From positions 8,567-72,566 of the forward strand of contig CAYRFI010000002.1 in the NCBI GenBank assembly GCA_964423595.1: a stretch of 64,000 nt of DNA, written 5' to 3'. This stretch comes from an uncultured Thermoanaerobaculia bacterium. Its GTDB lineage: Bacteria; Acidobacteriota; Thermoanaerobaculia; Thermoanaerobaculales; Sulfomarinibacteraceae. The notes below the pieces were generated by a model that was given only the letters and a program-made list of their open reading frames with translations, was not told the DNA's origin and ran no database searches. Within the stretch, counting starts at the first letter, position 1. The number at the start of each line of letters is the position of its first letter. This document shows positions 1-64,000 of this stretch, piece by piece. The position numbers and the translations under genes were made by a program.

Positions 1-1583
1 TCCCGCTCCGCACTGTGCTCTTCACCAAGCTTGCCAAGTTCGACGGCCGCAAGGTCTCCCGGCTCAAGGTGCGCGAGTTCAAACAAATCTCGGGCCGCGC
101 CGGGCGCAAGGGCTTTGACGATCAGGGCTACGTCGTGTGCCAGGCCCCCGAGGAGACGATTGAACGGTTGAAGGAACAGCGCAAGGCGGCCGCCAACCCC
201 AAGAAGCGTCCCAAGAAGGCGCCTGGCAAAGGGCGGCCCGGAGACGTCTCGTGGTCGGAGGAAACGTTCAGAAACCTCGTGACGAATCCACCGGAGAAGC
301 TGATCTCGCGCTTCCGCATCACCTCCGGGATGCTGGTCGATCTCCTACAGCGCGACGCCGCGATCAACGATCCCGAGGCCGGCAACTTCGCCTCGGTGCG
401 TCGACTGATCGCCGGTTGCCACGACGACGATGCCGGGAAACTGGGCCACCTCCAGCGCGCGGCGCAGCTCTGTCGATCACTGTACAGAGCCGGCATCATC
501 CGCATGGAGCGGGACACAGCCGGGAGCTATCTCTGGGTCACTGTCGATGAGGATCTACAGGTCGACTTCTCCCTGTTCCACAACCTCTCACTGTTCTTGA
601 TAGAGGCCATTGAAGGCCTCTATCAAGAAAACCCCGAACACGCGCTCGATCTTCTGAGCCTCGTCGAATCGGTGCTCGAAGATCCGACGATCGTCCTCCG
701 CCGCCAGGTGGACCGGCTCAAGACCGAACTCATCAATCGTCTCAAGGCCGAGGGGGTCTCCTACGAGGAGCGGATGAACCGGCTTGACGAGCTGACCCAC
801 CCGCAGCCGATCGCCGACTACATCCATGCCGCCTTCGATCACTTCCGCCGTGATCATCCATGGGTGGGCGGCGACGCCGTCCGGCCCAAATCGGTCGCGC
901 GAGAGATGGTCGAGGATTATCTGGGTTTCACGGATTACGTTCGCCGCTATGGCCTCCAGCGTTCCGAGGGCGTGCTCCTCCGCTACCTCTCCCAGGTCTA
1001 CAAGACTCTCGACCAGAATATCCCCGACCAGGCCAAAACCGAGGCGGTGCGCGACATCGTCGCCTTTCTGAGGGCGTTGCTCGAGCGGGTCGACACGTCG
1101 CTGATCGAAGAGTGGGAATCGCTGCGCCACCCCGAGCTGCTGCTCGAGGGCGCAGCCGATTCTAAAGCCGCTCATCGGGCGCTGGCGGCGCAAGAGCTCA
1201 GGAGCGATCCGGCGGCACTGGCTTCCCGGATGCGTGCCGAGCTCCACCAGCTGGTGGCCTCGCTCGCCCGCCGCGACTGGGAGGAGGCCGCTACCTGCGT
1301 TCGCCGTGCGGCGGATGAACCATCGGCCCTGGTTGAGCCTGACGATTTTTCGCACGCCTTAGAGGGTTTTTTCGCCGAACACGGGGAGCTCGTCTTCGAT
1401 CACCGTGCTCGTCTTGCCGAGCACACCCAGCTGACCCCCGAGGGCGACAACCTGTGGCGAGTCGTGCAGGTCCTGCTCGATCCGTCCGACGAAAACCTGT
1501 GGTGTATCGAAGGGCGGGTTGATCTCTCCGATGATGCGAATGTCGACGGGCCTCTCATTGTCGTGGCCCGAATAGGAACGTAA
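1..1583 (+). CDS. DEAD/DEAH-box (Ski2/HelY-like) helicase, C-terminal part; 5' end outside window
   Basis: Frame open to window edge. Helicase motif VI QISGRAGRKG at start of fragment, then a long helical C-terminal region as in DUF3516-type helicases. Stop TAA 1581-1583. Confidence 0.7.
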   Translation, partial: PLRTVLFTKLAKFDGRKVSRLKVREFKQISGRAGRKGFDDQGYVVCQAPEETIERLKEQRKAAANPKKRPKKAPGKGRPGDVSWSEETFRNLVTNPPEKLISRFRITSGMLVDLLQRDAAINDPEAGNFASVRRLIAGCHDDDAGKLGHLQRAAQLCRSLYRAGIIRMERDTAGSYLWVTVDEDLQVDFSLFHNLSLFLIEAIEGLYQENPEHALDLLSLVESVLEDPTIVLRRQVDRLKTELINRLKAEGVSYEERMNRLDELTHPQPIADYIHAAFDHFRRDHPWVGGDAVRPKSVAREMVEDYLGFTDYVRRYGLQRSEGVLLRYLSQVYKTLDQNIPDQAKTEAVRDIVAFLRALLERVDTSLIEEWESLRHPELLLEGAADSKAAHRALAAQELRSDPAALASRMRAELHQLVASLARRDWEEAATCVRRAADEPSALVEPDDFSHALEGFFAEHGELVFDHRARLAEHTQLTPEGDNLWRVVQVLLDPSDENLWCIEGRVDLSDDANVDGPLIVVARIGT

Positions 1584-1584
1584 G

Positions 1585-1689
1585 TCGAATTCGGAATTTT
1601 GAATTCTGAATTCCCAACCACCACACTCGGTGGTGGCGTCGCACAAAGTGGGTGGGAGGGCGGAATTCCGAATTGCGAATTCCGAATTG
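1585..1689. repeat. Intergenic heptad-array / G-run element, copy 1
   Basis: Left arm GAATTCG GAATTTT GAATTCT GAATTCC. Hairpin CCACCAC-N5-GTGGTGG (1618-1636). GGGTGGGAGGGCGG (1650-1663). Right arm GAATTCC GAATTGC GAATTCC GAATTGA. Confidence 0.8.
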
Positions 1690-1786
1690 ATTTCAAGTCA
1701 TATCTTGCCTAGACTTCGCATCCGCATGTAATATCCATCACATTTCTGTGATCGTTCAATTGCTACTCTGAAGATGGAAGGCACCA

Positions 1787-2257
1787 ATGAGAACTGTCTG
1801 GAGAATAGCCGCTTATGTGCTATGCGTGGTGTTGCACGCGTCGGGAACGCCGAACCCGACGGTCGCCACCACCGGTCAGACCCAGTGTCTCTCGTTCGCA
1901 GAGGCGGAGGCGCGCGGGCTGAGCATCACCACGCTGCGCGAGGAGTACACCGTCGCGGTCGAGGCCTTCCCGAATGAAAAGGCCGAGCTGGCCGAGGCAT
2001 GGAGCGAGCTGCAGTACACGTTGCGCGATCATCTTCGGGAAAGCGGAGAAAACGACCTCGGTGGGCGCTCAATGTTCAGCGTCGTGCTCTTCGAACCCGA
2101 CGGCCGCATCGCCTGGATGTTTTACCGTGGTCTGGAGCCGGACGAGGAGCCGGTCTTTTGCGAGGTCGTAGAGAAGCTGTCCGGGGAGTATCGGTTCCCG
2201 CTTCAGTCATCGACCCGCTTCAGCCAGTGCGGCACCACTCTCTTCAAAGGCGAATAA
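1787..2257 (+). CDS. Hypothetical secreted protein
   Basis: 156-aa ORF with hydrophobic N-terminal signal-like segment (WRIAAYVLCVVLHASG). No recognisable family motif. Confidence 0.5.
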   Translation: MRTVWRIAAYVLCVVLHASGTPNPTVATTGQTQCLSFAEAEARGLSITTLREEYTVAVEAFPNEKAELAEAWSELQYTLRDHLRESGENDLGGRSMFSVVLFEPDGRIAWMFYRGLEPDEEPVFCEVVEKLSGEYRFPLQSSTRFSQCGTTLFKGE

Positions 2258-2319
2258 ATCTACCGCCCACTGTCTCTTGAACGAGGGTGGACAGGAGTTC
2301 CTCTTTCCGAACGGCGTCA

Positions 2320-2838
2320 TCAGTTGCGGACGAATGTGCGGGCCTGGCGATCCTTTTTCACGCCTGGGAACTGAAGCACGCGGTTGTGCATGGCGACGTA
2401 GACGCCGCCATCGAGGAGGCGCGATGCGAGGAGGGCCTCGGTCACGTTCTGGGTCGCGTCGGTGTCGCGAAACTCGTAGGGTCGCATGGCGCCGGTGAGG
2501 ATGACGGGGATCGAGAGGTCGGTGCAGCTCTCGTACAGGTAATCGCCCGTATCGGCCAAGGTGTCGGTTCCGTGCAGGATGACGATCCCGTCCGACTTGG
2601 GGGCTGCGTCGCAGACCGCTTTCGCGATGATCTTTCGATCCTCCTCGGTCATGTCGAGAGAGTCCTTGTGCATCACCTCGACGTGACGAATGAAGAGATC
2701 CGGAATCCGCAGACCGTCGAGAATCACGTCAAGGACCGTGTGCGAGTTGCGCAGACTGCCCTGGAACTCGTCATAGGTCTTGTCGATCGTGCCGCCGGTA
2801 GTCAAGATTGTCAGTTTCATAATTTCGTCCAAAGACAT
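2320..2838 (-). CDS. Asparaginase-domain protein (short, N-terminal-domain type)
   Basis: TTGGTIDK catalytic-Thr motif near N-terminus and ILHGTDTLADTG second asparaginase motif. 172 aa. Confidence 0.75.
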   Translation of the reverse strand: MSLDEIMKLTILTTGGTIDKTYDEFQGSLRNSHTVLDVILDGLRIPDLFIRHVEVMHKDSLDMTEEDRKIIAKAVCDAAPKSDGIVILHGTDTLADTGDYLYESCTDLSIPVILTGAMRPYEFRDTDATQNVTEALLASRLLDGGVYVAMHNRVLQFPGVKKDRQARTFVRN

Positions 2839-2951
2839 ATTTCGAATTTCGGATTGCGAATTTCGGATTTTCCACCCACCCGCCCGAAAAATCTAGACCG
2901 TGGGAGGGCAGTGGTCAAATCCGAAATCCGAATTTCGAAATACGAAATCAG
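2839..2951. repeat. Intergenic heptad-array / G-run element, copy 2
   Basis: Left arm ATTTCGA ATTTCGG ATTGCGA ATTTCGG. Core CCACCCACCCGCCC (2872-2885; minus strand GGGCGGGTGGGTGG). Right arm AAATCCG AAATCCG AATTTCG AAATACG AAATCAG (2917-2951), inverted relative to the left arm and overlapping the kdsD stop. Confidence 0.8.
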
Positions 2952-3904
2952 AAAAGGCCGACGCCCCACAGGTCGTGGAGGTGCAGAACGCCCTTCAGCG
3001 GGCCATCGCCGTCGCAGACCATGAGCGAGGTGATTCTTCTTTCTTCGAGCAGCTTGAGCGCCGCAGTCGCCAGCTCGTCGGCGTTGATGCAGACACCGCC
3101 CGTGTGCATGACCTCGCTTGCGGTGTGGGCGAGCGGATCCGGGTCCCGCTCCATGAGCCGCCGCAAATCGCCGTCGGTGATGACCCCCAGCAACCGACCG
3201 GCGTCATCCTGAACAGTGGTCATGCCGAGTGCCTTGCGGCTCATCTCGTAGATCACGTCCTTCATCGCAGCGTCCGCGGTCACCCGCGGCACCTCTTCGC
3301 CGGAATGCATCAGCTCGCCGACCTTGAGGAATCGCTTCCCGAGCTTGCCGCCGGGATGGAGACGTGCGAAGTCTTCTTCCTTGAAGCCCTTCTTTACGGA
3401 CACCGCCATCGCCAGAGCATCGCCGAGGGCGAGGCTGGCTGTGGTCGAAGCGGTCGGCGCCAGGTTCATCGGACACGCCTCACGCCGCACTCCAACGTCC
3501 AGATGGAGGTCCGCGGCCTTGGCCAGCGCCGACTCCGGATTGGAGGTGATTGCGATCAGCGAAATCCCGATTCGTCGCAGTATGGCCAGCAGTTCGAGAA
3601 TCTCCTCGGTGGTTCCTGAGTTGGAGACCGCCACCACGAGATCGTTCTCGGTGACCATCCCGAGATCGCCATGGATGGCCTCTGCCGGATGCATGAAGAG
3701 TGCCGGAGTGCCGGTAGACCTCATGGTGGCAGAAATCTTGCGGCAGATGATGCCGGACTTGCCCAAACCGGTGAACACGACTCTTCCGACACAGCCCGCG
3801 ATGAGGTCCACCGCGCGATCGAACTCCTCGGGCAGATTCTCCATCAGGTTGCGGATGGCGTTGGCCTCGACCTCGAGCACCTGGAGGGCAACTTCGCGAC
3901 TCAC
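2948..3904 (-). CDS. kdsD: Arabinose-5-phosphate isomerase (KpsF/GutQ family; SIS + tandem CBS)
   Basis: VVFTGLGKSGIICRKISATMRSTGTPALFMHPAEAIHGDLGMV SIS signature, C-terminal CBS pair. 4-nt overlap with kdsA upstream. Confidence 0.85.
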   Translation of the reverse strand: MSREVALQVLEVEANAIRNLMENLPEEFDRAVDLIAGCVGRVVFTGLGKSGIICRKISATMRSTGTPALFMHPAEAIHGDLGMVTENDLVVAVSNSGTTEEILELLAILRRIGISLIAITSNPESALAKAADLHLDVGVRREACPMNLAPTASTTASLALGDALAMAVSVKKGFKEEDFARLHPGGKLGKRFLKVGELMHSGEEVPRVTADAAMKDVIYEMSRKALGMTTVQDDAGRLLGVITDGDLRRLMERDPDPLAHTASEVMHTGGVCINADELATAALKLLEERRITSLMVCDGDGPLKGVLHLHDLWGVGLF

Positions 3905-4734
3905 GGCGCCACCTCCCGGACTGCGGTAGACACCGCCTCGAGCTGTCCTATCAACCGATCGAACTCATCGAACGACAGCTGCGTAGCGGCATCGGATAGC
4001 GCTTTCGACGGGTTGGGGTGGACCTCGAGGAAGAAGCCATCGACCCCTGCCCCGGCCGCCGCCCGAGCCAGGTAGGAGTGAAATTTGCGCGAGCCACCAG
4101 TAGCGTGGCCGAGCTCACCCGGAAGCTGCAGCGAGTGGGTGACATCGAAGATCACCGGCGCAAAGCCCCGCATGGTCGGCAGCCCTCGCATGTCGACCAC
4201 TAAATTGTGATAGCCGAAGGTGGATCCCCGCTCCGTGAGCACCACGCGCTTGTTGCCGGTAGCTGCGATCTTTTCGACCGCGTTGGCCATGTCTTCGGGG
4301 GCCAAAAACTGGCCCTTTTTGACGTTGACCGGCAACCCGGTTTCGCCGCAGGCGTGGAGGAGATCGGTCTGTCGGCAGAGGAAAGCCGGCACCTGGAGGA
4401 CATCGACCACCTCGGCCGCGCGTGCCGCCTGCTCGGGATGGTGAACATCCGTGATCACCGGCAACCCTGTCGCTCGTTTGACCTCGTTCAGGGCCTCGAG
4501 TCCCACCTCTTCACCGGGCCCGCGAAAGCTCGACTCGGCGGAGCGGTTGGCTTTGTCGAAAGATGCCTTGAAGACCAGCGGCACGCCGTGGCGTCCGGCG
4601 ATCTCGCGAATCATTCCGGCCACCTCGACCACGAAATCCCGCGACTCGATAACGCACGGACCGGCGATGTAGACCGGCCGCGCACCGCCACCAATCTTCA
4701 GTCTGTCAACGAGATCGAAACCGTGACTCGCCAT
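3901..4734 (-). CDS. kdsA: 3-deoxy-8-phosphooctulonate (Kdo-8-P) synthase
   Basis: AGPCVIES, FKASFDKANRS, KKGQF, DVTHSLQLPG motifs. Start placed at ATG 4734 (MASHGFDL). The longer tracked ORF (to 5070) runs into the neighbouring gene. Confidence 0.9.
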   Translation of the reverse strand: MASHGFDLVDRLKIGGGARPVYIAGPCVIESRDFVVEVAGMIREIAGRHGVPLVFKASFDKANRSAESSFRGPGEEVGLEALNEVKRATGLPVITDVHHPEQAARAAEVVDVLQVPAFLCRQTDLLHACGETGLPVNVKKGQFLAPEDMANAVEKIAATGNKRVVLTERGSTFGYHNLVVDMRGLPTMRGFAPVIFDVTHSLQLPGELGHATGGSRKFHSYLARAAAGAGVDGFFLEVHPNPSKALSDAATQLSFDEFDRLIGQLEAVSTAVREVAP

Positions 4735-4793
4735 CGCGGGACAGTGTAGCAGCAGAGGAGCGAAGGATGACAATCGGACAAACAGGACGATTC

Positions 4794-6164
4794 TCAGCGC
4801 AATCCGAGCTTTTCGAGCTTGTCGTAAAGGGTGGAGCGCGAGATCCCGAGGATCTTCGCTGTGCGCTGGATGTTGGATTCCGTGATCTCGAGCACCCGCC
4901 GGATGTGTTCCTCCTCGATCTCGGCTAGGGATTTCGCATTCGTTTCGTCGATTGAACTTGACGAACGCAGCCCGCTCGGGAGGTGGGCCGGCATGATCCT
5001 GGTGCTTGTCCCCGCCCTGATCATCGCGGACTCGATCACGTTGCGAAGCTCGCGGGCATTCCCCGGCCATGAGTATCGGAGAAGAATCTCCTGCGCCTGC
5101 GGCGTAATGTCGGCGATCTCCCGCGTGACCAGAGGATTGAGGGCCCGCACGAAGTGCTGGGCGAGCTCGATGACGTCTTCACCCCGCTCCCGAAGCGGTG
5201 GGATATCGATCCGAAAGACCTCGAACCGATAGTACAGGTCGGCCCGAAAGCGTCCCTCGGCGACCTCGGTCGCGAGATCTCTATGCGAAGCAACGATGAA
5301 GCGCACGTCGGTCGTCAACTCGCGAACGCCTCCGACGCGCCGAAAGGTCCGGTTTTCGACGGCCTTCAGCAGCTTGCCCTGTGCCTGCGGTTGGAGTTCG
5401 GCGATTTCGTCCAAGAACACCGTTCCACCACTCGCGACCTCCAGCAAGCCCGGCTTGCGAATCGTCGCCCCGGTGAAGGCGCCCTTTTCGTGGCCAAAAA
5501 GCTCGGATTCGACCAGGGCCTCCGGCAGGCTGGCGCAGTTGACTTCGGTGAACGGCCCTGTCGCCCGCGGTGACAGGCCGTGGATACCTCGGGCAACGAT
5601 GTCCTTGCCGGTTCCCGTCTCCCCGTGCAAGACAACGGCGGATTCGGTACCCGCTACGGCGGCGACCTGCTCACGCACCCGTTTGATGACCTCGCTCGAG
5701 CCGATGAGCTCCGACAGGATTTGACCCTCTTCCGCTGCCCGCGACGCGTTGGCCTCCCTGTAGACCGACACCTTGCTGAGCGCCCGATGACGTTCGAGCG
5801 TCCGATCCACCGCCTTGGACAGAATCTCAAGCGTTACCGGTTTGGGTAGGAAATCATCAGCGCCACGCAGCATCGCTTCGACAACTGTTTGGATATCCGT
5901 CTGGCCGGTCAGCACCACCACCGATACCAGCTCGTCGCCGCCCTTCAGCCGGGGCAATAGATCGATGCCGTCCTCGTCCGGCAGCCCAAGGTCGAGCAGC
6001 ACGAGATCGATCGTACGCTCGGCGAGGAAGGCCTGCGCATCTGCGGAGGTCCTGACACTGTGCACCGTGTGGCCGTGACCCTGCAGCCAATCACAGAGGG
6101 CTGCGGAGGTGTCTGGATCGTCCTCGACGACGAGAATTCGACTTTCCGTTTGGGATGGCGCCAT
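4794..6164 (-). CDS. Sigma-54-dependent response regulator (NtrC family: REC-AAA+-Fis HTH)
   Basis: REC (ILVVEDDPD...LVLLDLGLPDEDG), Walker A GETGTGKD, sigma-54 contact loop EKGAFTGA, C-terminal HTH RTAKILGISRSTLYDKL. Start at ATG 6164. Confidence 0.9.
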   Translation of the reverse strand: MAPSQTESRILVVEDDPDTSAALCDWLQGHGHTVHSVRTSADAQAFLAERTIDLVLLDLGLPDEDGIDLLPRLKGGDELVSVVVLTGQTDIQTVVEAMLRGADDFLPKPVTLEILSKAVDRTLERHRALSKVSVYREANASRAAEEGQILSELIGSSEVIKRVREQVAAVAGTESAVVLHGETGTGKDIVARGIHGLSPRATGPFTEVNCASLPEALVESELFGHEKGAFTGATIRKPGLLEVASGGTVFLDEIAELQPQAQGKLLKAVENRTFRRVGGVRELTTDVRFIVASHRDLATEVAEGRFRADLYYRFEVFRIDIPPLRERGEDVIELAQHFVRALNPLVTREIADITPQAQEILLRYSWPGNARELRNVIESAMIRAGTSTRIMPAHLPSGLRSSSSIDETNAKSLAEIEEEHIRRVLEITESNIQRTAKILGISRSTLYDKLEKLGLR

Positions 6165-6350
6165 ATCGGTCTGATTGTACCGGAACCGCATGCAGCCCGG
6201 ACTTCGGACCAACGGGCACGATCTCTGGGAACGAATTCGCACGTATGTCCGATTCCCGGACGGCCCGGCTCGATCGCGCCCGCTGACCCGCGTCGTAGCG
6301 TTGGTGCAGGGCCTTTCGCGGGCAACGGCGACCTGCAGCCCCTGATTGCT

Positions 6351-6369
6351 GTGTCGTATTTCCGTACAC
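6351..6369. promoter_or_regulatory. Candidate enhancer (UAS) palindrome GTGTC-N9-TACAC
   Basis: GTGTCGTATTTCCGTACAC centred about 88 bp upstream of the GG of the 6447 sigma-54 promoter. A T9 tract (6411-6419) lies between them. Confidence 0.45.
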
Positions 6370-6446
6370 CCGTCGCCCGTCGACCTGCGACTCGTTCAAC
6401 GTCATAAACCTTTTTTTTTCAATTCATTACAGTCAGCCGGGCGACC

Positions 6447-6462
6447 TGGCATCAACCTTGCT
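6447..6462 (+). promoter_or_regulatory. Sigma-54 (-24/-12) promoter P1
   Basis: TGGCAT-CAACC-TTGCT with exact GG-N10-GC spacing. RBS GAGGAG 6475-6480 and ATG 6486 follow. Confidence 0.8.
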
Positions 6463-6485
6463 CTATCTGCCCGCGAGGAGGCCGA

Positions 6486-6905
6486 ATGAACTTCCGGCAC
6501 TGCACATCTCGATCGTCCCACCCCCTTGGCAAGGCCATCGTCGGTCTGTGCTCCCTTCTGGTGTGTCTTCTGATCTCCTCAGGCTCCGCATCGGCCGCAG
6601 ACGCCGGCGGTTCGGGTGGCTCGGTCTCCTATTCCATCCGCCTTGAGGTCGGGCTCTCCGGCCTCAATGGCGGGGGGTATGCCTCAATTGGAATGGAACA
6701 GAACGGCCCTGCCGTCGTCAGAGAGGTACTCGTTCCAAACCTCATAACCACGCTCGCCGATCGCTATCAGCGCCGGCAAGTGGAAGAAATCATCGCCAGT
6801 GTCGCGAATCAGTCTGTCGTCGTCATCGACGGCCAGGGGTTTGCGGTCAGCCCGTCCCAGGAAACCTGGGTGGCGTCGTCCGACGGAACGGTTCATTCGA
6901 TATGA
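6486..6905 (+). CDS. Small secreted protein, unknown function (first gene of sigma-54 cluster)
   Basis: Signal peptide ending SGSASA-AD, Gly-rich mature N-terminus. Preceded by RBS and sigma-54 promoter. Confidence 0.65.
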   Translation: MNFRHCTSRSSHPLGKAIVGLCSLLVCLLISSGSASAADAGGSGGSVSYSIRLEVGLSGLNGGGYASIGMEQNGPAVVREVLVPNLITTLADRYQRRQVEEIIASVANQSVVVIDGQGFAVSPSQETWVASSDGTVHSI

Positions 6906-7144
6906 CCGCGGAAAAGAAGGAGAATCCAGGTGTCAGAGGTCGGGAAACCGGTTTCCGGGGGCGTGTCCTCAAGGTTGGGTGGCACCAAACGGTGGCGCTC
7001 CCGGTTCATTGACTCCGGCTTCTGACTCCTGGGTTCTCGTTTTTCCGGCCCTCTCCACTCCCTCCCGGCGTCCGCCGGCGTTCGTTCTGCACCACAATGA
7101 TACAAAAGGTCCCGTCTCGGGCCTCTCAAACTCGATCCCAAAGT

Positions 7145-7160
7145 TGGCATGGCACTTGCT
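7145..7160 (+). promoter_or_regulatory. Sigma-54 (-24/-12) promoter P2
   Basis: TGGCAT-GGCAC-TTGCT with exact spacing. About 190 nt upstream of ATG 7353, which implies a long leader. Confidence 0.75.
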
Positions 7161-7352
7161 GCTTTGTTGGGCGTGAGATGAGCGACGTGTGATTCGTCGA
7201 GCGCCGTGCCCGGGTTCAACGCCACCCTCCGAATCCGGACACGCAACCCTTCGAATCGGGCCGCCCAGCACGCACTCCATCTCATATCGGAAGTTCACCG
7301 GCCTGACAACGGCCACACGACAATCGGAAAACAGAGAAAAGGAGTACGAACA

Positions 7353-7955
7353 ATGAAAAAGTGTCTCATCGCCAGTTTGATCATCATGGGTGCTGCCCTG
7401 GTAGCACCGGGAACGGCGTCAGCGCAAGCTCAAGGATCCACTGACATCGACATCTCGCTGCCAGACATCGTGATCCTCCACTACTTCAGCAACGTGGACA
7501 TTGCGATCACCCAGTCCGCCCTCGGCACCTTTTTGACCGGGGCGGCCGGCAATGCGGCCGTTGACGAAGGCAGTGCATCGCCCGCGGCCGGAGGATTCAC
7601 GCAGAACGTCGCCCTCGCACCAACGGCCCTGAGCGGCGATCCGTCCAGCGCTCTGCTCACGATTCGTAACGCGTGGGCGGTCCGCTCGATCTCGCTCGCC
7701 GGCGGGACCGACACGCAGCTCGTGATCACCAACACCGACAACACGCTCGACCACACCTCGACAGCAGCTTCGATCACGGTCACCAACGTCGCCGTGGACG
7801 ACGGCTCCAGCAACGGTTCGACGATCACTTTCCCGGCACCCGGCCTGGTGAGCCCCCGGATGGGAGATGTCGAGCTCACGCTCGACCTCACCGCCGCGGT
7901 CAACGCCGGTGACTACCTCGACGGCGAGTACACCCTTACAGCGTCGAATATCTGA
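7353..7955 (+). CDS. Secreted fibre-subunit-like protein (SCPU/DUF4402-like C-terminal strand)
   Basis: RBS AAAGGAG 7338-7344, signal peptide MKKCLIASLIIMGAALVAPGTASA. Alternating hydrophobic N-terminus DIDISLPDIVILHY. C-terminus AGDYLDGEYTLTASNI. Confidence 0.6.
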   Translation: MKKCLIASLIIMGAALVAPGTASAQAQGSTDIDISLPDIVILHYFSNVDIAITQSALGTFLTGAAGNAAVDEGSASPAAGGFTQNVALAPTALSGDPSSALLTIRNAWAVRSISLAGGTDTQLVITNTDNTLDHTSTAASITVTNVAVDDGSSNGSTITFPAPGLVSPRMGDVELTLDLTAAVNAGDYLDGEYTLTASNI

Positions 7956-7972
7956 AAACCCGACACGAGGCA

Positions 7973-8004
7973 GACGGTCTGGCGCCACACGGCGCCAGAC
8001 CGTC
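7973..8004 (+). promoter_or_regulatory. Perfect 14-bp stem-loop between subunit genes (attenuator or mRNA stabiliser candidate)
   Basis: GACGGTCTGGCGCC-ACAC-GGCGCCAGACCGTC with every position paired. No T-tract downstream. Confidence 0.7.
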
Positions 8005-8035
8005 GCGGCCACTCGGATCGAGCGAGGGACCCATC

Positions 8036-8620
8036 ATGAATAACCGTCTCACACTCTGCCTTCTGAGCCTGATCATCCTGGCATCCGTCCAGGCGTCGGC
8101 GGGGAATGGCGGCGGTCAGTCGGGCAAGAGTTCCGACTGGGACGAATTCGCTCAGGAGTCGAAGTTCACCTGGAAGCACCACATCAATCTGAAACGAATC
8201 ACCGCCGACGAACTCACCGGCTCCGCGACATCCCGGGGCAACTCATCTTCGCTCGCAATCGCAACAACGAACGGCTACGGTGTCACCCCGTCACTCGACC
8301 TCGGATCCATCTCCGGTACAGTCGTCCGAATCGTTCAATCCCTGTGGCGACTGCGTGTGCCCTCACCGGCCTCCGGCGATGATCTCGACATTTACTACGA
8401 GGTTGTCGGCCTCAACGGCCATCGCGGCTGCTTCAGTCACGAGGACCAACCGGAATCGGAAATCTCAGTCACCGTCCATCCTGCGGTCCCATTCGTGAGC
8501 GAACGGGGTCAGCACTGGTCCTTCATCGAAGGCGACGTGGTGTTGCACCTCGACATCAACAGCGCCCAGACGGCCGGCAGGTACAGCGGAACGATGACCA
8601 TCACCGTCCACCAGCTCTGA
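8036..8620 (+). CDS. Second secreted fibre-subunit-like protein
   Basis: Signal peptide MNNRLTLCLLSLIILASVQASA. C-terminus AGRYSGTMTITVHQL matches the same G-x-Y-x-G-x-x-T-h-T-h motif. Confidence 0.55.
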   Translation: MNNRLTLCLLSLIILASVQASAGNGGGQSGKSSDWDEFAQESKFTWKHHINLKRITADELTGSATSRGNSSSLAIATTNGYGVTPSLDLGSISGTVVRIVQSLWRLRVPSPASGDDLDIYYEVVGLNGHRGCFSHEDQPESEISVTVHPAVPFVSERGQHWSFIEGDVVLHLDINSAQTAGRYSGTMTITVHQL

Positions 8621-8651
8621 TCGCCGGCACAGCTCCTCTGGAAGGAAACAC

Positions 8652-9575
8652 ATGACTCGCATCAGCAACATTCTGCTCATTTCAGCCTTGATATTCGGGC
8701 ACGTCGCGTCGGCGCAGACGGTCACGGAAACCGCTTCACCGCCCGCCCAAATCGCGGTCAGCCCCTCCAAGTTCGAGGTCGTCATCGGCCCGAAACCTGC
8801 AGTCGAGTCGCTCCGGGTGTTCAACATGAGCTCCGACCCAGTCACCGTCTTGGTGAATGTGGCGACCTGGGATCTCGACGAAGACAGCAGAGTCCGGATT
8901 GTCGAACCCACCGAGCAGAGTCTTGACCAGTGGTTGGTCATCAACCCCCTCCAGTTCACGGTTGGGGGTGGCGAGTCGCAGGCGGTCCGATTCTCCATCA
9001 GACCGCGCGTCCAACCCGATCCGGGCGAACACCGGGCGATGATCTACCTGACCCAGCAGCCCCAGGAAGACACATCCGCGCCGGTCACGGTGCGCTTTCG
9101 GCTCGGGGTCGCCATATACGGCTATGTCGGTGACATCCGCCGGGTGGGGACGCTTCACGGAGTCACGATCGGTGAAGGATCGAACCCGATCAGCGCCGCG
9201 TTTGACATCGCCAGCGATGGAAACGCGCACATCCGTCTCCGTGGTCAGTACGCCGTGTGGCCGGCCGCAACCTACCCCGGGTGGGAGCGCACCGACGAAA
9301 TCCCCAAGCTCGAGCTCCCGAAAACCGTTGTCTCCGAACCGATCGTCGACGCGGGTTTTCTTCCGACGACTCCGGTGCTGGCCGGCACTCGCCGCGAGAT
9401 CGTCCTCCACATCGGAAAAACGCTGCCGCCCGGGAACTACGTGCTCGACCTCAACGGGCGCCTGGGTGACACCAGCGTCGATCGCGGCCTGCCCTTCACC
9501 GTGGCGCCGGTCCCACCCGCCGCCAACCCCCTCAGTGATGCACCGAAGGCCGTGGTTGAGAAATCACCTGAATGA
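8652..9575 (+). CDS. Periplasmic PapD-like chaperone candidate
   Basis: Signal peptide, then beta-rich pattern ISPSKFEVVIGP...LRVFNMSSDPVTVLVNV...LVINPLQFTVGGGESQAVRFSIRP. A second beta-rich lobe follows. ATGA overlap with the next gene. Confidence 0.5.
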   Translation: MTRISNILLISALIFGHVASAQTVTETASPPAQIAVSPSKFEVVIGPKPAVESLRVFNMSSDPVTVLVNVATWDLDEDSRVRIVEPTEQSLDQWLVINPLQFTVGGGESQAVRFSIRPRVQPDPGEHRAMIYLTQQPQEDTSAPVTVRFRLGVAIYGYVGDIRRVGTLHGVTIGEGSNPISAAFDIASDGNAHIRLRGQYAVWPAATYPGWERTDEIPKLELPKTVVSEPIVDAGFLPTTPVLAGTRREIVLHIGKTLPPGNYVLDLNGRLGDTSVDRGLPFTVAPVPPAANPLSDAPKAVVEKSPE

Positions 9576-12262
9576 CCCTATGCCTGCCGATCCGCTCGAG
9601 GCGCAACGGTCATTCTGCCGCGGGCTCGGCGTCTCGTCCCATGAGACCGCCGTGGTCGGCGTTGGCGCTAGCAGCGGTCCTTGCGACGACCTTAACCGCC
9701 GCCGCCGGCGGCGAAGTGCTCGCGATTGCCGCATCGGCCGCCGCCGCGGATCGAGCAACGGGCGCCATCGATATCGCGAGCACATCCGAGTGGGACAGGA
9801 TCTACCCAGAGAACACCATGATCGTCGGTGTGATCATCAACGGTATCGAGGCCGGGAATCTCGAGGTCATCCCTGACGGAGAACTCTTCATCATTCCCCT
9901 GAAGGCATTCGCCGAGATATCCGGGTGCAGCGTGGAGCTTTCCGACGGGTCGGTCCTGCTCGTAACGCCGCTCGGAGCGGTGGAGCTCACGCCGGACGAT
10001 CTGGTCGAGATTCGAGGAACCATCTACGTCACCGAGGAGGCAATCGAAACGAAGCTGGCTACGCCGGTGGAGTTCGACAGCAGCGAGTTCGCCCTTGTTT
10101 TTGATCTCCCGTGGCGCCGCAATCACGGCGAAGGCTCCAAGCTCGACACGGTGACCGTCGCTCCCGAGGCTACACCACCCGCCGCCAGCATTTCGACCTT
10201 GCGCTCGGACATTTTCTTCACCGATCTCGATGACCGCAGCTTCTACTCGACTTCGACTGTCGCGGATGGCCGTCTCGCGGGCGGGCGCTGGAGGATCCGT
10301 TACCTCGATGACCTCGCAGGTGGGCAGACGCTGCGGGAATATGCATGGCTCCGCACCTTTGACCGCAATCTGATGTTCATCGGACAGCAGACCCTCAACC
10401 TACACCCTGTCCTCCAGTCGTTCGAACTCACCGGCTATCAGCATGCATGGACAAATCAACCCCTCGATCTCTATTACGTCTCTCCTGAGCCGCGCGAGCT
10501 CCTCCCGCGGCGTCTTCAGCCTTCGATGTCATTCCGAGGGCCGGGACCGCCCGGAGGGTGGGCGGACCTTCAGATCGACGGCATCTTCATCTCCCGCCAG
10601 CCCATCGGTCTGGACGGGACCTATGAGTTCCTGGACGTACCTTTGGTGACACGGCAGCTCAGCACCATCGACGTCTACGTGTACGACCGTCACAACCCAG
10701 CCGTGCCGGTCGCGATTCATCAGCAGACCCAACCAATCTCGGAGTACATGCTCGGCCGGGGAGCGATCGTCCATATGGGCGGCATTGGCCGCGGCGGCAA
10801 TTTTTTCCAGGATCTCATCGACCAACGGCTGGATTCCGAGTTCGCCGGTTTCTACCAGTGGCGGTGGGGTATGACGGACAACCTGACTCTGGAGGCCGCG
10901 GCGCAGGAGGATGCGGGCCATCGTCAGGTCATGGGGGGCTTCGTCGCGCGCCTTTTCGGCAACACCGTCGTGTCGCTTGGCGCCGGCGTCGCCAATGGTC
11001 GCGCAATCGGCTACGATCTGAACCTCGAGCACTATCAGGCACGGAGGAGGATCCTTGCACGGTCGCAGATCTTCCAGCCCGGCTACCGGAGCGACGGTTC
11101 GCTCGCCAGCCACGACCACTATCTCGAAATCGGGTACGCTCCCCATCGCAACCTGGATGTGTCCTTGATCGGACGCAGCCGCGGCATCGGTCCAGACGAG
11201 GTGGACTACATCCTCCCGGCCCTCTCCTGGTGGCCCGACTCACGTCTGTCGTTGCGGGCGCGGCCGGACGCCCTCGGCGACTATCGATTCGACCTCTTCT
11301 ACCGGTTCGGGCGAACCGCGCGGTTGACAGTCAGTCACCAGGACAGGACGTTTACCGACCTCAGCGTCGCCACCGGCCGGAGAACCCGGCTTTCCCTCGG
11401 CGGGGAACACGGTGGAGGGGCGGCGGACCAATACCATGCCATCCTGAGTTGGAACGGCAAGGGGCGCCGGCAGCCGAGCTTCAATGCCGGCCTCTTGTGG
11501 GCTCACGGCAAGCCGGGGTTCCGGACCGGCGGCCAAGTCACCCTGGCGCCGGGGATTCTCGGGCGGATTGATGTGGAGAGCGATCCGGCGACGTTCGCCA
11601 CCATCGGCCGGCGAAGCACCAGGTTGGTCATTGGCGCTAACGTCGATCTCGCGTTCGCGCGTGGGCGCGTGGTCCCTGCCGGGTCATTCTCGCAGCGCGG
11701 CGATCGGGGTGCGATCGCCGGAAAGGTGATGGTCGACGCACCGATCGGCTTTACGAGCTATCGCCTCAACGACCTGGTGGTTCTCGTCAACGGCCAACCG
11801 GCAGGCCGAACAGTCTTCGGCGGGACCTACTTCATCGGCGGCCTCCAGCCCGGGATCTACAGGGTGACGTTGGACACCGAGAACCTGCCTCTCGAGCTCG
11901 TGCCGGTCGACGCCACGGTCGTCGTTGAGGTTGCCGCATCGGCGGTAACCAGCGGAGACCTCAGGGTCCGGCCCGAGTTCGGCATCGCCGGCAGATTGGT
12001 GGACGCCGCCGACCGCGCGGTCGCCGGCGCGCTGCTCGAGATCATCGACGGCAACGGATCGCGGGTCGGCGTGACCTCAACCGACCAATTCGGACTGTAT
12101 CGCTTCGATGGGCTCGGAATCGGTGCTTACTCCGTTCGCCCGGTGGCGGGCTCCTTTCCGGAGCGGGAGGCGGCGCTGCCGTCGATCGACGTCGAGATCA
12201 CCAATGATTTCCTATTCGGCCAGGATCTTCAACTCCCCTTTGAGCCGGCTGCCCAACAGTAA
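9572..12262 (+). CDS. Outer-membrane usher-like protein with C-terminal CarboxypepD_reg-like domains
   Basis: Usher-N-like IVGVIINGIEAGNLEVIPDGELFIIPLKAFAEISG. Plug-like ADLQIDGIFISRQPIGLDGTYEFLDVPL...IDVYVYD. Long beta-strand-like middle section. C-terminal GIYRVTLD and GLYRFDGLGIGAYSV. The signal peptide may start at the internal Met (9641). Confidence 0.5.
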   Translation: MTLCLPIRSRRNGHSAAGSASRPMRPPWSALALAAVLATTLTAAAGGEVLAIAASAAAADRATGAIDIASTSEWDRIYPENTMIVGVIINGIEAGNLEVIPDGELFIIPLKAFAEISGCSVELSDGSVLLVTPLGAVELTPDDLVEIRGTIYVTEEAIETKLATPVEFDSSEFALVFDLPWRRNHGEGSKLDTVTVAPEATPPAASISTLRSDIFFTDLDDRSFYSTSTVADGRLAGGRWRIRYLDDLAGGQTLREYAWLRTFDRNLMFIGQQTLNLHPVLQSFELTGYQHAWTNQPLDLYYVSPEPRELLPRRLQPSMSFRGPGPPGGWADLQIDGIFISRQPIGLDGTYEFLDVPLVTRQLSTIDVYVYDRHNPAVPVAIHQQTQPISEYMLGRGAIVHMGGIGRGGNFFQDLIDQRLDSEFAGFYQWRWGMTDNLTLEAAAQEDAGHRQVMGGFVARLFGNTVVSLGAGVANGRAIGYDLNLEHYQARRRILARSQIFQPGYRSDGSLASHDHYLEIGYAPHRNLDVSLIGRSRGIGPDEVDYILPALSWWPDSRLSLRARPDALGDYRFDLFYRFGRTARLTVSHQDRTFTDLSVATGRRTRLSLGGEHGGGAADQYHAILSWNGKGRRQPSFNAGLLWAHGKPGFRTGGQVTLAPGILGRIDVESDPATFATIGRRSTRLVIGANVDLAFARGRVVPAGSFSQRGDRGAIAGKVMVDAPIGFTSYRLNDLVVLVNGQPAGRTVFGGTYFIGGLQPGIYRVTLDTENLPLELVPVDATVVVEVAASAVTSGDLRVRPEFGIAGRLVDAADRAVAGALLEIIDGNGSRVGVTSTDQFGLYRFDGLGIGAYSVRPVAGSFPEREAALPSIDVEITNDFLFGQDLQLPFEPAAQQ

Positions 12263-12478
12263 CCACGCGGTCGAAGGCGGCGCTGGCCGCCCTGGTCCCG
12301 GCCACCCTCCATCCCGCATATCTCCGACTTTCTGGTGCGGCCGCGGGGCCGGCGCGATACGCGGGCTGTCTCTTGTTTCCATGTCTGATATCCGGACACA
12401 CCGGCGAGCGCAGGAAATTCCCTCGCAGGTTCCCTTTTCATGCGGGTTTTCGTCCGGACGGCACCGCTGACTCACTCC

Positions 12479-12501
12479 GAGTGTCCTGATTCCAGACACT
12501 C
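12479..12501. promoter_or_regulatory. Candidate enhancer (UAS) palindrome GAGTGTC-N9-GACACTC
   Basis: Perfect 7-bp inverted arms. The core GTGTCCTGATTCCAGACAC is centred about 87 bp upstream of the GG of the 12576 promoter, the same geometry as 6351-6369. Confidence 0.5.
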
Positions 12502-12575
12502 TTCGAGATCCTTGTCGTTTTTAGGACTGAACCATAAAGCATTCATATCCTTATATTTAACGATTCTCGCAAAGT

Positions 12576-12591
12576 TGGCATCGTTGTTGCT
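12576..12591 (+). promoter_or_regulatory. Sigma-54 (-24/-12) promoter P3
   Basis: TGGCAT-CGTTG-TTGCT with exact spacing. RBS AAGGAGG 12607-12613 and ATG 12619 follow. Confidence 0.8.
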
Positions 12592-12618
12592 CTAGTCCTC
12601 AGCAGTAAGGAGGCCGCC

Positions 12619-13053
12619 ATGAAACGCTTCGTCGCCCTTTTCGCCCTGATCGCCCTCGTAACCCTGTCCGCCTGCTCGTCCGCTTCGTGGCTCTCCCGCG
12701 AGGAACAAGCCTGGAATAACTACCAGGAACGGCACGGTCTGAAACAGGGTGACGCCCTGTCGCCGGATGACTGGGATGCCCTGCTCCGCTGTGCCCGCCT
12801 GTACGCGGTCAACAAGACACCGACCATCTCCGAGATCCAGAAGACCGCGGAGTGGATCGCTCTGTATCACCACTGGGGCACCTTCCACGAGCGCCTCGAG
12901 ATGCTGGAAAAGCCGATCACAACCGCCGATCGTCTCTACCTCGCAGAACTGGCAGTGGCGATCTCATCGCGTCTCACGACCGACCCCGGCAGCGCCCATC
13001 TCGCCGATCAGCCGGTGCGCAGTGCAGCCATGACTGAACTCATCTCCGACTGA
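12619..13053 (+). CDS. Lipoprotein, unknown function (last gene of sigma-54 cluster)
   Basis: Lipobox LVTLSAC after a hydrophobic signal. 144 aa. Confidence 0.65.
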   Translation: MKRFVALFALIALVTLSACSSASWLSREEQAWNNYQERHGLKQGDALSPDDWDALLRCARLYAVNKTPTISEIQKTAEWIALYHHWGTFHERLEMLEKPITTADRLYLAELAVAISSRLTTDPGSAHLADQPVRSAAMTELISD

Positions 13054-13073
13054 TTTTCAGCGAACCCGTCAGG

Positions 13074-13105
13074 GCCGCGGCTCATCCCCTCGGGGAGGCC
13101 GCGGC
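13074..13105. terminator. GC-rich stem-loop between convergent genes
   Basis: GCCGCGGC ... GCCGCGGC 8-bp stem enclosing an inner CCCC-TC-GGGG stem. No clear T-tract. Confidence 0.4.
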
Positions 13106-13159
13106 TTCGTCGTCTCCAGCTCCCCTTCGAGGCGAGGTCGTGCGGTCGCCCGCCTCCGT

Positions 13160-14056
13160 TCAAACCACAACGGGCGGCGGCGACAGCGGCAACAGGACCT
13201 CGATGCACAACCCACCGTCGCCGGCCGTATAGCCGGTTATCTGACCACCGAGACCGTGGACGATCTCGACGGCGTTTCCCGGGAGGTCCGCTCCACGCGG
13301 CAACTCCTCAGTGCGGTCGCCTCCGCGATCGCTCGCCCGATTGATCAAGTCCTCGGCATCCTCCCCTACGGCCCACGCCACCGCGAGTAACAGGCACGAA
13401 CCGGCGATACCAGGGCCGGATCGGTCGCCACCCTCGATATCCGTCACGTTGAGGGTCACCGACAGAAGGCCTCCTCCCTCTGTGAGGGTCGTCGCAGCGC
13501 AGTCGAGCAGGGACATGACCAACTGATAGGCCTTGATAGGATCCACGACGATGGCGGGAGCGCTGGCGGTCACGTTTTGGCGCACCTTCACGTTGTCGCC
13601 GAGCGACGCTCTGGCCAGCTTGACGCCTTCCTTGACCACGGGGTGCAGTGGGATGGGCGGTGGCCCACCGCCTGCGCTGCGGGCGGCATACAGGACCATC
13701 GCGGTGAGATCCTTCGCGCGGTCCACCGCTTCATCGATTGACCTGAGCCTGGCTTGCATCGGATCCCCGTCCCCCAGGTTGAGGCGCGCCAGCTCGGCTG
13801 ATCCTCTGATAACAAACAGGAGATTGTTGATCTCGTGGGCCACTGCGGCCGCGAGGTGGCCGATGATGACCATCGAACCGACGTCGCTCCCACGGGCCGC
13901 CGAGGCCTCCTCCCAGGCTTCCAACACCCGGCGTAGATCTGCAACCGCCGCGAGGGCCTCATCGACGCCGGCGCCTCCACTCGCCTTCAGCGCTGCAACG
14001 GCGGTGTCCACCCGCGCCAGAGGCTGCCTCCATCCGTCGTGCTTCGAGACCATCAC
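13160..14056 (-). CDS. Histidine-kinase-like protein with intact DHp His box but degenerate ATPase domain
   Basis: H-box IIGHLAAAVAHEINNLLFVIRGSAEL. The C-terminal region is HATPase-like in length and pattern, but I cannot find N-box Asn or DxGxG boxes. Start overlaps the upstream stop (GTGATG). Confidence 0.7.
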   Translation of the reverse strand: MMVSKHDGWRQPLARVDTAVAALKASGGAGVDEALAAVADLRRVLEAWEEASAARGSDVGSMVIIGHLAAAVAHEINNLLFVIRGSAELARLNLGDGDPMQARLRSIDEAVDRAKDLTAMVLYAARSAGGGPPPIPLHPVVKEGVKLARASLGDNVKVRQNVTASAPAIVVDPIKAYQLVMSLLDCAATTLTEGGGLLSVTLNVTDIEGGDRSGPGIAGSCLLLAVAWAVGEDAEDLINRASDRGGDRTEELPRGADLPGNAVEIVHGLGGQITGYTAGDGGLCIEVLLPLSPPPVVV

Positions 14057-16755
14057 TCCCCCGTTGACGCCAGCGCCTGGCGAACGGCGCCGGCGAGCTG
14101 CGCCACCGTGAAGGGTTTGGCGATGAACGACGTTCTCTCGGCCGTCTCCAACAGGTCCCGGAGCGCCTCGTCCGTGTAGCCGGAAGAGAACAGAAAGGCG
14201 AGCCGTGGCTTCTTCGCGCGAACGCGTTCCATCAGCTCACGCCCGCCGATCGACGGCATCACGACATCACTGATCACGAGGTCGATCTCGACGTCTTGCC
14301 GCAACACCTCGAGGGCTTGCCTCCCGTTCGTGGCCTCGATCACCGCGTATCCGAGCGCCTCGAGCATGCCGACAATCGCTGATCGGACCGCCTGCTCGTC
14401 CTCCACCACAAGGATTGTCTCATCGCCACCTTCGGCCTCCCTGTCCCCCGAGTCGCTCTTTTTGCGGACCGGCCCGGTCGCAACGGGGATGAAGACATCA
14501 AACCTGGTACCCTCCCCGGGAGAGCTCCGAACGTCAATGAACCCCCCGTGCTGTTTGACGATGCCATAAACGGTCGCCAACCCCATTCCGGTGCCTTTTT
14601 CCTTGTCTTTGGTCGTGTAGAACGGTTCGAAGACATGGGTCAGGGTCGTTGCATCCATGCCAGAACCGTCATCCTCAACCGAAACGCAAACATAGGTTCC
14701 ATCCGCTACACCGGGTCGGCCCAACCCGGATTCCTCGACGAACACCCGCTCCTCGACTCCAATCTCGATCTTTCCGCCCTCAGGCATCGCATCGCGAGCA
14801 TTCACGACCATGTTCAGAAGAACCTGGCCCAGCTGTCCGCGGTCGGCGCGAACGGTCGGCACGCTTTCCCCATCCCGAAGCGTGAGCTCGATGTTCTCCG
14901 GTATCACCCGGCGAAGGATCTCAAGCTCATCCGTCAACAGCGCCTTGAGGTCCAGCGCCTGCATCTCGAGAAGCTGCTGGCGCGCGATCGCCAACAGGTG
15001 TCGGGTCAGCTCCGCTCCGCGTTTGACGGTTTCGCGGATCACCTTGAACTCGCCAAGCTCTTCGCCGGCCTGGGGATAGCAGAGCCGCAGCAGTTCGGCC
15101 GAGCCCGAAATCGACATCAAAAGGTTGTTGAAGTCGTGAGCGATCCCGCCGGCGAGCTGGCCCAGCGCCTCGAGCTTCTGCACCTGCGCCAACTGTTGTT
15201 CCAGCCTCCGTCGCTCGCTGATGTCGATCAAGCTGCCCTCGATGATCGACGGATGGCCGCGATCGTCTTCGATCAGGCTCGCGCTCAGGACAACGGTCAG
15301 CGGCTCACCGTCCCGCCGCCTCATCGGAACCTCCCAGCCAATCACCGATCCGTTGTTGGCAAGCTCGTCGAGGAACCGCTGCCGATCCTCGGGCGACCCA
15401 TAGAGGAGAGTGACTTCGACGCCCAGGACCTCCTCCGGCGAGCCGAAACCGAACATTTTCGCCACCGCCATGTTGCAGCTCAGGAGCCGCCCGTCGATGG
15501 TCGAGCGAAACACGCCGGCGACGTTTCGTTCGAAGAGCTGGCGGTACCGCTCCTCACTCGCCGCCAGTGCCGACTCCGCCTTCTTGCGTTCGGTGATGTC
15601 GGTCAGGGCTCCGACGATCGAGACGGTCCTGCCGTCCTCCACCATCGGGGCCTCGCGAACTTCGACCCACACCAAACGGCCGGTTTTAGACCGCAGCTCG
15701 AGCTCGTACGGCGGCTGCCGCTCACCGGTGGCTATGGCTGTCCGGGTGAGCTCGTAACCACGTTCATTGAGCGGATTGTCGGTCAAGAAATCGATCCAGT
15801 TTCTCATCGCCTCCTCGGGCTCGCAGTCGAGGATCTCGCGACATTGCGGACTCAGGTAAGTCAGCACGTTGTCTGCGCCGTGCGAGTAGAAGAGATTGGT
15901 GCTGTGTTCGACGATGTTCCGCAAGCGCTCCTCGCTCTCCCGCACCGCATCCTCGGCGAGCCGTGCTTCCGTGATGTCCTGGGCGACGCCGACCACCTGC
16001 TGAATCTCGCCGGCGTCATTTGCGACGGCAAAGCCCCGATCGCGGATCAGCCGCACTCGGCCGTCCGGACGCACGATCCGGTACTCCTCGGCATAGGCAC
16101 CGGACTCCGCCAGTCGAGCGAAGGCCTCGTTTGTGCACCGCCGGTCGTCCGGATGGACGTACATGACCCAGCCCGACGGATTCTCGTACAGATCTTGGGG
16201 GTCGAGACCCCACACCCGTTCATACGCCGGGCTGGCGTAGACGACCATGCGAGTCTTCCAGTCGACCACCCAAAACACATCGTCGAGGGTCTCGAACAAT
16301 CGACGGTAGGTGCGATCACTGCGGCGCAGCGCAGCCTCGGCCTCAGCTAGCCGGTTTTCGGTCCCGACCTCGGTCAGAACCCACCGAACGGTCCTGGGGA
16401 GGCCGCCCAGCAGGCCTTCGTCTTTGACGATGTAGTCTCTGGCGCCGAGCCGCATCATCTCGACCGCCACGCGCTCGTCACCGTGAGCGGTCATGACGAT
16501 GAACGCCGGAAGGTCTCCACGTCGGTCGAGAGCCCCGATGATGTCACGCCCATTCTCCTCCCCGAGAATGAGATCGAGCACCATCAGGGAGGGGGCGCTC
16601 TCGGCGACCGCATCGAGGGCCGACGCCACCGAATGGACGGCCGCAACGCGGTAGCCTTCAAGCTCCAGTCTCATGCTCACGAGCCCGGCGAGGTCCTCGT
16701 CGTCCTCCACCACGAGAACGAGTGGCGTGATGCCGGCCGGGTCGTTCTCACGCAT
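14053..16755 (-). CDS. Hybrid sensor kinase (REC - 3x PAS - HisKA - HATPase - REC)
   Basis: N-terminal REC LVLVVEDDEDL...LMVLDLIL, PAS repeats, H-box GGIAHDFNNLLMSISGSAELL, G-boxes DDGSGM and GTGMGLATVYG, C-terminal REC ILVVEDEQAV...DLVISDVVMPSIGG. Start at ATG 16755. Confidence 0.9.
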   Translation of the reverse strand: MRENDPAGITPLVLVVEDDEDLAGLVSMRLELEGYRVAAVHSVASALDAVAESAPSLMVLDLILGEENGRDIIGALDRRGDLPAFIVMTAHGDERVAVEMMRLGARDYIVKDEGLLGGLPRTVRWVLTEVGTENRLAEAEAALRRSDRTYRRLFETLDDVFWVVDWKTRMVVYASPAYERVWGLDPQDLYENPSGWVMYVHPDDRRCTNEAFARLAESGAYAEEYRIVRPDGRVRLIRDRGFAVANDAGEIQQVVGVAQDITEARLAEDAVRESEERLRNIVEHSTNLFYSHGADNVLTYLSPQCREILDCEPEEAMRNWIDFLTDNPLNERGYELTRTAIATGERQPPYELELRSKTGRLVWVEVREAPMVEDGRTVSIVGALTDITERKKAESALAASEERYRQLFERNVAGVFRSTIDGRLLSCNMAVAKMFGFGSPEEVLGVEVTLLYGSPEDRQRFLDELANNGSVIGWEVPMRRRDGEPLTVVLSASLIEDDRGHPSIIEGSLIDISERRRLEQQLAQVQKLEALGQLAGGIAHDFNNLLMSISGSAELLRLCYPQAGEELGEFKVIRETVKRGAELTRHLLAIARQQLLEMQALDLKALLTDELEILRRVIPENIELTLRDGESVPTVRADRGQLGQVLLNMVVNARDAMPEGGKIEIGVEERVFVEESGLGRPGVADGTYVCVSVEDDGSGMDATTLTHVFEPFYTTKDKEKGTGMGLATVYGIVKQHGGFIDVRSSPGEGTRFDVFIPVATGPVRKKSDSGDREAEGGDETILVVEDEQAVRSAIVGMLEALGYAVIEATNGRQALEVLRQDVEIDLVISDVVMPSIGGRELMERVRAKKPRLAFLFSSGYTDEALRDLLETAERTSFIAKPFTVAQLAGAVRQALASTGE

Positions 16756-17109
16756 TGCCCTGCCGGCCGTTCGAAATGTCCCGTACGCCCAAATCGGGTC
16801 GAACCGACCACAAGCGGCCGCCGCTCCGAGCGAATATTCCGGAACGCTCCGATGTCTCGCGACGGTCCCCTGCCTGGGATTCGGTCGCAACCATCAGCAC
16901 CAACGCCTCCCTCGGTTGTCGGCCCGGTGGAAAGGTCATCACAGCCAGGTGCTCGAGATCCTCGCCCGGGCGCCAACGTCCATCCCGAAATCGAGGTTAC
17001 CACAATCGTGTTCGGACTCTTCTCAGTCCTTGAAGCCAATTCGGCGGTGTTAACGGGACACCTGATTGGTCGAAAGGAGGCTTTTGGTAAACTTGAAACG
17101 AGGTTCGGA

Positions 17110-18099
17110 ATGGCTGATTGCATCGGAAAAGTGCTGGCGATCGATGACGACCCGGCGGTTCTCGAAACACTCGCCGGCACTCTCGGCCAGCTCGGTTACG
17201 ACGTGTTGCAGAGCACAGAAGGGATCGAGGGCTATCGTCTCGCGGTCAAACACCGGCCGGATGTCATCCTTCTTGATGTCGTGATGCCGGACGCGGACGG
17301 CTTCGAAGTCTGCCACATGCTCAAGGACAACCCGGACACGGCGCTCATACCGGTAGTGTTTCTGACCGGCCACGGCTCGCGGGAGGCGAGGATCAACGGC
17401 CTTGACGTCGGCGCCACCGATTTCCTGGGCAAACCGAGCGACCTGGCGGAGCTCGAGGCCCGGGTGCGGAACCTCGTGGCATTTCGCCGCCTGACCCTCG
17501 ATTTTATCTCGGCCGAGGAAATGATCTTTACCTTCGCCAAGCTGATGGAGGCGCGCGACCGCGATACAGGCGACCACTGCGCACGCCTTGCCGAGCTGAG
17601 CGTCGAACTTGGCCAGAGGCTCGGACTCGTGGAGGACGATCTCAAGGCATTAAACCGTGGCGGCTACCTGCACGACATCGGCAAAATCGGCATTCCCGAC
17701 GCGGTCCTCCTCAAGCCTGCACAGCTCGAGCCCGAGGATTGGGCGATCGTCAAGCGCCACCCGGAGATCGGATACGAGATATGCCGGCCGATGAGCAGCT
17801 TCGAGCCGGTTCTACCCCTGATCCGTCACCACCACGAGCGGCAAGACGGCTCGGGTTATCCGGACGGGCTCGCGGGCGACCGAGTCCCGTTGATCGCACG
17901 AGTGTTTCAGGTCGTCGACATCTTCGACTCCCTGGTCAACACACGACCGTACCGAGAGGCGATGCCCGCAACCCAGGCGATCGAGATCCTTCGCGATGAG
18001 ACAAGGCGCGGCTATTGGGACGAGGTGATCGTCGAGGAGTTCGTGGCCATGATCTCCGAGAGCGAGCAACTGTCGCATGCCGACGCGGATGCGGTGTGA
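17110..18099 (+). CDS. Response regulator with HD-GYP domain (c-di-GMP phosphodiesterase type)
   Basis: REC VLAIDDDPAV...VILLDVVMPDADG, then HD (YLHDIGKIGIPD) and HHHERQDGSGYPDGL. The tracked ORF from 16483 is an antisense-derived extension. Confidence 0.85.
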   Translation: MADCIGKVLAIDDDPAVLETLAGTLGQLGYDVLQSTEGIEGYRLAVKHRPDVILLDVVMPDADGFEVCHMLKDNPDTALIPVVFLTGHGSREARINGLDVGATDFLGKPSDLAELEARVRNLVAFRRLTLDFISAEEMIFTFAKLMEARDRDTGDHCARLAELSVELGQRLGLVEDDLKALNRGGYLHDIGKIGIPDAVLLKPAQLEPEDWAIVKRHPEIGYEICRPMSSFEPVLPLIRHHHERQDGSGYPDGLAGDRVPLIARVFQVVDIFDSLVNTRPYREAMPATQAIEILRDETRRGYWDEVIVEEFVAMISESEQLSHADADAV

Positions 18100-18117
18100 C
18101 GTCCCCTCCCCTTTGTG

Positions 18118-18144
18118 AACGGGGTCTGTGGTTCTGACCCCGTT
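18118..18144 (+). terminator. Stem-loop between convergent genes
   Basis: AACGGGGTC-N9-GACCCCGTT followed by TCC. Short T run only. Confidence 0.45.
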
Positions 18145-18161
18145 TCCTGGCGACTGGACGA

Positions 18162-18557
18162 CTACTCGCTCAGGAGTTCTCCGATCTGTTGTAGCAGGTC
18201 GTCGAACTCGAAAGGCTTGTAGACCACCCTGTCGGGCTGTGCAAAGTCGCTGAACAACTGCTCCCGATCTGGCTCGTCGGAGAGGTCTCGAGCTGTAAAG
18301 AGGATGATCCTGTTGCGGCGCTCATAAACTCCCGCCGCCTCGTCCTCGCGAATCGCTCGCGCCACTCGGTACCCATTCTCACCGGGAAGCATGACATCGA
18401 GGAGAACTAGGTCGGGTCGGGAAATCCGCACCGCGCCAAGGCCCTCGAGCCCGTTCGCAGCGGTCAGCACCTCGTACCCCGCCCTCTCCAAGGCCACCCG
18501 GGTCGTGGTGAGGATGTCCGGGTCGTCGTCAACCACCAAGATCGTCGCCTTCGTCAT
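18162..18557 (-). CDS. Single-domain (CheY-like) response regulator
   Basis: ILVVDDDPDIL...LVLLDVMLPGENG...KPF. ATGA overlap with the upstream kinase. Start at ATG 18557. Confidence 0.85.
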   Translation of the reverse strand: MTKATILVVDDDPDILTTTRVALERAGYEVLTAANGLEGLGAVRISRPDLVLLDVMLPGENGYRVARAIREDEAAGVYERRNRIILFTARDLSDEPDREQLFSDFAQPDRVVYKPFEFDDLLQQIGELLSE

Positions 18558-20668
18558 GCGTCCTCCTCTTTTCTCTCCCCCTTCAATATCGCACACTCGA
18601 TCAGACCCGCACCAAACTCCCCGTCGTCGGGATAAGCCGCCGGACCAAGCACCCTGAGCGACGCCATGCCTCTGCCGCCGACCTCGAAGAGGTTCGTGGC
18701 CAACGTCGAGGCCAGCCGTCGTTTCACGACCCAGCCACCTTCGATCGGCGTACTCAGCAGCACTACAATGACACGGCCGTGCCACGGCTGATCGCAAAAA
18801 ATGTCCAATGCGCGCGGAATATGGTGACGGAGCACGTTGTGGAGCGTTTCAAAATCGCCGGCGCTCAGCTTGGCGCCCGCGGGCGGCGACCCCTGTTCCA
18901 TATCGATCACCAGGATGGTGAAGTAGGGATGCGCTCGGAATTTCGTGCGCACCTCGTTTTCAAAGGCGACGATTTCGGCCGCGTGCTCGGACGCGACCGG
19001 AAGGTGAAACGAGAATGTGCTGCCCGCGCCGAGCTCCGATTCAAGGAGCAATTCGCTGCCGTGCCCGTGCACCAGATCCCGACAGATCGTCAGGCCGAGT
19101 CCGGTGCCGGCCGGCCGGTCAGCGAGCACGTTGCCGGCCTGAAAAAAGGCATCGAAAACCTTTTTCTGGTCCGCATCGGACAACCCGATGCCAGTGTCGC
19201 TTACAGCTACCCTCACACGGCCGCCGTCGAGGTCGGCGGAAACGACGATCTTTCCACCCCCGGGGGTGGCTTTAAAGGCGTTGCTCACGAGGTTGGATAC
19301 CACCTGTTCGATCCGTTTGGCGTCGACCAACATCTCGGGGAGACCGTTCGGAACGGCAAGCTCGAGCCCTATCGAGGAGGCGGCGGCCTGTGATACGAAC
19401 GGCTCGACGATCTCGGACAGAAATGGGCCGGGTTTGACTGGTGCGGCCGCGATCGTGAGCTTTCCCGATTCGACCTTCGACATGTCCAGGAGGTCGGAAA
19501 TGATGTAGTTGAGCCGGTCCGCGCCGCGCTTGATCATCTGCAGGAACTGCTGGTTCGTGTCTGCGCCTGCCGCCGGATCGACCAGGCTGACGGCATTCTT
19601 GATCGCGGTCAGCGGGCTTTTCAGCTCGTGTGAAACAGTCGACACGAAGTTGGACTTCACCTGGCTTAAGCGGTGCAGCTCGATATTGGTTTCGGTCAAC
19701 TGACGTTCGGCTATCACCCGCTCGGAAATGTCGGTGGCGATCACTGTCGTGCTTGTGATCAGCCCTTCTGCATTCCGCACCGGCGACGTAGAGAATGCGA
19801 GCCACACTCCCCCACCCTCGCCCTGCTTGAGCGGTATCTCCCCCCGCCACTCGCTGCGGTTGCGAATCGCTGCAGCCAGCGGCGCGACGGCTTCATCCGG
19901 CGCCCCGATCTCTGTCAGGACGTCGATTTCTCGTCCGATGATCCGCCCCGCCGATATTTCGGTGATCTCCTCGAACGGCGGGTTCACGAACTCGATTTTG
20001 TCGTCGCCGTCTATGATCATCACGAGATTCGAGCTTTGCTCGACCGCCCTCGAGAACTTCCTCAGCTGGTGCTCCATCCGGCGCCGTTCGACCACCTCCG
20101 CCTCGAGCTTCTCGTTGGCCTCGGCCAACACCAGCTGGTGACGCTCCAGCTTTTTAATGACCTCGCGTTCCTTGTCAACCCGATGCCGCTCGCCGCGAAG
20201 ACGATCCACCAGGTACCCGTAGAACACCGCGACCGTGAAAAGGAACGGAATTCGAATCAGGGCCTCGCTGGTCAATACCTGTTCGGGTCCGTACGTGCGG
20301 GCGACGAGAGCCAGGTAGGCGACACACACGACCAATACGCTCAGCGCGATGAGGCGGACATTCTCGGCAATGCCGGCGAGGAAGAGCACGAAAAAGTAGA
20401 GATAGAAGAAATCAGCGTTGAATCGGCCGGTCGCGACCAAAGCCGCGGTGATCCACGCCGTGTCGCCGATCACGGCAGCTGCGACAACCAACGAGGAGCG
20501 TAGCCGCTGCGACGGCAGCAACAGCAGACCGATGTTGGACAGCAGCGCCACGGCCATCAGCGCCATCAGCAGTGGCGGAAAACCGCTCGGACGCACCTCG
20601 ACCACGAGCAGGCTGCTGGTTGCGATGATCAACATGAACCGCAAGAGGATGAATCCCCGGTCCATCAT
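18554..20668 (-). CDS. Multi-TM sensor histidine kinase (TM bundle - PAS - HisKA - HATPase - extra C-terminal domain)
   Basis: About 6 N-terminal TM helices, PAS, H-box FVSTVSHELKSPLTAI, N-box VSNLVSNAFKAT, G-boxes SDTGIGL and GTGLGLTICR. A C-terminal segment of about 160 aa resembles a degenerate GGDEF domain. Confidence 0.85.
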   Translation of the reverse strand: MMDRGFILLRFMLIIATSSLLVVEVRPSGFPPLLMALMAVALLSNIGLLLLPSQRLRSSLVVAAAVIGDTAWITAALVATGRFNADFFYLYFFVLFLAGIAENVRLIALSVLVVCVAYLALVARTYGPEQVLTSEALIRIPFLFTVAVFYGYLVDRLRGERHRVDKEREVIKKLERHQLVLAEANEKLEAEVVERRRMEHQLRKFSRAVEQSSNLVMIIDGDDKIEFVNPPFEEITEISAGRIIGREIDVLTEIGAPDEAVAPLAAAIRNRSEWRGEIPLKQGEGGGVWLAFSTSPVRNAEGLITSTTVIATDISERVIAERQLTETNIELHRLSQVKSNFVSTVSHELKSPLTAIKNAVSLVDPAAGADTNQQFLQMIKRGADRLNYIISDLLDMSKVESGKLTIAAAPVKPGPFLSEIVEPFVSQAAASSIGLELAVPNGLPEMLVDAKRIEQVVSNLVSNAFKATPGGGKIVVSADLDGGRVRVAVSDTGIGLSDADQKKVFDAFFQAGNVLADRPAGTGLGLTICRDLVHGHGSELLLESELGAGSTFSFHLPVASEHAAEIVAFENEVRTKFRAHPYFTILVIDMEQGSPPAGAKLSAGDFETLHNVLRHHIPRALDIFCDQPWHGRVIVVLLSTPIEGGWVVKRRLASTLATNLFEVGGRGMASLRVLGPAAYPDDGEFGAGLIECAILKGERKEEDA

Positions 20669-20805
20669 CTGCGACAGCCCTCTTCCGTTTCAGGATGTCT
20701 TGCGAGCGTCACCCTCAACTGCAACCCCCGATTTATCCGCCTCCCGGAATGACAACCGTCTCACAATAGTAGCGCGCCCGGAGCCGCGCGCGATCCAGAC
20801 GGAGA

Positions 20806-21219
20806 ATGGCTGTCATGGTTGATCCGGAACGGGGTATCATGGATCGTATGTCAGAGGGAAAGCAGAAGGAGAGCGGATTGATTACCACCGAGAAACATGA
20901 CGAGGTGACGGTGGTGGCGGTTGGCGCAGATCTCGATGCCCATCGGTCACAAAAGGCCAAGGACCTGCTGGGTGAGATCATCAAAGGCGGAACCGTCAGA
21001 CTTGTCGTAGATCTGTCATCGGTGGCGTTCGTCGACTCCGCAGGCCTCGGCGCGCTGGTGTCAGCACTCAAAAGCGTTCGGCCGTCAGGCGGAGACGTGA
21101 GGATATGCGGCGCGCGGCCCGAGGTCACCACTGTTTTCGAGCTCACCCGGATGACGAAGATCTTTCGGATTTTCCCCGACCGTGAGTCGGCCCTCGCGAG
21201 CTTTCGGACCGACCGGTGA
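20806..21219 (+). CDS. STAS-domain anti-sigma-factor antagonist (SpoIIAA/RsbV-like)
   Basis: VVDLSSVAFVDSAGLGALVSA with the phosphorylatable Ser context DSAGLG. Start ambiguous (20806, 20839 or 20848). Confidence 0.8.
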   Translation: MAVMVDPERGIMDRMSEGKQKESGLITTEKHDEVTVVAVGADLDAHRSQKAKDLLGEIIKGGTVRLVVDLSSVAFVDSAGLGALVSALKSVRPSGGDVRICGARPEVTTVFELTRMTKIFRIFPDRESALASFRTDR

Positions 21220-21222
21220 TGG

Positions 21223-22797
21223 GTGCCGGATGGTGAACGTCTCCCGTCATCCCCACGTGTCAGGGACCCGCCGATGACCTCAACCGGGGGGCCTCCTCCC
21301 TGGTTTGACCGCGGCGGGATGCAGGCTTGGACCGAGGGCATGGCCAAAGCCTTGCGCAGGCGGGTCGCGATCATCGGTCCCGATGACGCCCCGTTGATAT
21401 CGGCGGGTACCGGCCAAGGCGAGCCAGTGAGGATTCCGTTCCAGGTCAACGGCGTGAACGTCGCGTCGGTCGAGATCACACCCGGCGAGCTCGCTTCGGG
21501 GTTGGAAATCCTGACCCACCAAGCGGTCGGGACCCTCCAGTCTTTTGCCGACGCCCGAAACAGCATGACCGACCTCGTGAAGACCACGGCTCATCAATGG
21601 CGAGAGCTGTCCCTCCTGTACAGGTTCTCCGATCTGATTGCTGGCCTTCAGGATCCGGACGCCCTGGCAAACCTCCTCATGGGTCGGGCCAATCGTGCAC
21701 TTCACTGCCAATGCGGGGCGATTGTCTACAGGAGCGGTGAAGGGGAATCGGGGTTTGCATGGACCGGCGACGGCGCCGCACAGTTGCGCGGATTGACCGA
21801 GTGGGGGGCGCGGCTCGAATCGGGCATGATTCTCACCGGCATCGAAGGCGCCGTGGAGTCCGGTTTCGAGGGTTCGTTTCCCGGGCGACCCGTTCTGGTG
21901 GTGCCGCTGCGGTGTCGCGACCGTAACTTCGGTGCGCTCGCTGCCGCCTCGGAGAACCGCGACATGTTCACGGCCGAAGACCTCAAGCTGGCCTCGCTGC
22001 TCGCCCGCCAGGCCGGGCTGGCATTCGCCAATCTCGAGCTGATCGACCAGGCCCGCGAGCACGAGCGGCTGCGTCGTGAGCTCGAGGTGGCGGCCGAAAT
22101 CCAGGCCTCGATCATGCCGCCGCAGGTCACCGAAACCGAGAGGTTCGAGGTGGCGGGAACCTGCCTGCCGGCGCAATGGGTGGGCGGCGACACCTTTTTT
22201 GTGCTGCCCCAGGACGACGGCCTGCTGGCCGGGGTGGCGGACGTGTCCGGCCATGGCCTGTCCTCCGCGTTGCTCATGAATGCCTTCGCCTCGGAGATCG
22301 AAGCGTTGTCGTTCACTCACACCTATCCCGCCGAGCTGCTGCGCATCACGAACCGGCTGGTGTGCGCTCGGGTTGGAGCCATGGGCCTCTTCGTCACCGT
22401 CGTCCTTCTCAGGTACTGGTCCGACGGCAGCGTCTCGATCGCCAACGCCGGTCATCCTCCTCCGATGGTCATCACGCCAACCGGTTCGATCGAAATGGTC
22501 ACGGCCAGCAGTCTTCCGCTCGGAATTCTCGAGGACGAATCCTTTGAGGACGTCCGGCTGGAGGCATCTCAACAGGAGGTCATCGCGACCTACAGCGACG
22601 GCATCACCGAAGCCGTGGCGCCCGACGGTACGATGTTTGGGATGGGACGGCTGCGCCAGTCACTGGGTGCGGCGGCGCCTGATGTCCGGGGGGCGGTGGA
22701 GGTGCGGGACCTCATCCTGGAAGACTTGAGCGAGTTCGAGGCCGGTCAGACACGATCTGACGATCTCACCCTACTCGTCGTGCGGAGGAAGCAATGA
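21223..22797 (+). CDS. GAF-domain PP2C/SpoIIE-family serine phosphatase (RsbU-like)
   Basis: EIQASIMPP, GGDTFFVL, ADVSGHGLSSALLM, NAGHPPP, YSDGITEA, SDDLTLLVVRR. Confidence 0.85.
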   Translation: MPDGERLPSSPRVRDPPMTSTGGPPPWFDRGGMQAWTEGMAKALRRRVAIIGPDDAPLISAGTGQGEPVRIPFQVNGVNVASVEITPGELASGLEILTHQAVGTLQSFADARNSMTDLVKTTAHQWRELSLLYRFSDLIAGLQDPDALANLLMGRANRALHCQCGAIVYRSGEGESGFAWTGDGAAQLRGLTEWGARLESGMILTGIEGAVESGFEGSFPGRPVLVVPLRCRDRNFGALAAASENRDMFTAEDLKLASLLARQAGLAFANLELIDQAREHERLRRELEVAAEIQASIMPPQVTETERFEVAGTCLPAQWVGGDTFFVLPQDDGLLAGVADVSGHGLSSALLMNAFASEIEALSFTHTYPAELLRITNRLVCARVGAMGLFVTVVLLRYWSDGSVSIANAGHPPPMVITPTGSIEMVTASSLPLGILEDESFEDVRLEASQQEVIATYSDGITEAVAPDGTMFGMGRLRQSLGAAAPDVRGAVEVRDLILEDLSEFEAGQTRSDDLTLLVVRRKQ

Positions 22798-23168
22798 CGG
22801 ATTCAAAAACGGTGGTGGTGATTGATGACTCGCCGAGCATCCGCGAAACCATCGCCTTCATTCTCCAGAGCGAGGGCTTCGAGGTCTACACTGCAGTCAA
22901 CGGTCGCGAGGGACTCGAGCTCGTACGCTCTGTTCGCCCGCGGGCAGTGCTTCTCGACGCGATGATGCCCGAGATGGATGGATTCGATGTGTGCCGGCAG
23001 ATCCGCGGGGATGGCGAACTCGCCTCGACACAGGTCATCATGTTGACGACAATGGGCATGGAGGTCGACCGCGAGCGTGCACTCAACGCCGGAGTCAATC
23101 ACTTCCTCACCAAGCCTTTCGACGACGAACAGGTGCTGGAGCTGCTCGACGAAGCGTTCGCCGACTAG
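22794..23168 (+). CDS. Single-domain response regulator
   Basis: VVVIDDSPSIRE...VLLDAMMPEMDG...TKPF. ATGA overlap with the phosphatase gene. Confidence 0.85.
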   Translation: MTDSKTVVVIDDSPSIRETIAFILQSEGFEVYTAVNGREGLELVRSVRPRAVLLDAMMPEMDGFDVCRQIRGDGELASTQVIMLTTMGMEVDRERALNAGVNHFLTKPFDDEQVLELLDEAFAD

Positions 23169-24575
23169 CCCGCATATCTCACGGGTAGGCAAAAAAGTGG
23201 CTCCAAACTTGGTGTAAAATACTGTTGTCTCGACAGTTACAACCAAGAAAGGAACCCGAGTCTTGCATACACAGTGTATTCCCGAGCAGCTTGAGTTTGA
23301 AGGCCTTGGTACGCGCAAGGTGGTGACTGATTTCAGTGGAGGACGGACCACTTCCGACGCCGGTGGTCTTCTGCTTCGAGAGGTCGAGAAGGGTACGGGA
23401 ATCCTCCTCGGGTTTGCAGATTGCTTTGTCGACACCTTTCTGGATGCGTACCCCAAGCCGTGAAAGAGGGTCATCCTCGACATCGACGCGACTGACGATC
23501 CGCTTCACGGCGAGCAGGAGGACCGGTTCTTTCATGGGAACTACGGCTGCTAGTGCTATCTGCCGTTGTATGTCTTCTGCGACGATCACCTGCTGTGTGC
23601 TCGTTTGAGGCCGTCGAATATCGATGCATCCTTGGGATCTCTCGAGGAGCTGGAACGAATCGTCAGACAGATTCGAGATCGCTGGCCGGACGTACAGATC
23701 ATCGTGCGCGGGGACTCGGGTTTCGCACGTGACGACCTGATGACCTGGTGCGAGGACAACGGCGTTGATGACATCTTCGGGCTCGCGAGAAACAACAGGC
23801 TGGTGAGAAAGATCGTCAAGCAGCTGAAGAAGGCAAAGAAAAGGTTTTGGAAAACCGGTCGGGCAGCACGGTGCTACCGGGACTTTAGGTATCGCACGCT
23901 CAAGAGCTGGAATCGGGCCCGGCGGGTCGTCGGTAAGGCGGAGCAGCTTTCCAAGGGGGAGAATCCCCGATTCGTGGTGACCTCGCTGTCCAAAGAAGAG
24001 TTCTCAGCCCAGGAGCTGTACGAAGATCTGTACTGTGCTCGGGGTGACATGGAGAACCGGATCAAAGAGCAGCAGCTTGGTCTGTTCGCTGACCGCACCA
24101 GCTCCACGGCATTCTCCGCCAATCAGCTGAGGCTCTGGTTTTCGTCTGTCGCCTATGTCTTGCTCAGCGAGCTGCGGCGGGTAGGCCTCAAAGGCACCGA
24201 GCTCGCGCGGGCGCAGTGCAGCTCCATCCGCACCAGGCTCCTGAAGGTCGGCGCCCACGTGTCGCTCAGTGTCAGGAGGATTTGGGTGAGGTGTGCGAGC
24301 GGATACCCCTACCAGAGGATCTTCGCGACGATCCTCGCCAATCTCCGGGCTCACTACCAACCGCTGCGAGTCTGATCGCCCATCTCTTTCTCTGAAACCG
24401 CGAATCCTCAGCTGGCCGCATGTGAAAGGTATGCCTTGTCTGACCGAAACACCGCAGTCAGGACACCGCAATCGCGTCGACGCCGATATTCGACCTCGCG
24501 CACTTCCTGAAACCGAAAAACCGAGCCCCCAAACCCGTCATTCAGCCTCTCCGGGCTTCGGTGTGAGATATGCGG
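23169..24575 (+). mobile_element. IS1380-family-like insertion sequence, decayed copy
   Basis: Terminal inverted repeats CCCGCATATCTCAC (23169-23182) and GTGAGATATGCGG (24563-24575) bracket a transposase reading frame. Sits immediately after the regulator stop TAG. Confidence 0.7.
23263..24375 (+). pseudogene. IS1380-type DDE transposase with two in-frame stops (TGA 23461-23463, TAG 23551-23553)
   Basis: One continuous frame reads ...SDAGGLLLREVEK...YPKP*KRVILDIDATDDPLHGEQEDRFFHGNYGC*CYLPLYVFCDD...RGDSGF...YCARGDMENRIKEQQLGLFADRTS. The N-terminal third looks shortened relative to the family. Confidence 0.75.
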
Positions 24576-24602
24576 TATAGCCCGTACGGATCATAAAGCT
24601 CG

Positions 24603-25106
24603 TCAGTTCCATCTCACCGGGTGATAGGTGTCCGTCAGATCGTCGTAATACAGCTGCGGTTGTCCCGATCCGATCTTGATCCACAGATCGGGATAGGGGT
24701 CGCCGTCGAGGTCGTTATGGGAGCTTTGTTGCGCGATGGCATAGATGATCGGCTCGGGATAAAAGGGTTCAAAACGATATATGTAGTACACGTAATGGCG
24801 CGAGCGAGGCCCGAGTTCGATGCCCTGGCCCTCGAGCAGCATGGTCTCGTACGGCTGGTAAACCTTCAGAGCATAGGTCGAGTTTCCAATACTGAAACCC
24901 TCGGGGTAGTAGGTGCGGTGATCCCGCTCGTACATGATTTCGTCTTCGCTGATCAGCTTCAGATAGTTCAGCATGCGGCTTCGCTTCAGGTTGAGAGTGG
25001 CGTACCGCGTCGCAATCACCGCCAGGACGCTGATAATCCCGAGGATGGCCACCACAACCAAAAGCTCGATGACCGTAAAACCGGAAGTATTCAATCGCAA
25101 TCTCAT
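24603..25106 (-). CDS. Prepilin-type N-terminal cleavage/methylation domain protein (pilin or pseudopilin)
   Basis: NTSG|FTVIELLVVVAILGIIS with Glu at +5. Visibly lower GC than the surroundings. Confidence 0.8.
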   Translation of the reverse strand: MRLRLNTSGFTVIELLVVVAILGIISVLAVIATRYATLNLKRSRMLNYLKLISEDEIMYERDHRTYYPEGFSIGNSTYALKVYQPYETMLLEGQGIELGPRSRHYVYYIYRFEPFYPEPIIYAIAQQSSHNDLDGDPYPDLWIKIGSGQPQLYYDDLTDTYHPVRWN

Positions 25107-25702
25107 GGCTTCACCCCTTCGACAATGGGTACCCGGACCTCGGCGCTGAACGTCACCAGATGCGGCCCTCTACCCTTGAACACGATCCTGTAGCCGCCCT
25201 GATCGTCCAACTCGTAAAACGTCGAAGGGTCCGTCAGCAGGACGCGCAGCTCAACCGGCAGTGACTCTTCAACGGCCGCGAGGTCGGCGGGATACTCGCC
25301 CCGCTCACGGTGATATGCCTCGACACTCTCGCTGACCAGGATGACGTCGGCGGCGGAGACGGCCGTCGCGCGTCGGCGTGGATCGACGTTGGGCGACTGC
25401 CTCACCTCGCTGGCCCTCGGTATCATGAGTAGGATAAAGGCGATTTCTCCGGCGATGATCAACATCGTAACCATGAGAAAAGCCCGCGACTCCGGGAACA
25501 ACCTGCGCTGCTTTTGCGCGGTCGGCCGCTGGGCGTCGACCACCTGTTGTTTGGCGGCCTCCCTCCCGGCTGTTTTGATCGAGCACTCAAAGCACACAGG
25601 CTCGCCTTCACCGGGCGCAAGACACTCCTCGCAGACCTCGGCACCGCAACTCGAGCAGACCGCCCGCGCATCAATCTCCGGATGATTCTTGCACGTCGCC
25701 AT
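25103..25702 (-). CDS. Membrane protein with N-terminal B-box-like zinc finger and GspG-like periplasmic domain
   Basis: CKNHPEIDARAVCSSCGAEVCEECL...CFEC Cys/His cluster, one TM helix, then VEAYHRERGEYPADL...TDPSTFYELDDQGGYRIVFKGRG, which resembles pseudopilin globular domains. Confidence 0.55.
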   Translation of the reverse strand: MATCKNHPEIDARAVCSSCGAEVCEECLAPGEGEPVCFECSIKTAGREAAKQQVVDAQRPTAQKQRRLFPESRAFLMVTMLIIAGEIAFILLMIPRASEVRQSPNVDPRRRATAVSAADVILVSESVEAYHRERGEYPADLAAVEESLPVELRVLLTDPSTFYELDDQGGYRIVFKGRGPHLVTFSAEVRVPIVEGVKP

Positions 25703-27455
25703 CTGCCCACTCCTTCCCCTTACCGTCGATCGTTTCCTCGCTCTCCGCTTCCGACACAGTTCTCGAGAGCTCCTTGAGCGTTGTGGCCCCCGCTTTCACC
25801 TTCCCCAGACCGTCCCACCACATCTGCATGTAACCGCTCTCACGCACGGAGTCGAGCACCTGGTCGCGGTCCGTTCCAGCCGAGACAACGGACTGCAGTC
25901 GAGGGCTCGACACGACCAGCTCGTAAACGCCGATCCGACCGCGGTAGCCGGCTCCCCGGCAGCGGTCGCATCCCGCCCCTTCGCGATACGGAACACCGCG
26001 CTCCAACCAACCCTTGAGGGATCGTGCGTCTTCCGATGATGGCTCGACGTCGTGAACGCAGTCGGGGCATACCTTCCGCACCAGTCTCTGCGCGAGAATT
26101 CCGATAACACTCGAAGCAATCAGGTATCGCGGCAGGCCAAGATCCACAAGACGGACGATCGCCGACGGCGCATCATTGGTGTGGAGGGTCGAAAGCACGA
26201 GGTGGCCCGTCAGCGCCGCCTGAACCGCGATCTGTGCGGTTTCGAGGTCTCGGATCTCGCCGATCAGGATGACGTCCGGGTCCTGCCGGAGGATCGACCG
26301 CAGACCACTTGCAAACGTGAAACCTGCCCGGTCGTGAACCTGGCCCTGGCTGATCCCGCGCAGCTCATACTCCACCGGATCCTCGAGGGTGACAATGTTG
26401 ATATCCGGTTGGTTGAGATGGCGCAACGAGGCGTACAGCGTCGAGGTCTTGCCGGATCCCGTCGGCCCGGTGACGAGCACGATGCCCTGACGCCGACGCA
26501 GCAGATCACGCCATCTGTCGAGCAGCGACTCTGACATCCCGATATTCTCGAGGTCGAACCTCTGACGCTCCTTGTCGAGCAGGCGCATGACGATCTTTTC
26601 GCCGCGAATCGTGGGAAAGGTCGACATCCGCACATCGACCTGGCGTCCCCGGTAGCGGACCCGCACCTTGCCGTCCTGCGGAACCCGCCGTTCCGAGATG
26701 TCGAGCTCGGAGAGGATTTTGAGGCGCGATATGACTGCCGGCGCGACCGTCGCCTGAAGATTGAACGGCTTGTTCTGGAGGACGCCATCGATGCGGTATC
26801 TGACCACGACCGCGCCCTCCTGAGGCTCGAGGTGGATGTCCGACGCCTCCTCCTGAATGGCTCTCGCGATGATGAGGTTCACCAACCGGATCAACGGCCG
26901 ACCGACCTCAGCCTCGTCGAGGGACACGGCGATGTCGATAGGTGCCCCGCTTAACGATTCGAACTCAATCAGGGTGTCGCTTGACCACGGGTCGAGCTCG
27001 CCAAAATACTCGGTCAGGCGCCGGTCCACGTCACGCTCGAGAGCCAGAACCGGCAGAATCTCCTTGCCTGTGAGAAACCGCAACTCATCGAGCTTGGCGA
27101 TGTTGTTGGGGTCAGGCATCGCGACGGTGAGCTGGTTGTCGACCATGAAGAGCGGTATGACCTTGAGCTCGAAGGCTTTTTCCTTCGGCACGAGGTCGAT
27201 AACGACGGCGTCGCCGTAGGTGGTGTCCAGATTGACTGCCGGCACGTTATGGAGCTTTGACAGCACGTCACGCAGGACGTCGGGGGTCAAGGCTCCCATT
27301 TCGATCAGGATTTCGCCGATAAAGCCGCCGCGGTTTCCCTGCAGCACCATGGCCTTACGCAGCTGCTCGGCGTTGACCAGCCCGCGACTGATGAGCAGCT
27401 CTCCAACCCGATTCCGGTCGGCATTCCTGTCCGCGATCGAACGATATTGTGCCAT
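25671..27455 (-). CDS. PilB/GspE-family secretion ATPase with MshEN-like N-terminal domain
   Basis: Walker A GPTGSGKTSTLYA, Asp and His boxes, tetracysteine CPDC...CDRC. N-terminus RVGELLISRGLVNAEQLRKAMVLQ-GNRGG-FIGEILIEMGALTPDVLRDVLSKL. Start at ATG 27455. Confidence 0.9.
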   Translation of the reverse strand: MAQYRSIADRNADRNRVGELLISRGLVNAEQLRKAMVLQGNRGGFIGEILIEMGALTPDVLRDVLSKLHNVPAVNLDTTYGDAVVIDLVPKEKAFELKVIPLFMVDNQLTVAMPDPNNIAKLDELRFLTGKEILPVLALERDVDRRLTEYFGELDPWSSDTLIEFESLSGAPIDIAVSLDEAEVGRPLIRLVNLIIARAIQEEASDIHLEPQEGAVVVRYRIDGVLQNKPFNLQATVAPAVISRLKILSELDISERRVPQDGKVRVRYRGRQVDVRMSTFPTIRGEKIVMRLLDKERQRFDLENIGMSESLLDRWRDLLRRRQGIVLVTGPTGSGKTSTLYASLRHLNQPDINIVTLEDPVEYELRGISQGQVHDRAGFTFASGLRSILRQDPDVILIGEIRDLETAQIAVQAALTGHLVLSTLHTNDAPSAIVRLVDLGLPRYLIASSVIGILAQRLVRKVCPDCVHDVEPSSEDARSLKGWLERGVPYREGAGCDRCRGAGYRGRIGVYELVVSSPRLQSVVSAGTDRDQVLDSVRESGYMQMWWDGLGKVKAGATTLKELSRTVSEAESEETIDGKGKEWADGDVQESSGD

Positions 27456-27619
27456 CCTGTGTCTTCCGACCCATGCTACGTCAATCCCCAGGGGTTCACA
27501 ACAAACGTTCGAGTCATTCACTCCCACGCTCCGGCCAGCGAGATCGCGGGAATTGACGCCGCACCAGCGCAATGACAGAGTAGAGACCATCGAAATATCC
27601 GGAAATCGCCTTTCTGGCC

Positions 27620-30600
27620 GTGGGAGGTGGGAACATCGACAAAGACAGCCGATCGGAGATGGCACGCGCGTTGCGGGCAATTGACGCCCGGGGCGTCTGT
27701 TGCCGTGCGGTTGCCGCCGGACGGCGCGGGGAGGCACTGCTCAGGGAAATTTGCCGCGGTCTGGTCGGGGCCGGGTACACAGCAGCTGTCGTCCATTACC
27801 TGAGCCCGGAAACGCGCGGGCCTCGGCTCGCAGCGTATGCCGGGATCGAACTCGCGGAAACCGACGATACTGCATCGGCCACCGTAGATCCCGCAAAGGC
27901 AACGGGCGCGGCCGATTTGACCCTCGCGGTTGTCCACGACCTTGCCGAATCGGCGGAAAAGGACTCGCTTATCCGCGCCGCGCGCGACCGCGGCGGCCGC
28001 GCCCTCGCGCGGCTGCGAATCAGACCGTCGAACGGAGAACTCGCTCTGCTCAGCGTCTTCGCGTCCGATCCGGGCGCCTTTACAGGCGAGGAGGCTGCTC
28101 AGCTCGAGGGGATCGTTCACGACCTCGAGGTTGCCCTTCATACCCCTCCTCCGCCCGGCCCCGCCGGCAATGCGTTCACTCCAGGTCCGGCTGCGGCTCT
28201 CGTCGGCGCGCGGCCGCCGTCCGCTCGGACGAGGCGCAAAACCGAGCGAGCCATGGGGGAACAGCTCGAACTCACCCGATCCATCACCGACTCCGCTCAG
28301 GACGCAATCATCATGGTCGACGAGGACGGTGCTGTCACCTACTGGAACCGGGCAGCCGAGAATATCTTCGGCTGGACCGCAGAGGAGATACTGGGGCAGC
28401 AGATTTTCGGTGCGCTGGTTCCGGAGGATTTGCACGACGCCGCCCAGCGCGTGTTCGCCAGCTTCACCAATGCCGGTGCCGGCGGTGCCATCGGCAGGAC
28501 ACTCGAGCTCTCCGCCCTGCAAAAAAACGGCGGCGAGATTCCGGTCGAACTTTCGCTGTCCAGCGTCCGCCTGCGGGGGCGATGGCAGGCGATCGGGATC
28601 ATCCGCGACATCACCGAAAGAAAGCGGGTTCTCAACGATCTCAAGGAGGCAAAGCTGGCAGCCGAGGCCGCGGCCGAGGCGAAATCGATGTTTTTGGCAA
28701 ACGTCAGCCACGAGCTCCGTACGCCTCTGAACGGGATCATCGGCATGACGGACCTGTTGCTGGACACGCCCCTCGACCGGCAACAGTACGATTTCGCCCG
28801 CACCGTGCGCCGCTCCGGCGAGATCTTGCTTGCCGTCATCAACGACATTCTCGATTTCTCGAAAATCGGCTCGGGAAAACTCGAGTTCGAGTCGATTCCC
28901 TTCTCCGTCCGCGCGTGCGTCGAGGAGGTTGGAGATCTGCTTGCACAGAAGGCGGCCGTCAAGAACTTGGAGCTGGTCATCATGGTCGACCACCGGGTGC
29001 CGCCAGACGTCGAGGGCGACCCGGGCAGGCTGCGCCAGGTGATCACCAATCTCGTGAACAACGCCATCAAATTCACCGAAAAGGGAGAGGTCGTGGTCGC
29101 AGTTCGTCCGGCGGAAAGCGATGACCAGCGGGTCGGTCTGGTATTCGAGGTGGAGGACACCGGGATCGGCATCCCGACCGGCCGCATCGGCGATCTCTTC
29201 CTGCCGTTCACCCAGGCCGACGCATCCACCACACGCCGTTTCGGTGGAACGGGGCTCGGTCTGAGCATCGTCAAGAGCCTGGTCGAGCGAATGGGCGGAA
29301 CGCTCGAGGTCGAAAGCCGTGAAGGCGAAGGATCCGTTTTTCGGTTCATCGCCTTTTTTGCCCCGGCGCAGCCGCGGGAGGCCGACACACCCATCCGTCA
29401 CGATTCGCTGGCCGGCCTCAACGTCTTGATCGTCGATGACAACAAGACCAACAGGCGCCTCCTCGAAGAACTTCTCAATCGGTGGGGTTGTACGATCGAA
29501 GCCGCGGCCAGCGGGGCCGACGCCATCGATCTTCTGATCGCAGAGGACGAAGCGGTTGCGTTCGATTTCGCGATCCTCGATTTCAGCATGCCCGGAATGG
29601 ATGGCGCCTCCCTCGCCGCCGCTATCAAGACCAACCCGCGATTTTCCAAGCTCCCTCTCATCCTTTTGACCTCGATGCCGGAGTACGGAGACGGCGCGAG
29701 GATGCGCGAGGCCGGATTCTCTGCCTATCTCACCAAACCGATCAAGCAGTCGTATCTCTACGACGCAATCCTTTCAGTACTGGCCGAGTCGGATGTACCG
29801 GCGACTGAAAAGCCCCGCAGATTGGTCACGCGCCACACCCTGGTGGAGGCCAGGCAGTCGCGGCTGCGCATTCTCGTCGTGGAGGACAACCAGATCAACC
29901 AGAAAGTCGCTGCGCGAATGTTGGAACGCCTCGGATATCGATGCGACATCGCTGGCAACGGCCAGGAAGCCCTCGATGCTCTCGACCGCCGCTCATACGA
30001 CGTCATCCTCATGGACTGCCAGATGCCGGTCATGGACGGCTTCGAGGCAACGAGAAGTATCAGGGATCGCGAACGCGACCGAGAACAGCACACGCCGATT
30101 ATCGCCACCACAGCGCACACGTTGGACGGCGACCGCGAGCGATGTGTTGAGGCGGGCATGGACGGCTACATCTCGAAGCCGATAGACATTGAGGAGCTCG
30201 CTGATACTCTCGAGCGGTTCGATTTCGCGGCCGACCACGCGAAGATCCCATTCTTCGATGAAGACCGCCCTCTCACTCTCGACCCCTCCCGCATCCGCAA
30301 GATCTCCCATGGCGACCAGGAGTTCCAACACCGTTTGCTGAGGCTTTTCATGGACGAGAGCAAAAACCGACGCAGCGCCATCGACGCAGCCCTCGAAGCC
30401 GAGGATGCGTCGGCCCTGCAGGAGCAGGCGCATGCTCTCAAGGGCGGCGCCGCGAATATCGGCGCTGACGGTACCGCCGAGCTCGCCAGGCGTCTGCAGA
30501 AAGCCGCCGAGGACGGTGATATGGTCCTTTGCGCCACCCTCCGGCAACGGCTTTCCCTCGAACTCGACGCCGCGCAGGCCGGGCTCCGCCGGATGCTGGA

Positions 30601-30628
30601 CGAGCTTGACGACGACGGCCGGCTCTAA
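27620..30628 (+). CDS. Hybrid sensor kinase (N-terminal sensor - PAS - HisKA - HATPase - REC - REC - HPt)
   Basis: FLANVSHELRTPLNGIIG, NLVNNAIKFT, DTGIGI, GTGLGLSIVK. Two REC domains (LIVDDNKTN..., LVVEDNQINQ...LMDCQMPVMDG). HPt HALKGGAANIGA. Start is GTG 27620 or ATG 27659. Confidence 0.9.
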   Translation: MGGGNIDKDSRSEMARALRAIDARGVCCRAVAAGRRGEALLREICRGLVGAGYTAAVVHYLSPETRGPRLAAYAGIELAETDDTASATVDPAKATGAADLTLAVVHDLAESAEKDSLIRAARDRGGRALARLRIRPSNGELALLSVFASDPGAFTGEEAAQLEGIVHDLEVALHTPPPPGPAGNAFTPGPAAALVGARPPSARTRRKTERAMGEQLELTRSITDSAQDAIIMVDEDGAVTYWNRAAENIFGWTAEEILGQQIFGALVPEDLHDAAQRVFASFTNAGAGGAIGRTLELSALQKNGGEIPVELSLSSVRLRGRWQAIGIIRDITERKRVLNDLKEAKLAAEAAAEAKSMFLANVSHELRTPLNGIIGMTDLLLDTPLDRQQYDFARTVRRSGEILLAVINDILDFSKIGSGKLEFESIPFSVRACVEEVGDLLAQKAAVKNLELVIMVDHRVPPDVEGDPGRLRQVITNLVNNAIKFTEKGEVVVAVRPAESDDQRVGLVFEVEDTGIGIPTGRIGDLFLPFTQADASTTRRFGGTGLGLSIVKSLVERMGGTLEVESREGEGSVFRFIAFFAPAQPREADTPIRHDSLAGLNVLIVDDNKTNRRLLEELLNRWGCTIEAAASGADAIDLLIAEDEAVAFDFAILDFSMPGMDGASLAAAIKTNPRFSKLPLILLTSMPEYGDGARMREAGFSAYLTKPIKQSYLYDAILSVLAESDVPATEKPRRLVTRHTLVEARQSRLRILVVEDNQINQKVAARMLERLGYRCDIAGNGQEALDALDRRSYDVILMDCQMPVMDGFEATRSIRDRERDREQHTPIIATTAHTLDGDRERCVEAGMDGYISKPIDIEELADTLERFDFAADHAKIPFFDEDRPLTLDPSRIRKISHGDQEFQHRLLRLFMDESKNRRSAIDAALEAEDASALQEQAHALKGGAANIGADGTAELARRLQKAAEDGDMVLCATLRQRLSLELDAAQAGLRRMLDELDDDGRL

Positions 30629-30732
30629 CCCGCATATCTCACCGGGTTTCGTCGCAAGGGCAGCCAGATGAGAAAACAACGCTGGGTGCGATACATCGCC
30701 GGTCGCAGCAGGAAGCTGGTGAGATATGTGGG
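30629..30732. mobile_element. 104-bp MITE-like element carrying the IS terminus as inverted repeats
   Basis: CCCGCATATCTCAC (30629-30642) ... GTGAGATATGTGGG (30719-30732). Begins directly after the kinase stop TAA. Confidence 0.7.
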
Positions 30733-30901
30733 CTGAATCACTCCGATTCGAGTTATGATGACTCGGGACCCGGGGACCGCGCCCACGGGGCCTGGGAACC
30801 GAAACAAGCGGGCGATCGTAGTGAACAGCAGGCCAGGTTCGCCGCGACCACGAGCGTCGATGCCGTCATCTGGCGGCCCCGACGCGAGTTCGGGAGGCTA
30901 G

Positions 30902-33583
30902 ATGGATTGGTCGGCTCGCATCATTCTCGCGGACGAGGACCACGAGCGAAGGCGCTTGGTGCGCGCGGCCCTTGCCACCATCGAAGGGGATGTTGAGCTC
31001 ACCGAAGTCTCATCGGACGAGGACCTCAAGCGGTCGCTGGCCGGCGACGGCCCGACACCGGTCGTCATCGCCGGCGTCGGCAGCAAAAGCTCGACACGTT
31101 TTCATTTTCTCGAGACCGTCGTCGCGCTCCGGCCGTCGGCGCCGACGGTAGTGATGGCCGATGCCGCGGAGGAGGCACTCGTTGTCGATGCACTTCGAGG
31201 CGGCGCCGGCGATCTCGTGGTCGCGACACCATCAGGGGTCAAACGTCTCCTGCCCGCGGTCGCGACCGCCCTCGAGGAGGCTCGTGTCGCCGCGGAGACT
31301 GAGTCTACAATCACCAGCGATCCGGAGATGGCTGCCTCGATCGTCGATGCCCTGGACACGCTGGTCGTGGTCGTCGATCCGGAGGGCCGCATCGTGCACT
31401 TCAACCGCGCCTGCGAGGCGGCGACCGGTTTCACTGCAGAAGAGCTCAGGGGCCGTCGTATTTGGGACGCGCTCATTCTCGACGACGAACGCGAATCAGT
31501 CATTGGCGTCTTCACCGACCTCCTAGTCAATGGGAACCAGTCGCGTCACCTCAATCATTGGCTGACCAAGGACGGTCCGCCACGCCTGATCTCGTGGTCC
31601 AACGCCGCAGTGGGAGACCGAACCGGCCGCGCCAAGTACGTCATCGGTACCGGGGTCGACGTCACAGATCGGCGGGATGCGAAGGCCGAGGCGGCCTCGG
31701 GAACTGCGTTTTTCGAGGCCCTCGTCGACACGATGTCCGACGCCTTGATCGTCGACGACGTCGAAGGCCGTGTGACCTATGTCAACAGTCGGTGCTGCGA
31801 GCTGTTCGGATACTCGCGCGAGGAGATGATCGGGCAACACCTTGCCAAATTCCTCGACCCCGCCAGCGTTCCGGTTCTTCTCAAGGAGACGGCCGGACGT
31901 TTCGTTGGAAGAAACGAGCCGTACGAGCTCATCGTGCGACGAAGGGAAGGCAACCCGGTCAGCTTCCTGGTCGCCCCGCAGGCGCTGCGGGACGCCGACG
32001 GCGAGCGGACGGGATCGTTTGCCGTGCTGACCGACCTGACTGCAATCCGACGGACCGAGGCGGAGCGCTCCCTGCTGGCGACCGCGATCGAGCAATCGGG
32101 TGAGTCGGTGATCATCACCGGCACGGACGGAGAGATCCGTTACGTCAACCCGGCGTTCGAGGAGGTGACCGGCTACTCGCAGGACGAGGCTATCGGTTCG
32201 AAACCCAGCATCCTCAAGAGCGGCCGTCAGGACGATGCGTTCTACCGTGATCTGTGGAAGACCATCACCGCCGGCGAGGTCTGGACCGGGACGTTTATCA
32301 ATCGCGCCAAGGACGGCACACTCTTCGAGGAAGACGGTACCATCTCCCCTGTCCGGGACGAATGCGGCAATATCGTCGCCTTCGTCGCAGTCAAACGTGA
32401 CGTCAGCGAGGAGCGCCTGCTCGCCAAGCAGCTCGAGCGCGCCCAGAAGCTCGAGGCAGTCGGCCTGCTTGCCGGCGGCATCGCGCACGACTTCAACAAC
32501 CTCCTGATGGCGATCGCCGGATCAACCGAGGTCCTGGGCCTCCGCGCACCGAAGGAAATGGTCGAAAGCGCAGAGATGGCGACAATCCGCAAGACTGTCG
32601 AACGCGGCGCCGAACTCACCCGCCGCCTGCTGTCGGTCGCCCGCCAGCAGTCGCTTGAACTGGCGCGCGTCGATCTCAACGAAATTGTCGAACGGGAGCT
32701 CGACATCCTCCGCCGCATCGTTCCCGAGTCAATCAACATCGAGTTTTCCGCCGGCGCCGGGCCTCTCACGGTGCGTGGCGACCGCGGGCAGCTGGCGCAA
32801 ACCGTCATGAACCTGGTCATCAATGCTCGTGACGCCTTGCCCGACGGCGGTCGAATCGAACTCTCGACCGTGATGGTGACCGCCGATGCGCTCTTGCTGA
32901 CAGCTCACCCCTCGGCCAAGGGCGGCAAATATGTCAGGCTCACAGTCGAGGACAACGGGATTGGAATGGATGCCGACGTCCGTGACCACGTGTTTGAGCC
33001 GTTCTTCTCGAACAAGAACGATCCCGAGAAATCGGGGCTCGGACTGGCGACCGCCTACGGCGTGGTTCGCCAGCATCACGGAATGATCAATCTCGAAAGC
33101 AGCCCGGGCGCCGGGACCCGGTTCGACATCTATCTCCCGGCCGCTGCGGCAACCGCTGGAGAGGTCGACTCAGAACCGGAGATCGCTACGGCCGGAGGCG
33201 GTGAGAGGATTCTCGTGGTCGAGGACGAACCCGCCGTCCGGCACGCCCAGGTGGAGATGCTGAGCGCTCTTGGTTACGAGGTGCGCGAGGCCGAGAACGG
33301 TCGCCTCGCGCTCGAGGTGCTCAAATCGGAGGGCGACGCCATCGATCTCGTGCTGAGCGATGTGACCATGCCCGAGATGGGCGGCCGCGAGCTTTACGAC
33401 CAGGCCCACCAGCTGAAACTGGAGATTCCTTTTGTCTTTTCGTCGGGCTATACGGGGAACGAGTTCATGAACCGGCTGCGGGACGGCGAACATATCCATT
33501 TCATCGCCAAGCCTTATTCCCTTTCGCAGCTGGCCGGAATCATCCGAAAGGCCCTCGCTGAGAGCGCCGGCCGGGAGGCGTGA
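30902..33583 (+). CDS. Hybrid sensor kinase (pseudo-receiver - 3x PAS - HisKA - HATPase - REC)
   Basis: Paralog of 14053-16755 (GGIAHDFNNLLMAIAGSTEVL, DNGIGM, SGLGLATAYG, C-terminal REC ILVVEDEPAV...DLVLSDVTMPEMGG). The N-terminal REC-like fold lacks the acceptor Asp (VVIAGVG). Confidence 0.9.
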   Translation: MDWSARIILADEDHERRRLVRAALATIEGDVELTEVSSDEDLKRSLAGDGPTPVVIAGVGSKSSTRFHFLETVVALRPSAPTVVMADAAEEALVVDALRGGAGDLVVATPSGVKRLLPAVATALEEARVAAETESTITSDPEMAASIVDALDTLVVVVDPEGRIVHFNRACEAATGFTAEELRGRRIWDALILDDERESVIGVFTDLLVNGNQSRHLNHWLTKDGPPRLISWSNAAVGDRTGRAKYVIGTGVDVTDRRDAKAEAASGTAFFEALVDTMSDALIVDDVEGRVTYVNSRCCELFGYSREEMIGQHLAKFLDPASVPVLLKETAGRFVGRNEPYELIVRRREGNPVSFLVAPQALRDADGERTGSFAVLTDLTAIRRTEAERSLLATAIEQSGESVIITGTDGEIRYVNPAFEEVTGYSQDEAIGSKPSILKSGRQDDAFYRDLWKTITAGEVWTGTFINRAKDGTLFEEDGTISPVRDECGNIVAFVAVKRDVSEERLLAKQLERAQKLEAVGLLAGGIAHDFNNLLMAIAGSTEVLGLRAPKEMVESAEMATIRKTVERGAELTRRLLSVARQQSLELARVDLNEIVERELDILRRIVPESINIEFSAGAGPLTVRGDRGQLAQTVMNLVINARDALPDGGRIELSTVMVTADALLLTAHPSAKGGKYVRLTVEDNGIGMDADVRDHVFEPFFSNKNDPEKSGLGLATAYGVVRQHHGMINLESSPGAGTRFDIYLPAAAATAGEVDSEPEIATAGGGERILVVEDEPAVRHAQVEMLSALGYEVREAENGRLALEVLKSEGDAIDLVLSDVTMPEMGGRELYDQAHQLKLEIPFVFSSGYTGNEFMNRLRDGEHIHFIAKPYSLSQLAGIIRKALAESAGREA

Positions 33584-33615
33584 CGGTGGCCGCAGGCGCC
33601 GACTGACCAGCGATC

Positions 33616-35307
<1,692 letters not shown>

Positions 35308-35322
35308 CTCGACTCCTCCCGC

Positions 35323-36057
35323 TCACTCTCCGTTGATGATCTTTTTGACACGCTCGAGATCTTCCGGCGTGTCCACCCCGAACGCCGGATGCGGCGCGTC
35401 TAAAACCAATATCGGAATACCGTTTTCCAGCGCCCGCAACTGCTCGAGGCCTTCGGCCTGCTCGAGCTCGGACGGCGGCAGCGCGACGAACTCTTCGAGT
35501 GCATCGCGACGGAAGCCATAGATCCCGAGATGGAGCCGCCACAGTTTCCACGCTACCTCACGGTGTCTCGGGTAGGGGATCGGCGAGCGCGAGAAGTACA
35601 GCGCCCGACCCCGCGCGTCCCGGACCACCTTGACTGCGTTCGGGTCTTCGGCGCGCTCCGCCTCGAGCGGCCGGCACAGGGTCGATATCCGCACTTCGTC
35701 GTCGCCGATGAGCCCGCCGACCAGTACATCGATGTTGTCGCCGGAGAGCAGCGGCTCGTCGCCCTGAACGTTGATCACGATCTCCCACTCGTCGCGGCCC
35801 GCAACCGCAGCCGCTACCCGATCGGTCCCAGAAGGACACTCGCCGGTCATGACCGCTTCGGCGCCTGCAGCAGCCGCAGCTTCAGCAATCCGCCCATCAT
35901 CGGTCGCGACGATGACGTGATCGACCGTCGTCGCCTCGGATGCGCGACGCACGACGTGCACGATCATTGGCTCGCCGGCCAGCTCCGCCATCGGCTTCCC
36001 CGGGAAACGGGTGGAAGCCCAGCGTGCCGGAATCACCGCGACGACCCTAGCCCGCAT
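35323..36057 (-). CDS. kdsB: 3-deoxy-manno-octulosonate cytidylyltransferase
   Basis: VAVIPARWASTRFPGKP, NVQGDEP and IDTPEDL-like (VDTPEDL) motifs. 16 nt downstream of pyrG. Confidence 0.9.
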   Translation of the reverse strand: MRARVVAVIPARWASTRFPGKPMAELAGEPMIVHVVRRASEATTVDHVIVATDDGRIAEAAAAAGAEAVMTGECPSGTDRVAAAVAGRDEWEIVINVQGDEPLLSGDNIDVLVGGLIGDDEVRISTLCRPLEAERAEDPNAVKVVRDARGRALYFSRSPIPYPRHREVAWKLWRLHLGIYGFRRDALEEFVALPPSELEQAEGLEQLRALENGIPILVLDAPHPAFGVDTPEDLERVKKIINGE

Positions 36058-36226
36058 GTCTCACCAACTTCCTACTGCGGCCGGAAATCTGCGGCAAACT
36101 GCGGCGTTTGCTCCCGTCGGGCTGCTCAACGTACCGTCAAGTACGATTCCGCGGCCCTCGGGTCGCAAACACCACATCTCACAACAGCTTTCCGGCCTCG
36201 TGACGAAACCTGGTAAGACATGCGGG
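36051..36226. mobile_element. MITE-like element(s) with the IS terminus
   Basis: CCCGCATGTCTCACC (36051-36065), internal CACCACATCTCAC (36170-36182) and GGTAAGACATGCGGG (36212-36226). 36170-36226 read in reverse aligns with the 30.6-kb element (CCCGCATGTCTTACCAGGTTTCGTCAC...). Confidence 0.65.
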
Positions 36227-36475
36227 TTTAAATCAGCTTTTCTCATTCTGTATATCGATCCTATTGGGCAGTCGGATGGAAGTCAAGAAGGGCCCACCGG
36301 ATTCATACAGTCGTTTGTTAGGAATTCATAAAATGTTGTATTTATTTATATTTAACGTTCATTTTCAGCAATTCTTGGTCGACCGATGCCGTTTTCACGT
36401 GTTTTGGAAACCCAACTCCAGAACGCAAACGAGGGGCACTTGTCAGAATCGATGGAAATTGATACAAACAACTGT

Positions 36476-37072
36476 ATGAATTTGACGACTCGCAAACGTC
36501 TCTTGCAGGCGGCCACCCGCCTCTTCGCCGATAACGGCTATCGGGGAGCTTCGGTGCGCGACATCTGCAACCTTGCCGGCGCCAACCCTGGAGCGGTCTC
36601 GTATCACTTTGGCGGCAAACGGCAGCTCTACCGGGCGGTGCTGCGTCGGGCCGCAGCCGGTCTCGCCGACATGGGGCCGACCGCAGATGACCACACCGGC
36701 CATCGCGTGCCCATCAACCTGCTCGATGCCCTACGACGGGTCCTCGATCGCATCCAGGCGGATGACGCGGCCACGCGCCTCGTCCTCCGAGACCTGGCCG
36801 ACGGCGGCACCGTGGCCGTGGAATCACTGACGCCGCCCTTGCGCACCGCATTCGAACAGCTCGCGACCTCTCTCGGCGACGGCGACAACCCACGCGCCAG
36901 CAGCGAAGGCCGATTGCTGTTCCTCGGTCTGGCGGCACCGCTCTTTCTCCTCACGACCGCCTGGCCGGTGGTGGCGCGCGCCCTCGAGCTCGAGGTCGAA
37001 CAACGCGAGGCGTTGCTCACGGAACTGGTCCAGCGAACACTCGCCGCCCACGGTGGCGTCGAATCGATCTAG
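36476..37072 (+). CDS. TetR/AcrR-family transcriptional regulator
   Basis: RKRLLQAATRLFADNGYRGASVRDICNLAGANPGAVSYHFGGKRQLY HTH signature. Start is 36476 or 36452. AT-rich upstream region. Confidence 0.85.
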   Translation: MNLTTRKRLLQAATRLFADNGYRGASVRDICNLAGANPGAVSYHFGGKRQLYRAVLRRAAAGLADMGPTADDHTGHRVPINLLDALRRVLDRIQADDAATRLVLRDLADGGTVAVESLTPPLRTAFEQLATSLGDGDNPRASSEGRLLFLGLAAPLFLLTTAWPVVARALELEVEQREALLTELVQRTLAAHGGVESI

Positions 37073-37190
37073 TGCAGTTCAACAGCTGGGGTCCCTTTCA
37101 GGTCAGGATCAGATACTCGATGCCCGATCCCCCACCCGCCCGAATCCGACTCGTCGTGAATCGTGAACCGAGCATCTGTCGAATCGACGG

Positions 37191-38327
37191 CTACAGGTCT
37201 TCTTCAGTAACCTCGAATCGTACGCCACGAGCGGCCAGGTAATCGAAGATGAAGTCGTAGCACGCCTCATTCCGACCGACGAGCTCAGGCGGCGACAATC
37301 CGGGTTCGGAGTAAAGCCCTTTTGCGATGACATTGACCATCGCGGTGCACGTGTATCCGGTAGTTCGCGCCATGGAGGTGATCCCGGCCTCCCTGTCATA
37401 ACGATCGAGCATATCGTAGCGCCGGCGCACCTCTCGACCCTGGAGGACCCCCTCCACCTCCGCCCGCAGCACGGTCAGATCCATTTCTCCCTCGCCCAGC
37501 TGCCAGGCGGGGATCAGGAGCTTCTCGGCGACATCAATAGGCCGAACCATCGCGCCACCCACCTCGATCGGTTTCTCGCTGAAATAGCCGATGTCAGCCA
37601 GCATTTTCATTCGTTCGGCGTGACCCGGATATCGCAGGGTCTTTTCCGTCATCTCCGGCACCTTTGACGTCTTGAGCAGGGTCCTCAGTCCGTCCGTGTT
37701 GAATGCCTCGAGAGTTCCGACCTCATCGAAATCGAGGTGCTCGATCTCGGTCAGCGCTGGCTTCGTGACCACCTTTCCGCCTTTCACCAGCCGCGCCGGG
37801 CGGGTGTACTCGGCGATGACGTCGATCGGCGAGAACACCGCCTTGTATTCGTAGGGCCAGTGTCGGGCTACCGGTAATCCGCCGACATAGCAGCGGATAG
37901 CGTCCACTCGCCCCCACGACGCCTCGGCCCTCCCGAAAATCAAACTCGAAGAGCCTGGCGCCACCCCGCAATCCATCACCGCGGTCACGCCGCGATCCAT
38001 GGCAAGCTGGTGAAGCGGCCACGGCTCCTCCTCGAAGAAGGAGATATCGACCACGTTGACGCCGGCTTCGATGATCCGGCCGAGCGTCGCAAAACCCATC
38101 GGGCCAGGCACCGCCCCGACCGCCAGGTCGTATCCCCCCACCAACCTCCTGATCTCACCCGGTGCCGCGAGGTCCGCCCGTTCGGTCGTCAAGCCAGCAA
38201 CCGTTGCGAGGCGATCGAGCGCCGTTTGTGACACATCAGCCACCTTGAGATCGAACTGCCCATTGGCAGCCAGGTCTCTGGCAATCGCCTCACCCACTCT
38301 GCCCGCGCCGAGCACGACGACCCGCAT
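37191..38327 (-). CDS. Saccharopine-dehydrogenase-family oxidoreductase
   Basis: N-terminal Rossmann MRVVVLGAGRVGEAIA, C-terminal Sacchrp_dh-like region. RBS GGAGG before ATG 38327. Confidence 0.7.
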   Translation of the reverse strand: MRVVVLGAGRVGEAIARDLAANGQFDLKVADVSQTALDRLATVAGLTTERADLAAPGEIRRLVGGYDLAVGAVPGPMGFATLGRIIEAGVNVVDISFFEEEPWPLHQLAMDRGVTAVMDCGVAPGSSSLIFGRAEASWGRVDAIRCYVGGLPVARHWPYEYKAVFSPIDVIAEYTRPARLVKGGKVVTKPALTEIEHLDFDEVGTLEAFNTDGLRTLLKTSKVPEMTEKTLRYPGHAERMKMLADIGYFSEKPIEVGGAMVRPIDVAEKLLIPAWQLGEGEMDLTVLRAEVEGVLQGREVRRRYDMLDRYDREAGITSMARTTGYTCTAMVNVIAKGLYSEPGLSPPELVGRNEACYDFIFDYLAARGVRFEVTEEDL

Positions 38328-38350
38328 GCACACCTCCGGGCTGTAGGGTA

Positions 38351-38395
38351 CACCACCCACCCGACCAACCGGATGCAAGATACAAGATGCAAGAT
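38351..38395. repeat. G-run core plus GCAAGAT-type heptad array
   Basis: CACCACCCACCCGACC (minus strand GGTCGGGTGGGTGG), then GCAAGAT ACAAGAT GCAAGAT (38375-38395). Confidence 0.65.
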
Positions 38396-38491
38396 CCAGG
38401 ACTGCCTGCTGGAATTTGGGAGCCGGATGCTGGATAGTGGCTACCGAATTCTAAATGCCCGAAAAATCATGGGTGAAAAGGAGGGCATCCG

Positions 38492-38776
38492 ATGACCAGA
38501 ACATTGTCCGAGGACATGATCAGGACGCTCGACGTGATCGCCAGTATTCTTCTGAGATGTTTTGTCATCACGCTTGGAGCATCGCTCTTCACCTGGTTCG
38601 TTGTGTTCATGCTCGGTGACGTCATCCACTCCATTTACAGCCAGCTGATGGAGATTTCCAGGAAAGAATTCGATCTGTTCTTCCTCTACTCGATGACGTT
38701 CATCAAGGCCGTGAATATGCTGTTCTTTCTTTTTCCATTCATAGCTATCAAGACGTACCTCCGAGGGAAGCGGTAG
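38492..38776 (+). CDS. Small membrane protein, unknown function
   Basis: 94 aa with hydrophobic helices and a good RBS (AAAGGAGGG). Markedly lower GC than neighbouring genes. Confidence 0.6.
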   Translation: MTRTLSEDMIRTLDVIASILLRCFVITLGASLFTWFVVFMLGDVIHSIYSQLMEISRKEFDLFFLYSMTFIKAVNMLFFLFPFIAIKTYLRGKR

Positions 38777-38821
38777 AGCGTTCCGTCACCGCTCAACCGC
38801 CAATTGCCAGGAGGGAGACAG

Positions 38822-39580
38822 ATGGAAAAGGCCAATATCATCGACGTCACACCCGAGAATGTCGACGAAATAGGCTTCTTCTGTCTCATGAGCCGGCGGA
38901 AGTCTGAGGGTTATCAGCGCAAGCTGAAATGGCTGAAGGCACGGTTCGAGGAGGGCCTCCGGATCAAGATGCTTGATCTCTCAGCAGGCGGGAGAGGCTT
39001 CATCGAATACATCCCCGGCGACTACGCATGGCGGCCGGTCGAGGCGTCCGACTATCTGTTCATCCACTGCTTGTGGGTCGTCGGTCAGAGCAAGGGGAAG
39101 GGCTACGCGAAGCTGCTGCTCGACGAATGTCTCGCCGACGCCCAACGCTGCGGAGCCAGAGGCGTCGCGATCGTCACCAGCGAGGGCAACTGGCTGGTCG
39201 GGAAAAAGCTCCTTGCGAGCCAAGGTTTCGCGTCAGTCGCTCAGGCGCCGCCTGCCTATGAGCTGTTGGCCAAAAATTTCGAGCCTGCACCGCCGCCCGA
39301 GTTCCCGACCGACTGGAACAAGAGAGCGACGAGCTTCGGCAAAGGCCTGACAGTGATCCGCAGCGACCAGTGCCCCTACCTCGACGACGCGGTCGGCACG
39401 GCTCTCGAGGTGGCGCGCGCTCGTGGAATCCCCGCAAGGGTCCTAGAGCTGACAAGCGCCCGAGAGATCCGCGAGCGGGCGCCGTCTCCCTATGGTGTTT
39501 TCTCGATCGTCCTCGACGGCAAGGTGATCAGCCACTACTACCAAACGAAGAAAAAATTGAACGAGCTCCTGGATACGTGA
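38822..39580 (+). CDS. GNAT-family N-acetyltransferase with C-terminal YoaP-like extension
   Basis: LWVVGQSKGKGYAKLLLDECLADA acetyl-CoA-binding pattern (Q/RxxGxG/A). Confidence 0.65.
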   Translation: MEKANIIDVTPENVDEIGFFCLMSRRKSEGYQRKLKWLKARFEEGLRIKMLDLSAGGRGFIEYIPGDYAWRPVEASDYLFIHCLWVVGQSKGKGYAKLLLDECLADAQRCGARGVAIVTSEGNWLVGKKLLASQGFASVAQAPPAYELLAKNFEPAPPPEFPTDWNKRATSFGKGLTVIRSDQCPYLDDAVGTALEVARARGIPARVLELTSAREIRERAPSPYGVFSIVLDGKVISHYYQTKKKLNELLDT

Positions 39581-39585
39581 ACACA

Positions 39586-39900
39586 ATGATCGATCTCTCT
39601 CGGTATAAAATGGAGGAGATGATCCATGTCCTGAAGGTGACGGCGAATCGGAAAGATGCTGATGATGCCGATCCAGAGGTTCGTCACTCGCTGATCGTCT
39701 TCGTCAAGTGCGAGGACGAGGGTTTGGCCTACGCCCCCGCCGACGCCCATCTTCGGCAGACCGGCTGGAAGAACGTCGAACTGGTCAACTGCAAACCGCT
39801 TCCGCCGGAGGCCGTTGACAAGCTCGACGAGTCGCTTCAGACCGCCTACCGGGAGGCGGAGGCCCGCGGAGTCGCGGCGATGGCCCTGAAATCACCTTAG
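39586..39900 (+). CDS. Hypothetical protein
   Basis: 104-aa frame starting at ATG 39586, just after the upstream stop. No family motif recognised. Confidence 0.45.
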   Translation: MIDLSRYKMEEMIHVLKVTANRKDADDADPEVRHSLIVFVKCEDEGLAYAPADAHLRQTGWKNVELVNCKPLPPEAVDKLDESLQTAYREAEARGVAAMALKSP

Positions 39901-40018
39901 CCCGCATTATTCATGAAGTCTCTTCGCGTCAGGATCAGTTCCGCTCCCGACAACACGAAACCCGCAGTAGAGAAAACCGGTACATACGAAAGGAGAGACC
40001 TCGTGAAAGGAGCGCGAT

Positions 40019-40297
40019 ATGTTGCCTGACAAACAGGACAAGGCGTTCGGGGAGTTCTACAAATCAGCACGCTACAACAAGATTCTCGAACAGAAGACGA
40101 CCCTGCTCATCCACCTCGCGACCGCGATGGCAGCGGCGTGCTATCCGTGAATGGAGTCTTATCTTGGGGTCGCCAGGAAAAAGGGCATCACGGACGAAGA
40201 GATCGGCGCCGTGCAGTCGATCGTGATGGCGGTCGAAGCCGGCAGAGTTCGCGCACAGTTCCGAGAGGTCAGGGAACGCGGAGGGAAAACTGAGTAG
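40019..40297 (+). CDS. Carboxymuconolactone-decarboxylase (CMD/AhpD-like) small protein with in-frame TGA at 40148-40150 (Sec candidate or nonsense)
   Basis: RBS GAAAGGAG. Reads MLPDKQDKAFGEFYKSARYNKILEQKTTLLIHLATAMAAACYP[TGA]MESYLGVARKKGITDEEIGAVQSIVMAVEAGRV.... The TGA sits where the family has the second Cys of CxxC. Both halves are under 60 aa, so they are absent from the ORF track. Confidence 0.65.
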
Positions 40298-40358
40298 ATT
40301 CTCGGTCATCGCAGCGATCATTGTCACGGCCGGCGCCGTCGGACTGAACACGCTCGTC

Positions 40359-40859
40359 ATGGGGCCCGCCGTGATCTTCCTCAACATTGGGCTGATTCTC
40401 TCGTTGCTGGCGTGGTTGGCCACAGGCGTAGGGCAGACTCAGCCCCACCGGCTGATCGGTCCCCTCTTTCTCGCGTCGATCGCCGTCCAGGTGCTCCACC
40501 TCGTCGAGGAGTATGGGGGCCGATTCTACGAGCTCCTTCCTGCGCTTTTTGATCAGTACCCTTGGCAACCGCAGCGATTCGTCGTCTTCAACCTGATCTG
40601 GATCGGGATCTTCCTGGTGGCGGCGGTCGGAGTCTTCAAAAGGATCCGGCTCGCGTATCTCGCCGTCTGGTTCATGGCGTTGGTCGGCGGTGTTGGCAAC
40701 GCCATCTTCCACACCTGGCTCGCGATCCAGAACGCGGGCTACGCGCCTGGAGTCGCCACGGCCCTGATCAACCTGCCACTCGGGATCGCTCTCGTGTATT
40801 TCCTCTGCCAACCGACATGGCAAGACCCATCGAGCAGGCGGAGGCGAGCAACCCAATGA
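40359..40859 (+). CDS. HXXEE-domain membrane protein
   Basis: VQVLHLVEEYGG motif and several TM helices. The frame stays open and hydrophobic upstream of 40359 with no ATG, GTG or TTG, so the 5' end is uncertain. Confidence 0.6.
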   Translation: MGPAVIFLNIGLILSLLAWLATGVGQTQPHRLIGPLFLASIAVQVLHLVEEYGGRFYELLPALFDQYPWQPQRFVVFNLIWIGIFLVAAVGVFKRIRLAYLAVWFMALVGGVGNAIFHTWLAIQNAGYAPGVATALINLPLGIALVYFLCQPTWQDPSSRRRRATQ

Positions 40860-40938
40860 GATCCTTGCACGTATCCCGGTTGAGATCTGCCTTGGCCGAT
40901 CTCTGCGATAATCTCCTTCTGATGGAGATGGGTCCTGA

Positions 40939-41325
40939 ATGATCTGTCCGAGCTGTTCCAGCGAGATGAGCGAAGAAGAACGTGGTGGGGTCCGCCTGGA
41001 CCTCTGCGGCGTGTGTTTCGGCGTCTGGTTTGACGGCGGAGAGCTCGAGGATTTCCAGGCCGGCGAGGGCTCCTCGCGCCTCAGCGGTGTTCCGGGGCCG
41101 AACGCCCACTACGAACCAACCGGCGACTCGGCGCACGTCAAGTGCCCGCGCTGCGGGCATGACATTCTGCGCATCGGTAGGATCTCGAAGTACAAGGTGA
41201 TGCGATGCACGTCCTGCCGCGGCCTTTTTCTCCCAAATGTCAACTCGCGTTTCAAGACCTCGGAGCACGGCATCCTCGACTCGGCCATTCGCGTGCTCGA
41301 AGAGATTGTGGGCGCGCTCTTCTGA
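40939..41325 (+). CDS. Zinc-ribbon (zf-TFIIB-like) domain protein
   Basis: CPSC...LDLCGVCFGVWFDGGEL and CPRCGH...MRCTSCRGLFL. Confidence 0.65.
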   Translation: MICPSCSSEMSEEERGGVRLDLCGVCFGVWFDGGELEDFQAGEGSSRLSGVPGPNAHYEPTGDSAHVKCPRCGHDILRIGRISKYKVMRCTSCRGLFLPNVNSRFKTSEHGILDSAIRVLEEIVGALF

Positions 41326-41670
41326 TCAGGCGTTGCGGCGGGCCTCGAGCACATCACGGAGAAGGACGCGCAGCCGCCGCGGATTGATTTGGTCGGGGCG
41401 TCGAAACCTCAGACAGCTCTTGCCGCAGTCGGCGCCCGAAAAGTTCTCGCGGTGCTCCGCCAAAACCGCCGGCATGACGTACAACGCCACGTAGTGCTTC
41501 TGGGCCGCGAGGTTGGCAATCCCCGGATAACCCAGCATTCCGCGCTCGATGATCTCTTCAGTGTCGGGCGCGACCGAGAGGATCGCGTTGCGAATCGTCT
41601 CCAGCATTTCACTCTGCTCTCCAGTGACGTCGTTGCGATAAGCCCGGGGTGATCTGGCGTCCCGCTTCAT
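41326..41670 (-). CDS. DUF1801 (YdhG-like) domain protein
   Basis: Pattern ...IRNAILSVAPDTEEIIERGMLGYPG...HYVALYV.... Its stop abuts the convergent neighbour's stop (TGATCA). Confidence 0.5.
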   Translation of the reverse strand: MKRDARSPRAYRNDVTGEQSEMLETIRNAILSVAPDTEEIIERGMLGYPGIANLAAQKHYVALYVMPAVLAEHRENFSGADCGKSCLRFRRPDQINPRRLRVLLRDVLEARRNA

Positions 41671-41800
41671 GGCTCACGTCCTTTCCGGTTCGGCAGGCTT
41701 CGAGATCGGGAAACCAACCTCATCGATCCACCGTCTTCATCAGAAGACGCTCCGCTACTATTCGCTGGACCCTATGATGCCATGGTGAGGAGGCGAATTT

Positions 41801-42193
41801 ATGAAAAATGGAGCGCGGTTCAACCACATAGGTCCTCAGTTCTCGGTGGAAGACGTCGAAAAGGCGGTCGGCTTCTATGCCGCGGTTCTCGGATTCGGTC
41901 TGGACTACCTCGACGGCGAGCCGCCCCACTACGCCGTGGTCTTTCGCGACGAGGTCTACATCCACCTATCGCATCCACAACCACCAGACGTGAAACCGGG
42001 CGGTGGGCGCGCCTTTGTAGCGGTATCAGGAATCGATGCGATCTGGGAACGAGCGCGATCGGAAGCACCTGGATCCATCGTCCAACCACTCGAAAACCTC
42101 GACTACGGCCACGAAGTGCGGTTCCGGGTTTTCGCCCTCGCCGATCCGGCCGGGAACACGCTTCGAATCGGTGAGCCGCTTTCCGTCACGTAG
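41801..42193 (+). CDS. VOC-family (glyoxalase/bleomycin-resistance-like) protein
   Basis: FNHIGPQFSVEDVEKAVGFYAAVLGF...FALADPAGNTLRIGE. Confidence 0.7.
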   Translation: MKNGARFNHIGPQFSVEDVEKAVGFYAAVLGFGLDYLDGEPPHYAVVFRDEVYIHLSHPQPPDVKPGGGRAFVAVSGIDAIWERARSEAPGSIVQPLENLDYGHEVRFRVFALADPAGNTLRIGEPLSVT

Positions 42194-42279
42194 AGTAGAA
42201 ATGTTCGATCGGCGCCGAATGCCACAACAGATCGCTCCGGCTATGGTTGAATAGGGTCCAGTTCATTGAGGGGGGCACC

Positions 42280-42699
42280 ATGGAACCTGCTGTTCTCGAC
42301 GAGATCCAGCGCATTTTCCGCGCCGCCCGCTTCATCTCCGATCTCGGCATTGAGCTCGAGTCGGTCGGCGACGGCGAATGCGTGACCACGCTCGACCTCA
42401 AGGACCGCCACCTGCAACAGGACGGCTATGTTCACGCCGGGGTCCACGCCACCATTGCAGACCACACCGCCGGGGTCGCCGCAGCGACGTTGCTGCGCGA
42501 GCACCAAATGGTGCTTACGGTGGAGTTCAAGATCAATCTCCTTCAGGCGGCCAGGGGCGATCGACTCATCTGCAGGGCCGAGGTCCTGAAGCCCGGCCGA
42601 CGGTTTTCGGTCGTCGAATCGCAGGTCTTCTGCGTGGACGGCGGTGAGGAACGCCTGGTGTCAAAGATGACCGCCACCATGGCCTATGTCGACGTCTGA
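42280..42699 (+). CDS. PaaI-family hotdog thioesterase
   Basis: GYVHAGVHATIADHTAGVAA and hotdog-length protein. Start at ATG 42280. Confidence 0.7.
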   Translation: MEPAVLDEIQRIFRAARFISDLGIELESVGDGECVTTLDLKDRHLQQDGYVHAGVHATIADHTAGVAAATLLREHQMVLTVEFKINLLQAARGDRLICRAEVLKPGRRFSVVESQVFCVDGGEERLVSKMTATMAYVDV

Positions 42700-42723
42700 C
42701 ACGAACGGTCTGGAGGCAGCTCT

Positions 42724-43419
42724 GTGAGCGGTGTTCCCGCATTCCGAACCGAACCACGCTTCAAGGTGTGCTGTATCGCTACTCTCGACGAGGCAGAGCT
42801 CGCGATCAGACATGGCGCGAGTGCGGTTGGTCTGGTCTCACACATGCCGAGCGGTCCTGGCGTGATCGAAGACGATCGCATCGAAGAGATCGCCGCCCGC
42901 ATCCCGCCTGAGATATCCACGTTCCTCCTCACCAGCAGCGGTGAGGTGGATGCCATCGTTGAACAACAACAGAAGTTCGGCATCGACACGATCCAGCTCT
43001 GCGACAGTCTGCCTCCGGAGGCGATCCTCGAACTGCGCTCGATGATGCCCGGGGTTTCGATCGTCCAGGTCATCCATGTCGTCGGAGAAGACGCAATCGA
43101 TCAAGCCAGGACGGCGGCACGGGCGGCGCACGCCCTGCTCCTGGACTCCGGCGACCCGTCGAAGGCGGTCAAGGAGCTGGGAGGCACTGGCAGGATCCAC
43201 GACTGGGCCGTCAGCCGAACGATTTGCGAAGAGGTCGAGGTCCCGGTATGGCTTGCCGGAGGGTTGACCCCCGACAACGTTGGCGAGGCTGTTCATCGGG
43301 TGCGGCCATTTGGTGTCGATGTCTGCTCGGGTGTGCGAACCGACGGCCGGCTCGACGAAGAGAAGCTGCGTCGTTTTGTCCACAAAATCAAAATCGAAAC
43401 GAACTCTCCAGCGCCGTGA
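42724..43419 (+). CDS. trpF: Phosphoribosylanthranilate isomerase-like protein
   Basis: KVCCIATLDEAELAIRHGASAVGLV, LLDSG...GGTGRIHDW, WLAGGLTPDNV, GVDVCSGVR. It sits alone, not in a trp operon. Confidence 0.7.
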   Translation: MSGVPAFRTEPRFKVCCIATLDEAELAIRHGASAVGLVSHMPSGPGVIEDDRIEEIAARIPPEISTFLLTSSGEVDAIVEQQQKFGIDTIQLCDSLPPEAILELRSMMPGVSIVQVIHVVGEDAIDQARTAARAAHALLLDSGDPSKAVKELGGTGRIHDWAVSRTICEEVEVPVWLAGGLTPDNVGEAVHRVRPFGVDVCSGVRTDGRLDEEKLRRFVHKIKIETNSPAP

Positions 43420-43439
43420 AAGAAGTGGAGATCGAAGGA

Positions 43440-43970
43440 ATGGCAACACCAGACTATCCTCTGCAGAACTTCAAGTGGCCCGTAGCGGTCAGCCGAACGA
43501 TTGCTGCGCCCACGTCCAAAATCTGGGAGGTGATTTCCAGCCCTGGGACGCTTCCCCTCTACCACCCTTTCTGCGAAAAAAACCCGGTCTTCGAGTGGTC
43601 AGGTGCCGACTCGCGCGACGAGGTCCACTACTTCAACGGCGTGGTCCTCGCCCGGCGTTTCAGTGCCTGGTACGACGACGTCGGCTACGATTTGGAAATC
43701 GGCAGGTCCGGCGGCCGAACGTCCATTGTTTCGTGGCGGATCACTCCGGTCAAAAAACGAAGAAGCTCAATCGAAATCGTGGTCTTCCCGCACGCTCTCC
43801 AGAGTGTCCCGACTGCCGTCCGCTGGTTACCCCACGTCGTCCGGCTCCGTCCCCAGCTCAGGCGCTACCTGAAGTCGGTCGTCAAAGGTCTCGACTGGTT
43901 TATCACCCAGGGCCAACCGGTGCGGAGAAACCAGTTCGGAGCGCACGGTTGGTTTTCACCGTCGTTCTGA
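43440..43970 (+). CDS. SRPBCC-superfamily (polyketide-cyclase-like) protein
   Basis: Size and pattern (IAAPTSKIWEVISSPGTLPLYHP). Weak call. Confidence 0.45.
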   Translation: MATPDYPLQNFKWPVAVSRTIAAPTSKIWEVISSPGTLPLYHPFCEKNPVFEWSGADSRDEVHYFNGVVLARRFSAWYDDVGYDLEIGRSGGRTSIVSWRITPVKKRRSSIEIVVFPHALQSVPTAVRWLPHVVRLRPQLRRYLKSVVKGLDWFITQGQPVRRNQFGAHGWFSPSF

Positions 43971-44113
43971 GCCAACAACAACCCCGGGGCATAACCTTGA
44001 ACTCCGCGAGCGGTACATCCATCCTTACTGGTTGAAAACGAAAATGAAACGGAAGAGATCAGCCGCGCCGCCGGTTGCGAATTGCAGGCAAATATGTCGA
44101 TCGGAGGTCGATG

Positions 44114-44437
44114 ATGGCCTATGACGAAAAGCTCGACGCCCGCATCACCGAAGTTGTTGCCGACTGGGGCGCAACCAGGAAGAAGATGTTTGGCGGGACC
44201 TGCCATCTGCTGCACGGCAACATGCTGTGCGGCGTGCACAACGATCGCCTGATCGTGAGACTCGGAGAGAAGGCCGGCCCCGCCGCCCTCGAGGAACCGC
44301 ACACCCGGCCGATGGATATCACGGGACGGCCCATGAAGGGCTGGGTCATGGTGTCGCCGCAGGGTTATGCCGGTCGTGCTCTCGGTGATTGGCTCGACAG
44401 AGCACGAACCTTCGTCTCGACATTACCGCCGAAGTGA
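44114..44437 (+). CDS. TfoX N-terminal-domain protein
   Basis: TRKKMFGGTCHLLHGNMLCGVHNDRLIVRLG. Confidence 0.65.
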   Translation: MAYDEKLDARITEVVADWGATRKKMFGGTCHLLHGNMLCGVHNDRLIVRLGEKAGPAALEEPHTRPMDITGRPMKGWVMVSPQGYAGRALGDWLDRARTFVSTLPPK

Positions 44438-44453
44438 CGAAGGAACGTCTGAC

Positions 44454-44828
44454 ATGAATGTCCTGTCGCTGGTCGCCGGGCTGCTGTCAGCACTGATCGG
44501 AATCGCGCACTCGGTTCTCGGGGAAAAGCTCCTGCTCGGTCCGCTCTTCGAGCGCGGTGATGTGCCGGCGCTGTTCGGGAGCACCACCTTCGCACGCCGC
44601 ACGTTGAGATTCGCCTGGCACCTGACAACGGTGCTCCTCATCGGGATCGGCACGGTGGTGATGGCTCTTTCGATTCCGCAGGTCGACCCGCAGCCAGCCT
44701 GGATACTCCAGGTGCTGGCGGCCACCTTCGCGACGTGCTCTCTTCTTTCACTGATCGGCGCCCGGGCCAAGCATTTCTCGTGGTGGGTCTTCCTCATCAT
44801 CGCAGCGCTGTTGTGGTTCGGCGCCTGA
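44454..44828 (+). CDS. Membrane protein, unknown function
   Basis: Four hydrophobic helices. 124 aa. Confidence 0.5.
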   Translation: MNVLSLVAGLLSALIGIAHSVLGEKLLLGPLFERGDVPALFGSTTFARRTLRFAWHLTTVLLIGIGTVVMALSIPQVDPQPAWILQVLAATFATCSLLSLIGARAKHFSWWVFLIIAALLWFGA

Positions 44829-44843
44829 ACCGATGGAGCGATT

Positions 44844-45197
44844 ATGAAACCGGCTCCGATCAAACCAGAAGTTTCGATCGACAATCTCGAGAAGCTCGAT
44901 ATTCGGGTCGGCACCATCCAATCGGTGGCGGAGGTGCCAGAGTCGAAGAAGCTGATGAAGCTCACTGTCGATTTCGGCGACCATTCGCGAACCATCCTCG
45001 CAGGCATCAAACAGGAGCGCGAAAACCCGCAGGAGATCGCCGGCCTCCAGGCGCTCTTCGTGGTCAACCTGCGGCCGCGGAAAATGGCGGGTGAGCTGTC
45101 AGAGGGCATGCTCTTCGACATCGGTTATCCAGACGGCGTCACCCCGGCGCTCGCTGTTCCGGAGCGGCCGATTCCGAACGGTTCACGCGCAGGCTGA
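44844..45197 (+). CDS. tRNA-binding-domain protein (CsaA/EMAP-like)
   Basis: LDIRVGTIQSVAEVPESKKLMKLTVDFG...LFVVNLRPRKMAGELSEGML. Confidence 0.75.
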   Translation: MKPAPIKPEVSIDNLEKLDIRVGTIQSVAEVPESKKLMKLTVDFGDHSRTILAGIKQERENPQEIAGLQALFVVNLRPRKMAGELSEGMLFDIGYPDGVTPALAVPERPIPNGSRAG

Positions 45198-45212
45198 ACC
45201 GGGAGAGCACGG

Positions 45213-45602
45213 GTGGCTCCAGTGACTGCGGCACTCTCCGCTGACGCCGTTGTTCTGATCCACCTTGCGTTCGTTCTATTCGTAGCGGCGGGCGGAATCT
45301 TGGTCCTTCGCTGGCCCAGGCTCGCCTGGGCGCACCTTCCAGCGGTTGTCTGGGGGGTACTCGTCGAGGCCGCAGGTTGGATCTGCCCGCTCACTCCGCT
45401 CGAGAATAGGCTGCGCGGAGCGATGGGAGATCACTCGTACCCGGGCGGCTTCATCGACCGGTACATCACGCCGATCGTCTATCCAAGAGGTCTGACCCGC
45501 GGCATGCAACTGGGGTTGGCGGCGGCGGTCATTGGGGTCAACCTCATCATCTACATCACTCTGGTCCTTCGACGAAAACGGCACGCCTCACACGGTCGCT
45601 GA
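45213..45602 (+). CDS. DUF2784-like membrane protein
   Basis: HLPAVVWGVLVEAAGWICPLTPLENRLR. GTG start. Confidence 0.55.
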   Translation: MAPVTAALSADAVVLIHLAFVLFVAAGGILVLRWPRLAWAHLPAVVWGVLVEAAGWICPLTPLENRLRGAMGDHSYPGGFIDRYITPIVYPRGLTRGMQLGLAAAVIGVNLIIYITLVLRRKRHASHGR

Positions 45603-45747
45603 GGACGCTGATACCATGGCCGCCATGTTGATGGCCATACTGAAGGTCGTTGCTGGGCTGGCCGCACTCGGATCATCTCGATGGTTTTGATCGCCGTCGT
45701 CTCCGTGCTCACGAGGCCGGCTCGTGCAAACCGGAAGGGAGATCGCG

Positions 45748-46203
45748 ATGACAACTCAGGCGTCGGTTGAGGGATTCCTGGCGGAAAAAACACTGGCGAT
45801 CGCCGGTGTTTCGCGCAGCGGCAAGGGCTTCGGCAATTCTGCACTCAAGGATCTGACCGACAAGGGCTACGAGGTCCTGCCGGTCCATCCTGAAGCCGAG
45901 GAGGTCGGCGGCGTCCGCTGCTCACCGACCATCGCCGAGCTTCCGAAGGAGGTCGGTGGGCTGATACTTGTCGTGCCACCGGATCAGAGCGAAAAGCTGG
46001 TTCGCCAGGCGAAGGACGCCGGCATCAAACGCGTGTGGATGCAGCAGGGTGCGGAGTCGGCCGCGGCGATCGGTTACTGCGAATCAAACGGCATCGATGT
46101 CGTCCACGGCGAGTGCATCATGATGTTCGCTCAGCCGACCGGGTTCCACAGGTTCCACCGCTGGCTCAACGGCCTATTCCGAAAATTGCCGGCGCAACAA
46201 TGA
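45748..46203 (+). CDS. CoA-binding-domain protein (YccU-like)
   Basis: IAGVSRSGKGFGNSALKDL...GYEVLPVHP...VWMQQGAES. Confidence 0.7.
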   Translation: MTTQASVEGFLAEKTLAIAGVSRSGKGFGNSALKDLTDKGYEVLPVHPEAEEVGGVRCSPTIAELPKEVGGLILVVPPDQSEKLVRQAKDAGIKRVWMQQGAESAAAIGYCESNGIDVVHGECIMMFAQPTGFHRFHRWLNGLFRKLPAQQ

Positions 46204-46224
46204 CCGCCTCAAAGGGGGACGAGA

Positions 46225-46635
46225 ATGGCTGAATCGCTTCTCAAAGGATCGTGCCTGTGCGGAGGAGTGGCCTACGAGATGAGCCCGCCCTTCGTCTTCT
46301 TCCACCATTGCCACTGCAGCCGCTGTCAGAAGAGCTCGGGCTCGGCCTTCGGCGCCAACATTCTGGTCAAGGCCGCGCAGTTCCGTTGGACCCGGGGCGA
46401 GGAACTGGTGGGGCATTGGGAGCTGCCGGAGGCGGAGTTCTACTGCACCGGCTGGTGCACGGTCTGCGGTTCGAAGCTGCCCTGGGAGTCGCGCAACAAA
46501 AAGGGTTTTCTCGTGCCGGCTGGAACGCTCGATGATGTCCCCCCCGGCCAGCCCGAGAAGAACATCTTCTGGGCCTATCACGCACCCTGGTATGCCAACC
46601 CCGCGGAGCTACCGACCTTCGACGAAGGTCGTTGA
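46225..46635 (+). CDS. GFA-family (Cys-rich, zinc-binding) protein
   Basis: GSCLCGGV...HCHCSRCQK...CTVCGS. Confidence 0.7.
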   Translation: MAESLLKGSCLCGGVAYEMSPPFVFFHHCHCSRCQKSSGSAFGANILVKAAQFRWTRGEELVGHWELPEAEFYCTGWCTVCGSKLPWESRNKKGFLVPAGTLDDVPPGQPEKNIFWAYHAPWYANPAELPTFDEGR

Positions 46636-46683
46636 CGGAATAGCGTGTTCCGCCAGGCGTAGGATCAGGCAAGGAGACGAACG

Positions 46684-47100
46684 ATGAGCCAGGATTCGGA
46701 ACACCTCAAGCTGCTCGCGATCTTCCACTACGTGGTGGCGGGCATGGCAGCGCTCTTCGCCTGCATTCCATTCATTCACTTCTTCATGGGGCTTGCACTC
46801 GCCACGGGGGTTTTCCCGGATACCGATTCCGAGGCGCAGCCAATCGGCATAATCATCATGGTCTTCGCCGGTCTCTTCATCCTCGCAGGGTGGACGCTGG
46901 CGGCACTCATCGCCTATGCCGGCCGCAACCTGCAGACTCGGAAACGCTACACCTATTGTCTCGTGATGGCCGGCGTCGAGTGCATTTTCATGCCCTTCGG
47001 CACCGTGCTCGGGGTCTTCACCATCATCGTTCTGATTCGGGATACGGTGAAGGATCTGTTTGGCCGATCAGCCGCACACCAACCGGTGCCAACAGACTGA
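46684..47100 (+). CDS. Membrane protein, unknown function
   Basis: Four TM helices. 138 aa. Confidence 0.5.
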   Translation: MSQDSEHLKLLAIFHYVVAGMAALFACIPFIHFFMGLALATGVFPDTDSEAQPIGIIIMVFAGLFILAGWTLAALIAYAGRNLQTRKRYTYCLVMAGVECIFMPFGTVLGVFTIIVLIRDTVKDLFGRSAAHQPVPTD

Positions 47101-47120
47101 AATCAACCCCGCCATTCTGC

Positions 47121-47207
47121 CGCCCCTCCGGGGCTTGTTGAATTGAATGCCCTCGTTTCCTGGGGCTCACGCCCCAGGCTGATCAACTGTCGCCCCTCCG
47201 GGGCTCA
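47121..47207. repeat. REP-like GC-hairpin element
   Basis: CGCCCCTCCGGGGCT (47121-47135) and GGGGCTCACGCCCCAGGCTGATCAACTGTCGCCCCTCCGGGGCTC (47162-47205). Closely similar to 63513-63559. Confidence 0.7.
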
Positions 47208-47244
47208 GTTCTCCCCTTCTCCCCTGCCCCTGTACACTCTTCGC

Positions 47245-47832
47245 ATGTGGGACAAACGCTTCTCCGATCCCGGCTACGCCTACGGCACCGACCCGAACAG
47301 ATTCCTCGTGTCGGTAGCCGATCGCATCCCTCGCGGGAACGTCCTCTGCCTGGCCGGGGGCGAGGGACGTAACGCGGTCTACCTGGCCGGTCTCGGCTAC
47401 GAGGTCACCGCCGTCGACACCTCCACCGTCGGACTGAAAAAAGCAGAAGCCCTTGCGCGAGATCGTGGGGTCGCGGTCGATGCCGTGCTCGCCGACCTCG
47501 AGGATTACCCGATCGAGCCGGGCGCCTTTCAGGGCATCGTCTCCATCTTCTGTCACCTGCCGCCGGTGATTCGAGCCGCTCTTCACGAGCGCTGCCTCAG
47601 GGGTCTGGCGCCGGGCGGAGTCTTCATCCTCGAGGGGTTCACGCCGCGTCAGCTCGAACTCGGCACCGGCGGCCCGAAGACACGCGAGCTGCTGATGGAG
47701 CTCGAGATCATTCGCCAGGAATTGCCGGGGCTCCGCCTCGAGATCGCCCGCGAGATCGAACGCGAGGTGGTCGAGGGCCAGTACCACCGCGGCAACGCCG
47801 CGGTCGTACAGATTCTCGCCGTCAAAACGTAA
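47245..47832 (+). CDS. Class I SAM-dependent methyltransferase
   Basis: VLCLAGGEGRNAVYLAGLGYEVTAVDTS (motif I). Start at ATG 47245. The upstream part of the tracked ORF is repeat-derived. Confidence 0.75.
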   Translation: MWDKRFSDPGYAYGTDPNRFLVSVADRIPRGNVLCLAGGEGRNAVYLAGLGYEVTAVDTSTVGLKKAEALARDRGVAVDAVLADLEDYPIEPGAFQGIVSIFCHLPPVIRAALHERCLRGLAPGGVFILEGFTPRQLELGTGGPKTRELLMELEIIRQELPGLRLEIAREIEREVVEGQYHRGNAAVVQILAVKT

Positions 47833-47924
47833 TCTCCGTCAGTGTTTCGGTTGAACCACGCACGGAGGCGTCCAGCAGAATGTGCAGCACCGCCGGAACG
47901 CTCTCTCGGTCGCCCGGCTTTCTC

Positions 47925-48377
47925 TCATCCGCTCAGCTGACTGATGACCGCCTCGCCCGTTTCCGTCATCCTGCTGCGATCGGCGAGGTCGGCCAGAGTG
48001 AACTCCTCCAGCACCTCCCGGATCCGCAGGTTGATCAATGCGTACACGACGCGGCACTCGCAGTTGTTGGCTTTCGGACAGGTCTCCGGTTCGTCAACAC
48101 AGTCGACGACGCACACCGGCCCCAAGGTGGCCTCCATGATCTGGCGGACAGTGATTGCGTCAGGTGGTGAAGAGAGCTTGTAGCCGCCGTGGCGCCCCGC
48201 CACCCCGCGCACCAGGCGGGCGCTGCGCAGGGCCAACGCCACCTGCTCGAGATATCCGTGGGAGATTCCGGTGCGCTCGGAGACCGAGGCCAGGCTCACC
48301 GGCGAATCCTGACCACCGTGGCGTGCGATGTCGAGCATCATCCGAAGGCCGTATCGGCCACGAGTGGAGATCTTCAT
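47925..48377 (-). CDS. Rrf2-family transcriptional regulator (three-Cys, IscR/NsrR-like)
   Basis: MKISTRGRYGLRMMLDIA...SHGYLEQV...GGYKL and a C-x-C-rich C-terminal segment (CVVDCVDEPETCPKANNCEC). Confidence 0.85.
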   Translation of the reverse strand: MKISTRGRYGLRMMLDIARHGGQDSPVSLASVSERTGISHGYLEQVALALRSARLVRGVAGRHGGYKLSSPPDAITVRQIMEATLGPVCVVDCVDEPETCPKANNCECRVVYALINLRIREVLEEFTLADLADRSRMTETGEAVISQLSG

Positions 48378-48391
48378 TGCGGACCGACGAT

Positions 48392-48403
48392 AATATCGAT
48401 ATT
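48392..48403. promoter_or_regulatory. Perfect palindrome AATATCGATATT upstream of the Rrf2 gene
   Basis: Lies 15 nt upstream of the Rrf2 start codon on the minus strand. Possible operator and/or -10 region (TATTAT). Confidence 0.35.
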
Positions 48404-48529
48404 CAAACCCGTCAACTAGGAATTAAATGATCCAACGCACATTTCAATCTCGGTAGAACTCCCCTTGACCGCCGCGATCACCGGCCCCGAGAGTTTCATC
48501 GCGACCCGCTTCACAATCTCGCCGCGCGT

Positions 48530-49132
48530 TCATCCTGAGGTTTTGACTGAGACCGCGAACCGCAGCGGCCACGAGGCCGCCTCGCCGGCGTAGTCGACCC
48601 CGACCCTGGGGTTTTTCTGCACTTGGTCCTCCGCGAACTCGACGCCGTCGTCACAGATTCTCAGCGCCGAGTCGGGCGCGCACAGATCGGCACCGTCGTC
48701 CGAACGGGTAATGGCGAGCGCCTGGCACAGCTTGCCCGGACCGTCAGTCAGCGACCTCTCCCCCACCCTCGCACCGCGTCGCGCTCGAACGTACTCGAGC
48801 CCTTCTTCGACCATACCGGCACGGATCAGCACCGCCTCCGGCCGCTCCGGACCGACGGTCACCACGTTGAGGCAGCTGTGGATGCCGTAGACGAGATAGA
48901 CGTAGGCGTGGCCAGCCTCGCCCCACATGGTTTCGGTTCGCGGCGTCCGCCGACCTCCGTAGGTGTGGCAGGCGGGATCATCGATCCCGAGATATGCCTC
49001 GACCTCGGTCAGGCGAAGAACGACATCGCCACCCGCGTCAGTGCGCACCAACAGCTTGCCCAATAGCTCGCGCGCCACGTGCTCGGTGGTACGCTGGTAG
49101 AAGTCGCGTGCAAGCGTTGGGGGGTAGTTCAT
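48530..49132 (-). CDS. DNA-3-methyladenine glycosylase (MPG/AAG family)
   Basis: LTEVEAYLGIDDPACHTYGGRRTPRTETMWGEAGHAYVYLVYGIHSCLNVV. Start is at 49132, or at 49144 or 49171. Confidence 0.8.
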   Translation of the reverse strand: MNYPPTLARDFYQRTTEHVARELLGKLLVRTDAGGDVVLRLTEVEAYLGIDDPACHTYGGRRTPRTETMWGEAGHAYVYLVYGIHSCLNVVTVGPERPEAVLIRAGMVEEGLEYVRARRGARVGERSLTDGPGKLCQALAITRSDDGADLCAPDSALRICDDGVEFAEDQVQKNPRVGVDYAGEAASWPLRFAVSVKTSG

Positions 49133-50054
49133 GAGTTCAACCATCTGCGTCACCGGTGGTGCCGGTTTCATCGGCAGTCACGTCGCCGACGGGCTCGTGG
49201 CGGCCGGCCACCGGGTGCTGATTGTGGACGACCTGTCGAGCGGCCGCAAGGAGAACGTGCCCAAGGACTCCGAGCTCCACGTGCTCGACGTACGTTCCGA
49301 GGAAGCGGGCCAGCTTCTGGTCGACCGCAAGGTCGAGATCCTCGTCCACCACGCAGCGCAGATGGATGTCCGGCGCTCGGTTGCCGATCCGGTCTTCGAC
49401 GCCGACGTCAACATCCTCGGCCTGCTCAATCTCCTGGAGGCTGCGCGTGGGGGGTCACTGAAACAGGTGATCTTCGCCTCGACGGGTGGCGCCATCTACG
49501 GCGAGCAGGACGAATTCCCCGCCGACGAACATCACATTGCGCGCCCGCTTTCCCCGTACGGCGTTGCTAAGCTGGCCTCCGAGCGGTACCTCTTCTTCTA
49601 CCACTCGGAGTACGGCCTCGAAGCCACCTGCCTGCGCTACGCCAACGTCTACGGCCCCCGCCAGAACCCACACGGCGAGGCTGGAGTGGTCGCGATCTTC
49701 AGCCGACGTCTCCTCGACGGCGAGGAGGCGGTGATCAACGGCGATGGCCTCCAGACCCGTGACTACGTCTACGTCGACGACGTCGTGCGCGCCAACGTCG
49801 CCTCCCTCGACCGGCCCGGGTTCTCGATCTACAACGTCGGCACCGGGGTCGAAACCGATGTCAACAACCTCTTCAACCACATCGCGGAAGCGGCCGACTA
49901 CGACGGTGCGCCGAAGCACGGCCCCACAGCGGCAGGCGAGCAGCGCCGATCGTGCATCAGTTCCGAGCGCATGCTCGAAGAACTGAGTGTCGCCGTCGAC
50001 ACCCCACTGTCGGATGGAATTCACGCGACCGTCGCCTGGTTCCGCGAGCATTGA
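49131..50054 (+). CDS. NAD-dependent epimerase/dehydratase (UDP-glucose 4-epimerase-like)
   Basis: ICVTGGAGFIGSHV, YGVAK (YxxxK). Confidence 0.8.
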   Translation: MSSTICVTGGAGFIGSHVADGLVAAGHRVLIVDDLSSGRKENVPKDSELHVLDVRSEEAGQLLVDRKVEILVHHAAQMDVRRSVADPVFDADVNILGLLNLLEAARGGSLKQVIFASTGGAIYGEQDEFPADEHHIARPLSPYGVAKLASERYLFFYHSEYGLEATCLRYANVYGPRQNPHGEAGVVAIFSRRLLDGEEAVINGDGLQTRDYVYVDDVVRANVASLDRPGFSIYNVGTGVETDVNNLFNHIAEAADYDGAPKHGPTAAGEQRRSCISSERMLEELSVAVDTPLSDGIHATVAWFREH

Positions 50055-50150
50055 GGCGCAGATTCACTACGGCTTGACAACCCGAGTCTAGCGAGGCACA
50101 GTCGCCATCTATCAAAGCCGCGGCCCGAGCGGCTCGACTCGGAGGCAGCA

Positions 50151-50621
50151 ATGACCATCGAACTCGATTTTTCCAAGCTCAGCGGCACCGATGTGCTCGA
50201 CATGGCGATCGCCATCGAGGACGAGGCGCAGATGTATTACGAGCAGCTCGCAGGCTGGGTCGGCGACGAAAATCCTGAGGTTGTGGACTTCTTCAGCCGC
50301 ATGGCGGTGCGCGAGAGGCGCCATCACGACCAGGTCGTCGTGCTGCGCAAGCGGTTGTACGGCGATGCTCCGACCTCGAACGCGGCCAAGGTCTCATGGT
50401 CGGTCGAGGAGCCCGACGTCTACAAGGTGCCGGAAGATGTCACGCTGCAGCAGGCCTTCGAGGTCGCGATGGAATCCGAGACCCGCGCCTACGACTTCTA
50501 CGACGGCGCCATCGGGTACGCGGCCGATGACCAGATCGCCGAGCTCTTCGAGGGCCTGCGCCAGGCCGAGGCCGACCACCAGCGGATGCTCCGCGAGGAA
50601 ATGGCGAAGTACCCGGGATAG
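50151..50621 (+). CDS. Ferritin-like/rubrerythrin-family protein
   Basis: Two ExxH-type helices (AIEDEAQMYYEQL...RERRH; MESETRAYDFY...QAEADH). Confidence 0.65.
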   Translation: MTIELDFSKLSGTDVLDMAIAIEDEAQMYYEQLAGWVGDENPEVVDFFSRMAVRERRHHDQVVVLRKRLYGDAPTSNAAKVSWSVEEPDVYKVPEDVTLQQAFEVAMESETRAYDFYDGAIGYAADDQIAELFEGLRQAEADHQRMLREEMAKYPG

Positions 50622-50656
50622 CCCCAAGCACGGAATTCACCCACCCGCGCTTGAAT

Positions 50657-50777
50657 GAGGAGTTAGGAATTAGGAGTTAGGAATTCCCACCCTCCCCACT
50701 CGCGGTCTGAAATCCCGTGCGGGTGGGTGGGTGGTAAATCCGAAATCCGAAATTCGAATTCCGAAATTCGAAATCTC
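50657..50777. repeat. Intergenic heptad-array / G-run element, copy 3
   Basis: Left arm GAGGAGT TAGGAAT TAGGAGT TAGGAAT. Core CCCACCCTCCCCAC...GGGTGGGTGGGTGG (50721-50734). Right arm AAATCCG AAATCCG AAATTCG AATTCCG AAATTCG AAATCTC. Confidence 0.8.
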
Positions 50778-51123
50778 AACACGTCAAATGCAACGCCGCA
50801 GCGACATCTCTGCCCTCGTCTGCGAAGCGGTTGAACGCTCCGACCGCGGCGCCCGTGCGCTCGACCACGATCTCCGACCCGGCTTCGGCAAGAGCCGTCA
50901 GCGTCTCATCGAGGACCTTGACCCGTCCGAAGTAGCCGGTGCCGAGAACCACCACCTCGGGCGCCGCCGCCAGCACCTCGTTGAAGTCTTCCACGGCGTA
51001 GACGTGCCCACCCGCCTCACGCCACCAAGGACCTTTGACCTCGTCACCGAGCAGAATCACGTCCCGCGAGTAGTCCCTGCCATCGATTTGAATACTGCCG
51101 AAAGAGTAGCTGTCGATGTGCAT
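50776..51123 (-). CDS. Mth938-like (DUF498) domain protein
   Basis: FGSIQIDGRDYSRDVILL...VVVLGTGYFG pattern. Confidence 0.6.
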   Translation of the reverse strand: MHIDSYSFGSIQIDGRDYSRDVILLGDEVKGPWWREAGGHVYAVEDFNEVLAAAPEVVVLGTGYFGRVKVLDETLTALAEAGSEIVVERTGAAVGAFNRFADEGRDVAAALHLTC

Positions 51124-51153
51124 GTCGCACCTCTCAGGTTTCCGTGAACCGAA

Positions 51154-51633
51154 TCACCCGTACGGGAAGACCACCGGGTAGCGAGGGATCATCAGCTCGC
51201 GTGCCTTCTCCTGCTCCGCCTCGGTCGGACGGACCGTGATCACCGTCGTCTCGAGGTCCCGCAGCAGGGCCGCCGCCGTGCTGCCGAGCCCGACGTCGAG
51301 CGTTCCCCTCTTCGAGTGACTGCCGATGATCAAAAGATCGGCGCCGATCTCCTCCATGTGGGCGATGATCTCGCGGCTCGGTCTGCCCTGGCGGACGGCG
51401 ACGTCGACCTCGAGCCCCTCCACCCTGAGCGGCTCGGCGTAGCGCCTGATCTTCTCCTCCATGGTCTCGACGTCGGGAAGCAGCTCCACCGGCGCCTCCA
51501 CCGACAGCACCGACACGGGCGCGTTGTGCGCCGCCGCCAGCACGCCCGCGAGATCTCGAATCCGGGCCGCGATCGGCGTGATGTCGAGATAGCGCTGCAG
51601 GGCCGCGGCAACGCAGATCTTCGTGTAGGGCAT
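51154..51633 (-). CDS. Universal stress protein (UspA family)
   Basis: ADLLIIGSHSKRGTLDVGLGSTAAALL. Start at ATG 51633. Confidence 0.75.
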   Translation of the reverse strand: MPYTKICVAAALQRYLDITPIAARIRDLAGVLAAAHNAPVSVLSVEAPVELLPDVETMEEKIRRYAEPLRVEGLEVDVAVRQGRPSREIIAHMEEIGADLLIIGSHSKRGTLDVGLGSTAAALLRDLETTVITVRPTEAEQEKARELMIPRYPVVFPYG

Positions 51634-51849
51634 CTTGGACTCCTTGCCACCATCATACCGCGGGACCTTACCAGGTCGGTACTGTCTCCCAACCGGGGAA
51701 GGGGTCGTGAGTGAGCTTCCAGCCGGTCGCCGATTCCTCGTCGCGGACGACGCGGAGGATGAAATGATTGATCGTCGGGAGTTGCGAAGGGTTTTAGGCC
51801 GTCGCGACAGAACATCATCTGGGGTATCCTCGGTGAGGAGGCCCCGAAC

Positions 51850-52281
51850 GTGGTTTTGAAAGCTGACCTTGCCGAGCGCATCACGGACGAGTTGTCGGAT
51901 CGACCGGAGATCCTCGAGGCGTACCTCTTCGGTTCCCGGGCGCGAGGTGCGGGGCAGGCCCACAGTGATGTCGACATCGCCGTCTACGTTGACGAAGCGA
52001 AGATCGAACCGCGGCTCTTCGGATACAGGGCCGAGTTGACTTCAGCGCTGATGAGCAGTCTCGGCACCAACTCTGTCGATGTGGTGATCCTCAACCGTGC
52101 GCCGCCCCTCCTCTACCATCGCGTATTGCGCGACGGGTCCCGTCTTGTCTCCCGCGACCTCCGCGCGACAACCGTCCGCGAAGGTCGGGCTCTATCCCGT
52201 TACTGCGATTTCGTCCCGCAACTCGCCAGGATCGACGCCATCCTCAGCAACCGCCCAGCTGCCCACGAGCGTTCAAAATGA
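51850..52281 (+). CDS. MntA-type nucleotidyltransferase antitoxin
   Basis: LFGSRARGAGQAHSDVDIAVYV (GSxxRG...DxD). GTG start. ATGA overlap with the next gene. Confidence 0.8.
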   Translation: MVLKADLAERITDELSDRPEILEAYLFGSRARGAGQAHSDVDIAVYVDEAKIEPRLFGYRAELTSALMSSLGTNSVDVVILNRAPPLLYHRVLRDGSRLVSRDLRATTVREGRALSRYCDFVPQLARIDAILSNRPAAHERSK

Positions 52282-52709
52282 GCCCCGGCGAAATCGACGT
52301 TCAGGTCGTCCGACGGCATCTGGCCGCTCTTCGAGAATCGCTCCGGGTGCTTGCGACCCGCAGCGGAGTCTCCCTCGAAGACCTCGACACTGATACCGAA
52401 GAACGTTGGGTGGTGGAACGCGGCCTCCAACTGTGCGCCCAGAATTCGCTCGATATCGCGACCCACATCGCAGCCAGCCGAGGCCGCGATGTGCCGGACT
52501 ACGCCAGCGCGATCGACGAACTCGGACGCCTCGGTGTGCTGACCCACGAGTTTGCCCAGGAGTTTCGGAGTGTGGCAGGCTTCAGAAACGTCGTGGTGCA
52601 CGGGTATCTGGACGTCGATCTCGATGTCCTCCACGCCCTCCTTCACGACAAGCTCGGCGACTTTGAGTCCTTTGCCGTCCAGATCGAGACCTACCTGCAG
52701 AGCCTCTGA
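52278..52709 (+). CDS. HepT (DUF86, HEPN-domain) toxin
   Basis: HEPN motif RNVVVHGY (Rx4-6H) near the C-terminus. Confidence 0.8.
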   Translation: MSPGEIDVQVVRRHLAALRESLRVLATRSGVSLEDLDTDTEERWVVERGLQLCAQNSLDIATHIAASRGRDVPDYASAIDELGRLGVLTHEFAQEFRSVAGFRNVVVHGYLDVDLDVLHALLHDKLGDFESFAVQIETYLQSL

Positions 52710-52790
52710 CGCCAATTCCTCGAACGCTCGATTCTCGCGATTGGGCGAATTCCGAGAAGGTCACGGTGAGATCGAGTGTCTCCTATTTGG

Positions 52791-55700
52791 TCACCACTCC
52801 GGCACCGTCTCCCATCCGGGGAAGGGGCCGATCTCGACCTTCCAGCCGGTGTCGGAGGTCGGGTCGCGCACCGCCTGCAGGTTGGTCAGCGACCGCAGCT
52901 TCGCCAGCAGCTCGTCGTGTGGCAAAGTGTGGAGCGGCGGCTTGGAGAGGTCGGGCATGGGCCAGAGGCGAAGGGTCTTATCCTGGCCCGACGACGCGAT
53001 CCACCGAAGATCGGGAGAGATGGCAAGTCCGTCCACGGCACCCGCATGCCCGATGATCAGGTGGGGTTCGCCTCCATACATATTGCCGACCCAGATGAGA
53101 CCGTCATGCGTTCCCGTTGCCCACACCGTCCCCTCCGGATTCACGGCAACTGAGAAACGATTCTTTGGGAAATCCCTCCTCCGAATTTCCCCGGTCTTCA
53201 GGTCGCGGATATCGACGCTCCCCAGATTAGGTCCCTGTCCAACCACCTTCTGGGTGAACATTTTTCGCCGATCGGAAGTCACGAGCATCCCAATTGAACC
53301 GTTACGGGGTGCCTTGAGGACCTGCTCGTACGAGCCAGTTTCGATATCCCAACTGAGCAGGCCGTTCGCACCGGCGGTGTAGAGCGCGGTTTCGTCGACA
53401 AATGCGAGAAACCGTGCGGAGTACCCCTGGTATCCCTCGGGGTCCTTCGGTTGATCAAAGACCCTCACGTCGCCCGTCTGGAGGTCCCACACCCGCAGGG
53501 TCGCCTGGCCGTCCGAAATCATGCTCGCGGCCGCGACCAGGCGTCCGCTCGGCGAGAAGGCGCCCGCATGGACCAGGTCGTTGGCTGGAAAACCCTCGAG
53601 CCGGCGAGGTTCTCCCCCTCTCACGGAGAGCAGGTAGACGTGCTCGCCGTACCCCGTACTCAAGACCCGCTCCCCCTGGGGGTCGATCGTCACGGTGCGA
53701 AATCCCGATCGGGCATCCGGGGGAAACTCGAGGTCGACGACATCCCTGGACTCGTCGCCGGGAAGAGGCCACAGCCGCAGCTTCTTCGCCCATGAACGCT
53801 CCCCGGAGCCACGGTCCCCGGTGAGGATGTGGCGACCGTCTGGAGTGAACTCGAACACCCTCCAGCCGTCCCCGGAGTTCACCACGAACGGTCGCGGTGC
53901 CGAGAGCGGCCAGAAAGTAACCTCCCGGCGGTTGCCCGTGGTTGCTACGACCCAATCTCCCCCTGGGTGGTAGTCGGTTTGCGGAGCAATCCAGGGGTTG
54001 CTTCGTCGAAGGACCCAGGGGTTCGCGCCCGCGAGGCCTTCAAGATCCCACAGATGCAGCAGTGGGCCACCCGTCAGCTCTCAACCACCCAACGGCCGTT
54101 CGGGCCTGGCAGGAGGGAGCCTGTTGCGGTCTCCGGCGTGCGCACCCGTCGGCCCGGCACCAACCTCCCTCCGGCAGTGACCCACTGGATGACTTCGCCG
54201 TTACTGTCCCTTGAGAAGAGTCCTTTCGATCGTCTCCAGTGAGAGATCCCTATCCCGTCGGAGGAGTGGCGGCCAATCATCGTGTCGTGCTCCCCGCCTC
54301 CGGCTGGGAGCGGTCGGGAGTAAACGCAGTCGTCCTTGGCGTAGATCCATCCTCTTCCGCCAGGGTCGAAGGCCCAAGACGAGGCGCCGAGATCGGTCCA
54401 GTCGACCTCACCAAGTTCTTCCGGTCCGCCGTCCCGAAGACCCCAGGATCGCAGGCGGTATGTTCTGTGGCCAGACACTGGATCGGTTTCCGAAATACCA
54501 GCGAAGAGACGATCTCCCGTCACCTGCCAGTAACCACTGCCGCCCAGCTCGGTCTCCCGCACCAGGTGTCCCCCTGGCATCGACCAGACTCGGACCCGAT
54601 GCTCGGTCGGGTGGCCCGTGACCAGAAGGCCTTCGCGGCTCCACCCACACCGAATCGAGCCGGCTGCAGACACATCATGGCCTCCGAGCACGACCGGCTG
54701 TCCCCCACCTTCGCCGTAAATCAGCACGTACTCGTTGACAAGCCCCGACACCGCGAGCCACCGCCCGTCGGGGCTGAAGGTGGGCACCCAGAATTCCGGG
54801 TCCCCGGGTTGCCTCAGATCGAGCGCCAGGGCCGGCGGCCCAGCCCACAGCGCTCTCACTGCGAACATCCGCGCTTCCTCCGTGTCCGCGAGCTCGAGGC
54901 TCGTAGTGGCATAGGCCAGCGCCTCGGTCGGGCCTTCGTCGATTTGAACCTCGGCGAGGGCGAGGAGTTTGGAGGCCTCGGCTCGGCGGGTCTCCTGCAC
55001 GCTGCGGCGCCACAGAGTGCCAAAGACCGCCGCGAGCACGATCGCGAGGGCGAGAGCGGAGGTGGCCGCGATTCGCCGCCTCCGCGCACGGCGCTTCGCG
55101 GAGTGGCTCATGGCGGCGGCAAAGTCCTCCTCGACTTCGGTGAGACCTCCTGGATAGCGCTCGCGCCACATCTCGAACTCTCGGAAGGCGGACCCGGTCC
55201 ACAACAGATCATCAGTGCGGTCTCGCTCCTCCCAGGTGCAGGCGGCCTGCCGAAGCTGGTCGCGGAGCTGTGCGGCATCCACATCCTGGGTCTGCCAGCG
55301 AACGAGGCGGGGCCAGGATGAAAGCAGCGACTCGTGCACGACCTCGATACGACGGCGACCGTCGCCCTCGACGTCCTCCTCCTCGAAGGAGGTCAGGAGG
55401 CGGGCATCAACCAGGCGCCGTAGCACGGTTGCCGCGTCCATGCGTTGCGCTTCGGGGAAGACCGAAAGCAGCTCGTCCCACTCACGCACCGCACGAGTAC
55501 CCTCGAACGTGACCAGGTTTCGGAAAATCTCGCGCACGATCGGGAGGCGCTCAGGGCCGATGGCCGTGAGGGTCGTCTCGGCATGGCGCCCAAGCGCGCC
55601 GCCGACACCACCGATCTCCTCGTAGGCCCGATTCGTCAAGAGCTTACGGTCGCGATCCCGTCCTTCCCAAAGGCGCGACACCGCGAATGCGAGCATCGGC

Positions 55701-56827
55701 AGCGCTCCCCGCTCACCCTCGACCTGGGCGATCATCTCTCCGGGGAGGCCCCCGTTTTCGAATGCGAAGCCGAGACGTCGCGCCGGCTCCACCAGTGCAC
55801 GAAGCAACGGCTCCCGCAACGGGGGACCAAGGAGGGTTAGCTCGTCGAGGATCGGCGCCAGGGGCGGGTAGTCGTGGATGTGAAAGAGGAAATCGTCGCG
55901 CATCGCGAGCAGCACGTGAACGTCGGAATCATCGGCAAGCCGGCGAAGAAACTCGGAGAATCCTGCCTGGTTGTCTGATGGGTTGAGGGTGAAGAGTTCT
56001 TCAAACTGGTCAAGGATGAGCAGTGCCTGCGCATGGCGGTCCCGCCAACGCGAAACCATCGCGACCGCTCGATCACCGTCGCGGATGTCCACCAGCTGCG
56101 CCGTCGCCTCGATGTCACCGGCAAACTCCGGCACCAGCGCGCGCGCCAAGGCGGCGAACGGCGCCTCGCCCGGTTAGCAGAACAGGACACCCCAGCCCTC
56201 GGGTTTGGCTGGGATCACCCCCGCCCTCAAAAACGAGCTCTTCCCCACCCCGGACGGGCCAATGATCGCGAGAAGCCTTCGCGAGGTGAGCTTGCGCCAC
56301 ATCTTCGCGACCTCGTCCTCGCGGCCGAAGAAGAACTCGGCGTCTGCTTCGGTGAAGGCGGCGAGACCGGGGTAGGGGCTGTGGTCGTCCTCCGATACCG
56401 GTATTTCGGGAACCGGGAACCTCGCGACCTTGGAAACTGCTGCGTCATCGGAAACCGCTGGCTTCACCGGTGCGATCAGGCGGTAGCCCCGCCGGTGGAT
56501 GGTCTCGATGAACGAGGGATTTCTTGCATCGTCGCCCAAAGCGTTTCTGAGTTCCGTGATGGCGTGGGTCAGTGTATTGTCCGAGATGAATTCGGTCGCC
56601 CAGACCTGATCGATGATCTCCTGCCTGGTGACGACCTCTCCAGCCCGCTCGGCCAGGCACACCAACACATCCATCACCTTGAGCTCGAGCTGGATCGTCA
56701 TGTCACCTCGCGAGAGACGGTTCAGCGACGGCTCGACAAACCATTCGTGGACACGAAAGGACCCTCCAGCCGGAACGGCAGGTTTGATTGTCTGCGACAC
56801 CTCGCGACGAGTGTATGCGATACCCAA
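52791..56827 (-). pseudogene. wHTH (CadC/OmpR-type) - STAND P-loop NTPase - TM - WD40/beta-propeller giant gene, disrupted by TAA (56174-56176) and a frameshift near 54077-54083
   Basis: Three tracked ORFs (56174-56827, 54074-56149, 52791-53885) join into one protein: ...RRGYRLIAPV...YPGLAAFTEADAEFFFGREDE...IIGPSGVGKSSFLRAGVIP...GWGVLFC*PGEAPFAALARAL...; a TM helix; WD-like repeats ...PNGRWVVES/TGGPLLHLWDLEG...TLRLWPMPD...PFPGWETVPEW. Confidence 0.8.
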
Positions 56828-56958
56828 GGAGTTGGCTACGAAGCACTTCAGTACAGGAAGAACCGGCTCGCCACAGAGGGAACAATATCGAGTGGCGCCT
56901 GGAACCGCCCTTGACAGGTGTCGCAGGGCGGAGTATTTTTGGAATTAGTAATTCCGAA

Positions 56959-58128
56959 ATGAGCGGAAAAATGGAATATCAACCTCGCTTTTTTCATCCG
57001 CCCGAGCAGAGCTTCTTCCTCTTCGGGCCTCGCGGCACGGGCAAGTCGAGTTGGATAGAGCACACGTATTCGAAGGCCCTTGTTGTCGATCTCTTGAAAC
57101 CAGATGTCTTTCGCGAGATGAGCGCCCGCCCCGAACGGCTCTCAGAGCTGGTTTTGGCCAATAAAGAGCGAGGCCCCGTCGTCATCGACGAGGTCCAGCG
57201 CGTCCCCGAATTGCTCAACGTTGTCCACGATCTCATCGAACGCCACCCCGGTCTCCTGTTCGTGTTGACCGGATCGAGTGCCCGCAAGCTCCGGCGCGGC
57301 GGCGTGGATCTATTGGCCGGGCGAGCGCTGCTTCGATCCCTGCATCCATTCATGGCCGCCGAGCTGTCGTCCTTCAGCCTGGATGCGGCTCTGGTGGACG
57401 GGCTCCTGCCGGTGGTGGTGGCGGCGCCACGGCCCGCGGATGTTTTGAGGGCCTACGCCACGCTCTATCTCGAGGAGGAGGTGCGTCTCGAGGGATGGGC
57501 TCGAAACGTCGGCAGCTTCGCCCGCTTTCTCGAGGCGATCAGTTTTTCGCATGCCGCCGTGCTCAACGTCAGCAACGTCGCCCGCGAGTGTCAGATCGAA
57601 CGCAAGACTGTGGCGGGCTACATCGAGGTGCTCGAGGATCTTCTGCTTTCTTTTCGTCTTCCGGTCTTCGCCCGGCGGGCGCGGCGGCGAACATCGGCAC
57701 ACCCCAAGTTCTTTCTCTTCGACGCAGGCGTGTATCGTTCGCTGCGTCCAAAAGGACCTCTCGATCGCGCTGAGGAGATTGACGGCTGCGCCTTCGAGGG
57801 CCTGGTTGCCCAGCATCTGCGTGCGTGGATCGCTTATTCTGGACGGGACTGCCAGCTCTATTACTGGCGGACCCGTGCCGGAGTCGAGGTCGACTTCATC
57901 GTCTACGGCGACGAGGGATTCTGGGCGGTTGAGGTGAAGAATACGGCGACCGTGAGGTCGAGCGATCTCAAGGCCCTCAAGGGATTTTGCGATGACTATC
58001 CCGAGTGCGAGCCGGTCTTTGTCTATCGAGGTGACCGACGGCTGCTCATCGACGGTGTCCTGTGCGTGCCCGGAGACGAGTTCTTGCGGAACATGAGGCC
58101 TGATCGAGGCCTGACCGAGTTCGGATAA
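56959..58128 (+). CDS. AAA-family ATPase with DUF4143-type C-terminal domain
   Basis: Walker A FGPRGTGKSS, Walker B VVIDEVQ, then a C-terminal region ending in a restriction-endonuclease-like YYWRTRAGVEVDFIV...VEVK pattern. Confidence 0.75.
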   Translation: MSGKMEYQPRFFHPPEQSFFLFGPRGTGKSSWIEHTYSKALVVDLLKPDVFREMSARPERLSELVLANKERGPVVIDEVQRVPELLNVVHDLIERHPGLLFVLTGSSARKLRRGGVDLLAGRALLRSLHPFMAAELSSFSLDAALVDGLLPVVVAAPRPADVLRAYATLYLEEEVRLEGWARNVGSFARFLEAISFSHAAVLNVSNVARECQIERKTVAGYIEVLEDLLLSFRLPVFARRARRRTSAHPKFFLFDAGVYRSLRPKGPLDRAEEIDGCAFEGLVAQHLRAWIAYSGRDCQLYYWRTRAGVEVDFIVYGDEGFWAVEVKNTATVRSSDLKALKGFCDDYPECEPVFVYRGDRRLLIDGVLCVPGDEFLRNMRPDRGLTEFG

Positions 58129-58230
58129 ACCCTTCAGCTACCACGTCGGAACTGTCTCCCACCCCGGGGAACGGTCCAACCTCGGAAGACATGTTGAAAA
58201 AATACGTGAGGCGATCGATCCCTGATGCGA

Positions 58231-58259
58231 AGAAAAAGGCCCGTGTGAGGAGCACGGGC
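58231..58259 (-). terminator. Rho-independent terminator of the 58369-58926 gene
   Basis: Minus strand reads GCCCGTG-CTCCTCA-CACGGGC followed by CTTTTTCT. Confidence 0.65.
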
Positions 58260-58350
58260 AAAGAGTAGGAGGTAATGACCGCCGGCTGGGCCTTTCGGCC
58301 CGGGAAACCAGGGCAGGCGTCCTACCGGCGGAGCGAAACCATGAAACCCT

Positions 58351-58363
58351 GTGAGATATGCGC
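58351..58363. repeat. Solo copy of the IS/MITE terminus
   Basis: GTGAGATATGCGC. On the minus strand, GCGCATATCTCACAGGGTTTC lies 5 nt after the stop codon TGA (58369-58371). Confidence 0.5.
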
Positions 58364-58368
58364 TTCGG

Positions 58369-58926
58369 TCAGAACCGGCATTTCTTGCCGACCATGGTGT
58401 TGATTTCGAGCGAGGTCATGCCTCTGCGATCGAGCGGCTTCTCGGAGAGCCCGGCGTGATGCAGCGCCTCGTGGACCACGAACATCGCGGCGCGCTCGTC
58501 GGAGAGCCGCGAGAACTCCGGGCAAATGAAGGTCGATTTGGCGCCGACCTTGGTGTAGGCGGCAGCCTGGCGGCAGATTCCGTCTTTTCGGTTGCGGGGG
58601 CTGACCGGAATGTAGAGAGTCGAGTTCAACATCTCTTTGCCGTCGGCGCCGAGCCCGGAGAACAAATCGCCGCACTCTTCGACCTCGTCGATCCGCTCCA
58701 GTGCGATCCGCACGGCAGACTCCAATTTTTCTCTCACGTCTGCGGAGATCTTCGGGTGGATCCAGGCTCCGACTGGCGCTTCGCCCCCGACCGCACCGGC
58801 GGCGACAGCCGTGGTCACAGTAGCGGCAGCAACTCCAGCAGACGCTTCGATGCTGTCCGCCGCCCAAGCCCCGCCCGCGGAGATCACAACCACACACACA
58901 CATCCAACGATCAGTCTCGCGTTCAT
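58369..58926 (-). CDS. Secreted protein with HExxH motif
   Basis: Signal peptide MNARLIVGCVCVVVISAGGAWA, several Cys, VVHEALHHAG near the C-terminus. Confidence 0.55.
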   Translation of the reverse strand: MNARLIVGCVCVVVISAGGAWAADSIEASAGVAAATVTTAVAAGAVGGEAPVGAWIHPKISADVREKLESAVRIALERIDEVEECGDLFSGLGADGKEMLNSTLYIPVSPRNRKDGICRQAAAYTKVGAKSTFICPEFSRLSDERAAMFVVHEALHHAGLSEKPLDRRGMTSLEINTMVGKKCRF

Positions 58927-59148
58927 AGGTGCCTCCCCTCGGGGAGGCGGACACCCACGAGCTGCGCGCACCTCGGCTGCGACGCGGTTTCGTGAACGCC
59001 GAAATATGGTCCGTGGTGTGTTGCCGCCTGCCCCATGCCGACACGATCGGGCTCGGCGGCGCGTAAGTAATGAAGCTACAGTGGCTTAGTTGTGGGGGTT
59101 TTGTGGGGAATCAAGAAGGCGCGAAACGTGGGAATGTTTCAACGTCCC

Positions 59149-59257
59149 GGAGTTTTGAGTATTGAGTTATTGGCCCCCCGACAATAATCCCCGGGCGGAG
59201 AGGAGTCTGGTCGGGAAATCAAAAATTCGAAATTCGGAATTCGAAATCAGAAAATGA
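59149..59257. repeat. Intergenic heptad-array element, copy 4
   Basis: Left GGAGTTT TGAGTAT TGAGTTA. GC core. Right AAATCAA AAATTCG AAATTCG GAATTCG AAATCAG AAAATGA. Confidence 0.7.
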
Positions 59258-59315
59258 GACGTGGTCGCCGAGTCGGAGATTCCATGCGAGTGTTCTACAC
59301 TGTTGAATCGTGACT

Positions 59316-61139
59316 ATGGAACGCTTCGGGAAATACATCCTCGTCGACAAGATCTCCTCGGGGGGCATGGCCGACGTCTATCGGGCCAAGGTCCTCGGGA
59401 TCCGAGGTTTCACCAAGACGGTGGCCATCAAACGCATCCACCCCCACCTGCTCGAGCGAACGCGGTTTTTACGAATGTTCACCGACGAGGCGAAGATCGC
59501 CTCCCGCCTGGTCCATCCCAACATCGTCCAGATCTACGACCTCGGCGAGGCCGGAGGAACGCCCTACATCGCAATGGAGTACGTTGCCGGGCGCGACCTC
59601 TTTCGGGTCCTGCAGCGGCTCGGATCGCTCGACCGGAGGTGTCCGTGGCGGCTGGCGACGAGGATCGTCAATGAGGTCTGCACCGGCCTGCATTTCGCGC
59701 ACGACTTCCGTTCTCCCGACGGACAACCACAGGAGATCGTCCACCGCGACGTCAGCCCTCGCAACATCATCATCACCTACAACGGCGAGGTGAAGCTGAC
59801 CGACTTCGGCGTCGCACGGGCGCGCGACCGTGAGGAGCACACCGAGCACGGGATCATCAAGGGCAAAGTCCGCTACCTGAGCCCGGAGGCGGCTTACGCC
59901 AAGCATGTCGATCGCCGCTCGGATCTCTTCTCGCTCGGCATCGTCTTCGGCGAGATGCTGTTAATGGCTCCTCTGCGCACCGGCGACAACGAGATGGCCA
60001 TGCTGCTCGACATTCGCAAGGGTGAGTTCGACCGCAAACGGTTCAACGCCATTCCAAAATCACTGCGGTCGGTCCTTAACCGCGCCCTCGAGGTCGAGAG
60101 GGACGATCGCTATCCCACCGCACTCGAGTTTGCTGAGGACCTCGAGGGCAAGTGCGACGAAAACTCGAAACCGATGAGCGAGGCCGAGGTCGCGACCTTC
60201 ATGCACTCGCTCTTCGCCGAGGACATCGAACGCGAAAAGGTGCGGGACGAAGAGGTCGAGCGAGAGCTCAGAGAGACCTCCGACCAAGACGAGGAATTGC
60301 CACGACCGGTCGCCGCCGCTACTCCGAAGGCTCCTGCCGGAAGCCTCAAGAACCCGCTCAATATTTTCGCCGCCCGTGGCGCCGGACCGGTGGCGGTACC
60401 GGCACTCGATGCCATGGACCGACGGCCGCCGAAGGCAACCCGGGAAGGCCTGTTGCACGAAACCTCCTTGTGCCGCGTTCTCCACCAGATCGCGGACGGA
60501 ACGGTCACCGGCGTTCTCGACCTTCACCGCGAACCAGTCAAGAAGTCGATTGATTTCGAAAATGGGAACCCCGTCTTCGCCGACTCCAACGTCGAGAGCG
60601 AGCTCTTCGGCGAGCACCTCGTGGCGCAGGGCATTCTCTCCCGAGAGCAACACGGCGAGACCCTCGATTTTGCCGCCCGGAAAGGGCTTCGTTTTACCGA
60701 AGCGCTGCTCGCCCTCAACGCGTGCACGCCGAATGTTCTCTTCCAGCAGCTCGGCGGCCAGGTTCGGAACCGCATCCTCGATCTCTTCAGCTGGATCACC
60801 GGATCGTTCTTCCTGTACGTCGACGCGCCCATCACCCAGAGCGGTCTCCCGTTGAATCTGCGCACCCACACTCTGATCCACGAAGGTGTACAGGAACGGT
60901 TGCCGCTGGTCGTGATTCGACGTTTCATGGAGGGCCGGATGGGGCAGACCGTGCTTCGGGTCCCAGGCTCGATCCCCGCCGACCTCCAGCTGTCCGGCCG
61001 CCAGCAGCGGATCCTCCGCACCATCGAGGCCGAGGAGACCACGGTCGAAGAGCTGGTCCGGCTCGAGAAGGACGAGGAGTGGCTGCTGCGGCTGCTCTTC
61101 ATGCTGCACGAGATCCAAAGGGTCGTTTTCCGGGATTGA
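59316..61139 (+). CDS. Ser/Thr protein kinase with C-terminal DUF4388-like domain
   Basis: GGMADVYRA...AIKRI, HRDVSPRNII, LTDFGVA, YLSPE. C-terminal GVLDLHREPVKKSIDFENGNPVFADSN. Start is ATG 59316 or GTG 59310. Confidence 0.85.
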   Translation: MERFGKYILVDKISSGGMADVYRAKVLGIRGFTKTVAIKRIHPHLLERTRFLRMFTDEAKIASRLVHPNIVQIYDLGEAGGTPYIAMEYVAGRDLFRVLQRLGSLDRRCPWRLATRIVNEVCTGLHFAHDFRSPDGQPQEIVHRDVSPRNIIITYNGEVKLTDFGVARARDREEHTEHGIIKGKVRYLSPEAAYAKHVDRRSDLFSLGIVFGEMLLMAPLRTGDNEMAMLLDIRKGEFDRKRFNAIPKSLRSVLNRALEVERDDRYPTALEFAEDLEGKCDENSKPMSEAEVATFMHSLFAEDIEREKVRDEEVERELRETSDQDEELPRPVAAATPKAPAGSLKNPLNIFAARGAGPVAVPALDAMDRRPPKATREGLLHETSLCRVLHQIADGTVTGVLDLHREPVKKSIDFENGNPVFADSNVESELFGEHLVAQGILSREQHGETLDFAARKGLRFTEALLALNACTPNVLFQQLGGQVRNRILDLFSWITGSFFLYVDAPITQSGLPLNLRTHTLIHEGVQERLPLVVIRRFMEGRMGQTVLRVPGSIPADLQLSGRQQRILRTIEAEETTVEELVRLEKDEEWLLRLLFMLHEIQRVVFRD

Positions 61140-61281
61140 TTGGTCGTCTCGACCTTTTTTGATCCGCAGAGAACGGGATAAACTCGCACACCTCAGCCCA
61201 CTCGTCTTTCTCTGCGGTTCAAAAAAGGTGAATGGCATATATTTGACGGCGGCAGAACCATCGTGAGGTGAGGGAACTGGT

Positions 61282-63417
61282 TTGGCGCAAGGCAGGAAAC
61301 CTGTCGTCTGGTTGGCCACGGCGATCATCCTGTGGCTTGTCGCCGGGGCAGTCGACCGCCGGACCGAGGTCGAGATCTTCTCCAGCGGTGGCCAGCTCCA
61401 CCTCCAGGTCGCCGGTACGACCGTGTCGGCGCCGATCGCCATCGAGCTCCTGACCGCGGTCGAAATCCGCGCGATGGACTCCATCGATCCTCCCGGGGGC
61501 GGCCGGATCACCATCACGAGCGACCGCGGTGAGGTCGCCAGCGAGCGCCTCCCACGCCGTTTTCGCTTGCCAACCGGTGCGGTCACGCCGGTCGGCGATT
61601 GGCAGCTCGATGATTTCGCCGGCCGGGGACAGGTGTGGAGGCGCCCACTGGTAGTGAGCGGACCGTTCACCGTCAACGCGACCTTCCGGGGGCGCTTCCA
61701 CTACGATCTCGAGGTCGTGTTGCGCGGCGTGCCGACGGCCTCCGTTGCCATTCGGCGGGGGCTGATGAACCACGACGCCTTCATCCGTTCGGCCGACGGC
61801 ACGACGCTTGCCGTCACCAGCATCGACCCGACCCCCGCGGCCGACCTGGGGGCGACCGCCGCCACGCTTCTGCGGGCGGCGGCTCTCGCCTCTCTCCTGA
61901 TCGCTTTTTTCGCCCTCTTCGAATTCATATGCCGTCCGTCACCGAAGGCCGCCGCCGCGCGACGATGGAAGGCAACGCCGTGGGCCGCAGCGCTTGCAGT
62001 AGCCGCGGTCGTCCTTTCGCTCTGGGTGGCGCGAGACGTGCTCGAGGGCCTGCCCCACGTGCCGGATTCCGTCACCTACCTCCTGCAGGCGCGGTGGCTT
62101 CTCGCCGGAGATCTCTGGGGAACGGTTTCGGCCTTCCAGGATCACCTCGACGTGCCTTACACCTACGTCGTCGGCGCGCGATGGCTGGGACACTATCCGC
62201 CCGGCTGGCCGCTCCTCCTGTCGATCGGCCTCGCCGTCGGCGCGCCCTGGCTGGTTGCCCCGATCCTCGGTGGACTCTTCGTGATGCTCCTCTACCTTGC
62301 GGGCCGCGAGCTCGACGGACCGGTCACCGGTCTCCTCGCCGCAATTCTCGGTGTGCTGTCACCGATGGTTCGGCTGATCTTCGGCAGTCTCTTGTCCCAC
62401 GCGGCGGCCGCCACGCTGATCCTCGCCGGGCTGTGGCTGTTTTTGGCGGCACGACGGCTCAAGACCTTGCCGCCGGCCGCCCTCTCCGGGATGGCCTTCG
62501 GCCTCGCCTTCGGTATCCGGCCGCTGTCGGCGGTGGCCTCGGCGATTCCGCTCGCCGCCGTGTTCGTCGGCGACCTGATGGCCCATCGTGACCGCGATTC
62601 GCGCTACCGCGTCGCCGGTTGGTTTCTCGGCGGGACCGTCGCAGTACTGCCGACCCTCGCCGCCAATCACCTCATCACCGGCAGCGCCCTGACCTTCCCG
62701 TACTCACTGGCGCGAGGATCCATGTACCTCGCCGCCAACATCCCGTTCGGAATCCGCAACATCGACGTGCTCTCCTACTCCGCCGGCAGCATGCTCCACG
62801 GCTGGGGCTGGCCGCAGTTCCACGGTCCGTTCTGGGTCGCGCTTGCGTTCGCCTTCGCCCTGGTGCCGTTTCTGCTGCGACGACACACCTCCAACGATGT
62901 GCTGCTGGCGGCGATTGTCGGATCGGTGATGGTGGCCTTGCTCGGCAGCCGCGGCCACGGACTGCACGGTTTCGGTCCGCGCTATCTCTTCGAGGTCTTC
63001 GCTCCTCTCTTGCTGCTCACCGCACGAGGCTTTGTTGAGCTTGCACGACAGAGGTTTGAAGGGCGCGAGGTGGAGCGCCGCGTCCACATCGCCGCTTCCG
63101 CGTTGCTCTTCATCATCCTCTGCGGCACCGCGGCAATGGCCCTCCCCCAGCGGCTCGGCCTCTACCGCGGCTACAACGGTGTCGATAGCTCCCTTGAACA
63201 CGAGGTCGCCGCGGCGGGGCTCGAACGGGCGATGGTTCTCCTGCCGCCCGATGATTGGCGCGGTTGGGCGATGGCGGCGCGGTTATTTGATCCCGATCCC
63301 GAGGCGGACCTCTTGTTCATCCAGGCGGAGCCGGATGACCCGGCGATTCCTGAGATCGCCGGCAATCGACCGATTTACGCCTGGCGGGACGGGCGGTTGG
63401 AGCTTCTCACGCCGTGA
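61282..63417 (+). CDS. Polytopic membrane protein, GT-C (ArnT/PMT_2-like) glycosyltransferase candidate
   Basis: N-terminal TM plus a soluble segment of about 170 aa, then about 10 TM helices with a loop PHVPDSVTYLLQARW. TTG start. Confidence 0.45.
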   Translation: MAQGRKPVVWLATAIILWLVAGAVDRRTEVEIFSSGGQLHLQVAGTTVSAPIAIELLTAVEIRAMDSIDPPGGGRITITSDRGEVASERLPRRFRLPTGAVTPVGDWQLDDFAGRGQVWRRPLVVSGPFTVNATFRGRFHYDLEVVLRGVPTASVAIRRGLMNHDAFIRSADGTTLAVTSIDPTPAADLGATAATLLRAAALASLLIAFFALFEFICRPSPKAAAARRWKATPWAAALAVAAVVLSLWVARDVLEGLPHVPDSVTYLLQARWLLAGDLWGTVSAFQDHLDVPYTYVVGARWLGHYPPGWPLLLSIGLAVGAPWLVAPILGGLFVMLLYLAGRELDGPVTGLLAAILGVLSPMVRLIFGSLLSHAAAATLILAGLWLFLAARRLKTLPPAALSGMAFGLAFGIRPLSAVASAIPLAAVFVGDLMAHRDRDSRYRVAGWFLGGTVAVLPTLAANHLITGSALTFPYSLARGSMYLAANIPFGIRNIDVLSYSAGSMLHGWGWPQFHGPFWVALAFAFALVPFLLRRHTSNDVLLAAIVGSVMVALLGSRGHGLHGFGPRYLFEVFAPLLLLTARGFVELARQRFEGREVERRVHIAASALLFIILCGTAAMALPQRLGLYRGYNGVDSSLEHEVAAAGLERAMVLLPPDDWRGWAMAARLFDPDPEADLLFIQAEPDDPAIPEIAGNRPIYAWRDGRLELLTP

Positions 63418-63420
63418 GAA

Positions 63421-63520
63421 GCAAGATCCGGGGTTCGCGACGGGGCCCGTTCGAGATGAAACGCAAGATCCGGGGCTCACGAGAGGGCCGTTCGAGATGT
63501 AACGCAAGATCCGGGGCTCA
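63421..63520. repeat. 2.4 copies of a 41-42-bp tandem repeat
   Basis: Units start at 63421, 63463 and 63504: GCAAGATCCGGGG(T/C)TC(G/A)CGA..GGGCCGTTCGAGATG(A/T)AAC. Confidence 0.8.
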
Positions 63521-63608
63521 CGCCCCGGGCTATCCATCTGTCGCCCCCTTCGGGGGCTCGTGAGCTCATTGATTCCGCCGTCCCCGGAGGCTCACGCCCC
63601 AGGTTGAG
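63513..63608. repeat. REP-like GC-hairpin element (same family as 47162-47205)
   Basis: GGGGCTCACGCCCCGGGCTATCCATCTGTCGCCCCCTTCGGGGGCTCG and CCCCGGAGGCTCACGCCCCAGGTTGAG. Inverted GCAAGAT-type heptads (ATCTTGC ATCTTGG ATCCTGC) follow at 63665-63685. Confidence 0.7.
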
Positions 63609-63705
63609 TCGTATCAAAAAAAGCCGCGGAGCGGCGGCAGGTTGATTTCGCTCACCGAGCGCGGATCTTGCATCTTGGATCCTGCAACAACATCATAATG
63701 AAACC

Positions 63706-64000
63706 ATGAACGGCGCTTCAAAATCCTGGCGGGCAAGCTATGTGCGGCTGGCACGGAGCGGGGAGCTTGACAAACGGGTCGAGCAACTCGATGCGCTGCT
63801 CGAAGACTGCTCGGTTTGCCCGCGGAGGTGCGGTGTTGACCGGCGGAGTGAGCTCGGAGAGTGCGCGACTGGCGCCGATGCGGTCATCGCCTCCTGGAAC
63901 CCCCACCACGGCGAGGAGCCTGTGATCTCCTGCCGCCGCGGCTCGGGCACCGTCTTCCTCGCCAACTGCAACCTGCGCTGCGCCTTCTGCCAGAACCACG
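63706..64000 (+). CDS. Radical SAM protein, 5' part (3' end outside window)
   Basis: ATG 63706. CNLRCAFCQN (CxxxCxxC) at the window edge. Upstream Cys cluster CSVCPRRC...C. Confidence 0.75.
   Translation, partial: MNGASKSWRASYVRLARSGELDKRVEQLDALLEDCSVCPRRCGVDRRSELGECATGADAVIASWNPHHGEEPVISCRRGSGTVFLANCNLRCAFCQNH

Follow-up and report, generated by a model that had tools for sequence, protein, structure and literature searches.

A six-gene cluster of secreted proteins that reads as a very divergent chaperone-usher-type system with sigma-54 promoters

The question raised by this locus is whether a run of six plus-strand genes, found in a stretch of 64,000 nucleotides (the window), encodes a fibre assembly system of the chaperone-usher type. 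A sequence-only reading had proposed a very divergent system of this kind under sigma-54 control, and this central reading is borne out by tests of the usher, the chaperone, subunit 1, the gene order and the promoters. The six open reading frames lie where they had been placed (6486–6905, 7353–7955, 8036–8620, 8652–9575, 9572–12262 and 12619–13053), as do an NtrC-type activator gene with a GAFTGA loop (4794–6164, minus strand, divergent from the first gene) and a convergent kinase pair downstream, identified by Pfam as a HisKA-only protein and a PAS-HisKA-HATPase-REC hybrid kinase. Signal peptides and the lipobox LSAC were read by eye from the translations. Four genes make up the core of the cluster; they encode a pair of small subunits that are paralogues of each other, a PapD-like chaperone and an usher of 896 aa. 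We consider it likely that 7353–12262 is an operon for chaperone-usher assembly, belonging to a lineage that is deeply divergent and uncharacterised, and that the proposal of sigma-54-driven fibre assembly holds as a whole. The genes and the one intergenic feature of the core are as follows.

4794–6164, minus strand: NtrC-family sigma-54 enhancer-binding response regulator (Pfam), divergent from the 139-aa gene
6486–6905, plus strand: p139, a 139-aa secreted protein (translation), co-inherited with the activator
7353–7955, plus strand: subunit 1, 200 aa, probable major pilin, cysteine-free (homologues, AF2, Foldseek)
7970–8006, plus strand: perfect 14-bp stem-loop between the subunit genes (folding energy, relatives)
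8036–8620, plus strand: subunit 2, 194 aa, paralogue of subunit 1 (hhalign, positional equivalent)
8652–9575, plus strand: PapD-like periplasmic chaperone, 307 aa (PapD_N, hhalign)
9572–12262, plus strand: predicted outer-membrane usher, 896 aa, alternative start ATG 9641 (AF2 model, Foldseek, hhalign); NTD ~80–190, barrel ~209–728, plug ~307–394, CTD1 ~729–802, CTD2 ~803–880 (CarboxypepD_reg type)
12619–13053, plus strand: 144-aa lipoprotein, lipobox LSAC (translation)
13160–16890, minus strand: convergent sensor genes, HisKA-only (13160–14056) and PAS-HisKA-HATPase-REC hybrid kinase (14053–16890) (Pfam)

As modelled by AF2 (pLDDT 76.7), the 896-aa protein has the make-up of an usher, with an N-terminal domain (NTD), a large plugged beta-barrel and two C-terminal beta-sandwich domains. 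The plugged barrel had been anticipated, and in Foldseek searches of the PDB the top 18 matches to the model are all FimD or PapC (E 2.7e-27, ~890 columns, full length), with the next fold class (TonB-dependent receptors, LptD) at E 1e-6 or weaker. Alignment of 78 members of the usher family with 12 classical ushers by hhalign gave a probability of 97.5% (E 7e-12, 672 collinear columns; reversed control 1.3%), the alignment being collinear through the NTD, beta1-6, plug, beta7-24, CTD1 and CTD2, with the FimD domain limits as in its published structure. Six strands precede an insert of ~80 residues, the same as in FimD and PapC. The Pfam Usher profile (PF00577) has no match in 31 members of the family (0 of 21 close members at E up to 1 and 0 of 10 distant members at E up to 0.1), a HMMER search with the family profile, run up to E 10, retrieved no usher from the PDB, and a profile of the family scored just 2% against FimD as a single sequence. 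The sole Pfam match of the protein is CarboxypepD_reg at residues 805–867 (E 5e-10), in agreement with the C-terminal domain of that type that had been read from the translation.

The chaperone and usher genes share the expected ATGA overlap (9572–9575), which recurs in L003 and L004, its nearest relatives (such labels denote related loci). That the 307-aa product is PapD-like is supported by PapD_N matches, both in the window (E 9e-3) and in 40 of 43 relatives, the best of which reaches 1.9e-9. Against 11 classical chaperones the family scored 93.6% in hhalign (E 2e-7, covering only the N-domain; reversed control 0.3%), and HMMER with the chaperone profile found no PDB chaperone. There are 301 homologues, some of which carry fimbrial chaperone names. 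In classical chaperones, Arg8 and Lys112 form the anchor for the subunit carboxylate. In the present family the column of FimC Arg8 is occupied by Glu, with a conserved Arg/Lys two residues upstream, in an hhalign alignment that ends before the G1 strand. R113, invariant in the family, falls within the strand that aligns with F1 of classical chaperones; in the C-terminal half R248 is invariant and Y200 and Y263 are near-invariant, all of them placed by sequence alignment and at most candidate anchor residues. Archaic and alternative chaperones have a two-domain carboxylate anchor, made of an Arg in strand F of domain 1 and an Arg and a Tyr in domain 2 (PMC4654587).

For the second gene of the cluster, the mechanically called ORF begins at GTG 7206, and the ATG at 7353 has an AAGGAG Shine-Dalgarno sequence and suits homologues of ~200 aa. 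The C-terminal peptides and the subunit-1 N-terminal stretch DIDISLPDIVILHY quoted earlier are present in the translations. In the alignment of the subunit-1 family, DIDISLPDIVILHY and the C-terminal segments are the most conserved parts; the C-terminal strand reads AG-Y-DG-FTLTA-NI, and the conserved N-terminal strand DIDISLPDIVILHYF is likely to be the donor strand. None of the 113 subunit-1 homologues is annotated. Foldseek with the AF2 model (pLDDT 88.1) returned chaperone-usher pilins as ~45 of the top 50 matches, each individually weak (best E 3e-3, TM 0.3–0.5), among them CfaB, the FimH pilin domain, FimG/A, CsuA/B, PapE/H and SafA, which lends weak support to a pilin-like Ig fold. Subunits 1 and 2 are paralogous (93.7%, E 2e-7 in hhalign between the two families), and subunit 2, which has 28% identity to its positional equivalent in Fischerella, is probably a minor, tip or adaptor subunit. 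Neither family has significant sequence similarity to known pilin families. The assignment of the subunits to SCPU/DUF4402 did not survive: taking as membership a match above the gathering score that spans the domain, SCPU (PF05229) has 0 matches among 57 subunit-1-type and 44 subunit-2-type proteins, and sub-threshold matches occur in only one protein of each type. Subunit 2 itself was rejected as a DUF4402 (PF14352) protein, its score of 18.6 bits falling short of the cut-off (25.2) and coming from just the last 20 residues. Between the two genes, the stem-loop at 7970–8006 (dG -44.3 kcal/mol over 80 nt, z -5.9) has counterparts with differing stem sequences at the equivalent position in L003, L004, L006, L014, L015, L017, L023 and L065, and probably acts as an attenuator or stabilises the mRNA, in either case favouring the major subunit over the assembly proteins.

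Conservation of this arrangement was assessed at the 71 informative loci, i.e. those whose upstream DNA extends for 3 kb or more. The order subunit-subunit-chaperone-usher on one strand recurs across Acidobacteriota, Nostocales, Gemmatimonadota, Nitrospinota and Gammaproteobacteria, with the chaperone gene adjoining the usher in 69 of 71 loci and at least two subunit genes in 65 of 71. The chaperone-usher homology of the core rests on the fold and profile of the usher, the N-domain of the chaperone, the paralogy of the subunits and the conserved gene order. The expected co-conservation of six genes applies to the four core genes; p139 travels with the activator in an acidobacterial subset only, and the lipoprotein has no homologue across 82 related loci. 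Nor would all six be annotated as hypothetical, given that the names already in use are “fimbria/pilus periplasmic chaperone” for relatives of the chaperone and “carboxypeptidase regulatory-like domain-containing protein” for those of the usher. The cluster appears to be a chaperone-usher variant overlooked by standard annotation, and one that is widespread in Acidobacteriota and filamentous cyanobacteria.

The three sigma-54 promoters that had been proposed (TGGCAT-N5-TTGC) were found at 6447, 7145 and 12576, and the strict pattern TGGCA[CT]-N5-TTGC[ATC] has only these three matches in the 64-kb window, all on the plus strand and 39–208 nt 5' of cluster genes. The promoters and their candidate enhancer sites are listed here.

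6246–6262, unstranded: candidate enhancer (UAS) site TGTCCGATTCCCGGACG, 201 nt 5' of P1
6352–6368, unstranded: candidate enhancer site TGTCGTATTTCCGTACA, 95 nt 5' of P1
6447–6461, plus strand: sigma-54 promoter P1 TGGCATCAACCTTGC, 39 nt 5' of the 139-aa gene
6931–6957, unstranded: degenerate TGTC-N9 site (6931–6947) overlapping the palindrome GGAAACCGGTTTCC (6944–6957), ~200 nt 5' of P2
7145–7159, plus strand: sigma-54 promoter P2 TGGCATGGCACTTGC, 208 nt 5' of the subunit-1 start
12382–12398, unstranded: candidate enhancer site TGTCTGATATCCGGACA, 194 nt 5' of P3
12482–12498, unstranded: candidate enhancer site TGTCCTGATTCCAGACA, 94 nt 5' of P3
12576–12590, plus strand: sigma-54 promoter P3 TGGCATCGTTGTTGC, 43 nt 5' of the lipoprotein gene

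Judged by their letters, the -24 GG and -12 GC elements of the predicted promoters are correctly placed and conserved in relatives: equivalents of P1 lie 5' of p139 homologues in L003, L008 and L083, and equivalents of P2 lie 5' of subunit 1 in L003, L005, L008, L025, L082 and L083. No sigma-70-like promoter was found in 7.3 kb using the E. coli consensus, which acidobacterial promoters may not fit. In several relatives a palindrome, TGTCCGG-N3-CCGGACA, defined by sequence comparison alone, is present in tandem 5' of these sigma-54 promoters, at ~-195 and ~-95, with a background of 0.14–0.21 per 300 nt. TGTCCGATTCCCGGACG fits the TGTC-N9-GACA palindrome that recurs at ~-195 of p139 promoters in L008 and L083, and a site equivalent to TGTCGTATTTCCGTACA is found at -92 to -95 in L003, L008 and L083. 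P2 has no good palindrome in the window; the one-mismatch match at -214 is possibly a weak enhancer site (6931–6957), where relatives have two good sites 5' of the equivalent promoter.

The activator carries Sigma54_activat (E 6e-63), Response_reg (E 5e-23) and HTH_8 (E 3e-11) domains, and its orthologues (E<1e-200) in L003, L008, L012 and L083 are divergent from, and adjoin, a p139 homologue. The six homologues of p139 each adjoin a chaperone-usher system and are all from Acidobacteriota; p139 is 34% identical to that of L003 and has no match in Pfam, NCBIfam or the subunit profiles. As its promoter and the spacing of its two enhancer sites follow those of P1, the lipoprotein gene is placed in the same regulon, as a putative genome-specific member outside the conserved assembly system. 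The convergent sensor genes (13160–16890) are the likely signal input to the activator, and in L003, L005 and L008 the system likewise has kinase and REC-HD_5 genes at its flanks.

From these observations we infer that the hybrid kinase would phosphorylate the divergently encoded NtrC-type response regulator, and that the phosphorylated regulator would bind the tandem TGTCCGG-N3-CCGGACA palindromes and activate the three sigma-54 promoters, which would drive p139, the subunit-chaperone-usher operon and the lipoprotein gene, respectively. We further infer assembly by donor-strand exchange, the process in which the incomplete Ig fold of a subunit is filled first by the G1 strand of the chaperone and later by the N-terminal donor strand of the subunit that follows. 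Both paralogous subunits would be exported by Sec, captured in the periplasm by the PapD-like chaperone and handed to the usher at its N-terminal domain; the plug of this 896-aa outer-membrane protein would leave the barrel so that subunits are polymerised and threaded to the surface as a fibre. Subunit 1 would form the bulk of this fibre and subunit 2 a minor, tip or adaptor component, with the strong hairpin 3' of the first subunit gene probably ensuring that more major subunit than assembly protein is made.

The least improbable of the alternatives, though still unlikely, is that the machinery is real and its product not a filament, being instead a surface coat or layer that is amorphous or resembles a capsule, or adhesins displayed singly. 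Caf1-type polyadhesin capsules and the myxobacterial spore-coat protein U are precedents. The Gly/Ala-rich loop region of subunit 1 (residues ~63–99) is long and unusual for a rod pilin, the subunits are of two types only, and the window has no gene for an obvious two-domain adhesin. On the other hand, the conserved alternating-hydrophobic N-terminal strand and C-terminal strand are what polymerising subunits require, the hairpin suggests a high-copy structural subunit, and donor-strand-exchange polymers, Caf1 included, are fibres at the molecular level. 

That the 896-aa product is some generic porin or transporter of the outer membrane that carries CarboxypepD_reg domains, comparable to SusC/TonB-dependent receptors, and that the cluster serves nutrient uptake, is extremely improbable. 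Although CarboxypepD_reg is its sole Pfam match and the source of the NCBI names of its relatives, and TonB-dependent receptors do appear further down the Foldseek list, ushers lead other barrels there by ~20 orders of magnitude, hhalign places all six usher domains in order, the gene of a PapD_N chaperone adjoins that of the usher (69 of 71 loci), and CarboxypepD_reg is C-terminal, in the position of CTD2, whereas SusC-like receptors have an N-terminal one. We also regard as very unlikely that the sigma-54 motifs are incidental, the operon being driven by other, unrecognised promoters and the activator serving something else. The absence of a strong palindrome at P2 in the window would fit this, as would cyanobacterial versions that function without sigma-54 (to our knowledge, cyanobacteria lack rpoN) and acidobacterial sigma-70 promoters that differ from the E. 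coli consensus applied. However, all three strict matches in 64 kb fall within the cluster at the correct orientation and distance, and promoters and palindromes are kept in relatives, even in L003 and L008, where the activator gene stands at the opposite end of the operon.

A sigma-54-controlled chaperone-usher system, which remains the preferred reading, can be compared with four sets of known systems. With classical pili (FimC/FimD/FimA, PapD/PapC) it has in common the order of usher domains (NTD, a 24-strand-type barrel with the plug after strand 6, CTD1, CTD2), a PapD_N chaperone, small Ig-like subunits (by weak structural matches here), and the gene order from subunits to chaperone to usher with a hairpin 3' of the major subunit gene. 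In contrast to these, the proteins of the cluster lack HMMER-level similarity to PF00577 or any pilin family, the usher is only ~12–16% identical to FimD and has a CTD2 that scores as CarboxypepD_reg, subunit 1 lacks the pilin disulfide, the chaperone family has Glu for FimC Arg8, and control would be by sigma-54 rather than by phase variation or Lrp/H-NS circuits.

Archaic (sigma-class) pili (Csu of A. baumannii, CupE of P. aeruginosa, CccS/CccP/Slr0019 of Synechocystis) likewise occur outside Enterobacteria, including cyanobacteria, and in short operons with few small subunits; the C-terminal AG-Y-x-G-x-x-T-x-T of the cluster's subunits recalls the SCPU type, and CsuA/B is among the structural matches. 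By definition, archaic systems combine SCPU (PF05229) subunits with chaperones of PF00345 and ushers of PF00577 (PMC4390875), whereas SCPU and PF00577 are never matched in the families of the cluster. The cysteines of archaic pilins are invariant (PMC4654587), and assignment to this class by the cysteine pair was rejected, as 55 of 57 mature subunit-1 sequences are free of Cys (the subunit-2 type is mixed).

A DUF4402 cluster (L007, 11491–15777) has the same order of two subunits, a chaperone and a large outer-membrane protein. Its chaperone is a full-length homologue of the present family (99.8%, E 3e-30; classical chaperones score 25%), and its large outer-membrane ORF, also without a Pfam match, is collinear with the new usher family (50.7% over 277 columns, against 0.6% for classical ushers). 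Both L007 subunits belong to DUF4402 proper (E 7e-9 and 2e-10), unlike those of the window, and the link to DUF4402 systems runs through the common type of chaperone. No paper mentioning DUF4402 was found in the literature, so these clusters give no functional precedent.

Our literature search likewise found no description of an enhancer-dependent chaperone-usher operon. Sigma-54 control of appendages of the NtrC/PilR type uses the elements seen here, namely an activator of REC-AAA+-HTH architecture that carries GAFTGA, promoters of the -24/-12 kind, and palindromes in tandem ~100 and ~200 nt 5' of the promoter. The best-known cases of such control concern type IV pilin or flagellar genes.

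The cluster is a genuine chaperone-usher system that sequence-based annotation misses. All six plus-strand open reading frames proposed in the sequence-only reading are present at the positions it gave, and the NtrC-type activator that it named does carry a GAFTGA loop and sigma-54 activator domains, but is encoded on the minus strand and diverges from the first gene. The features are as follows.

4794-6164, minus strand: activator, sigma-54 response regulator with receiver, sigma-54-interaction (E 6e-63) and HTH_8 domains and a GAFTGA loop
6486-6905, plus strand: p139, a secreted protein of 139 aa
7353-7955, plus strand: subunit 1
7970-8006: perfect 14-bp GC-rich stem-loop without a T-run, after the first subunit gene (-44.3 kcal/mol, z -5.9)
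8036-8620, plus strand: subunit 2
8652-9575, plus strand: predicted chaperone, 307 aa
9572-12262, plus strand: predicted usher, 896 aa
12619-13053, plus strand: lipoprotein, 144 aa
Convergent downstream genes: HisKA-only protein and PAS-HisKA-HATPase-REC hybrid kinase; a REC-HD_5 protein comes next

The mechanical open reading frame of the second gene starts at a GTG at 7206; the start of subunit 1 is placed at 7353 because the ATG there is preceded by an AAGGAG ribosome-binding site and because its 113 homologues are about 200 aa long. The proposed ATGA overlap is borne out, with the chaperone stop overlapping the usher start at 9572-9575, and the identical 4-nt overlap occurs in the two closest related loci, L003 and L004. 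The usher start itself is uncertain, since an in-frame second ATG at 9641 would give a more ordinary signal peptide. A signalling set at 13160-18797 adjoins the cluster, comprising the HisKA-only protein, the hybrid kinase, the REC-HD_5 protein (HD-GYP-like) and a REC protein. Kinase and REC-HD_5 genes of similar kind flank the system in L003, L005 and L008, which hints at a conserved sensory input, possibly with a link to cyclic-di-GMP. Two genes upstream of the activator (2948-4750, minus strand) resemble by eye KdsD (SIS plus CBS arabinose-5-phosphate isomerase) and KdsA (3-deoxy-8-phosphooctulonate synthase); we take them to act in LPS core biosynthesis, which fits a diderm host.

Pfam recognises only a C-terminal CarboxypepD_reg domain in the 896-aa protein, and PF00577 (Usher) is matched by none of 21 close and 10 distant family members. 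HMMER profiles searched against the PDB likewise recovered no usher with the usher family (only C-terminal sandwich domains matched, in NOMO and SdrD), no chaperone with the chaperone family and no pilin with either subunit family. The AlphaFold2 model of the usher, made with 21 homologues (mean pLDDT 76.7, pTM 0.59), has a mixed domain at its N-terminus (83-177), followed by antiparallel strands in a long series (206-702) with a six-strand insert of roughly 80 residues after the sixth strand, and two C-terminal sandwiches. A plugged barrel had been predicted, and when the PDB was searched with Foldseek, FimD and PapC took all of the top 18 places (E down to 2.7e-27, about 890 aligned columns), with TM scores of 0.57-0.59 against isolated translocation pores. 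The best non-usher barrels, TonB-dependent receptors and LptD, stand at around 1e-6. The full-length rmsd is high (14-15 Å), as expected for a multi-domain protein with moving domains.

To test homology rather than fold alone, profiles were compared locally with a classical reference set consisting of the E. coli fim operon and 11 plasmid-borne chaperone-usher operons. The profile of 78 usher-family members matches that of 12 classical ushers with 97.5% probability (E 7e-12, 672 columns; reversed-sequence control 1.3%). Family profiles aligned by hhalign to the single FimD or FimC sequence gave 2% and 0.9%, and a signal appeared only after classical profiles (12 ushers, 11 chaperones) had been built and the query alignments enlarged. 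The alignment with FimD is collinear through all domains, with the FimD domain limits taken as in the published structure.

Alignment of the window usher (residues) with FimD domains
80-190: NTD
209-306: strands 1-6
307-394: plug
395-728: strands 7-24
729-802: CTD1
803-858: CTD2

Profile and model together identify the 896-aa protein as an usher. Many homologues (P0006, P0011, P0012, P0014 and the Nostocales ushers of L032-L066) are longer, 1,000-1,250 aa, with added domains, among them a Cds6_C NTF2-like domain in 4/21 and LysM in 3/21. The distant member P0387 has a CarboxypepD_reg match in the plug region.

For the 307-aa protein 301 homologues were detected, with identities of roughly 45-69%, some of which carry the NCBI name “fimbria/pilus periplasmic chaperone”. 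The window protein itself is under the threshold for PapD_N (E 9e-3), a domain matched by 40 of 43 relatives (best 1.9e-9). Its proposed PapD-like nature is upheld by profile comparison with 11 classical chaperones (93.6%, E 2e-7, N-terminal domain; control 0.3%), in which the second domain finds no match. The family motif P-x-P-G-E-H-R-A-M-I-Y aligns to the classical P-x-D-R-E-S-L-F-W-L-N. The column of FimC Arg8 holds Glu in the window family, so that the classical carboxylate anchor is not evident. Judged by its N-terminal domain, the protein is a predicted PapD-like chaperone.

All 113 proteins of the subunit-1 family are annotated as “hypothetical”, and the family has no match among Pfam and PDB sequences. 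Conservation is highest in two segments, the first ~20 residues of the mature protein (Q-A-x-G-A-T-D-x-D-I-T-L-P-D-I-V-I-L-H-Y-F) and the C-terminal A-G-x-Y-x-D-G-x-F-T-L-T-A-T-N-I; the N-terminal strand, DIDISLPDIVILHYF, is a candidate donor strand. The AlphaFold2 model of subunit 1 is confident (pLDDT 88.1). Its Foldseek matches are individually weak (best E 3e-3, TM 0.3-0.5), and chaperone-usher pilins make up about 45 of the first 50 (CfaB, FimH pilin domain, FimG, FimA, PapE/H, SafA and CsuA/B). The two subunit families are paralogous by profile comparison (93.7%, E 2e-7). Against 13 classical pilins neither gives a significant match, the 31% match of subunit 1 covering the signal peptide only. 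Membership of the SCPU/DUF4402 type, as the sequence-only reading had it, does not hold: the window subunit 2 alone (1/44) matches DUF4402, at a score under the threshold and confined to the final 20 residues, and in the subunit-1 family one of 57 relatives does so (E 0.04). Subunit 1 lacks cysteine in 55 of 57 mature sequences; each of the 13 collected classical pilins has two. Archaic pilins have invariant cysteines (PMC4654587). As an inference, donor-strand exchange most likely builds a fibre from the subunits.

A stable hairpin is found at the position equivalent to 7970-8006 in acidobacterial and cyanobacterial (Nostocales) loci, with differing stem sequences. In the pap and fim operons the surplus of major subunit over assembly proteins is set by a hairpin that follows the major pilin gene; by analogy, placement of the window hairpin after the first gene supports subunit 1 as the putative major subunit. 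p139 was considered as a third pilin, and its 62% match is confined to the signal peptide and first strand. In its homologues (L003, L004, L008, L012, L083) the mature protein begins with A-S-G-T/S-V-S-L/Y-x-I-R-L-E, a stretch in which hydrophobic residues alternate, and ends like the subunits, in V-H/F/Y-S/A-I/L. On this marginal profile evidence, mostly signal peptide, p139 could be a small chaperone substrate.

Scanning of species-representative genomes yielded 110 usher relatives, for which 80 loci were fetched. Their hosts are Thermoanaerobaculia and other Acidobacteriota, many Nostocales (Nostoc, Calothrix, Rivularia, Tolypothrix, Fischerella), and single MAGs of Gemmatimonadota, Nitrospinota, Gammaproteobacteria and candidate phyla. 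Among named relatives, a Thermoanaerobaculales MAG comes closest to the window (usher identity 61%). Upstream DNA of 3 kb or more was available for 71 loci. In these, the chaperone gene is directly upstream of the usher in 69 (the two exceptions being ORF-calling overlaps), at least one subunit gene is present in 67 and at least two in 65; where there are at least two, the order is always subunit(s), then chaperone, then usher, all on the same strand. An exhaustive search with the usher profile gave 1,036 representative proteins at E<=1e-30, some of which match only via repeated CarboxypepD_reg domains. About 130 of the best 150 matches are full length, giving at least ~130 full-length clusters at 50% identity.

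p139 and the activator are a divergent pair that travels together, upstream of the operon in the window and downstream of the usher in L003, L008, L012 and L083; it occurs in none of the other lineages among the related loci, and the lipoprotein has no homologue at any of them. Because these genes are not conserved, the six-gene cluster resolves into a four-gene assembly cassette plus lineage-specific regulon members. Most Nostocales loci (L013-L070) carry, at fixed distances of ~2.5 and 5.5 kb downstream of the usher, genes for a ~138-aa receiver-domain protein and a ~345-aa receiver-containing protein, which may be cyanobacterial regulators of the system or may just reflect synteny among close relatives. 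In Fischerella PCC 9605 (L001) a 906-aa PPC-domain protein (5531-8251) directly upstream of the cassette may be a secreted protein or adhesin that goes with the cyanobacterial systems.

The three sigma-54 promoters suggested earlier are confirmed, in that the strict pattern TGGCA[CT]-N5-TTGC[ATC], run on the 64-kb window, matches only at 6447 (P1), 7145 (P2) and 12576 (P3), all on the plus strand and 39, 208 and 43 nt before p139, subunit 1 and the lipoprotein. A TGGCAC-N5-TTGC match at 27660-27674, near the start of a ~1,000-aa receiver-domain ORF outside the cluster, fails the stricter pattern. Sigma-54 promoters are kept ahead of subunit 1 in L003, L005, L008, L025, L082 and L083; three of these loci (L003, L008 and L083) also have one ahead of p139. 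Cyanobacterial loci have scattered matches only, as expected for a phylum that is not known to have sigma-54. No sigma-70-type promoter was detected in the 7.3 kb scanned, and an Rfam scan of 6000-13300, long leader included, found no known RNA element.

A palindrome recurs with identical geometry upstream of P1 (-201, -95) and P3 (-194, -94), and a pattern derived from two of its sites, allowed up to 3 mismatches, finds no place in the window besides these four. The consensus in relatives, TGTCCGG-N3-CCGGACA, is a candidate activator site by comparison only. Tandem copies precede the p139 promoters of L008 (-198/-95) and L083 (-193/-92), with a single copy in L003 (-94), and copies precede the subunit-operon promoters of L003 (-230/-154), L008 (-155/-76), L025 (-239/-149) and L082 (-236/-147), against a background of 0.14-0.21 sites per 300 nt. 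P2 in the window is preceded only by a degenerate site (6931-6947) that overlaps a further palindrome, and this promoter may rely on weaker binding or use the P1 sites ~800 nt off. Direct repeats of CGACCTGC upstream of P1 were rejected as an enhancer, being not enriched in the window and missing at P2 and P3.

The window system is one member of a large, uncharacterised lineage with a broad phylogenetic spread, and in this genome it is part of a conserved, enhancer-dependent regulon. The conserved layout of promoters and palindromes is a ready-made testable regulon for an orphan NtrC-type activator. It offers a candidate adhesion or biofilm fibre for filamentous cyanobacteria and Acidobacteriota, genetically testable in culturable Nostocales. 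We judge the chances evenly balanced that this family and the DUF4402-type clusters form a major unclassified chaperone-usher branch outside the six PF00577-defined usher clades, marked by its own chaperone type, by ushers undetected by profiles and by a major pilin free of cysteine. Such a branch would span hundreds of lineages across Acidobacteriota, Nostocales and other environmental phyla, and in Thermoanaerobaculia a dedicated sigma-54 enhancer regulon would serve it. If so, the major pilin would not need disulfide-bond formation. The lack of a conserved disulfide raises the testable question of how subunits are stabilised before assembly, for example in anaerobes. The distribution has been invisible so far because surveys and classifications rely on the Pfam Usher profile and known pilin families, both of which the lineage escapes.

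Literature searches (sigma-54 with chaperone-usher, Acidobacteria with usher, usher-like, PapD-like) returned no account of the window usher family or of a sigma-54-dependent chaperone-usher operon, and no paper naming DUF4402, which in neither case proves absence from the literature. The Synechocystis set CccS/CccP/Slr0019 is not of the same family, being a canonical archaic set of SCPU, PapD_N and PF00577 proteins (PMC4390875; 10.1101/130278), and the cyanobacterial tubular (CT) pilus (PMC12397347) is a different system without a chaperone. The nearest relative found is an uncharacterised DUF4402 cluster in an uncultured relative (L007, 11491-15777). Two subunit genes, whose products are true DUF4402 proteins (E 7e-9 and 2e-10), are followed there by a chaperone gene and then a large ORF. 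The chaperone is homologous over its full length to the window chaperone family (99.8%, E 3e-30), whereas classical chaperones reach 25%. The large ORF (>717 aa), without a Pfam match, gives a weak but collinear alignment to the new usher family (50.7%), with classical ushers at 0.6%. This suggests that DUF4402 proteins are the pilins of a sibling chaperone-usher lineage.

Follow-up and report, generated by a model that had tools for sequence, protein, structure and literature searches.

Three -24/-12 elements in a 64-kb stretch of DNA (the window) from an uncultured salt-marsh Acidobacteriota bacterium are very probably sigma-54 promoters of one small regulon, with three separate transcription units. 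Predicted structures indicate that the middle unit is the operon of a chaperone-usher pilus system that Pfam models miss.

Three near-identical -24/-12 elements

The earlier note had placed three such sites in the window, and all three 16-mers were confirmed there on the + strand:

P1, 6447-6462, + strand: TGGCATCAACCTTGCT, GG at 6448-6449, GC at 6460-6461, predicted start at about 6473
P2, 7145-7160, + strand: TGGCATGGCACTTGCT, GG at 7146-7147, GC at 7158-7159, predicted start at 7170-7172
P3, 12576-12591, + strand: TGGCATCGTTGTTGCT, GG at 12577-12578, GC at 12589-12590, predicted start at about 12602

The pattern TGGCAT-N5-TTGCT has exactly three matches on both strands of the window, against 0.02 expected from dinucleotide shuffles, and three matches were reached in none of 100 shuffles. 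A sigma-54 position weight matrix trained solely on 19 orthologous sites from other loci ranks the same sites as the top three: P3 scores 29.8 bits (the best in the window), P2 27.5 and P1 22.1. The next match has 11.6 bits, and the best of 30 shuffles reached 18.0. All three elements are intergenic and share the orientation of the genes downstream. The sole other consensus-grade match in the window, ATGGCACGCGCGTTGCG at 27659, scores low with the independent matrix; it overlaps the 5' end of the coding region of a hybrid histidine kinase, start codon included, and is therefore not intergenic, which agrees with the earlier statement that no comparable site was found in the other intergenic regions read.

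The flanks of P1, P2 and P3 are unrelated except for an extended consensus, AAAGT. Judged from the sequences, near-identity of the elements reflects their consensus, not recent duplication. Whether the TGGCAT variant is specific to this cluster had been raised before. It is not: the position after TGGCA is used about equally by C (10) and T (9) in the 19 orthologous sites.

The elements fall into two architectural classes, P1/P3 and P2. P1 and P3 are each preceded by a pair of predicted operators and an A/T-rich stretch; neither feature accompanies P2 of the window. Between element end and ATG there are 23 nt at P1 and 27 nt at P3. Transcription from about 12 nt past the -12 C would give leaders of about 13 and 17 nt, as short as had been claimed, and the claim of a long P2 leader also holds, with about 182 nt predicted before ATG 7353.

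Three proposed transcription units

The proposed units consist of the following features:

g1, 6486-6905, + strand: 139-aa secreted protein, sole gene of the P1 unit, GAGGAGG ribosome-binding site
long hairpin, 6909-7047, + strand: directly 3' of the g1 stop, inner stem followed by GUUUUU
P2 leader (predicted), 7170-7352, + strand: about 182 nt, GGCGUGA at the predicted +1
major pilus subunit gene, 7353-7955, + strand: 200 aa, signal peptide
perfect 14-bp hairpin with tetraloop, 7973-8004, + strand: 18 nt past the subunit stop
second subunit gene, 8036-8620, + strand: 194 aa, distant paralogue of the major subunit
gene of a chaperone-usher type chaperone, 8652-9575, + strand: 307 aa, periplasmic
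outer-membrane usher gene, 9572-12262, + strand: 896 aa, C-terminal CarboxypepD_reg domain
g6, 12619-13053, + strand: 144-aa predicted lipoprotein (LSAC lipobox), sole gene of the P3 unit, AAGGAGG ribosome-binding site

P1 would serve g1, a gene without a match in Pfam or NCBIfam, homologues of which always adjoin an orthologue of the activator described below. The hairpin behind it (MFE -78.6 kcal/mol, z -5.7) is equalled by none of 200 shuffles, and its structure is kept in the related loci L001 and L089, where 8 base pairs have changed in both partners. With its U-run it is probably a terminator that ends the P1 unit and insulates it from P2, which would explain why P2 exists separately.

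From P2, transcription would pass through the leader, the major subunit gene, the second hairpin and the genes for second subunit, chaperone and usher. GGCGUGA forms the 5' strand of a predicted terminal hairpin (7170-7205); GGCGTGA is kept at the predicted +1 in L001, L002, L004, L009, L022 and L089. In several loci such a terminal hairpin is predicted, its stem differing from one locus to another (z -1.2 to -4.7). Over its full length the leader shows no unusual structure (z -0.72) and has no Rfam match. The hairpin after the major subunit (MFE -44.3 kcal/mol, z -5.3) has equivalents with other stem sequences in L001, L002 and L003 (z -4.5 to -5.9). It is probably an intra-operon attenuator, limiting read-through, or a 3' stabiliser.

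The name of main subunit, given to the first gene in the earlier note, is backed solely by the structural matches of the nearby usher and chaperone models; Pfam gives it no match. Its family comprises 113 proteins, all unnamed and none with a Pfam domain, with conserved motifs NAWAVR and, C-terminally, YTLTA; the subunit profile matched no PDB chain. The gene opens a conserved subunit-subunit-chaperone-usher block. The second subunit, conserved in most loci, is matched by the major-subunit profile at 6.3e-5 and weakly by DUF4402 (E 0.0032, below cut-off). The AlphaFold model of the chaperone (pLDDT 90.7) resembles CfaA (Foldseek, 8.2e-11), CsuC, Caf1M and FimC, all at probability 1.0; its Pfam PapD_N score of 16.5 bits is below the cut-off of 23, and some of its homologues, annotated as fimbrial chaperone, have PF00345. 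The usher model (pLDDT 76.7) matches FimD best (3rfz_B, E 2.7e-27, 894 columns) and then PapC; the protein has no Pfam Usher match and no sequence-level PDB match beyond the C-terminal domain.

P3 would serve g6, which has no family match in Pfam or NCBIfam and a homologue in L001 only among the loci compared.

Conservation in related loci

Related metagenomic loci carry such sites at orthologous positions, with TGGCA and GC invariant and spacers and flanks variable. All three promoters are present in L001, where TTGGCACGGCTATTGCT stands at the P3 position ahead of the g6 orthologue. L089 has P1 and P2 in the gene order of the window; L002, L012 and L087 also have both, though the activator-g1 module sits elsewhere in these loci. 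P1 orthologues precede g1 homologues in L001, L002, L003, L012, L087, L089 and L090, and the distance from GC to ATG, read from the alignment, is 24-26 nt in four loci.

Of the three promoters, P2 is conserved most widely. With a score of at least 13.2 in the 400 nt preceding the major-subunit gene as criterion, it is present in 13 of 21 distinct non-cyanobacterial loci, and also in L089; strong sigma-54 sites have a background rate of 0.045 per kb. No P2-type site was found in any of 33 cyanobacterial loci, and cyanobacteria lack sigma-54 (PMC3162934). Nor was a sigma-54 site found before the subunit gene of the close relatives L003 and L090; L003 has a sigma-70-like TTGACT-N17-TAGACT instead. 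Sigma-54 control of the pilus operon is thus not universal.

The activator gene and candidate kinases

An adjacent, divergent NtrC-family activator gene had been noted before, and its domains, with the GAFTGA motif, were found:

enhancer-binding protein gene, 4794-6164, - strand: 456 aa, divergent from P1, REC-AAA+(GAFTGA)-HTH_8
two sensor-kinase genes, 13160-16890, - strand: a 298-aa HisKA protein and a 945-aa REC-PAS-HisKA-HATPase-REC hybrid (Pfam and NCBIfam)

The activator matches the Pfam families Response_reg (4.8e-23), Sigma54_activat (5.9e-63), AAA_lid_14 and HTH_8 (3.2e-11); its GAFTGA motif is intact and its HTH is of Fis type. It scores below every NCBIfam equivalog cut-off and is thus a generic NtrC-family member. 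In phmmer searches its orthologue is paired with a g1 homologue in L001, L002, L012 and L087. The same pairing recurs in L089 and L090, where among the called genes the activator stands beside one of 136 or 147 aa. Because the activator gene is present, the genome presumably also encodes sigma-54; rpoN was not found within the 64-kb window. The two kinase genes are syntenic in L001, and from their proximity alone we consider them candidate partners of the activator.

Predicted operators and A/T-rich tracts

A 17-bp inverted repeat, TGTCCG-N5-CGGACA, is likely the operator of the activator, as judged by the placement of its copies:

distal P1 operator (predicted), 6246-6262, unstranded: TGTCCGATTCCCGGACG, centre 194 bp upstream of GG, one mismatch
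proximal P1 operator (predicted), 6352-6368, unstranded: TGTCGTATTTCCGTACA, centre 88 bp upstream of GG
IHF-like site at P1, 6417-6429, + strand: TTTCAATTCATTA, one mismatch to WATCAANNNNTTR
distal P3 operator (predicted), 12382-12398, unstranded: TGTCTGATATCCGGACA, centre 187 bp upstream of GG, one mismatch
proximal P3 operator (predicted), 12482-12498, unstranded: TGTCCTGATTCCAGACA, centre 87 bp upstream of GG, two mismatches
IHF-like site at P3, 12535-12547, - strand: TATGAATGCTTTA, one mismatch to WATCAANNNNTTR

With up to two mismatches the dyad has 4 matches in 64 kb against 5.6 expected and is not enriched window-wide; its support is position and conservation. Three of these four are located in the intergenic DNA that precedes P1 or P3. 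Pairs at 85-90 and 186-194 bp upstream of GG occur at P1 in the window and five or six other loci, and P3 of the window has a similarly spaced pair. In the alignment, the counterparts of the distal P1 operator are GTCCGATTTCCGGAC (L001) and GTGCGATTTCCGAAC (L002), and equivalents lie at 186-193 bp in L001, L002, L012, L087, L089 and L090. The proximal one has three mismatches to the dyad, yet is a conserved block aligned with L001 and L002; equivalents lie at 85-90 bp in these two loci, L012 and L087. At P3 of L001 the distal site (TGTCTGAAATCCAGACA) has an identical distance and alone passes the dyad scan; the proximal operator aligns there with GTGTAGTGATTTCAAACAC. Perfect dyads were found in L087 (TGTCCGGAATCCGGACA) and L012 (TGTCCGGATTCCGGACA).

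A/T-rich tracts with IHF-like sites, located between operator and promoter, are limited to the P1/P3 class. At P1 the tract is 80% A+T over 30 nt, starting 46 nt upstream of GG, in a locus of 38% overall; at P3 it is 77% over 30 nt, starting 47 nt upstream. The IHF-like feature at P1 is also present in L001 and L002 (perfect matches) and L012. The IHF consensus used, WATCAANNNNTTR, is enterobacterial.

The likely mechanism can be outlined as follows. A nearby sensor kinase would phosphorylate the divergent response regulator, which would then bind TGTCCG-N5-CGGACA as dimers. At P1 and P3, it would occupy two operators some 88 and 190 bp before GG, with a spacing of roughly ten turns of the helix. 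The A/T-rich, IHF-like tract would bend the DNA between operators and promoter and so bring the activator into contact with the closed Esigma54 complex, which it would then drive into the open form. P2 of the window, having no operator of its own, would most likely share an enhancer with P1, namely the P1 operators 790-890 bp upstream of P2.

The adjacent activator might instead serve P1 and P3 only, leaving P2 to another enhancer-binding protein, encoded elsewhere in the genome, or, in arrangements like that of the window, to an unrecognised non-dyad site. We consider this rather unlikely. It would suit the different leader architecture of P2 and its want of an A/T-rich tract, and in the 240 bp preceding P2, neither the window nor L001 nor L089 has a dyad with fewer than three mismatches; many P2-type loci, moreover, have no activator orthologue within 10 kb. 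However, P2 orthologues in L002 and L012 bear the same dyad pairs (at 147/223 and 148/225 bp), which ties P2 to the same activator family, and the three loci with dyad-less P2 are those that have P1 dyads in cis, under 0.9 kb upstream. NtrC-type enhancers are known to activate from so far away. A shared P1 enhancer is our preferred reading. L087, where P2 has no clear operator dyad and the activator-g1 module is about 11 kb off, fits neither reading.

Other explanations

It is very improbable that one or more of the sites is a chance match or a decayed relic, with the genes using unrecognised sigma-70-type promoters. The subunit gene of L003 and L090 does manage without a sigma-54 site. A scan of 6000-13300 detected no sigma-70-like promoter, which is weak evidence since Acidobacteriota promoters are poorly known. 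Against chance or decay stand the expectation of 0.02 matches, independent matrix scores above every shuffle at all three sites, GG and GC that are kept in place amid diverging DNA in the orthologous loci, and the conserved P1 GC-to-ATG distance and operator geometry. That another DNA-binding protein recognises the shared 16-mer, or that the 16-mer is part of a dispersed repeat, is less probable still: nothing specific supports it, and it is contradicted by conservation of sigma-54 type (invariant TGGCA and GC, fixed 10-nt GG-to-GC spacing, free spacer sequence), by flanks unrelated apart from AAAGT, by the adjoining cognate activator gene and by absence of the motif from orthologous cyanobacterial loci. 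We therefore retain sigma-54 promoters as the preferred reading.

Comparison with known systems

PilS-PilR and sigma-54 control the type IV pilin gene pilA in Pseudomonas aeruginosa, Myxococcus xanthus and Geobacter. As there, the major-subunit gene of a surface filament has a -24/-12 promoter and would be controlled by a dedicated two-component NtrC-family regulator with upstream TGTC-containing sites, predicted in our case. The differences are that the filament is of chaperone-usher type and not type IV, that the activator passes no equivalog model, that the operator is a 17-bp inverted repeat whereas pilA has tandem repeats, and that two accessory genes have promoters of their own. NtrC-activated glnAp2 likewise has paired dyad enhancers 100-200 bp upstream that can act at a distance, with TGCACC-N5-GGTGCA in place of TGTCCG-N5-CGGACA. 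P1 and P3 share with the IHF-assisted nifH and Pu promoters a bendable A/T-rich, IHF-like segment between enhancer and promoter; unlike there, a role of IHF is suggested here by resemblance to the enterobacterial consensus alone. The leaders of P1 and P3 (about 13-17 nt) are very short compared with glnAp2, nifH and Pu.

The order subunit(s)-chaperone-usher is that of FimC/FimD, PapD/PapC, archaic Csu and alternate CFA/I. The predicted usher is FimD/PapC-like over its full length and the predicted chaperone CfaA/CsuC/Caf1M/FimC-like. The pap operon also has a hairpin after its major-subunit gene. In contrast to known chaperone-usher pili, there is no Usher (PF00577), fimbrial or SCPU match and PapD_N stays below cut-off; the subunit family has no annotated member, and the usher bears a CarboxypepD_reg C-terminal domain.

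The usher family of the window is abundant in heterocystous cyanobacteria. Chaperone-usher-like clusters of cyanobacteria (CccS/CccP, Slr0019) were defined by PF05229, PF00345 and PF00577 (PMC4390875), none of which is matched by the cluster of the window. The tubular-pilus cluster of Microcystis, with glycosyltransferase and methyltransferase genes and another pilin (PMC12397347), differs from it in gene content and pilin. Sigma-54 is known more generally to be linked with pili (PMC3162934); among the titles and abstracts returned by literature searches, none reports sigma-54 promoters and a dedicated enhancer-binding protein for a chaperone-usher operon. Taken together, the regulatory logic of the cluster is ordinary; the pilus family it serves is poorly known and highly divergent.

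Three predicted sigma-54 promoters and the adjacent activator

Three elements of the form TGGCAT-N5-TTGCT are read directly on the forward strand of the window at 6447-6462 (P1), 7145-7160 (P2) and 12576-12591 (P3), where an earlier note on this DNA had placed them as candidate sigma-54 promoters. The GG-N10-GC spacing is exact in all three, with GG at -24 and GC at -12, and all lie in non-coding DNA and point toward the downstream gene. The genes to which we refer are the following.

4794-6164, minus strand: activator, a response regulator of 456 aa whose domains are Response_reg, Sigma54_activat, AAA_lid_14 and HTH_8, with the GAFTGA loop intact
6486-6905, plus strand: g1, 139-aa secreted protein (open reading frame call and domain scan)
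7353-7955, plus strand: 200-aa secreted protein, presumed major subunit (open reading frame call and domain scan)
8036-8620, plus strand: 194-aa protein, distant paralogue of the 200-aa protein (subunit comparison)
8652-9575, plus strand: 307-aa protein, predicted chaperone (sub-threshold PapD_N match)
9572-12262, plus strand: 896-aa protein, predicted usher (C-terminal CarboxypepD_reg only)
12619-13053, plus strand: g6, 144-aa predicted lipoprotein (open reading frame call and domain scan)

The three sites are far beyond chance. Firstly, the motif occurs three times on the two strands of the 64-kb window against 0.02 expected per dinucleotide-preserving shuffle, and three matches were reached in 0 of 100 shuffles. 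Secondly, against the extended consensus YTGGCACG-N4-TTGCW the sites score 14.0-14.6 of 15.3, the best being P2 (AAAGTTGGCATGG), and their sole departure is T for C after TGGCA. Thirdly, an independent weight matrix, built from 19 sites of other genomes with the window sequence left out, ranks them as the top three of the window (P3 29.8 bits, P2 27.5, P1 22.1); the fourth hit reaches 11.6 bits and the maximum over 30 locally shuffled windows is 18.0.

The same 19 sites bear on the question whether the TGGCAT variant is special to this cluster. It is not, because 10 of them continue TGGCA with C and 9 with T; what is invariant is T, G, G, C, A plus the -12 G and C. Otherwise the interpretation in the earlier note is supported. 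The distance from GC to ATG is short at P1 and P3 (24 and 28 nt) as against 193 nt at P2, and no further intergenic site is of equal quality. A looser scan adds one comparable match, 27659-27675 (ATGGCACGCGCGTTGCG). We do not take it for a promoter, since it coincides with the ATG and opening codons of a hybrid histidine kinase gene (1002 aa) and is thus not placed like one. Its matrix score is under the eight best hits listed, and the consensus match is probably due to chance.

The divergent gene adjacent to P1 does encode an NtrC-family activator. Its Pfam domains (receiver, AAA+ sigma-54 interaction and Fis-type helix-turn-helix) are all above cut-offs, and the NCBIfam scan reached no specific equivalog. 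An open reading frame with an RpoN box was found neither in the window nor in the first seven of the related loci from other genomes and metagenomes with which we compared it (L001 to L090). Motif statistics, conserved positions and the adjacent activator together support the reading of P1, P2 and P3 as sigma-54 promoters that form one small regulon with a cognate activator. They are new as regulatory elements, but of a well-known kind, and that pili are linked to sigma-54 is well established (PMC3162934). To the first reading we add an inferred operator, two promoter architectures and presumed terminator and attenuator hairpins.

As for the partner kinase of the activator, proximity allows us to guess at a candidate sensor. 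A dense signalling region at 13160-30628 contains a HisKA protein and several PAS hybrid kinases, a PilB/GspE-type ATPase at about 25671-27450 and, by synteny with L001, an HD-domain response regulator and single-domain receivers. This neighbourhood is partly syntenic in L001 and L002.

A putative operator of fixed geometry

Alignment of the P1 region from four loci revealed two conserved blocks, which comparison with L012 and L087 refined to the inverted repeat TGTCCG-N5-CGGACA. The dyad is perfect in L087 (TGTCCGGAATCCGGACA) and in L012 (TGTCCGGATTCCGGACA).

Distance of dyad centres upstream of the -24 GG (bp), proximal and distal
Window P1: 88, 194
Window P3: 87, 187
L001 P1: 88, 191
L002 P1: 87, 191
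L012 P1: 88, 191
L087 P1: 85, 186
L089 P1: proximal not found by scan, 190
L090 P1: proximal not found by scan, 187
L002 P2: 147, 223
L012 P2: 148, 225

The geometry of this putative operator is fixed. Its support is positional and phylogenetic, because the count alone is not above expectation: with up to 2 mismatches the 64-kb window holds 4 dyads against 5.6 expected, 3 of the 4 falling in the regions before P1 and P3. A first operator pattern, GTCCGRWWYCCGGAC with 3 mismatches allowed, was not enriched in the window and was dropped.

Promoters of the P1/P3 class carry, between proximal dyad and promoter, a tract of 30 nt whose A+T content is 73-90%, against 30-39% in their genomes, and most of them match the IHF consensus WATCAANNNNTTR, which comes from another phylum, with 0-1 mismatch. 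Promoters of the P2 class have neither the tract nor the IHF match.

How P2 may be activated

In the window, L001 and L089, the 240 bp upstream of P2 contain no dyad with fewer than 3 mismatches. Two apparent substitutes were rejected: a half-operator in the P2 leader (7225-7241, CCGAATCCGGACA) is not conserved in L001, and two blocks upstream of P2 (about 6925-6945 and 7010-7031) are the two arms of the hairpin that follows g1. In these same three loci the operators of P1 lie 0.8-0.9 kb upstream of P2 on the same DNA. In L002 and L012, where the module of activator and g1 is remote, P2 has a dyad pair of its own. Enhancers of the NtrC type can act across kilobases. Because P2 lacks its own dyads where the P1 operators are near, and has its own pair where the module is remote, we favour the idea that P2 would use the P1 enhancer pair in the window.

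The live alternative is that a second activator serves P2. The absence of P2-proximal dyads in the window would agree with it as well; the dyad pairs before P2 in L002 and L012 speak for the common operator. L087 is an exception to the above pattern: the module lies about 11 kb away and P2 is without a clear dyad. Enhancer sharing remains the reading we favour.

Hairpins and the P2 leader

Directly after the g1 stop codon, at 6909-7047, the transcript can fold into a hairpin of about 140 nt (-78.6 kcal/mol, z -5.7) with GUUUUU after the inner stem, kept in L001 and L089 with compensatory changes. We read it as the probable intrinsic terminator of the P1 unit, one of unusual length, and this would account for a separate promoter in front of the pilus operon. 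Between this hairpin and P2, L089 contains low-complexity repeats resembling CTTCGTA/CTCCTGT (2385-2490), and the window sequence there is unrelated.

At the predicted +1 of P2-type promoters the sequence GGCGTGA recurs in the window (7169-7205), L001, L002, L004, L009, L022 and L089. There it makes up the 5´ arm of a predicted hairpin at the start of the transcript, and the opposite arm varies by locus; the z values are modest (-1.2 to -4.7). The motif may serve transcript stability or act as the initial transcribed sequence. Another hairpin, at 7973-8004, has a perfect 14-bp stem and a tetraloop, begins 18 nt past the stop codon of the major-subunit gene (z -5.3) and recurs in L001, L002 and L003 with different stem sequences. 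It probably attenuates transcription or stabilises the 3´ end, and in this way would set how much subunit is made relative to the assembly proteins. The two elements would together suit a subunit message that is strongly expressed and stabilised, with less read-through to the assembly genes, as is known from the pap operon.

The P2 leader as a whole is not unusually structured (z -0.72) and the consensus fold of five sequences is weak (-4.2 kcal/mol); for these reasons we propose no riboswitch. An Rfam scan of 6000-13200 with E up to 1 found nothing.

A predicted chaperone-usher operon behind P2

Profile searches against PDB with the subunit, chaperone and usher matched only the C-terminal CarboxypepD_reg domain. 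Since sequence searches against solved structures thus gave nothing useful, structures of usher and chaperone were predicted. The model of the 896-aa protein (pLDDT 76.7) matches FimD over its full length in Foldseek (E 2.7e-27), PapC being next, and Pfam Usher PF00577 gave no match. The protein would thus be an outer-membrane usher, an assignment made through the predicted fold only. The 307-aa protein scores 16.5 bits with PapD_N against a cut-off of 23; its model (pLDDT 90.7) retrieves CfaA, CsuC, Caf1M and FimC at E 1e-10 to 1e-8, as expected for a predicted two-domain Ig-like periplasmic chaperone. Because both predicted folds match, the P2 operon appears to be a chaperone-usher system missed by standard sequence models. 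The annotation "carboxypeptidase regulatory-like domain protein" would then hide an usher, and its neighbour genes would form a pilus system overlooked by sequence-based annotation in Acidobacteriota and Nostocales.

The presumed 200-aa subunit has no Pfam or PDB sequence match. Following its signal peptide, the sequence shows the pattern of a beta-strand-like segment at the N-terminus. Its family counts 113 members, 0 of them named and 0 with a Pfam domain. Neither g1 nor g6 matched a family in Pfam or NCBIfam.

The Microcystis tubular pilus and the cyanobacterial chaperone-usher clusters of SCPU type were set aside as different systems. Among the titles and abstracts that literature searches returned, none described this family or a chaperone-usher operon equipped with a sigma-54 activator of its own.

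Relatives and the turnover of promoters

The window DNA is present in DNA runs of salt-marsh metagenomes. A word-based search found just 21 relatives of the usher, the closest named one in a Thermoanaerobaculales genome bin, and the locus search with the single usher protein found no relative in GTDB genomes. A profile-based GTDB scan yielded 110 loci from Thermoanaerobaculia, other Acidobacteriota, Holophagae, Vecturithrix, UASB270, Gemmatimonadota and some Proteobacteria. Heterocystous cyanobacteria were an unexpected source and account for dozens of the loci. The block subunit-subunit-chaperone-usher is kept throughout the related loci.

All three promoters occupy orthologous places in L001 (usher identity 76%), and P1 and P2 are present in L089 (same gene order, subunit identity 75%). 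Even where the module of activator and g1 lies elsewhere in the locus (L002, L012, L087), a P1-type site before g1 and a P2-type site before the subunit gene are still found. Among the 21 distinct non-cyanobacterial loci whose subunit homologue is clear, 13 have a P2-type site, counted as a score of 13.2 or more (of 15.3) no farther than 400 nt upstream of the subunit gene; the background is 0.045 such sites per kb. P2 is the most widely conserved of the three promoters. Cyanobacteria served as a control lineage without sigma-54, and in 0 of their 33 loci is the first subunit gene preceded by a TGGCA-type site.

Two close relatives depart from this pattern. L090 has no sigma-54 site before the subunit gene, and in L003, a 61%-identical relative, the alignment places a sigma-70-like TTGACT-N17-TAGACT where P2 would be. 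The leader of the P1-type promoter in L003 contains a CCTCC-CCTTC-GGAGG hairpin that would mask the ribosome-binding site; this leader and the sigma-70-like site lie in the regions about 2290-2330 and 7840-7880.

Several side observations concern individual groups of loci. The usher family with chaperone and subunits is common in Nostoc, Calothrix, Anabaena, Rivularia and relatives (L013, L017-L084), without sigma-54 sites. In five measured Nostocales loci, CTGGAAC-N5-ATGCT recurs about 230-290 nt before the first subunit-like open reading frame (L027 6573, L030 6612, L037 6621, L069 3572, L073 6735); copies at L031 6533 and L084 3767 are farther from the subunit frame or outside the measured five. 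This motif is not a sigma-54 element. A P_proprotein/PD40 and CLIPPER gene pair, with faint to clear domain hits, stands beside the pilus cluster in several loci (L002 14999-18684, L003 1-2045, L004 12935-16497, L090 6235-9472). On the long contig of L088 the chaperone/usher region (10001-14824) is broken into several short frames; the cluster may have decayed, or the long-read assembly may contain frameshift errors. No activator gene or sigma-54 site is nearby and the upstream DNA is very A/T-rich.

Significance

Taken together, we tentatively propose that the P2 operon belongs to a deeply divergent, undescribed chaperone-usher clade that in Acidobacteriota is placed under a dedicated sigma-54 regulon with enhancer sharing. 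The whole reading holds that the clade spans Acidobacteriota, many heterocystous cyanobacteria and a small number of further phyla, that its usher, chaperone and subunits escape sequence models, that the operator is TGTCCG-N5-CGGACA, and that one operator pair serves both P1 and P2 if the module adjoins the operon, P2 having its own pair otherwise. With all its parts taken jointly, we regard this as a real possibility that stops somewhat short of being probable.

The knowledge of sigma-54 mechanism is unchanged by these results. Of more interest is a by-product, the apparently unrecognised chaperone-usher clade together with its patchy, lineage-dependent promoter type. The exchange of promoters among close relatives amounts to a small natural experiment in regulatory turnover: most loci carry a sigma-54 site before the subunit gene, L003 has one that resembles sigma-70 promoters, and the cyanobacterial loci lack the sigma-54 kind. 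For the uncultured salt-marsh Thermoanaerobaculia-like bacterium itself, three promoters, a putative operator of fixed geometry, two probable terminator or attenuator hairpins and a candidate sensor make up a testable regulatory map.

Follow-up and report, generated by a model that had tools for sequence, protein, structure and literature searches.

Stop-proximal hairpins with heptanucleotide-repeat arms persist in Sulfomarinibacteraceae while their repeat units change

Tandem heptanucleotide arrays in the window (the whole 64-kb stretch of DNA that was analysed) and in its relatives form the arms of long hairpins, and we observed that the hairpin is the conserved object, while the sequence of the repeat unit and, once, even its period change. 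This main point had been overlooked in an initial annotation of the window, which had reported the arrays themselves. Our preferred explanation is that these are structurally selected, probably co-transcribed, stop-proximal hairpins that may act in the manner of REP, Correia and T7 RNase III elements, with arms made and homogenised by slippage. We hold it as plausible, somewhat short of probable, because we infer both the level at which the elements act and the effect that they have.

Arrays and hairpins in the window and in related genomes

We searched the window for arrays of period 7 by TRF and by an autocorrelation scan of our own. The latter returned 7 period-7 stretches, where 30 block shuffles averaged 0.07 and had 1 at most, and TRF reported period-7 arrays at all the sites of the initial annotation except 63421-63520. 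Hence, the description of these sites as intergenic tandem heptanucleotide arrays of the STRR type was confirmed by both methods. The GCAAGAT array claimed at 63421-63520 is actually a 41-nt tandem repeat (63421-63522, 2.5 copies) in which GCAAGAT occurs once per unit, and the inverted GCAAGAT array claimed at 63665-63685 was recovered by TRF as a weak one. The features are as follows.

1587-1689, plus strand: element 1; left arm GAATTCN x3.9 at 1587-1613, right arm (C)GAATTS x3.7 at 1663-1689 (TRF)
1614-1662, plus strand: core of element 1, CCAACCACCAC...GTGGGTGGGAGGGC
2839-2954, minus strand: element 2; arms ATTTCGR x4.6 (2839-2870) and AAATCCG-type x5.4 (2917-2954) (TRF)
Between these arms, minus strand: core of element 2, CCACCCACCCGCCC...GGGAGGGCAGTGG
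50653-50775, unstranded: element 3; left arm TAGGART x4.7 at 50653-50685, right arm AAATYCG x5.7 at 50736-50775 (TRF)
50686-50735, unstranded: core of element 3, CCCACCCTCCCCAC...GCGGGTGGGTGGGTGG
59150-59257, plus strand: element 4, an atypical weaker copy; left arm TGAGTWW x3.1 (59150-59172, weak), right arm AAATTCG-type (TRF 59223-59247)
38353-38395, unstranded: single array, GCAAGAT/ACAAGAT x3.4 at 38372-38395 (TRF), with CCACCCACCC before it at 38353-38362
63665-63686, unstranded: weak single array, ATCTTGC x3.1, the inverse of GCAAGAT (TRF 80% matches, score 30)

Element 1 begins 3 nt past the stop codon (1581-1583) of a gene of the DUF3516 helicase family (15-1583; Pfam), and its fold has a free energy of -50.7 kcal/mol (z -5.5). 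Element 2 fills the gap between a SIS-CBS gene (2948-3904, minus strand) and an asparaginase-like gene on the same strand, and the stop codon of the former (2948-2950) falls within the last unit of the element; it folds with -44 kcal/mol on the plus strand and -49 kcal/mol on the minus (sense) strand, with z about -5 (sense -5.0). Element 3 (plus-strand fold -54.0 kcal/mol, z -4.5) is flanked by two convergent genes, rubrerythrin/ferritin-like (50151-50621) and DUF498 (50776-51123, minus strand; both by Pfam), and the minus-strand stop of DUF498 at 50776-50778 directly adjoins its right arm. The arms had been described as ending precisely at stop or start codons; this stands for the stops at sites 1-3 and probably not for the start at 2838, since the orthologues of the asparaginase-like protein align only from residue 7 and its gene therefore probably starts at ATG 2820, 18 nt off the array.

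The remaining sites differ from these three. Element 4 has a GC-rich core and a fold of -38.1 kcal/mol on the plus strand (z -2.1; minus strand z -0.9), and it lies in a divergent region, ~60 nt upstream of a Ser/Thr kinase gene (59310-61139; Pfam); its right arm reaches the six units ascribed to it only with degenerate ones included. The array at 38372 lacks a partner arm and does not fold significantly on either strand (z -1.3 and +0.4), and is located in the divergent region upstream of a saccharopine-dehydrogenase-like gene (minus strand, likely start ATG 38327). The GGATGCA/GCARGAT unit family is also present in relatives. The array at 63665 is just upstream of a gene starting at 63706. 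The claims that AT-rich arms surround a GC-rich core against a GC-rich background, and that the arms are mutually inverted and able to form hairpins, were both borne out: the arms have 32% GC, the cores 65% and the genome about 62%, and the paired arrays are inverted, with long folds at sites 1-3 and a weaker one at site 4.

The proteins encoded next to the elements have their nearest relatives (up to 85% identity) in MAGs of Candidatus Sulfomarinibacteraceae, class Thermoanaerobaculia, phylum Acidobacteriota, and the window was found again at full identity in salt-marsh metagenomes. For comparison, one set of queries was used to fetch both 539 kb of Thermoanaerobaculia loci and 893 kb from other phyla. 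Arrays of period 7 occurred at 25.1 per 100 kb in the former and 1.1 in the latter by our own scan, and at 29.0 and 4.0, respectively, by TRF; period 8 was mildly elevated in the Thermoanaerobaculia loci, and the remaining periods were not. The right arm of element 3 drew contigs of many other loci from the source metagenomes (depth about 800-850 versus about 7). The sites in the window are thus not the only ones, and the assumption of an abundant repeat family holds for the lineage, where relatives carry 25-29 arrays per 100 kb. In 135 arrays we counted 43 canonical unit types, 68 of the arrays being built from GAATTCG-related units, and the loops vary between copies.

These arrays have a regular anatomy. 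About 81% of the DNA is coding, though 129 of 145 arrays (89%) in the lineage are intergenic. Thirty-nine pairs lie ≤120 nt apart, most of them mutually inverted with 0-1 mismatch between the unit consensuses. Array length peaks at 30-35 nt (72 of 156 TRF rows; 4.4-4.7 units), the two arms of a pair are typically 45-52 nt apart, and the whole element measures 110-118 nt. In the canonical copy, two mutually inverted arms of 31-33 nt, each of about 4.5 heptads, enclose a GC-rich core of 45-52 nt, and the core opens with a C-run of the CCCACCC type and closes with a G-run of the GGGTGGG type. This C-first, G-second polarity was found in 25 of 33 elements, the reverse in none and a mixed arrangement in 8; the bias is non-trivial because the two polarities would be strand-symmetric, and here, as in the other counts, independent sites are far fewer than elements because many of the loci are orthologous.

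The placement of the elements relative to genes is also biased. For elements with two called neighbours, and with gaps of at least 60 nt as the background, divergent gene pairs are the context of just 7 of 94 elements, as opposed to 69 of 275 gaps in the background, and convergent contexts are enriched (14 of 36 pairs versus 65 of 275). A stop codon overlaps the outer boundary, or lies within 10 nt of it, in 50 of 94 elements; in a wider set, the stop of a long ORF lies within 40 nt for 53 of 76 hairpin pairs. Genes were called by a crude GC3-based caller, so that starts are approximate and stops reliable. We also noted long inverted repeats of non-repeat sequence right after the stops of other window genes, at 30629, 61140 and 7973; this genome thus has a wider tendency to place hairpins close to stops.

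Orthologous sites and turnover of the arrays

We next describe the same gene junctions in related genomes. Downstream of the DUF3516 stop, most Sulfomarinibacteraceae genomes have an array at a distance of 5-8 nt, the units of which vary (GAATTCG, GAATTAG/GAATGAG, ATTTCGG, GAGTTCG x12), and the right arm co-varies or is absent. The intercistronic site between the SIS-CBS and asparaginase-like genes is more uniform in structure: a long hairpin was present 0-3 nt past the stop in 17/17 loci holding both genes (71-92% protein identity). Its arms are made of six heptad types (ATTTCGR, GAATTCG, GAATTAG, TGAGGAA, GAGTTCG and AATTATG), and also of a TTTTGAA type. One locus (L021) has arms of a hexamer repeat, TCCGAG (-59.7 kcal/mol), and another (L040) has a 228-nt non-repeat palindrome at this place.

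Eleven full elements out of these 17 loci were aligned and analysed by RNAalifold. We obtained 35 pairs, 16 of which have changes on both sides. Paired cells amounted to 91.3% as against 77.0% in shuffles, and the covariation score was 0.367 as against 0.145, neither value being reached in 500 shuffles; slid controls were 21-60% paired. The double changes recur at the same heptad positions, and so they amount to a few switches of entire arms and not to 48 independent events. Compensatory change of the arms could also arise mutationally, by template switching in quasi-palindromes, without selection.

Turnover of the units can be seen in several places. At element 3, exactly one heptad (7 nt) is absent at 50736 in the contigs of runs X2 and X4, which otherwise match the window at every position over 301 nt. 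Copy-number variation was seen only at this site; sites 1 and 2 showed none in four samples. The arrays are pure, with about 96% identity to their own unit. In some genomes, a single TAACGTC overlaps the stop of the rubrerythrin-like gene, and in others 4-5 AACGTTNN units stand at that place, which is the birth of an array in situ from native sequence. Sites that belong to one genome and are within about 1.5 kb of each other often have a unit in common (GAGTTCG in L025; GAATTAG in L024, L029 and L043; ATTTCGG in L026 and L032), while arrays 5-10 kb away differ, and locus L032 also contains two inverted copies with nearly identical cores (44/45). Taken together, the turnover described here suggests slippage along with local conversion or duplication.

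We considered several readers of the units. A genome-wide trans-acting reader of one unit was rejected, as neighbours share units and arrays 5-10 kb away do not. The units were also inspected for a conserved core with a variable spacer, the signature of a protein site; mismatches were low and spread out, and the hot spots within units merely turn one unit family into another, and this candidate was likewise rejected. A sequence-specific heptad-binding protein, CsrA (GGA), Sm-like proteins and RNase E motifs were dropped on inspection because many units lack the motif.

Known repeats and arrays in other phyla

The STRR units are CCCCAGT, TTGGTCA and CAACAGT, different from the GAATTCN, AAATYCG, TAGGART and GCAAGAT units of the window and its acidobacterial host; TTGGTCA was present only in an unrelated Blastocatellia locus. 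To our knowledge, neither the tripartite hairpin architecture nor the abutment on stop codons belongs to the STRR description. What the two have in common is dispersed intergenic tandem arrays of 7 nt, the STRR of heterocystous cyanobacteria (Calothrix/Nostoc) being represented by three heptanucleotide units as cited in PMC4692102.

The initial annotation knew of no equivalent in GC-rich genomes; heptamer arrays are, in fact, known from Xanthomonas (PMC4692102). The GGGAATC arrays there have a mode of four units, lie about 28 nt past the end of the upstream ORF, form 70-75 inverted pairs in each genome and are depleted between divergent genes (PMC4692102). Like these and the GGGGAYT arrays of Nostoc (Rehm et al. 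2015, PMC4692102), the present elements are tandem heptamers, about 90% intergenic, with about four units, frequent inverted pairs, a location near the end of the upstream ORF and a divergent depletion, and gene pairs that carry them in one species also do so in its relatives, length and sequence of the arrays being variable. In contrast to them, our elements are AT-rich with no G3-4 tract in any unit and hence G4-incapable, enclose a GC-rich core of 45-52 nt with fixed C-then-G polarity, use many unit types per genome and belong to the phylum Acidobacteriota.

Other lineage-specific intergenic heptamer arrays are the TAACTGA repeats of marine Beggiatoaceae (PMC4679880) and the GGGACCG/MTYCTGA sets of Geobacter metallireducens (PMC2700814), which have 2-6 units and were proposed to be post-transcriptional or global regulatory sites (PMC4679880, PMC2700814). 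TAACTGA forms direct repeats just upstream of start codons and is rarely inverted, unlike the present elements, which are mostly inverted pairs after stops. GGGACCG arrays were also found in a Vicinamibacterales locus.

The REP elements of E. coli are co-transcribed and stabilise the upstream mRNA. The Correia/NEMIS elements of Neisseria and the hairpins of T7 early mRNA are cut by RNase III in polycistronic transcripts, thereby altering the stability of the flanking cistrons; it is their mechanism that we propose, by analogy, for the elements described here, although those hairpins are conserved in sequence and lack repeat-built arms. MITEs resemble our elements in terminal inverted repeats and uniform size and differ in that no target-site duplication was seen here at the one clean indel. 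REP/BIME and REPIN elements (REPIN: PMC3116915) are likewise abundant extragenic palindromes of ~100 nt with two inverted halves, at 3' ends and between cistrons and often near stops. Within a genome, REP sequences form conserved families and are linked to a RAYT transposase; the arms described here are tandem repeats of many units, with GAATTCG-related ones predominating.

Surveys describe heptamers as the commonest intergenic repeat across prokaryotes (PMC6344855; also Mrazek 2007, cited by PMC4679880), and one of them sees 'no clear clue' to what they do (PMC6344855). A gathering-threshold Rfam scan of the window gave only Acido-Lenti-1 at 47159-47205 and no match to an element, and an E-value scan of 1400-3100 gave chance-level hits only (MIR7504, E 0.083; CRISPR-DR15, E 0.62). 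We found no description of such repeats in Acidobacteriota in the literature. The elements are thus a local form of the known heptamer repeats, and what is new is the tripartite hairpin variant in this phylum. The lineage offers an unusually clean case, in which the hairpin is kept at orthologous stop-proximal sites and the sequence is replaced, thereby separating what is selected (structure) from what is generated (repeat). The length rule of ~32 nt, the C-then-G polarity and the abutment on stops are concrete, testable regularities; the length rule, the polarity and the period of 7-8 nt are the most interesting leads. Should the elements tune mRNA stability, processing or translational coupling, the operons of poorly studied phyla would be subject to a further, widespread kind of regulation. 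The elements would also be relevant to gene calling and to the assembly of metagenome genomes.

To look beyond the lineage, we used an exact (AAWTYCG)x3 scan over 185,579 species genomes. Among the matches listed, many phyla are represented. In those loci, 91 of 223 arrays of other units were 30-35 nt long, and 48 of 104 adjacent arrays were inverted as against 11 direct. Period-8 arrays have their mode at 30-32 nt, that is, 3.9-4.0 copies, and arrays of periods 6 and 9 just decay from the detection floor. Judging by the period-8 mode, it seems to be the length of the arm that is conserved and not the number of copies. Arms of about 31-33 nt, whether from 7-nt units (4.4-4.7 copies) or 8-nt units (3.9-4.0 copies), were seen in Acidobacteriota, Chloroflexota, Verrucomicrobiota, Planctomycetota, Omnitrophota, CPR and others. 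It is conceivable, and in our judgement improbable, that repeat-armed hairpins are one cross-phylum class under a length rule instead of a rule of sequence or copy number. If so, a shared length-measuring machine or process by which the hairpins are written or selected would be implied, such as an RNA- or DNA-binding protein with a ~32-nt footprint or a dedicated copying mechanism, and the length rule would offer a way into the old puzzle of the preference for period 7 in the intergenic DNA of prokaryotes.

One Chloroflexia locus contains eleven heptad hairpins in 7 kb, which occupy the stop-to-Shine-Dalgarno gaps of ribosomal protein genes, between L22, S3, L29, S17, L14, L24, L5, S8, L6 and L18. 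Such hairpins are tolerated inside essential operons. Metatranscriptome contigs continue from coding sequence into the hairpin, for example at L160 4698-4862, and a related strain lacks 97 nt (L160 684-780) that comprise one hairpin and the stop codon it supplies.

Possible action of the hairpins and rival explanations

Long imperfect hairpins directly 3' of stops, at gene ends and between cistrons of one operon, would act mainly on the transcript. Once co-transcribed, such a hairpin would have one or more of three effects. It would block 3'-exonucleases, provide a double-stranded site for RNase III or, as the ribosome that terminates translation covers its base, tune both this termination on the upstream cistron and the accessibility of the next ribosome-binding site. 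The heptads would be building material and not the signal: replication slippage may add or remove units, and slippage, local gene conversion or template switching would homogenise them and copy changes between arms, so that the unit sequence drifts fast while the hairpin persists.

Some observations bear on whether the structure works as RNA. Of 20 same-direction contexts, 15 show a better fold on the sense strand of the upstream gene than on the antisense one. Stem mismatches comprise 32 sense G.U and 22 A.C, which is weak relative to the signature expected under selection at the RNA level; we considered this asymmetry as proof of such selection and do not rest the case on it. For at least one element, at L016 2922-3009, a good fold was obtained only with the strand that is antisense to both of the adjacent genes. 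The single metatranscriptome with the organism yielded no contigs over sites 1, 2 and 4; it covered part of the rubrerythrin-like gene, and over site 3 it held only array fragments of other loci. Element 4 and the arrays at 38372 and 63665, being in divergent or 5' regions, speak against our explanation, which also leaves unaccounted for the period of 7-8 nt, the arms of about 32 nt in many phyla and the C-then-G polarity; any reason we offer for period 7 is conjectural.

The main rival, unlikely in our view and nonetheless to be taken seriously, is that the elements are a neutral or selfish by-product: heptad microsatellites produced by slippage, turned palindromic by template switching and surviving without function only where they are harmless, downstream of genes, with period 7 favoured by the replisome and loops too large for MutS. 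Such a process is published as the slippage hypothesis (Mrazek 2007, as relayed in PMC4679880 and PMC4692102) and would agree with the one-heptad polymorphism at element 3, the in-situ birth from TAACGTC, the purity of about 96%, the weak G.U asymmetry and the units common to sites within about 1.5 kb and not at 5-10 kb, which suggests local conversion and not a trans-acting reader. It is harder to reconcile with array lengths sharply peaked at 30-35 nt, with none of the decay from the detection floor seen for periods 6 and 9, with a core of constant size and a polarity of 25:0, and with the hairpin kept at the SIS-CBS site in 17/17 loci despite changes of repeat type or period. Moreover, useless DNA is normally deleted by bacteria. 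Alternatively, a mobile family of the MITE or REPIN type might have been copied by a transposase or RAYT, the arms being its terminal inverted repeats; we consider this quite unlikely. A transposase would need conserved ends, whereas we found 43 canonical unit types in 135 arrays, loops that differ among copies with common arms, and arrays that grow in place from native sequence. The uniform size of about 110-118 nt and the invariant C-first/G-second polarity would be expected from one founder or a mobile unit, and the near-identical inverted copies in L032 (cores 44/45), the arm plus GGGTGGG junction common to many metagenome contigs and the Chloroflexia strain lacking exactly one 97-nt hairpin at a ribosomal-protein junction fit as well. 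At that one clean indel (L160 684-780), however, there is no target-site duplication, with zero junction letters shared. Inspection of the window elements revealed no consistent flanking direct repeats, and no transposase was noticed beside any element. We also rejected target-site duplications as a source of the arrays, as the arms are inverted and not direct and the clean indel has no junction homology.

The remaining rivals are less probable still. The elements could be protein sites at the DNA level, namely a gyrase site at gene ends (BIME-2-like), a site for a nucleoid protein on the arms or one for a ribbon-helix-helix protein polymerising on heptads, and there are precedents in gyrase at BIME-2 and in omega of pSM19035, which polymerises on heptads. 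We give this only a small chance: the units are too diverse for one sequence-specific protein, the 7-bp period is out of step with helical phasing, and the GC-rich centre disfavours cruciform extrusion, even if two-fold symmetry, an overall length of about 115 bp near the gyrase footprint, placement downstream of and between convergent genes, AT-rich arms amid a GC-rich genome, arms of about 32 bp (about three helical turns) for both 7- and 8-nt periods, and near-equal folding of the two strands would all suit it. Intrinsic, factor-independent terminators, bidirectional between convergent genes, are very improbable. Stable hairpins at 3' ends and the enriched convergent contexts (14/36 versus 65/275) would be expected of terminators, but no T-run follows the hairpins, a consensus terminator scan stayed at shuffle level and put its convincing candidates outside the elements (such as 58259-58239 and 63623-63638), the element is in relatives often followed by a separate small GC hairpin, and elements sit between cistrons of operons, including the ribosomal-protein operon.

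G-quadruplex formation was proposed for the Xanthomonas and Nostoc heptamers (PMC4692102), and we considered G-quadruplex or i-motif elements here to be scarcely credible. Four runs of G2 or more occur in 14 of 33 cores, as in GGGTGGGTGGGTGG opposite CCCACCC, and four G3 runs in only 1 of 33. In the hairpin, the G-run pairs with its C-run. The arms, AT-rich (32% GC) and devoid of G3 runs, are incapable of G4, and they still have the four-to-five-unit mode that was ascribed to G4 in Xanthomonas, which weakens this explanation.

Repeat units and array length in other genomes

Two of the fetched loci carried heptamer units familiar from other taxa. The adjoining arrays of the Blastocatellia MAG (L155) include TTGGTCA, the unit of the cyanobacterial STRR2. 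The Vicinamibacterales locus (L042) shares its unit with the 'four heptanucleotide repeat' family of Geobacter metallireducens, for which 49 copies are described (PMC2700814). Besides these, we observed period-8 arrays, mostly of 4–5 units, in which each unit combines a palindromic AACGTT core with two variable bases.

L155 1132-1182 and 1228-1268: TTGGTCA x7.3, adjoining AATGACA x5.9
L042: GGGACCG/GGTCCCC heptamer arrays, six in 21 kb
L009 3470-3514, L014 3473-3509, L004 3468-3498, L016 2663-2694, and several in L024 and L043: period-8 arrays
L016 2749-2895: DUF498 homologue downstream of a rubrerythrin-like gene, heptad arrays on both flanks

The period-8 arrays often begin within a stop codon (TAA-CGTT), and a single array of this kind is capable of self-pairing. 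A few arrays reach 12–18 units, far above the 32-nt mode (L025 11573-11654, 17960-18085 and 20414-20528; L038 570-680); therefore, the length rule is a strong mode and not an absolute cap.

Heptad elements and their neighbouring genes

In L032, two inverted copies of one element lie on either side of an asparaginase-like gene (12283-12397 and 12920-13035), and their cores are nearly identical (1 mismatch in 45). This pair could be an inversion substrate, or the trace of a recent duplication or conversion. The DUF498 homologue of L016 looks internally shortened to ∼50 codons, with its N- and C-terminal residues kept.

At the Chloroflexia ribosomal-protein locus (L160), the last L22 codons are replaced by a 97-nt hairpin bringing its own TAG (683/781 junction), while in a related strain (RNA-derived contig) the end of L22, ...GAATAG, abuts the ATG of S3 at the same junction. 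Such hairpins are therefore able to provide an upstream gene with its stop codon.

Terminators and other elements at gene ends of the window

The following features were found in the window.

63623-63638, both strands: textbook bidirectional terminator GCCGCGGAGCGGCGGC, A-run ahead and T-runs behind on either strand
58259-58239, minus strand: second canonical terminator
30629-30740: long non-repeat inverted repeat or hairpin past a stop codon, z -3.4
61140-61225: the same, z -3.6
7973-8004: the same, z -5.6
47159-47205: Acido-Lenti-1 RNA (Rfam, 47.3 bits vs gathering score 37)
∼63506-63556: second, closely similar Acido-Lenti-1-like motif (GGGGCTCACGCCCCGGG...ATCTGTCGCCCC...GGGGCT)
63421-63522: tandem repeat of a 41-nt unit, 2.5 copies with 90% matches

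The terminator at 63623-63638 indicates that canonical terminators are in use at some gene ends of this genome. These three non-repeat structures start 1–18 nt past the stop codon, and their forms include 17-nt arms around a ∼65-nt loop and CCTTTTTTGATCCGCAGAGAA pairing with its own complement.

The Acido-Lenti-1-like motif at ∼63506-63556 had no match in the Rfam gathering scan of the window. A motif of the same pattern is also present in a relative (L008 4040-4090).

The 41-nt repeat begins 4 nt past the stop of the gene at 61282-63417. GCAAGAT and a small GC hairpin are present in every unit, and this repeat is of a type distinct from the heptad arrays.
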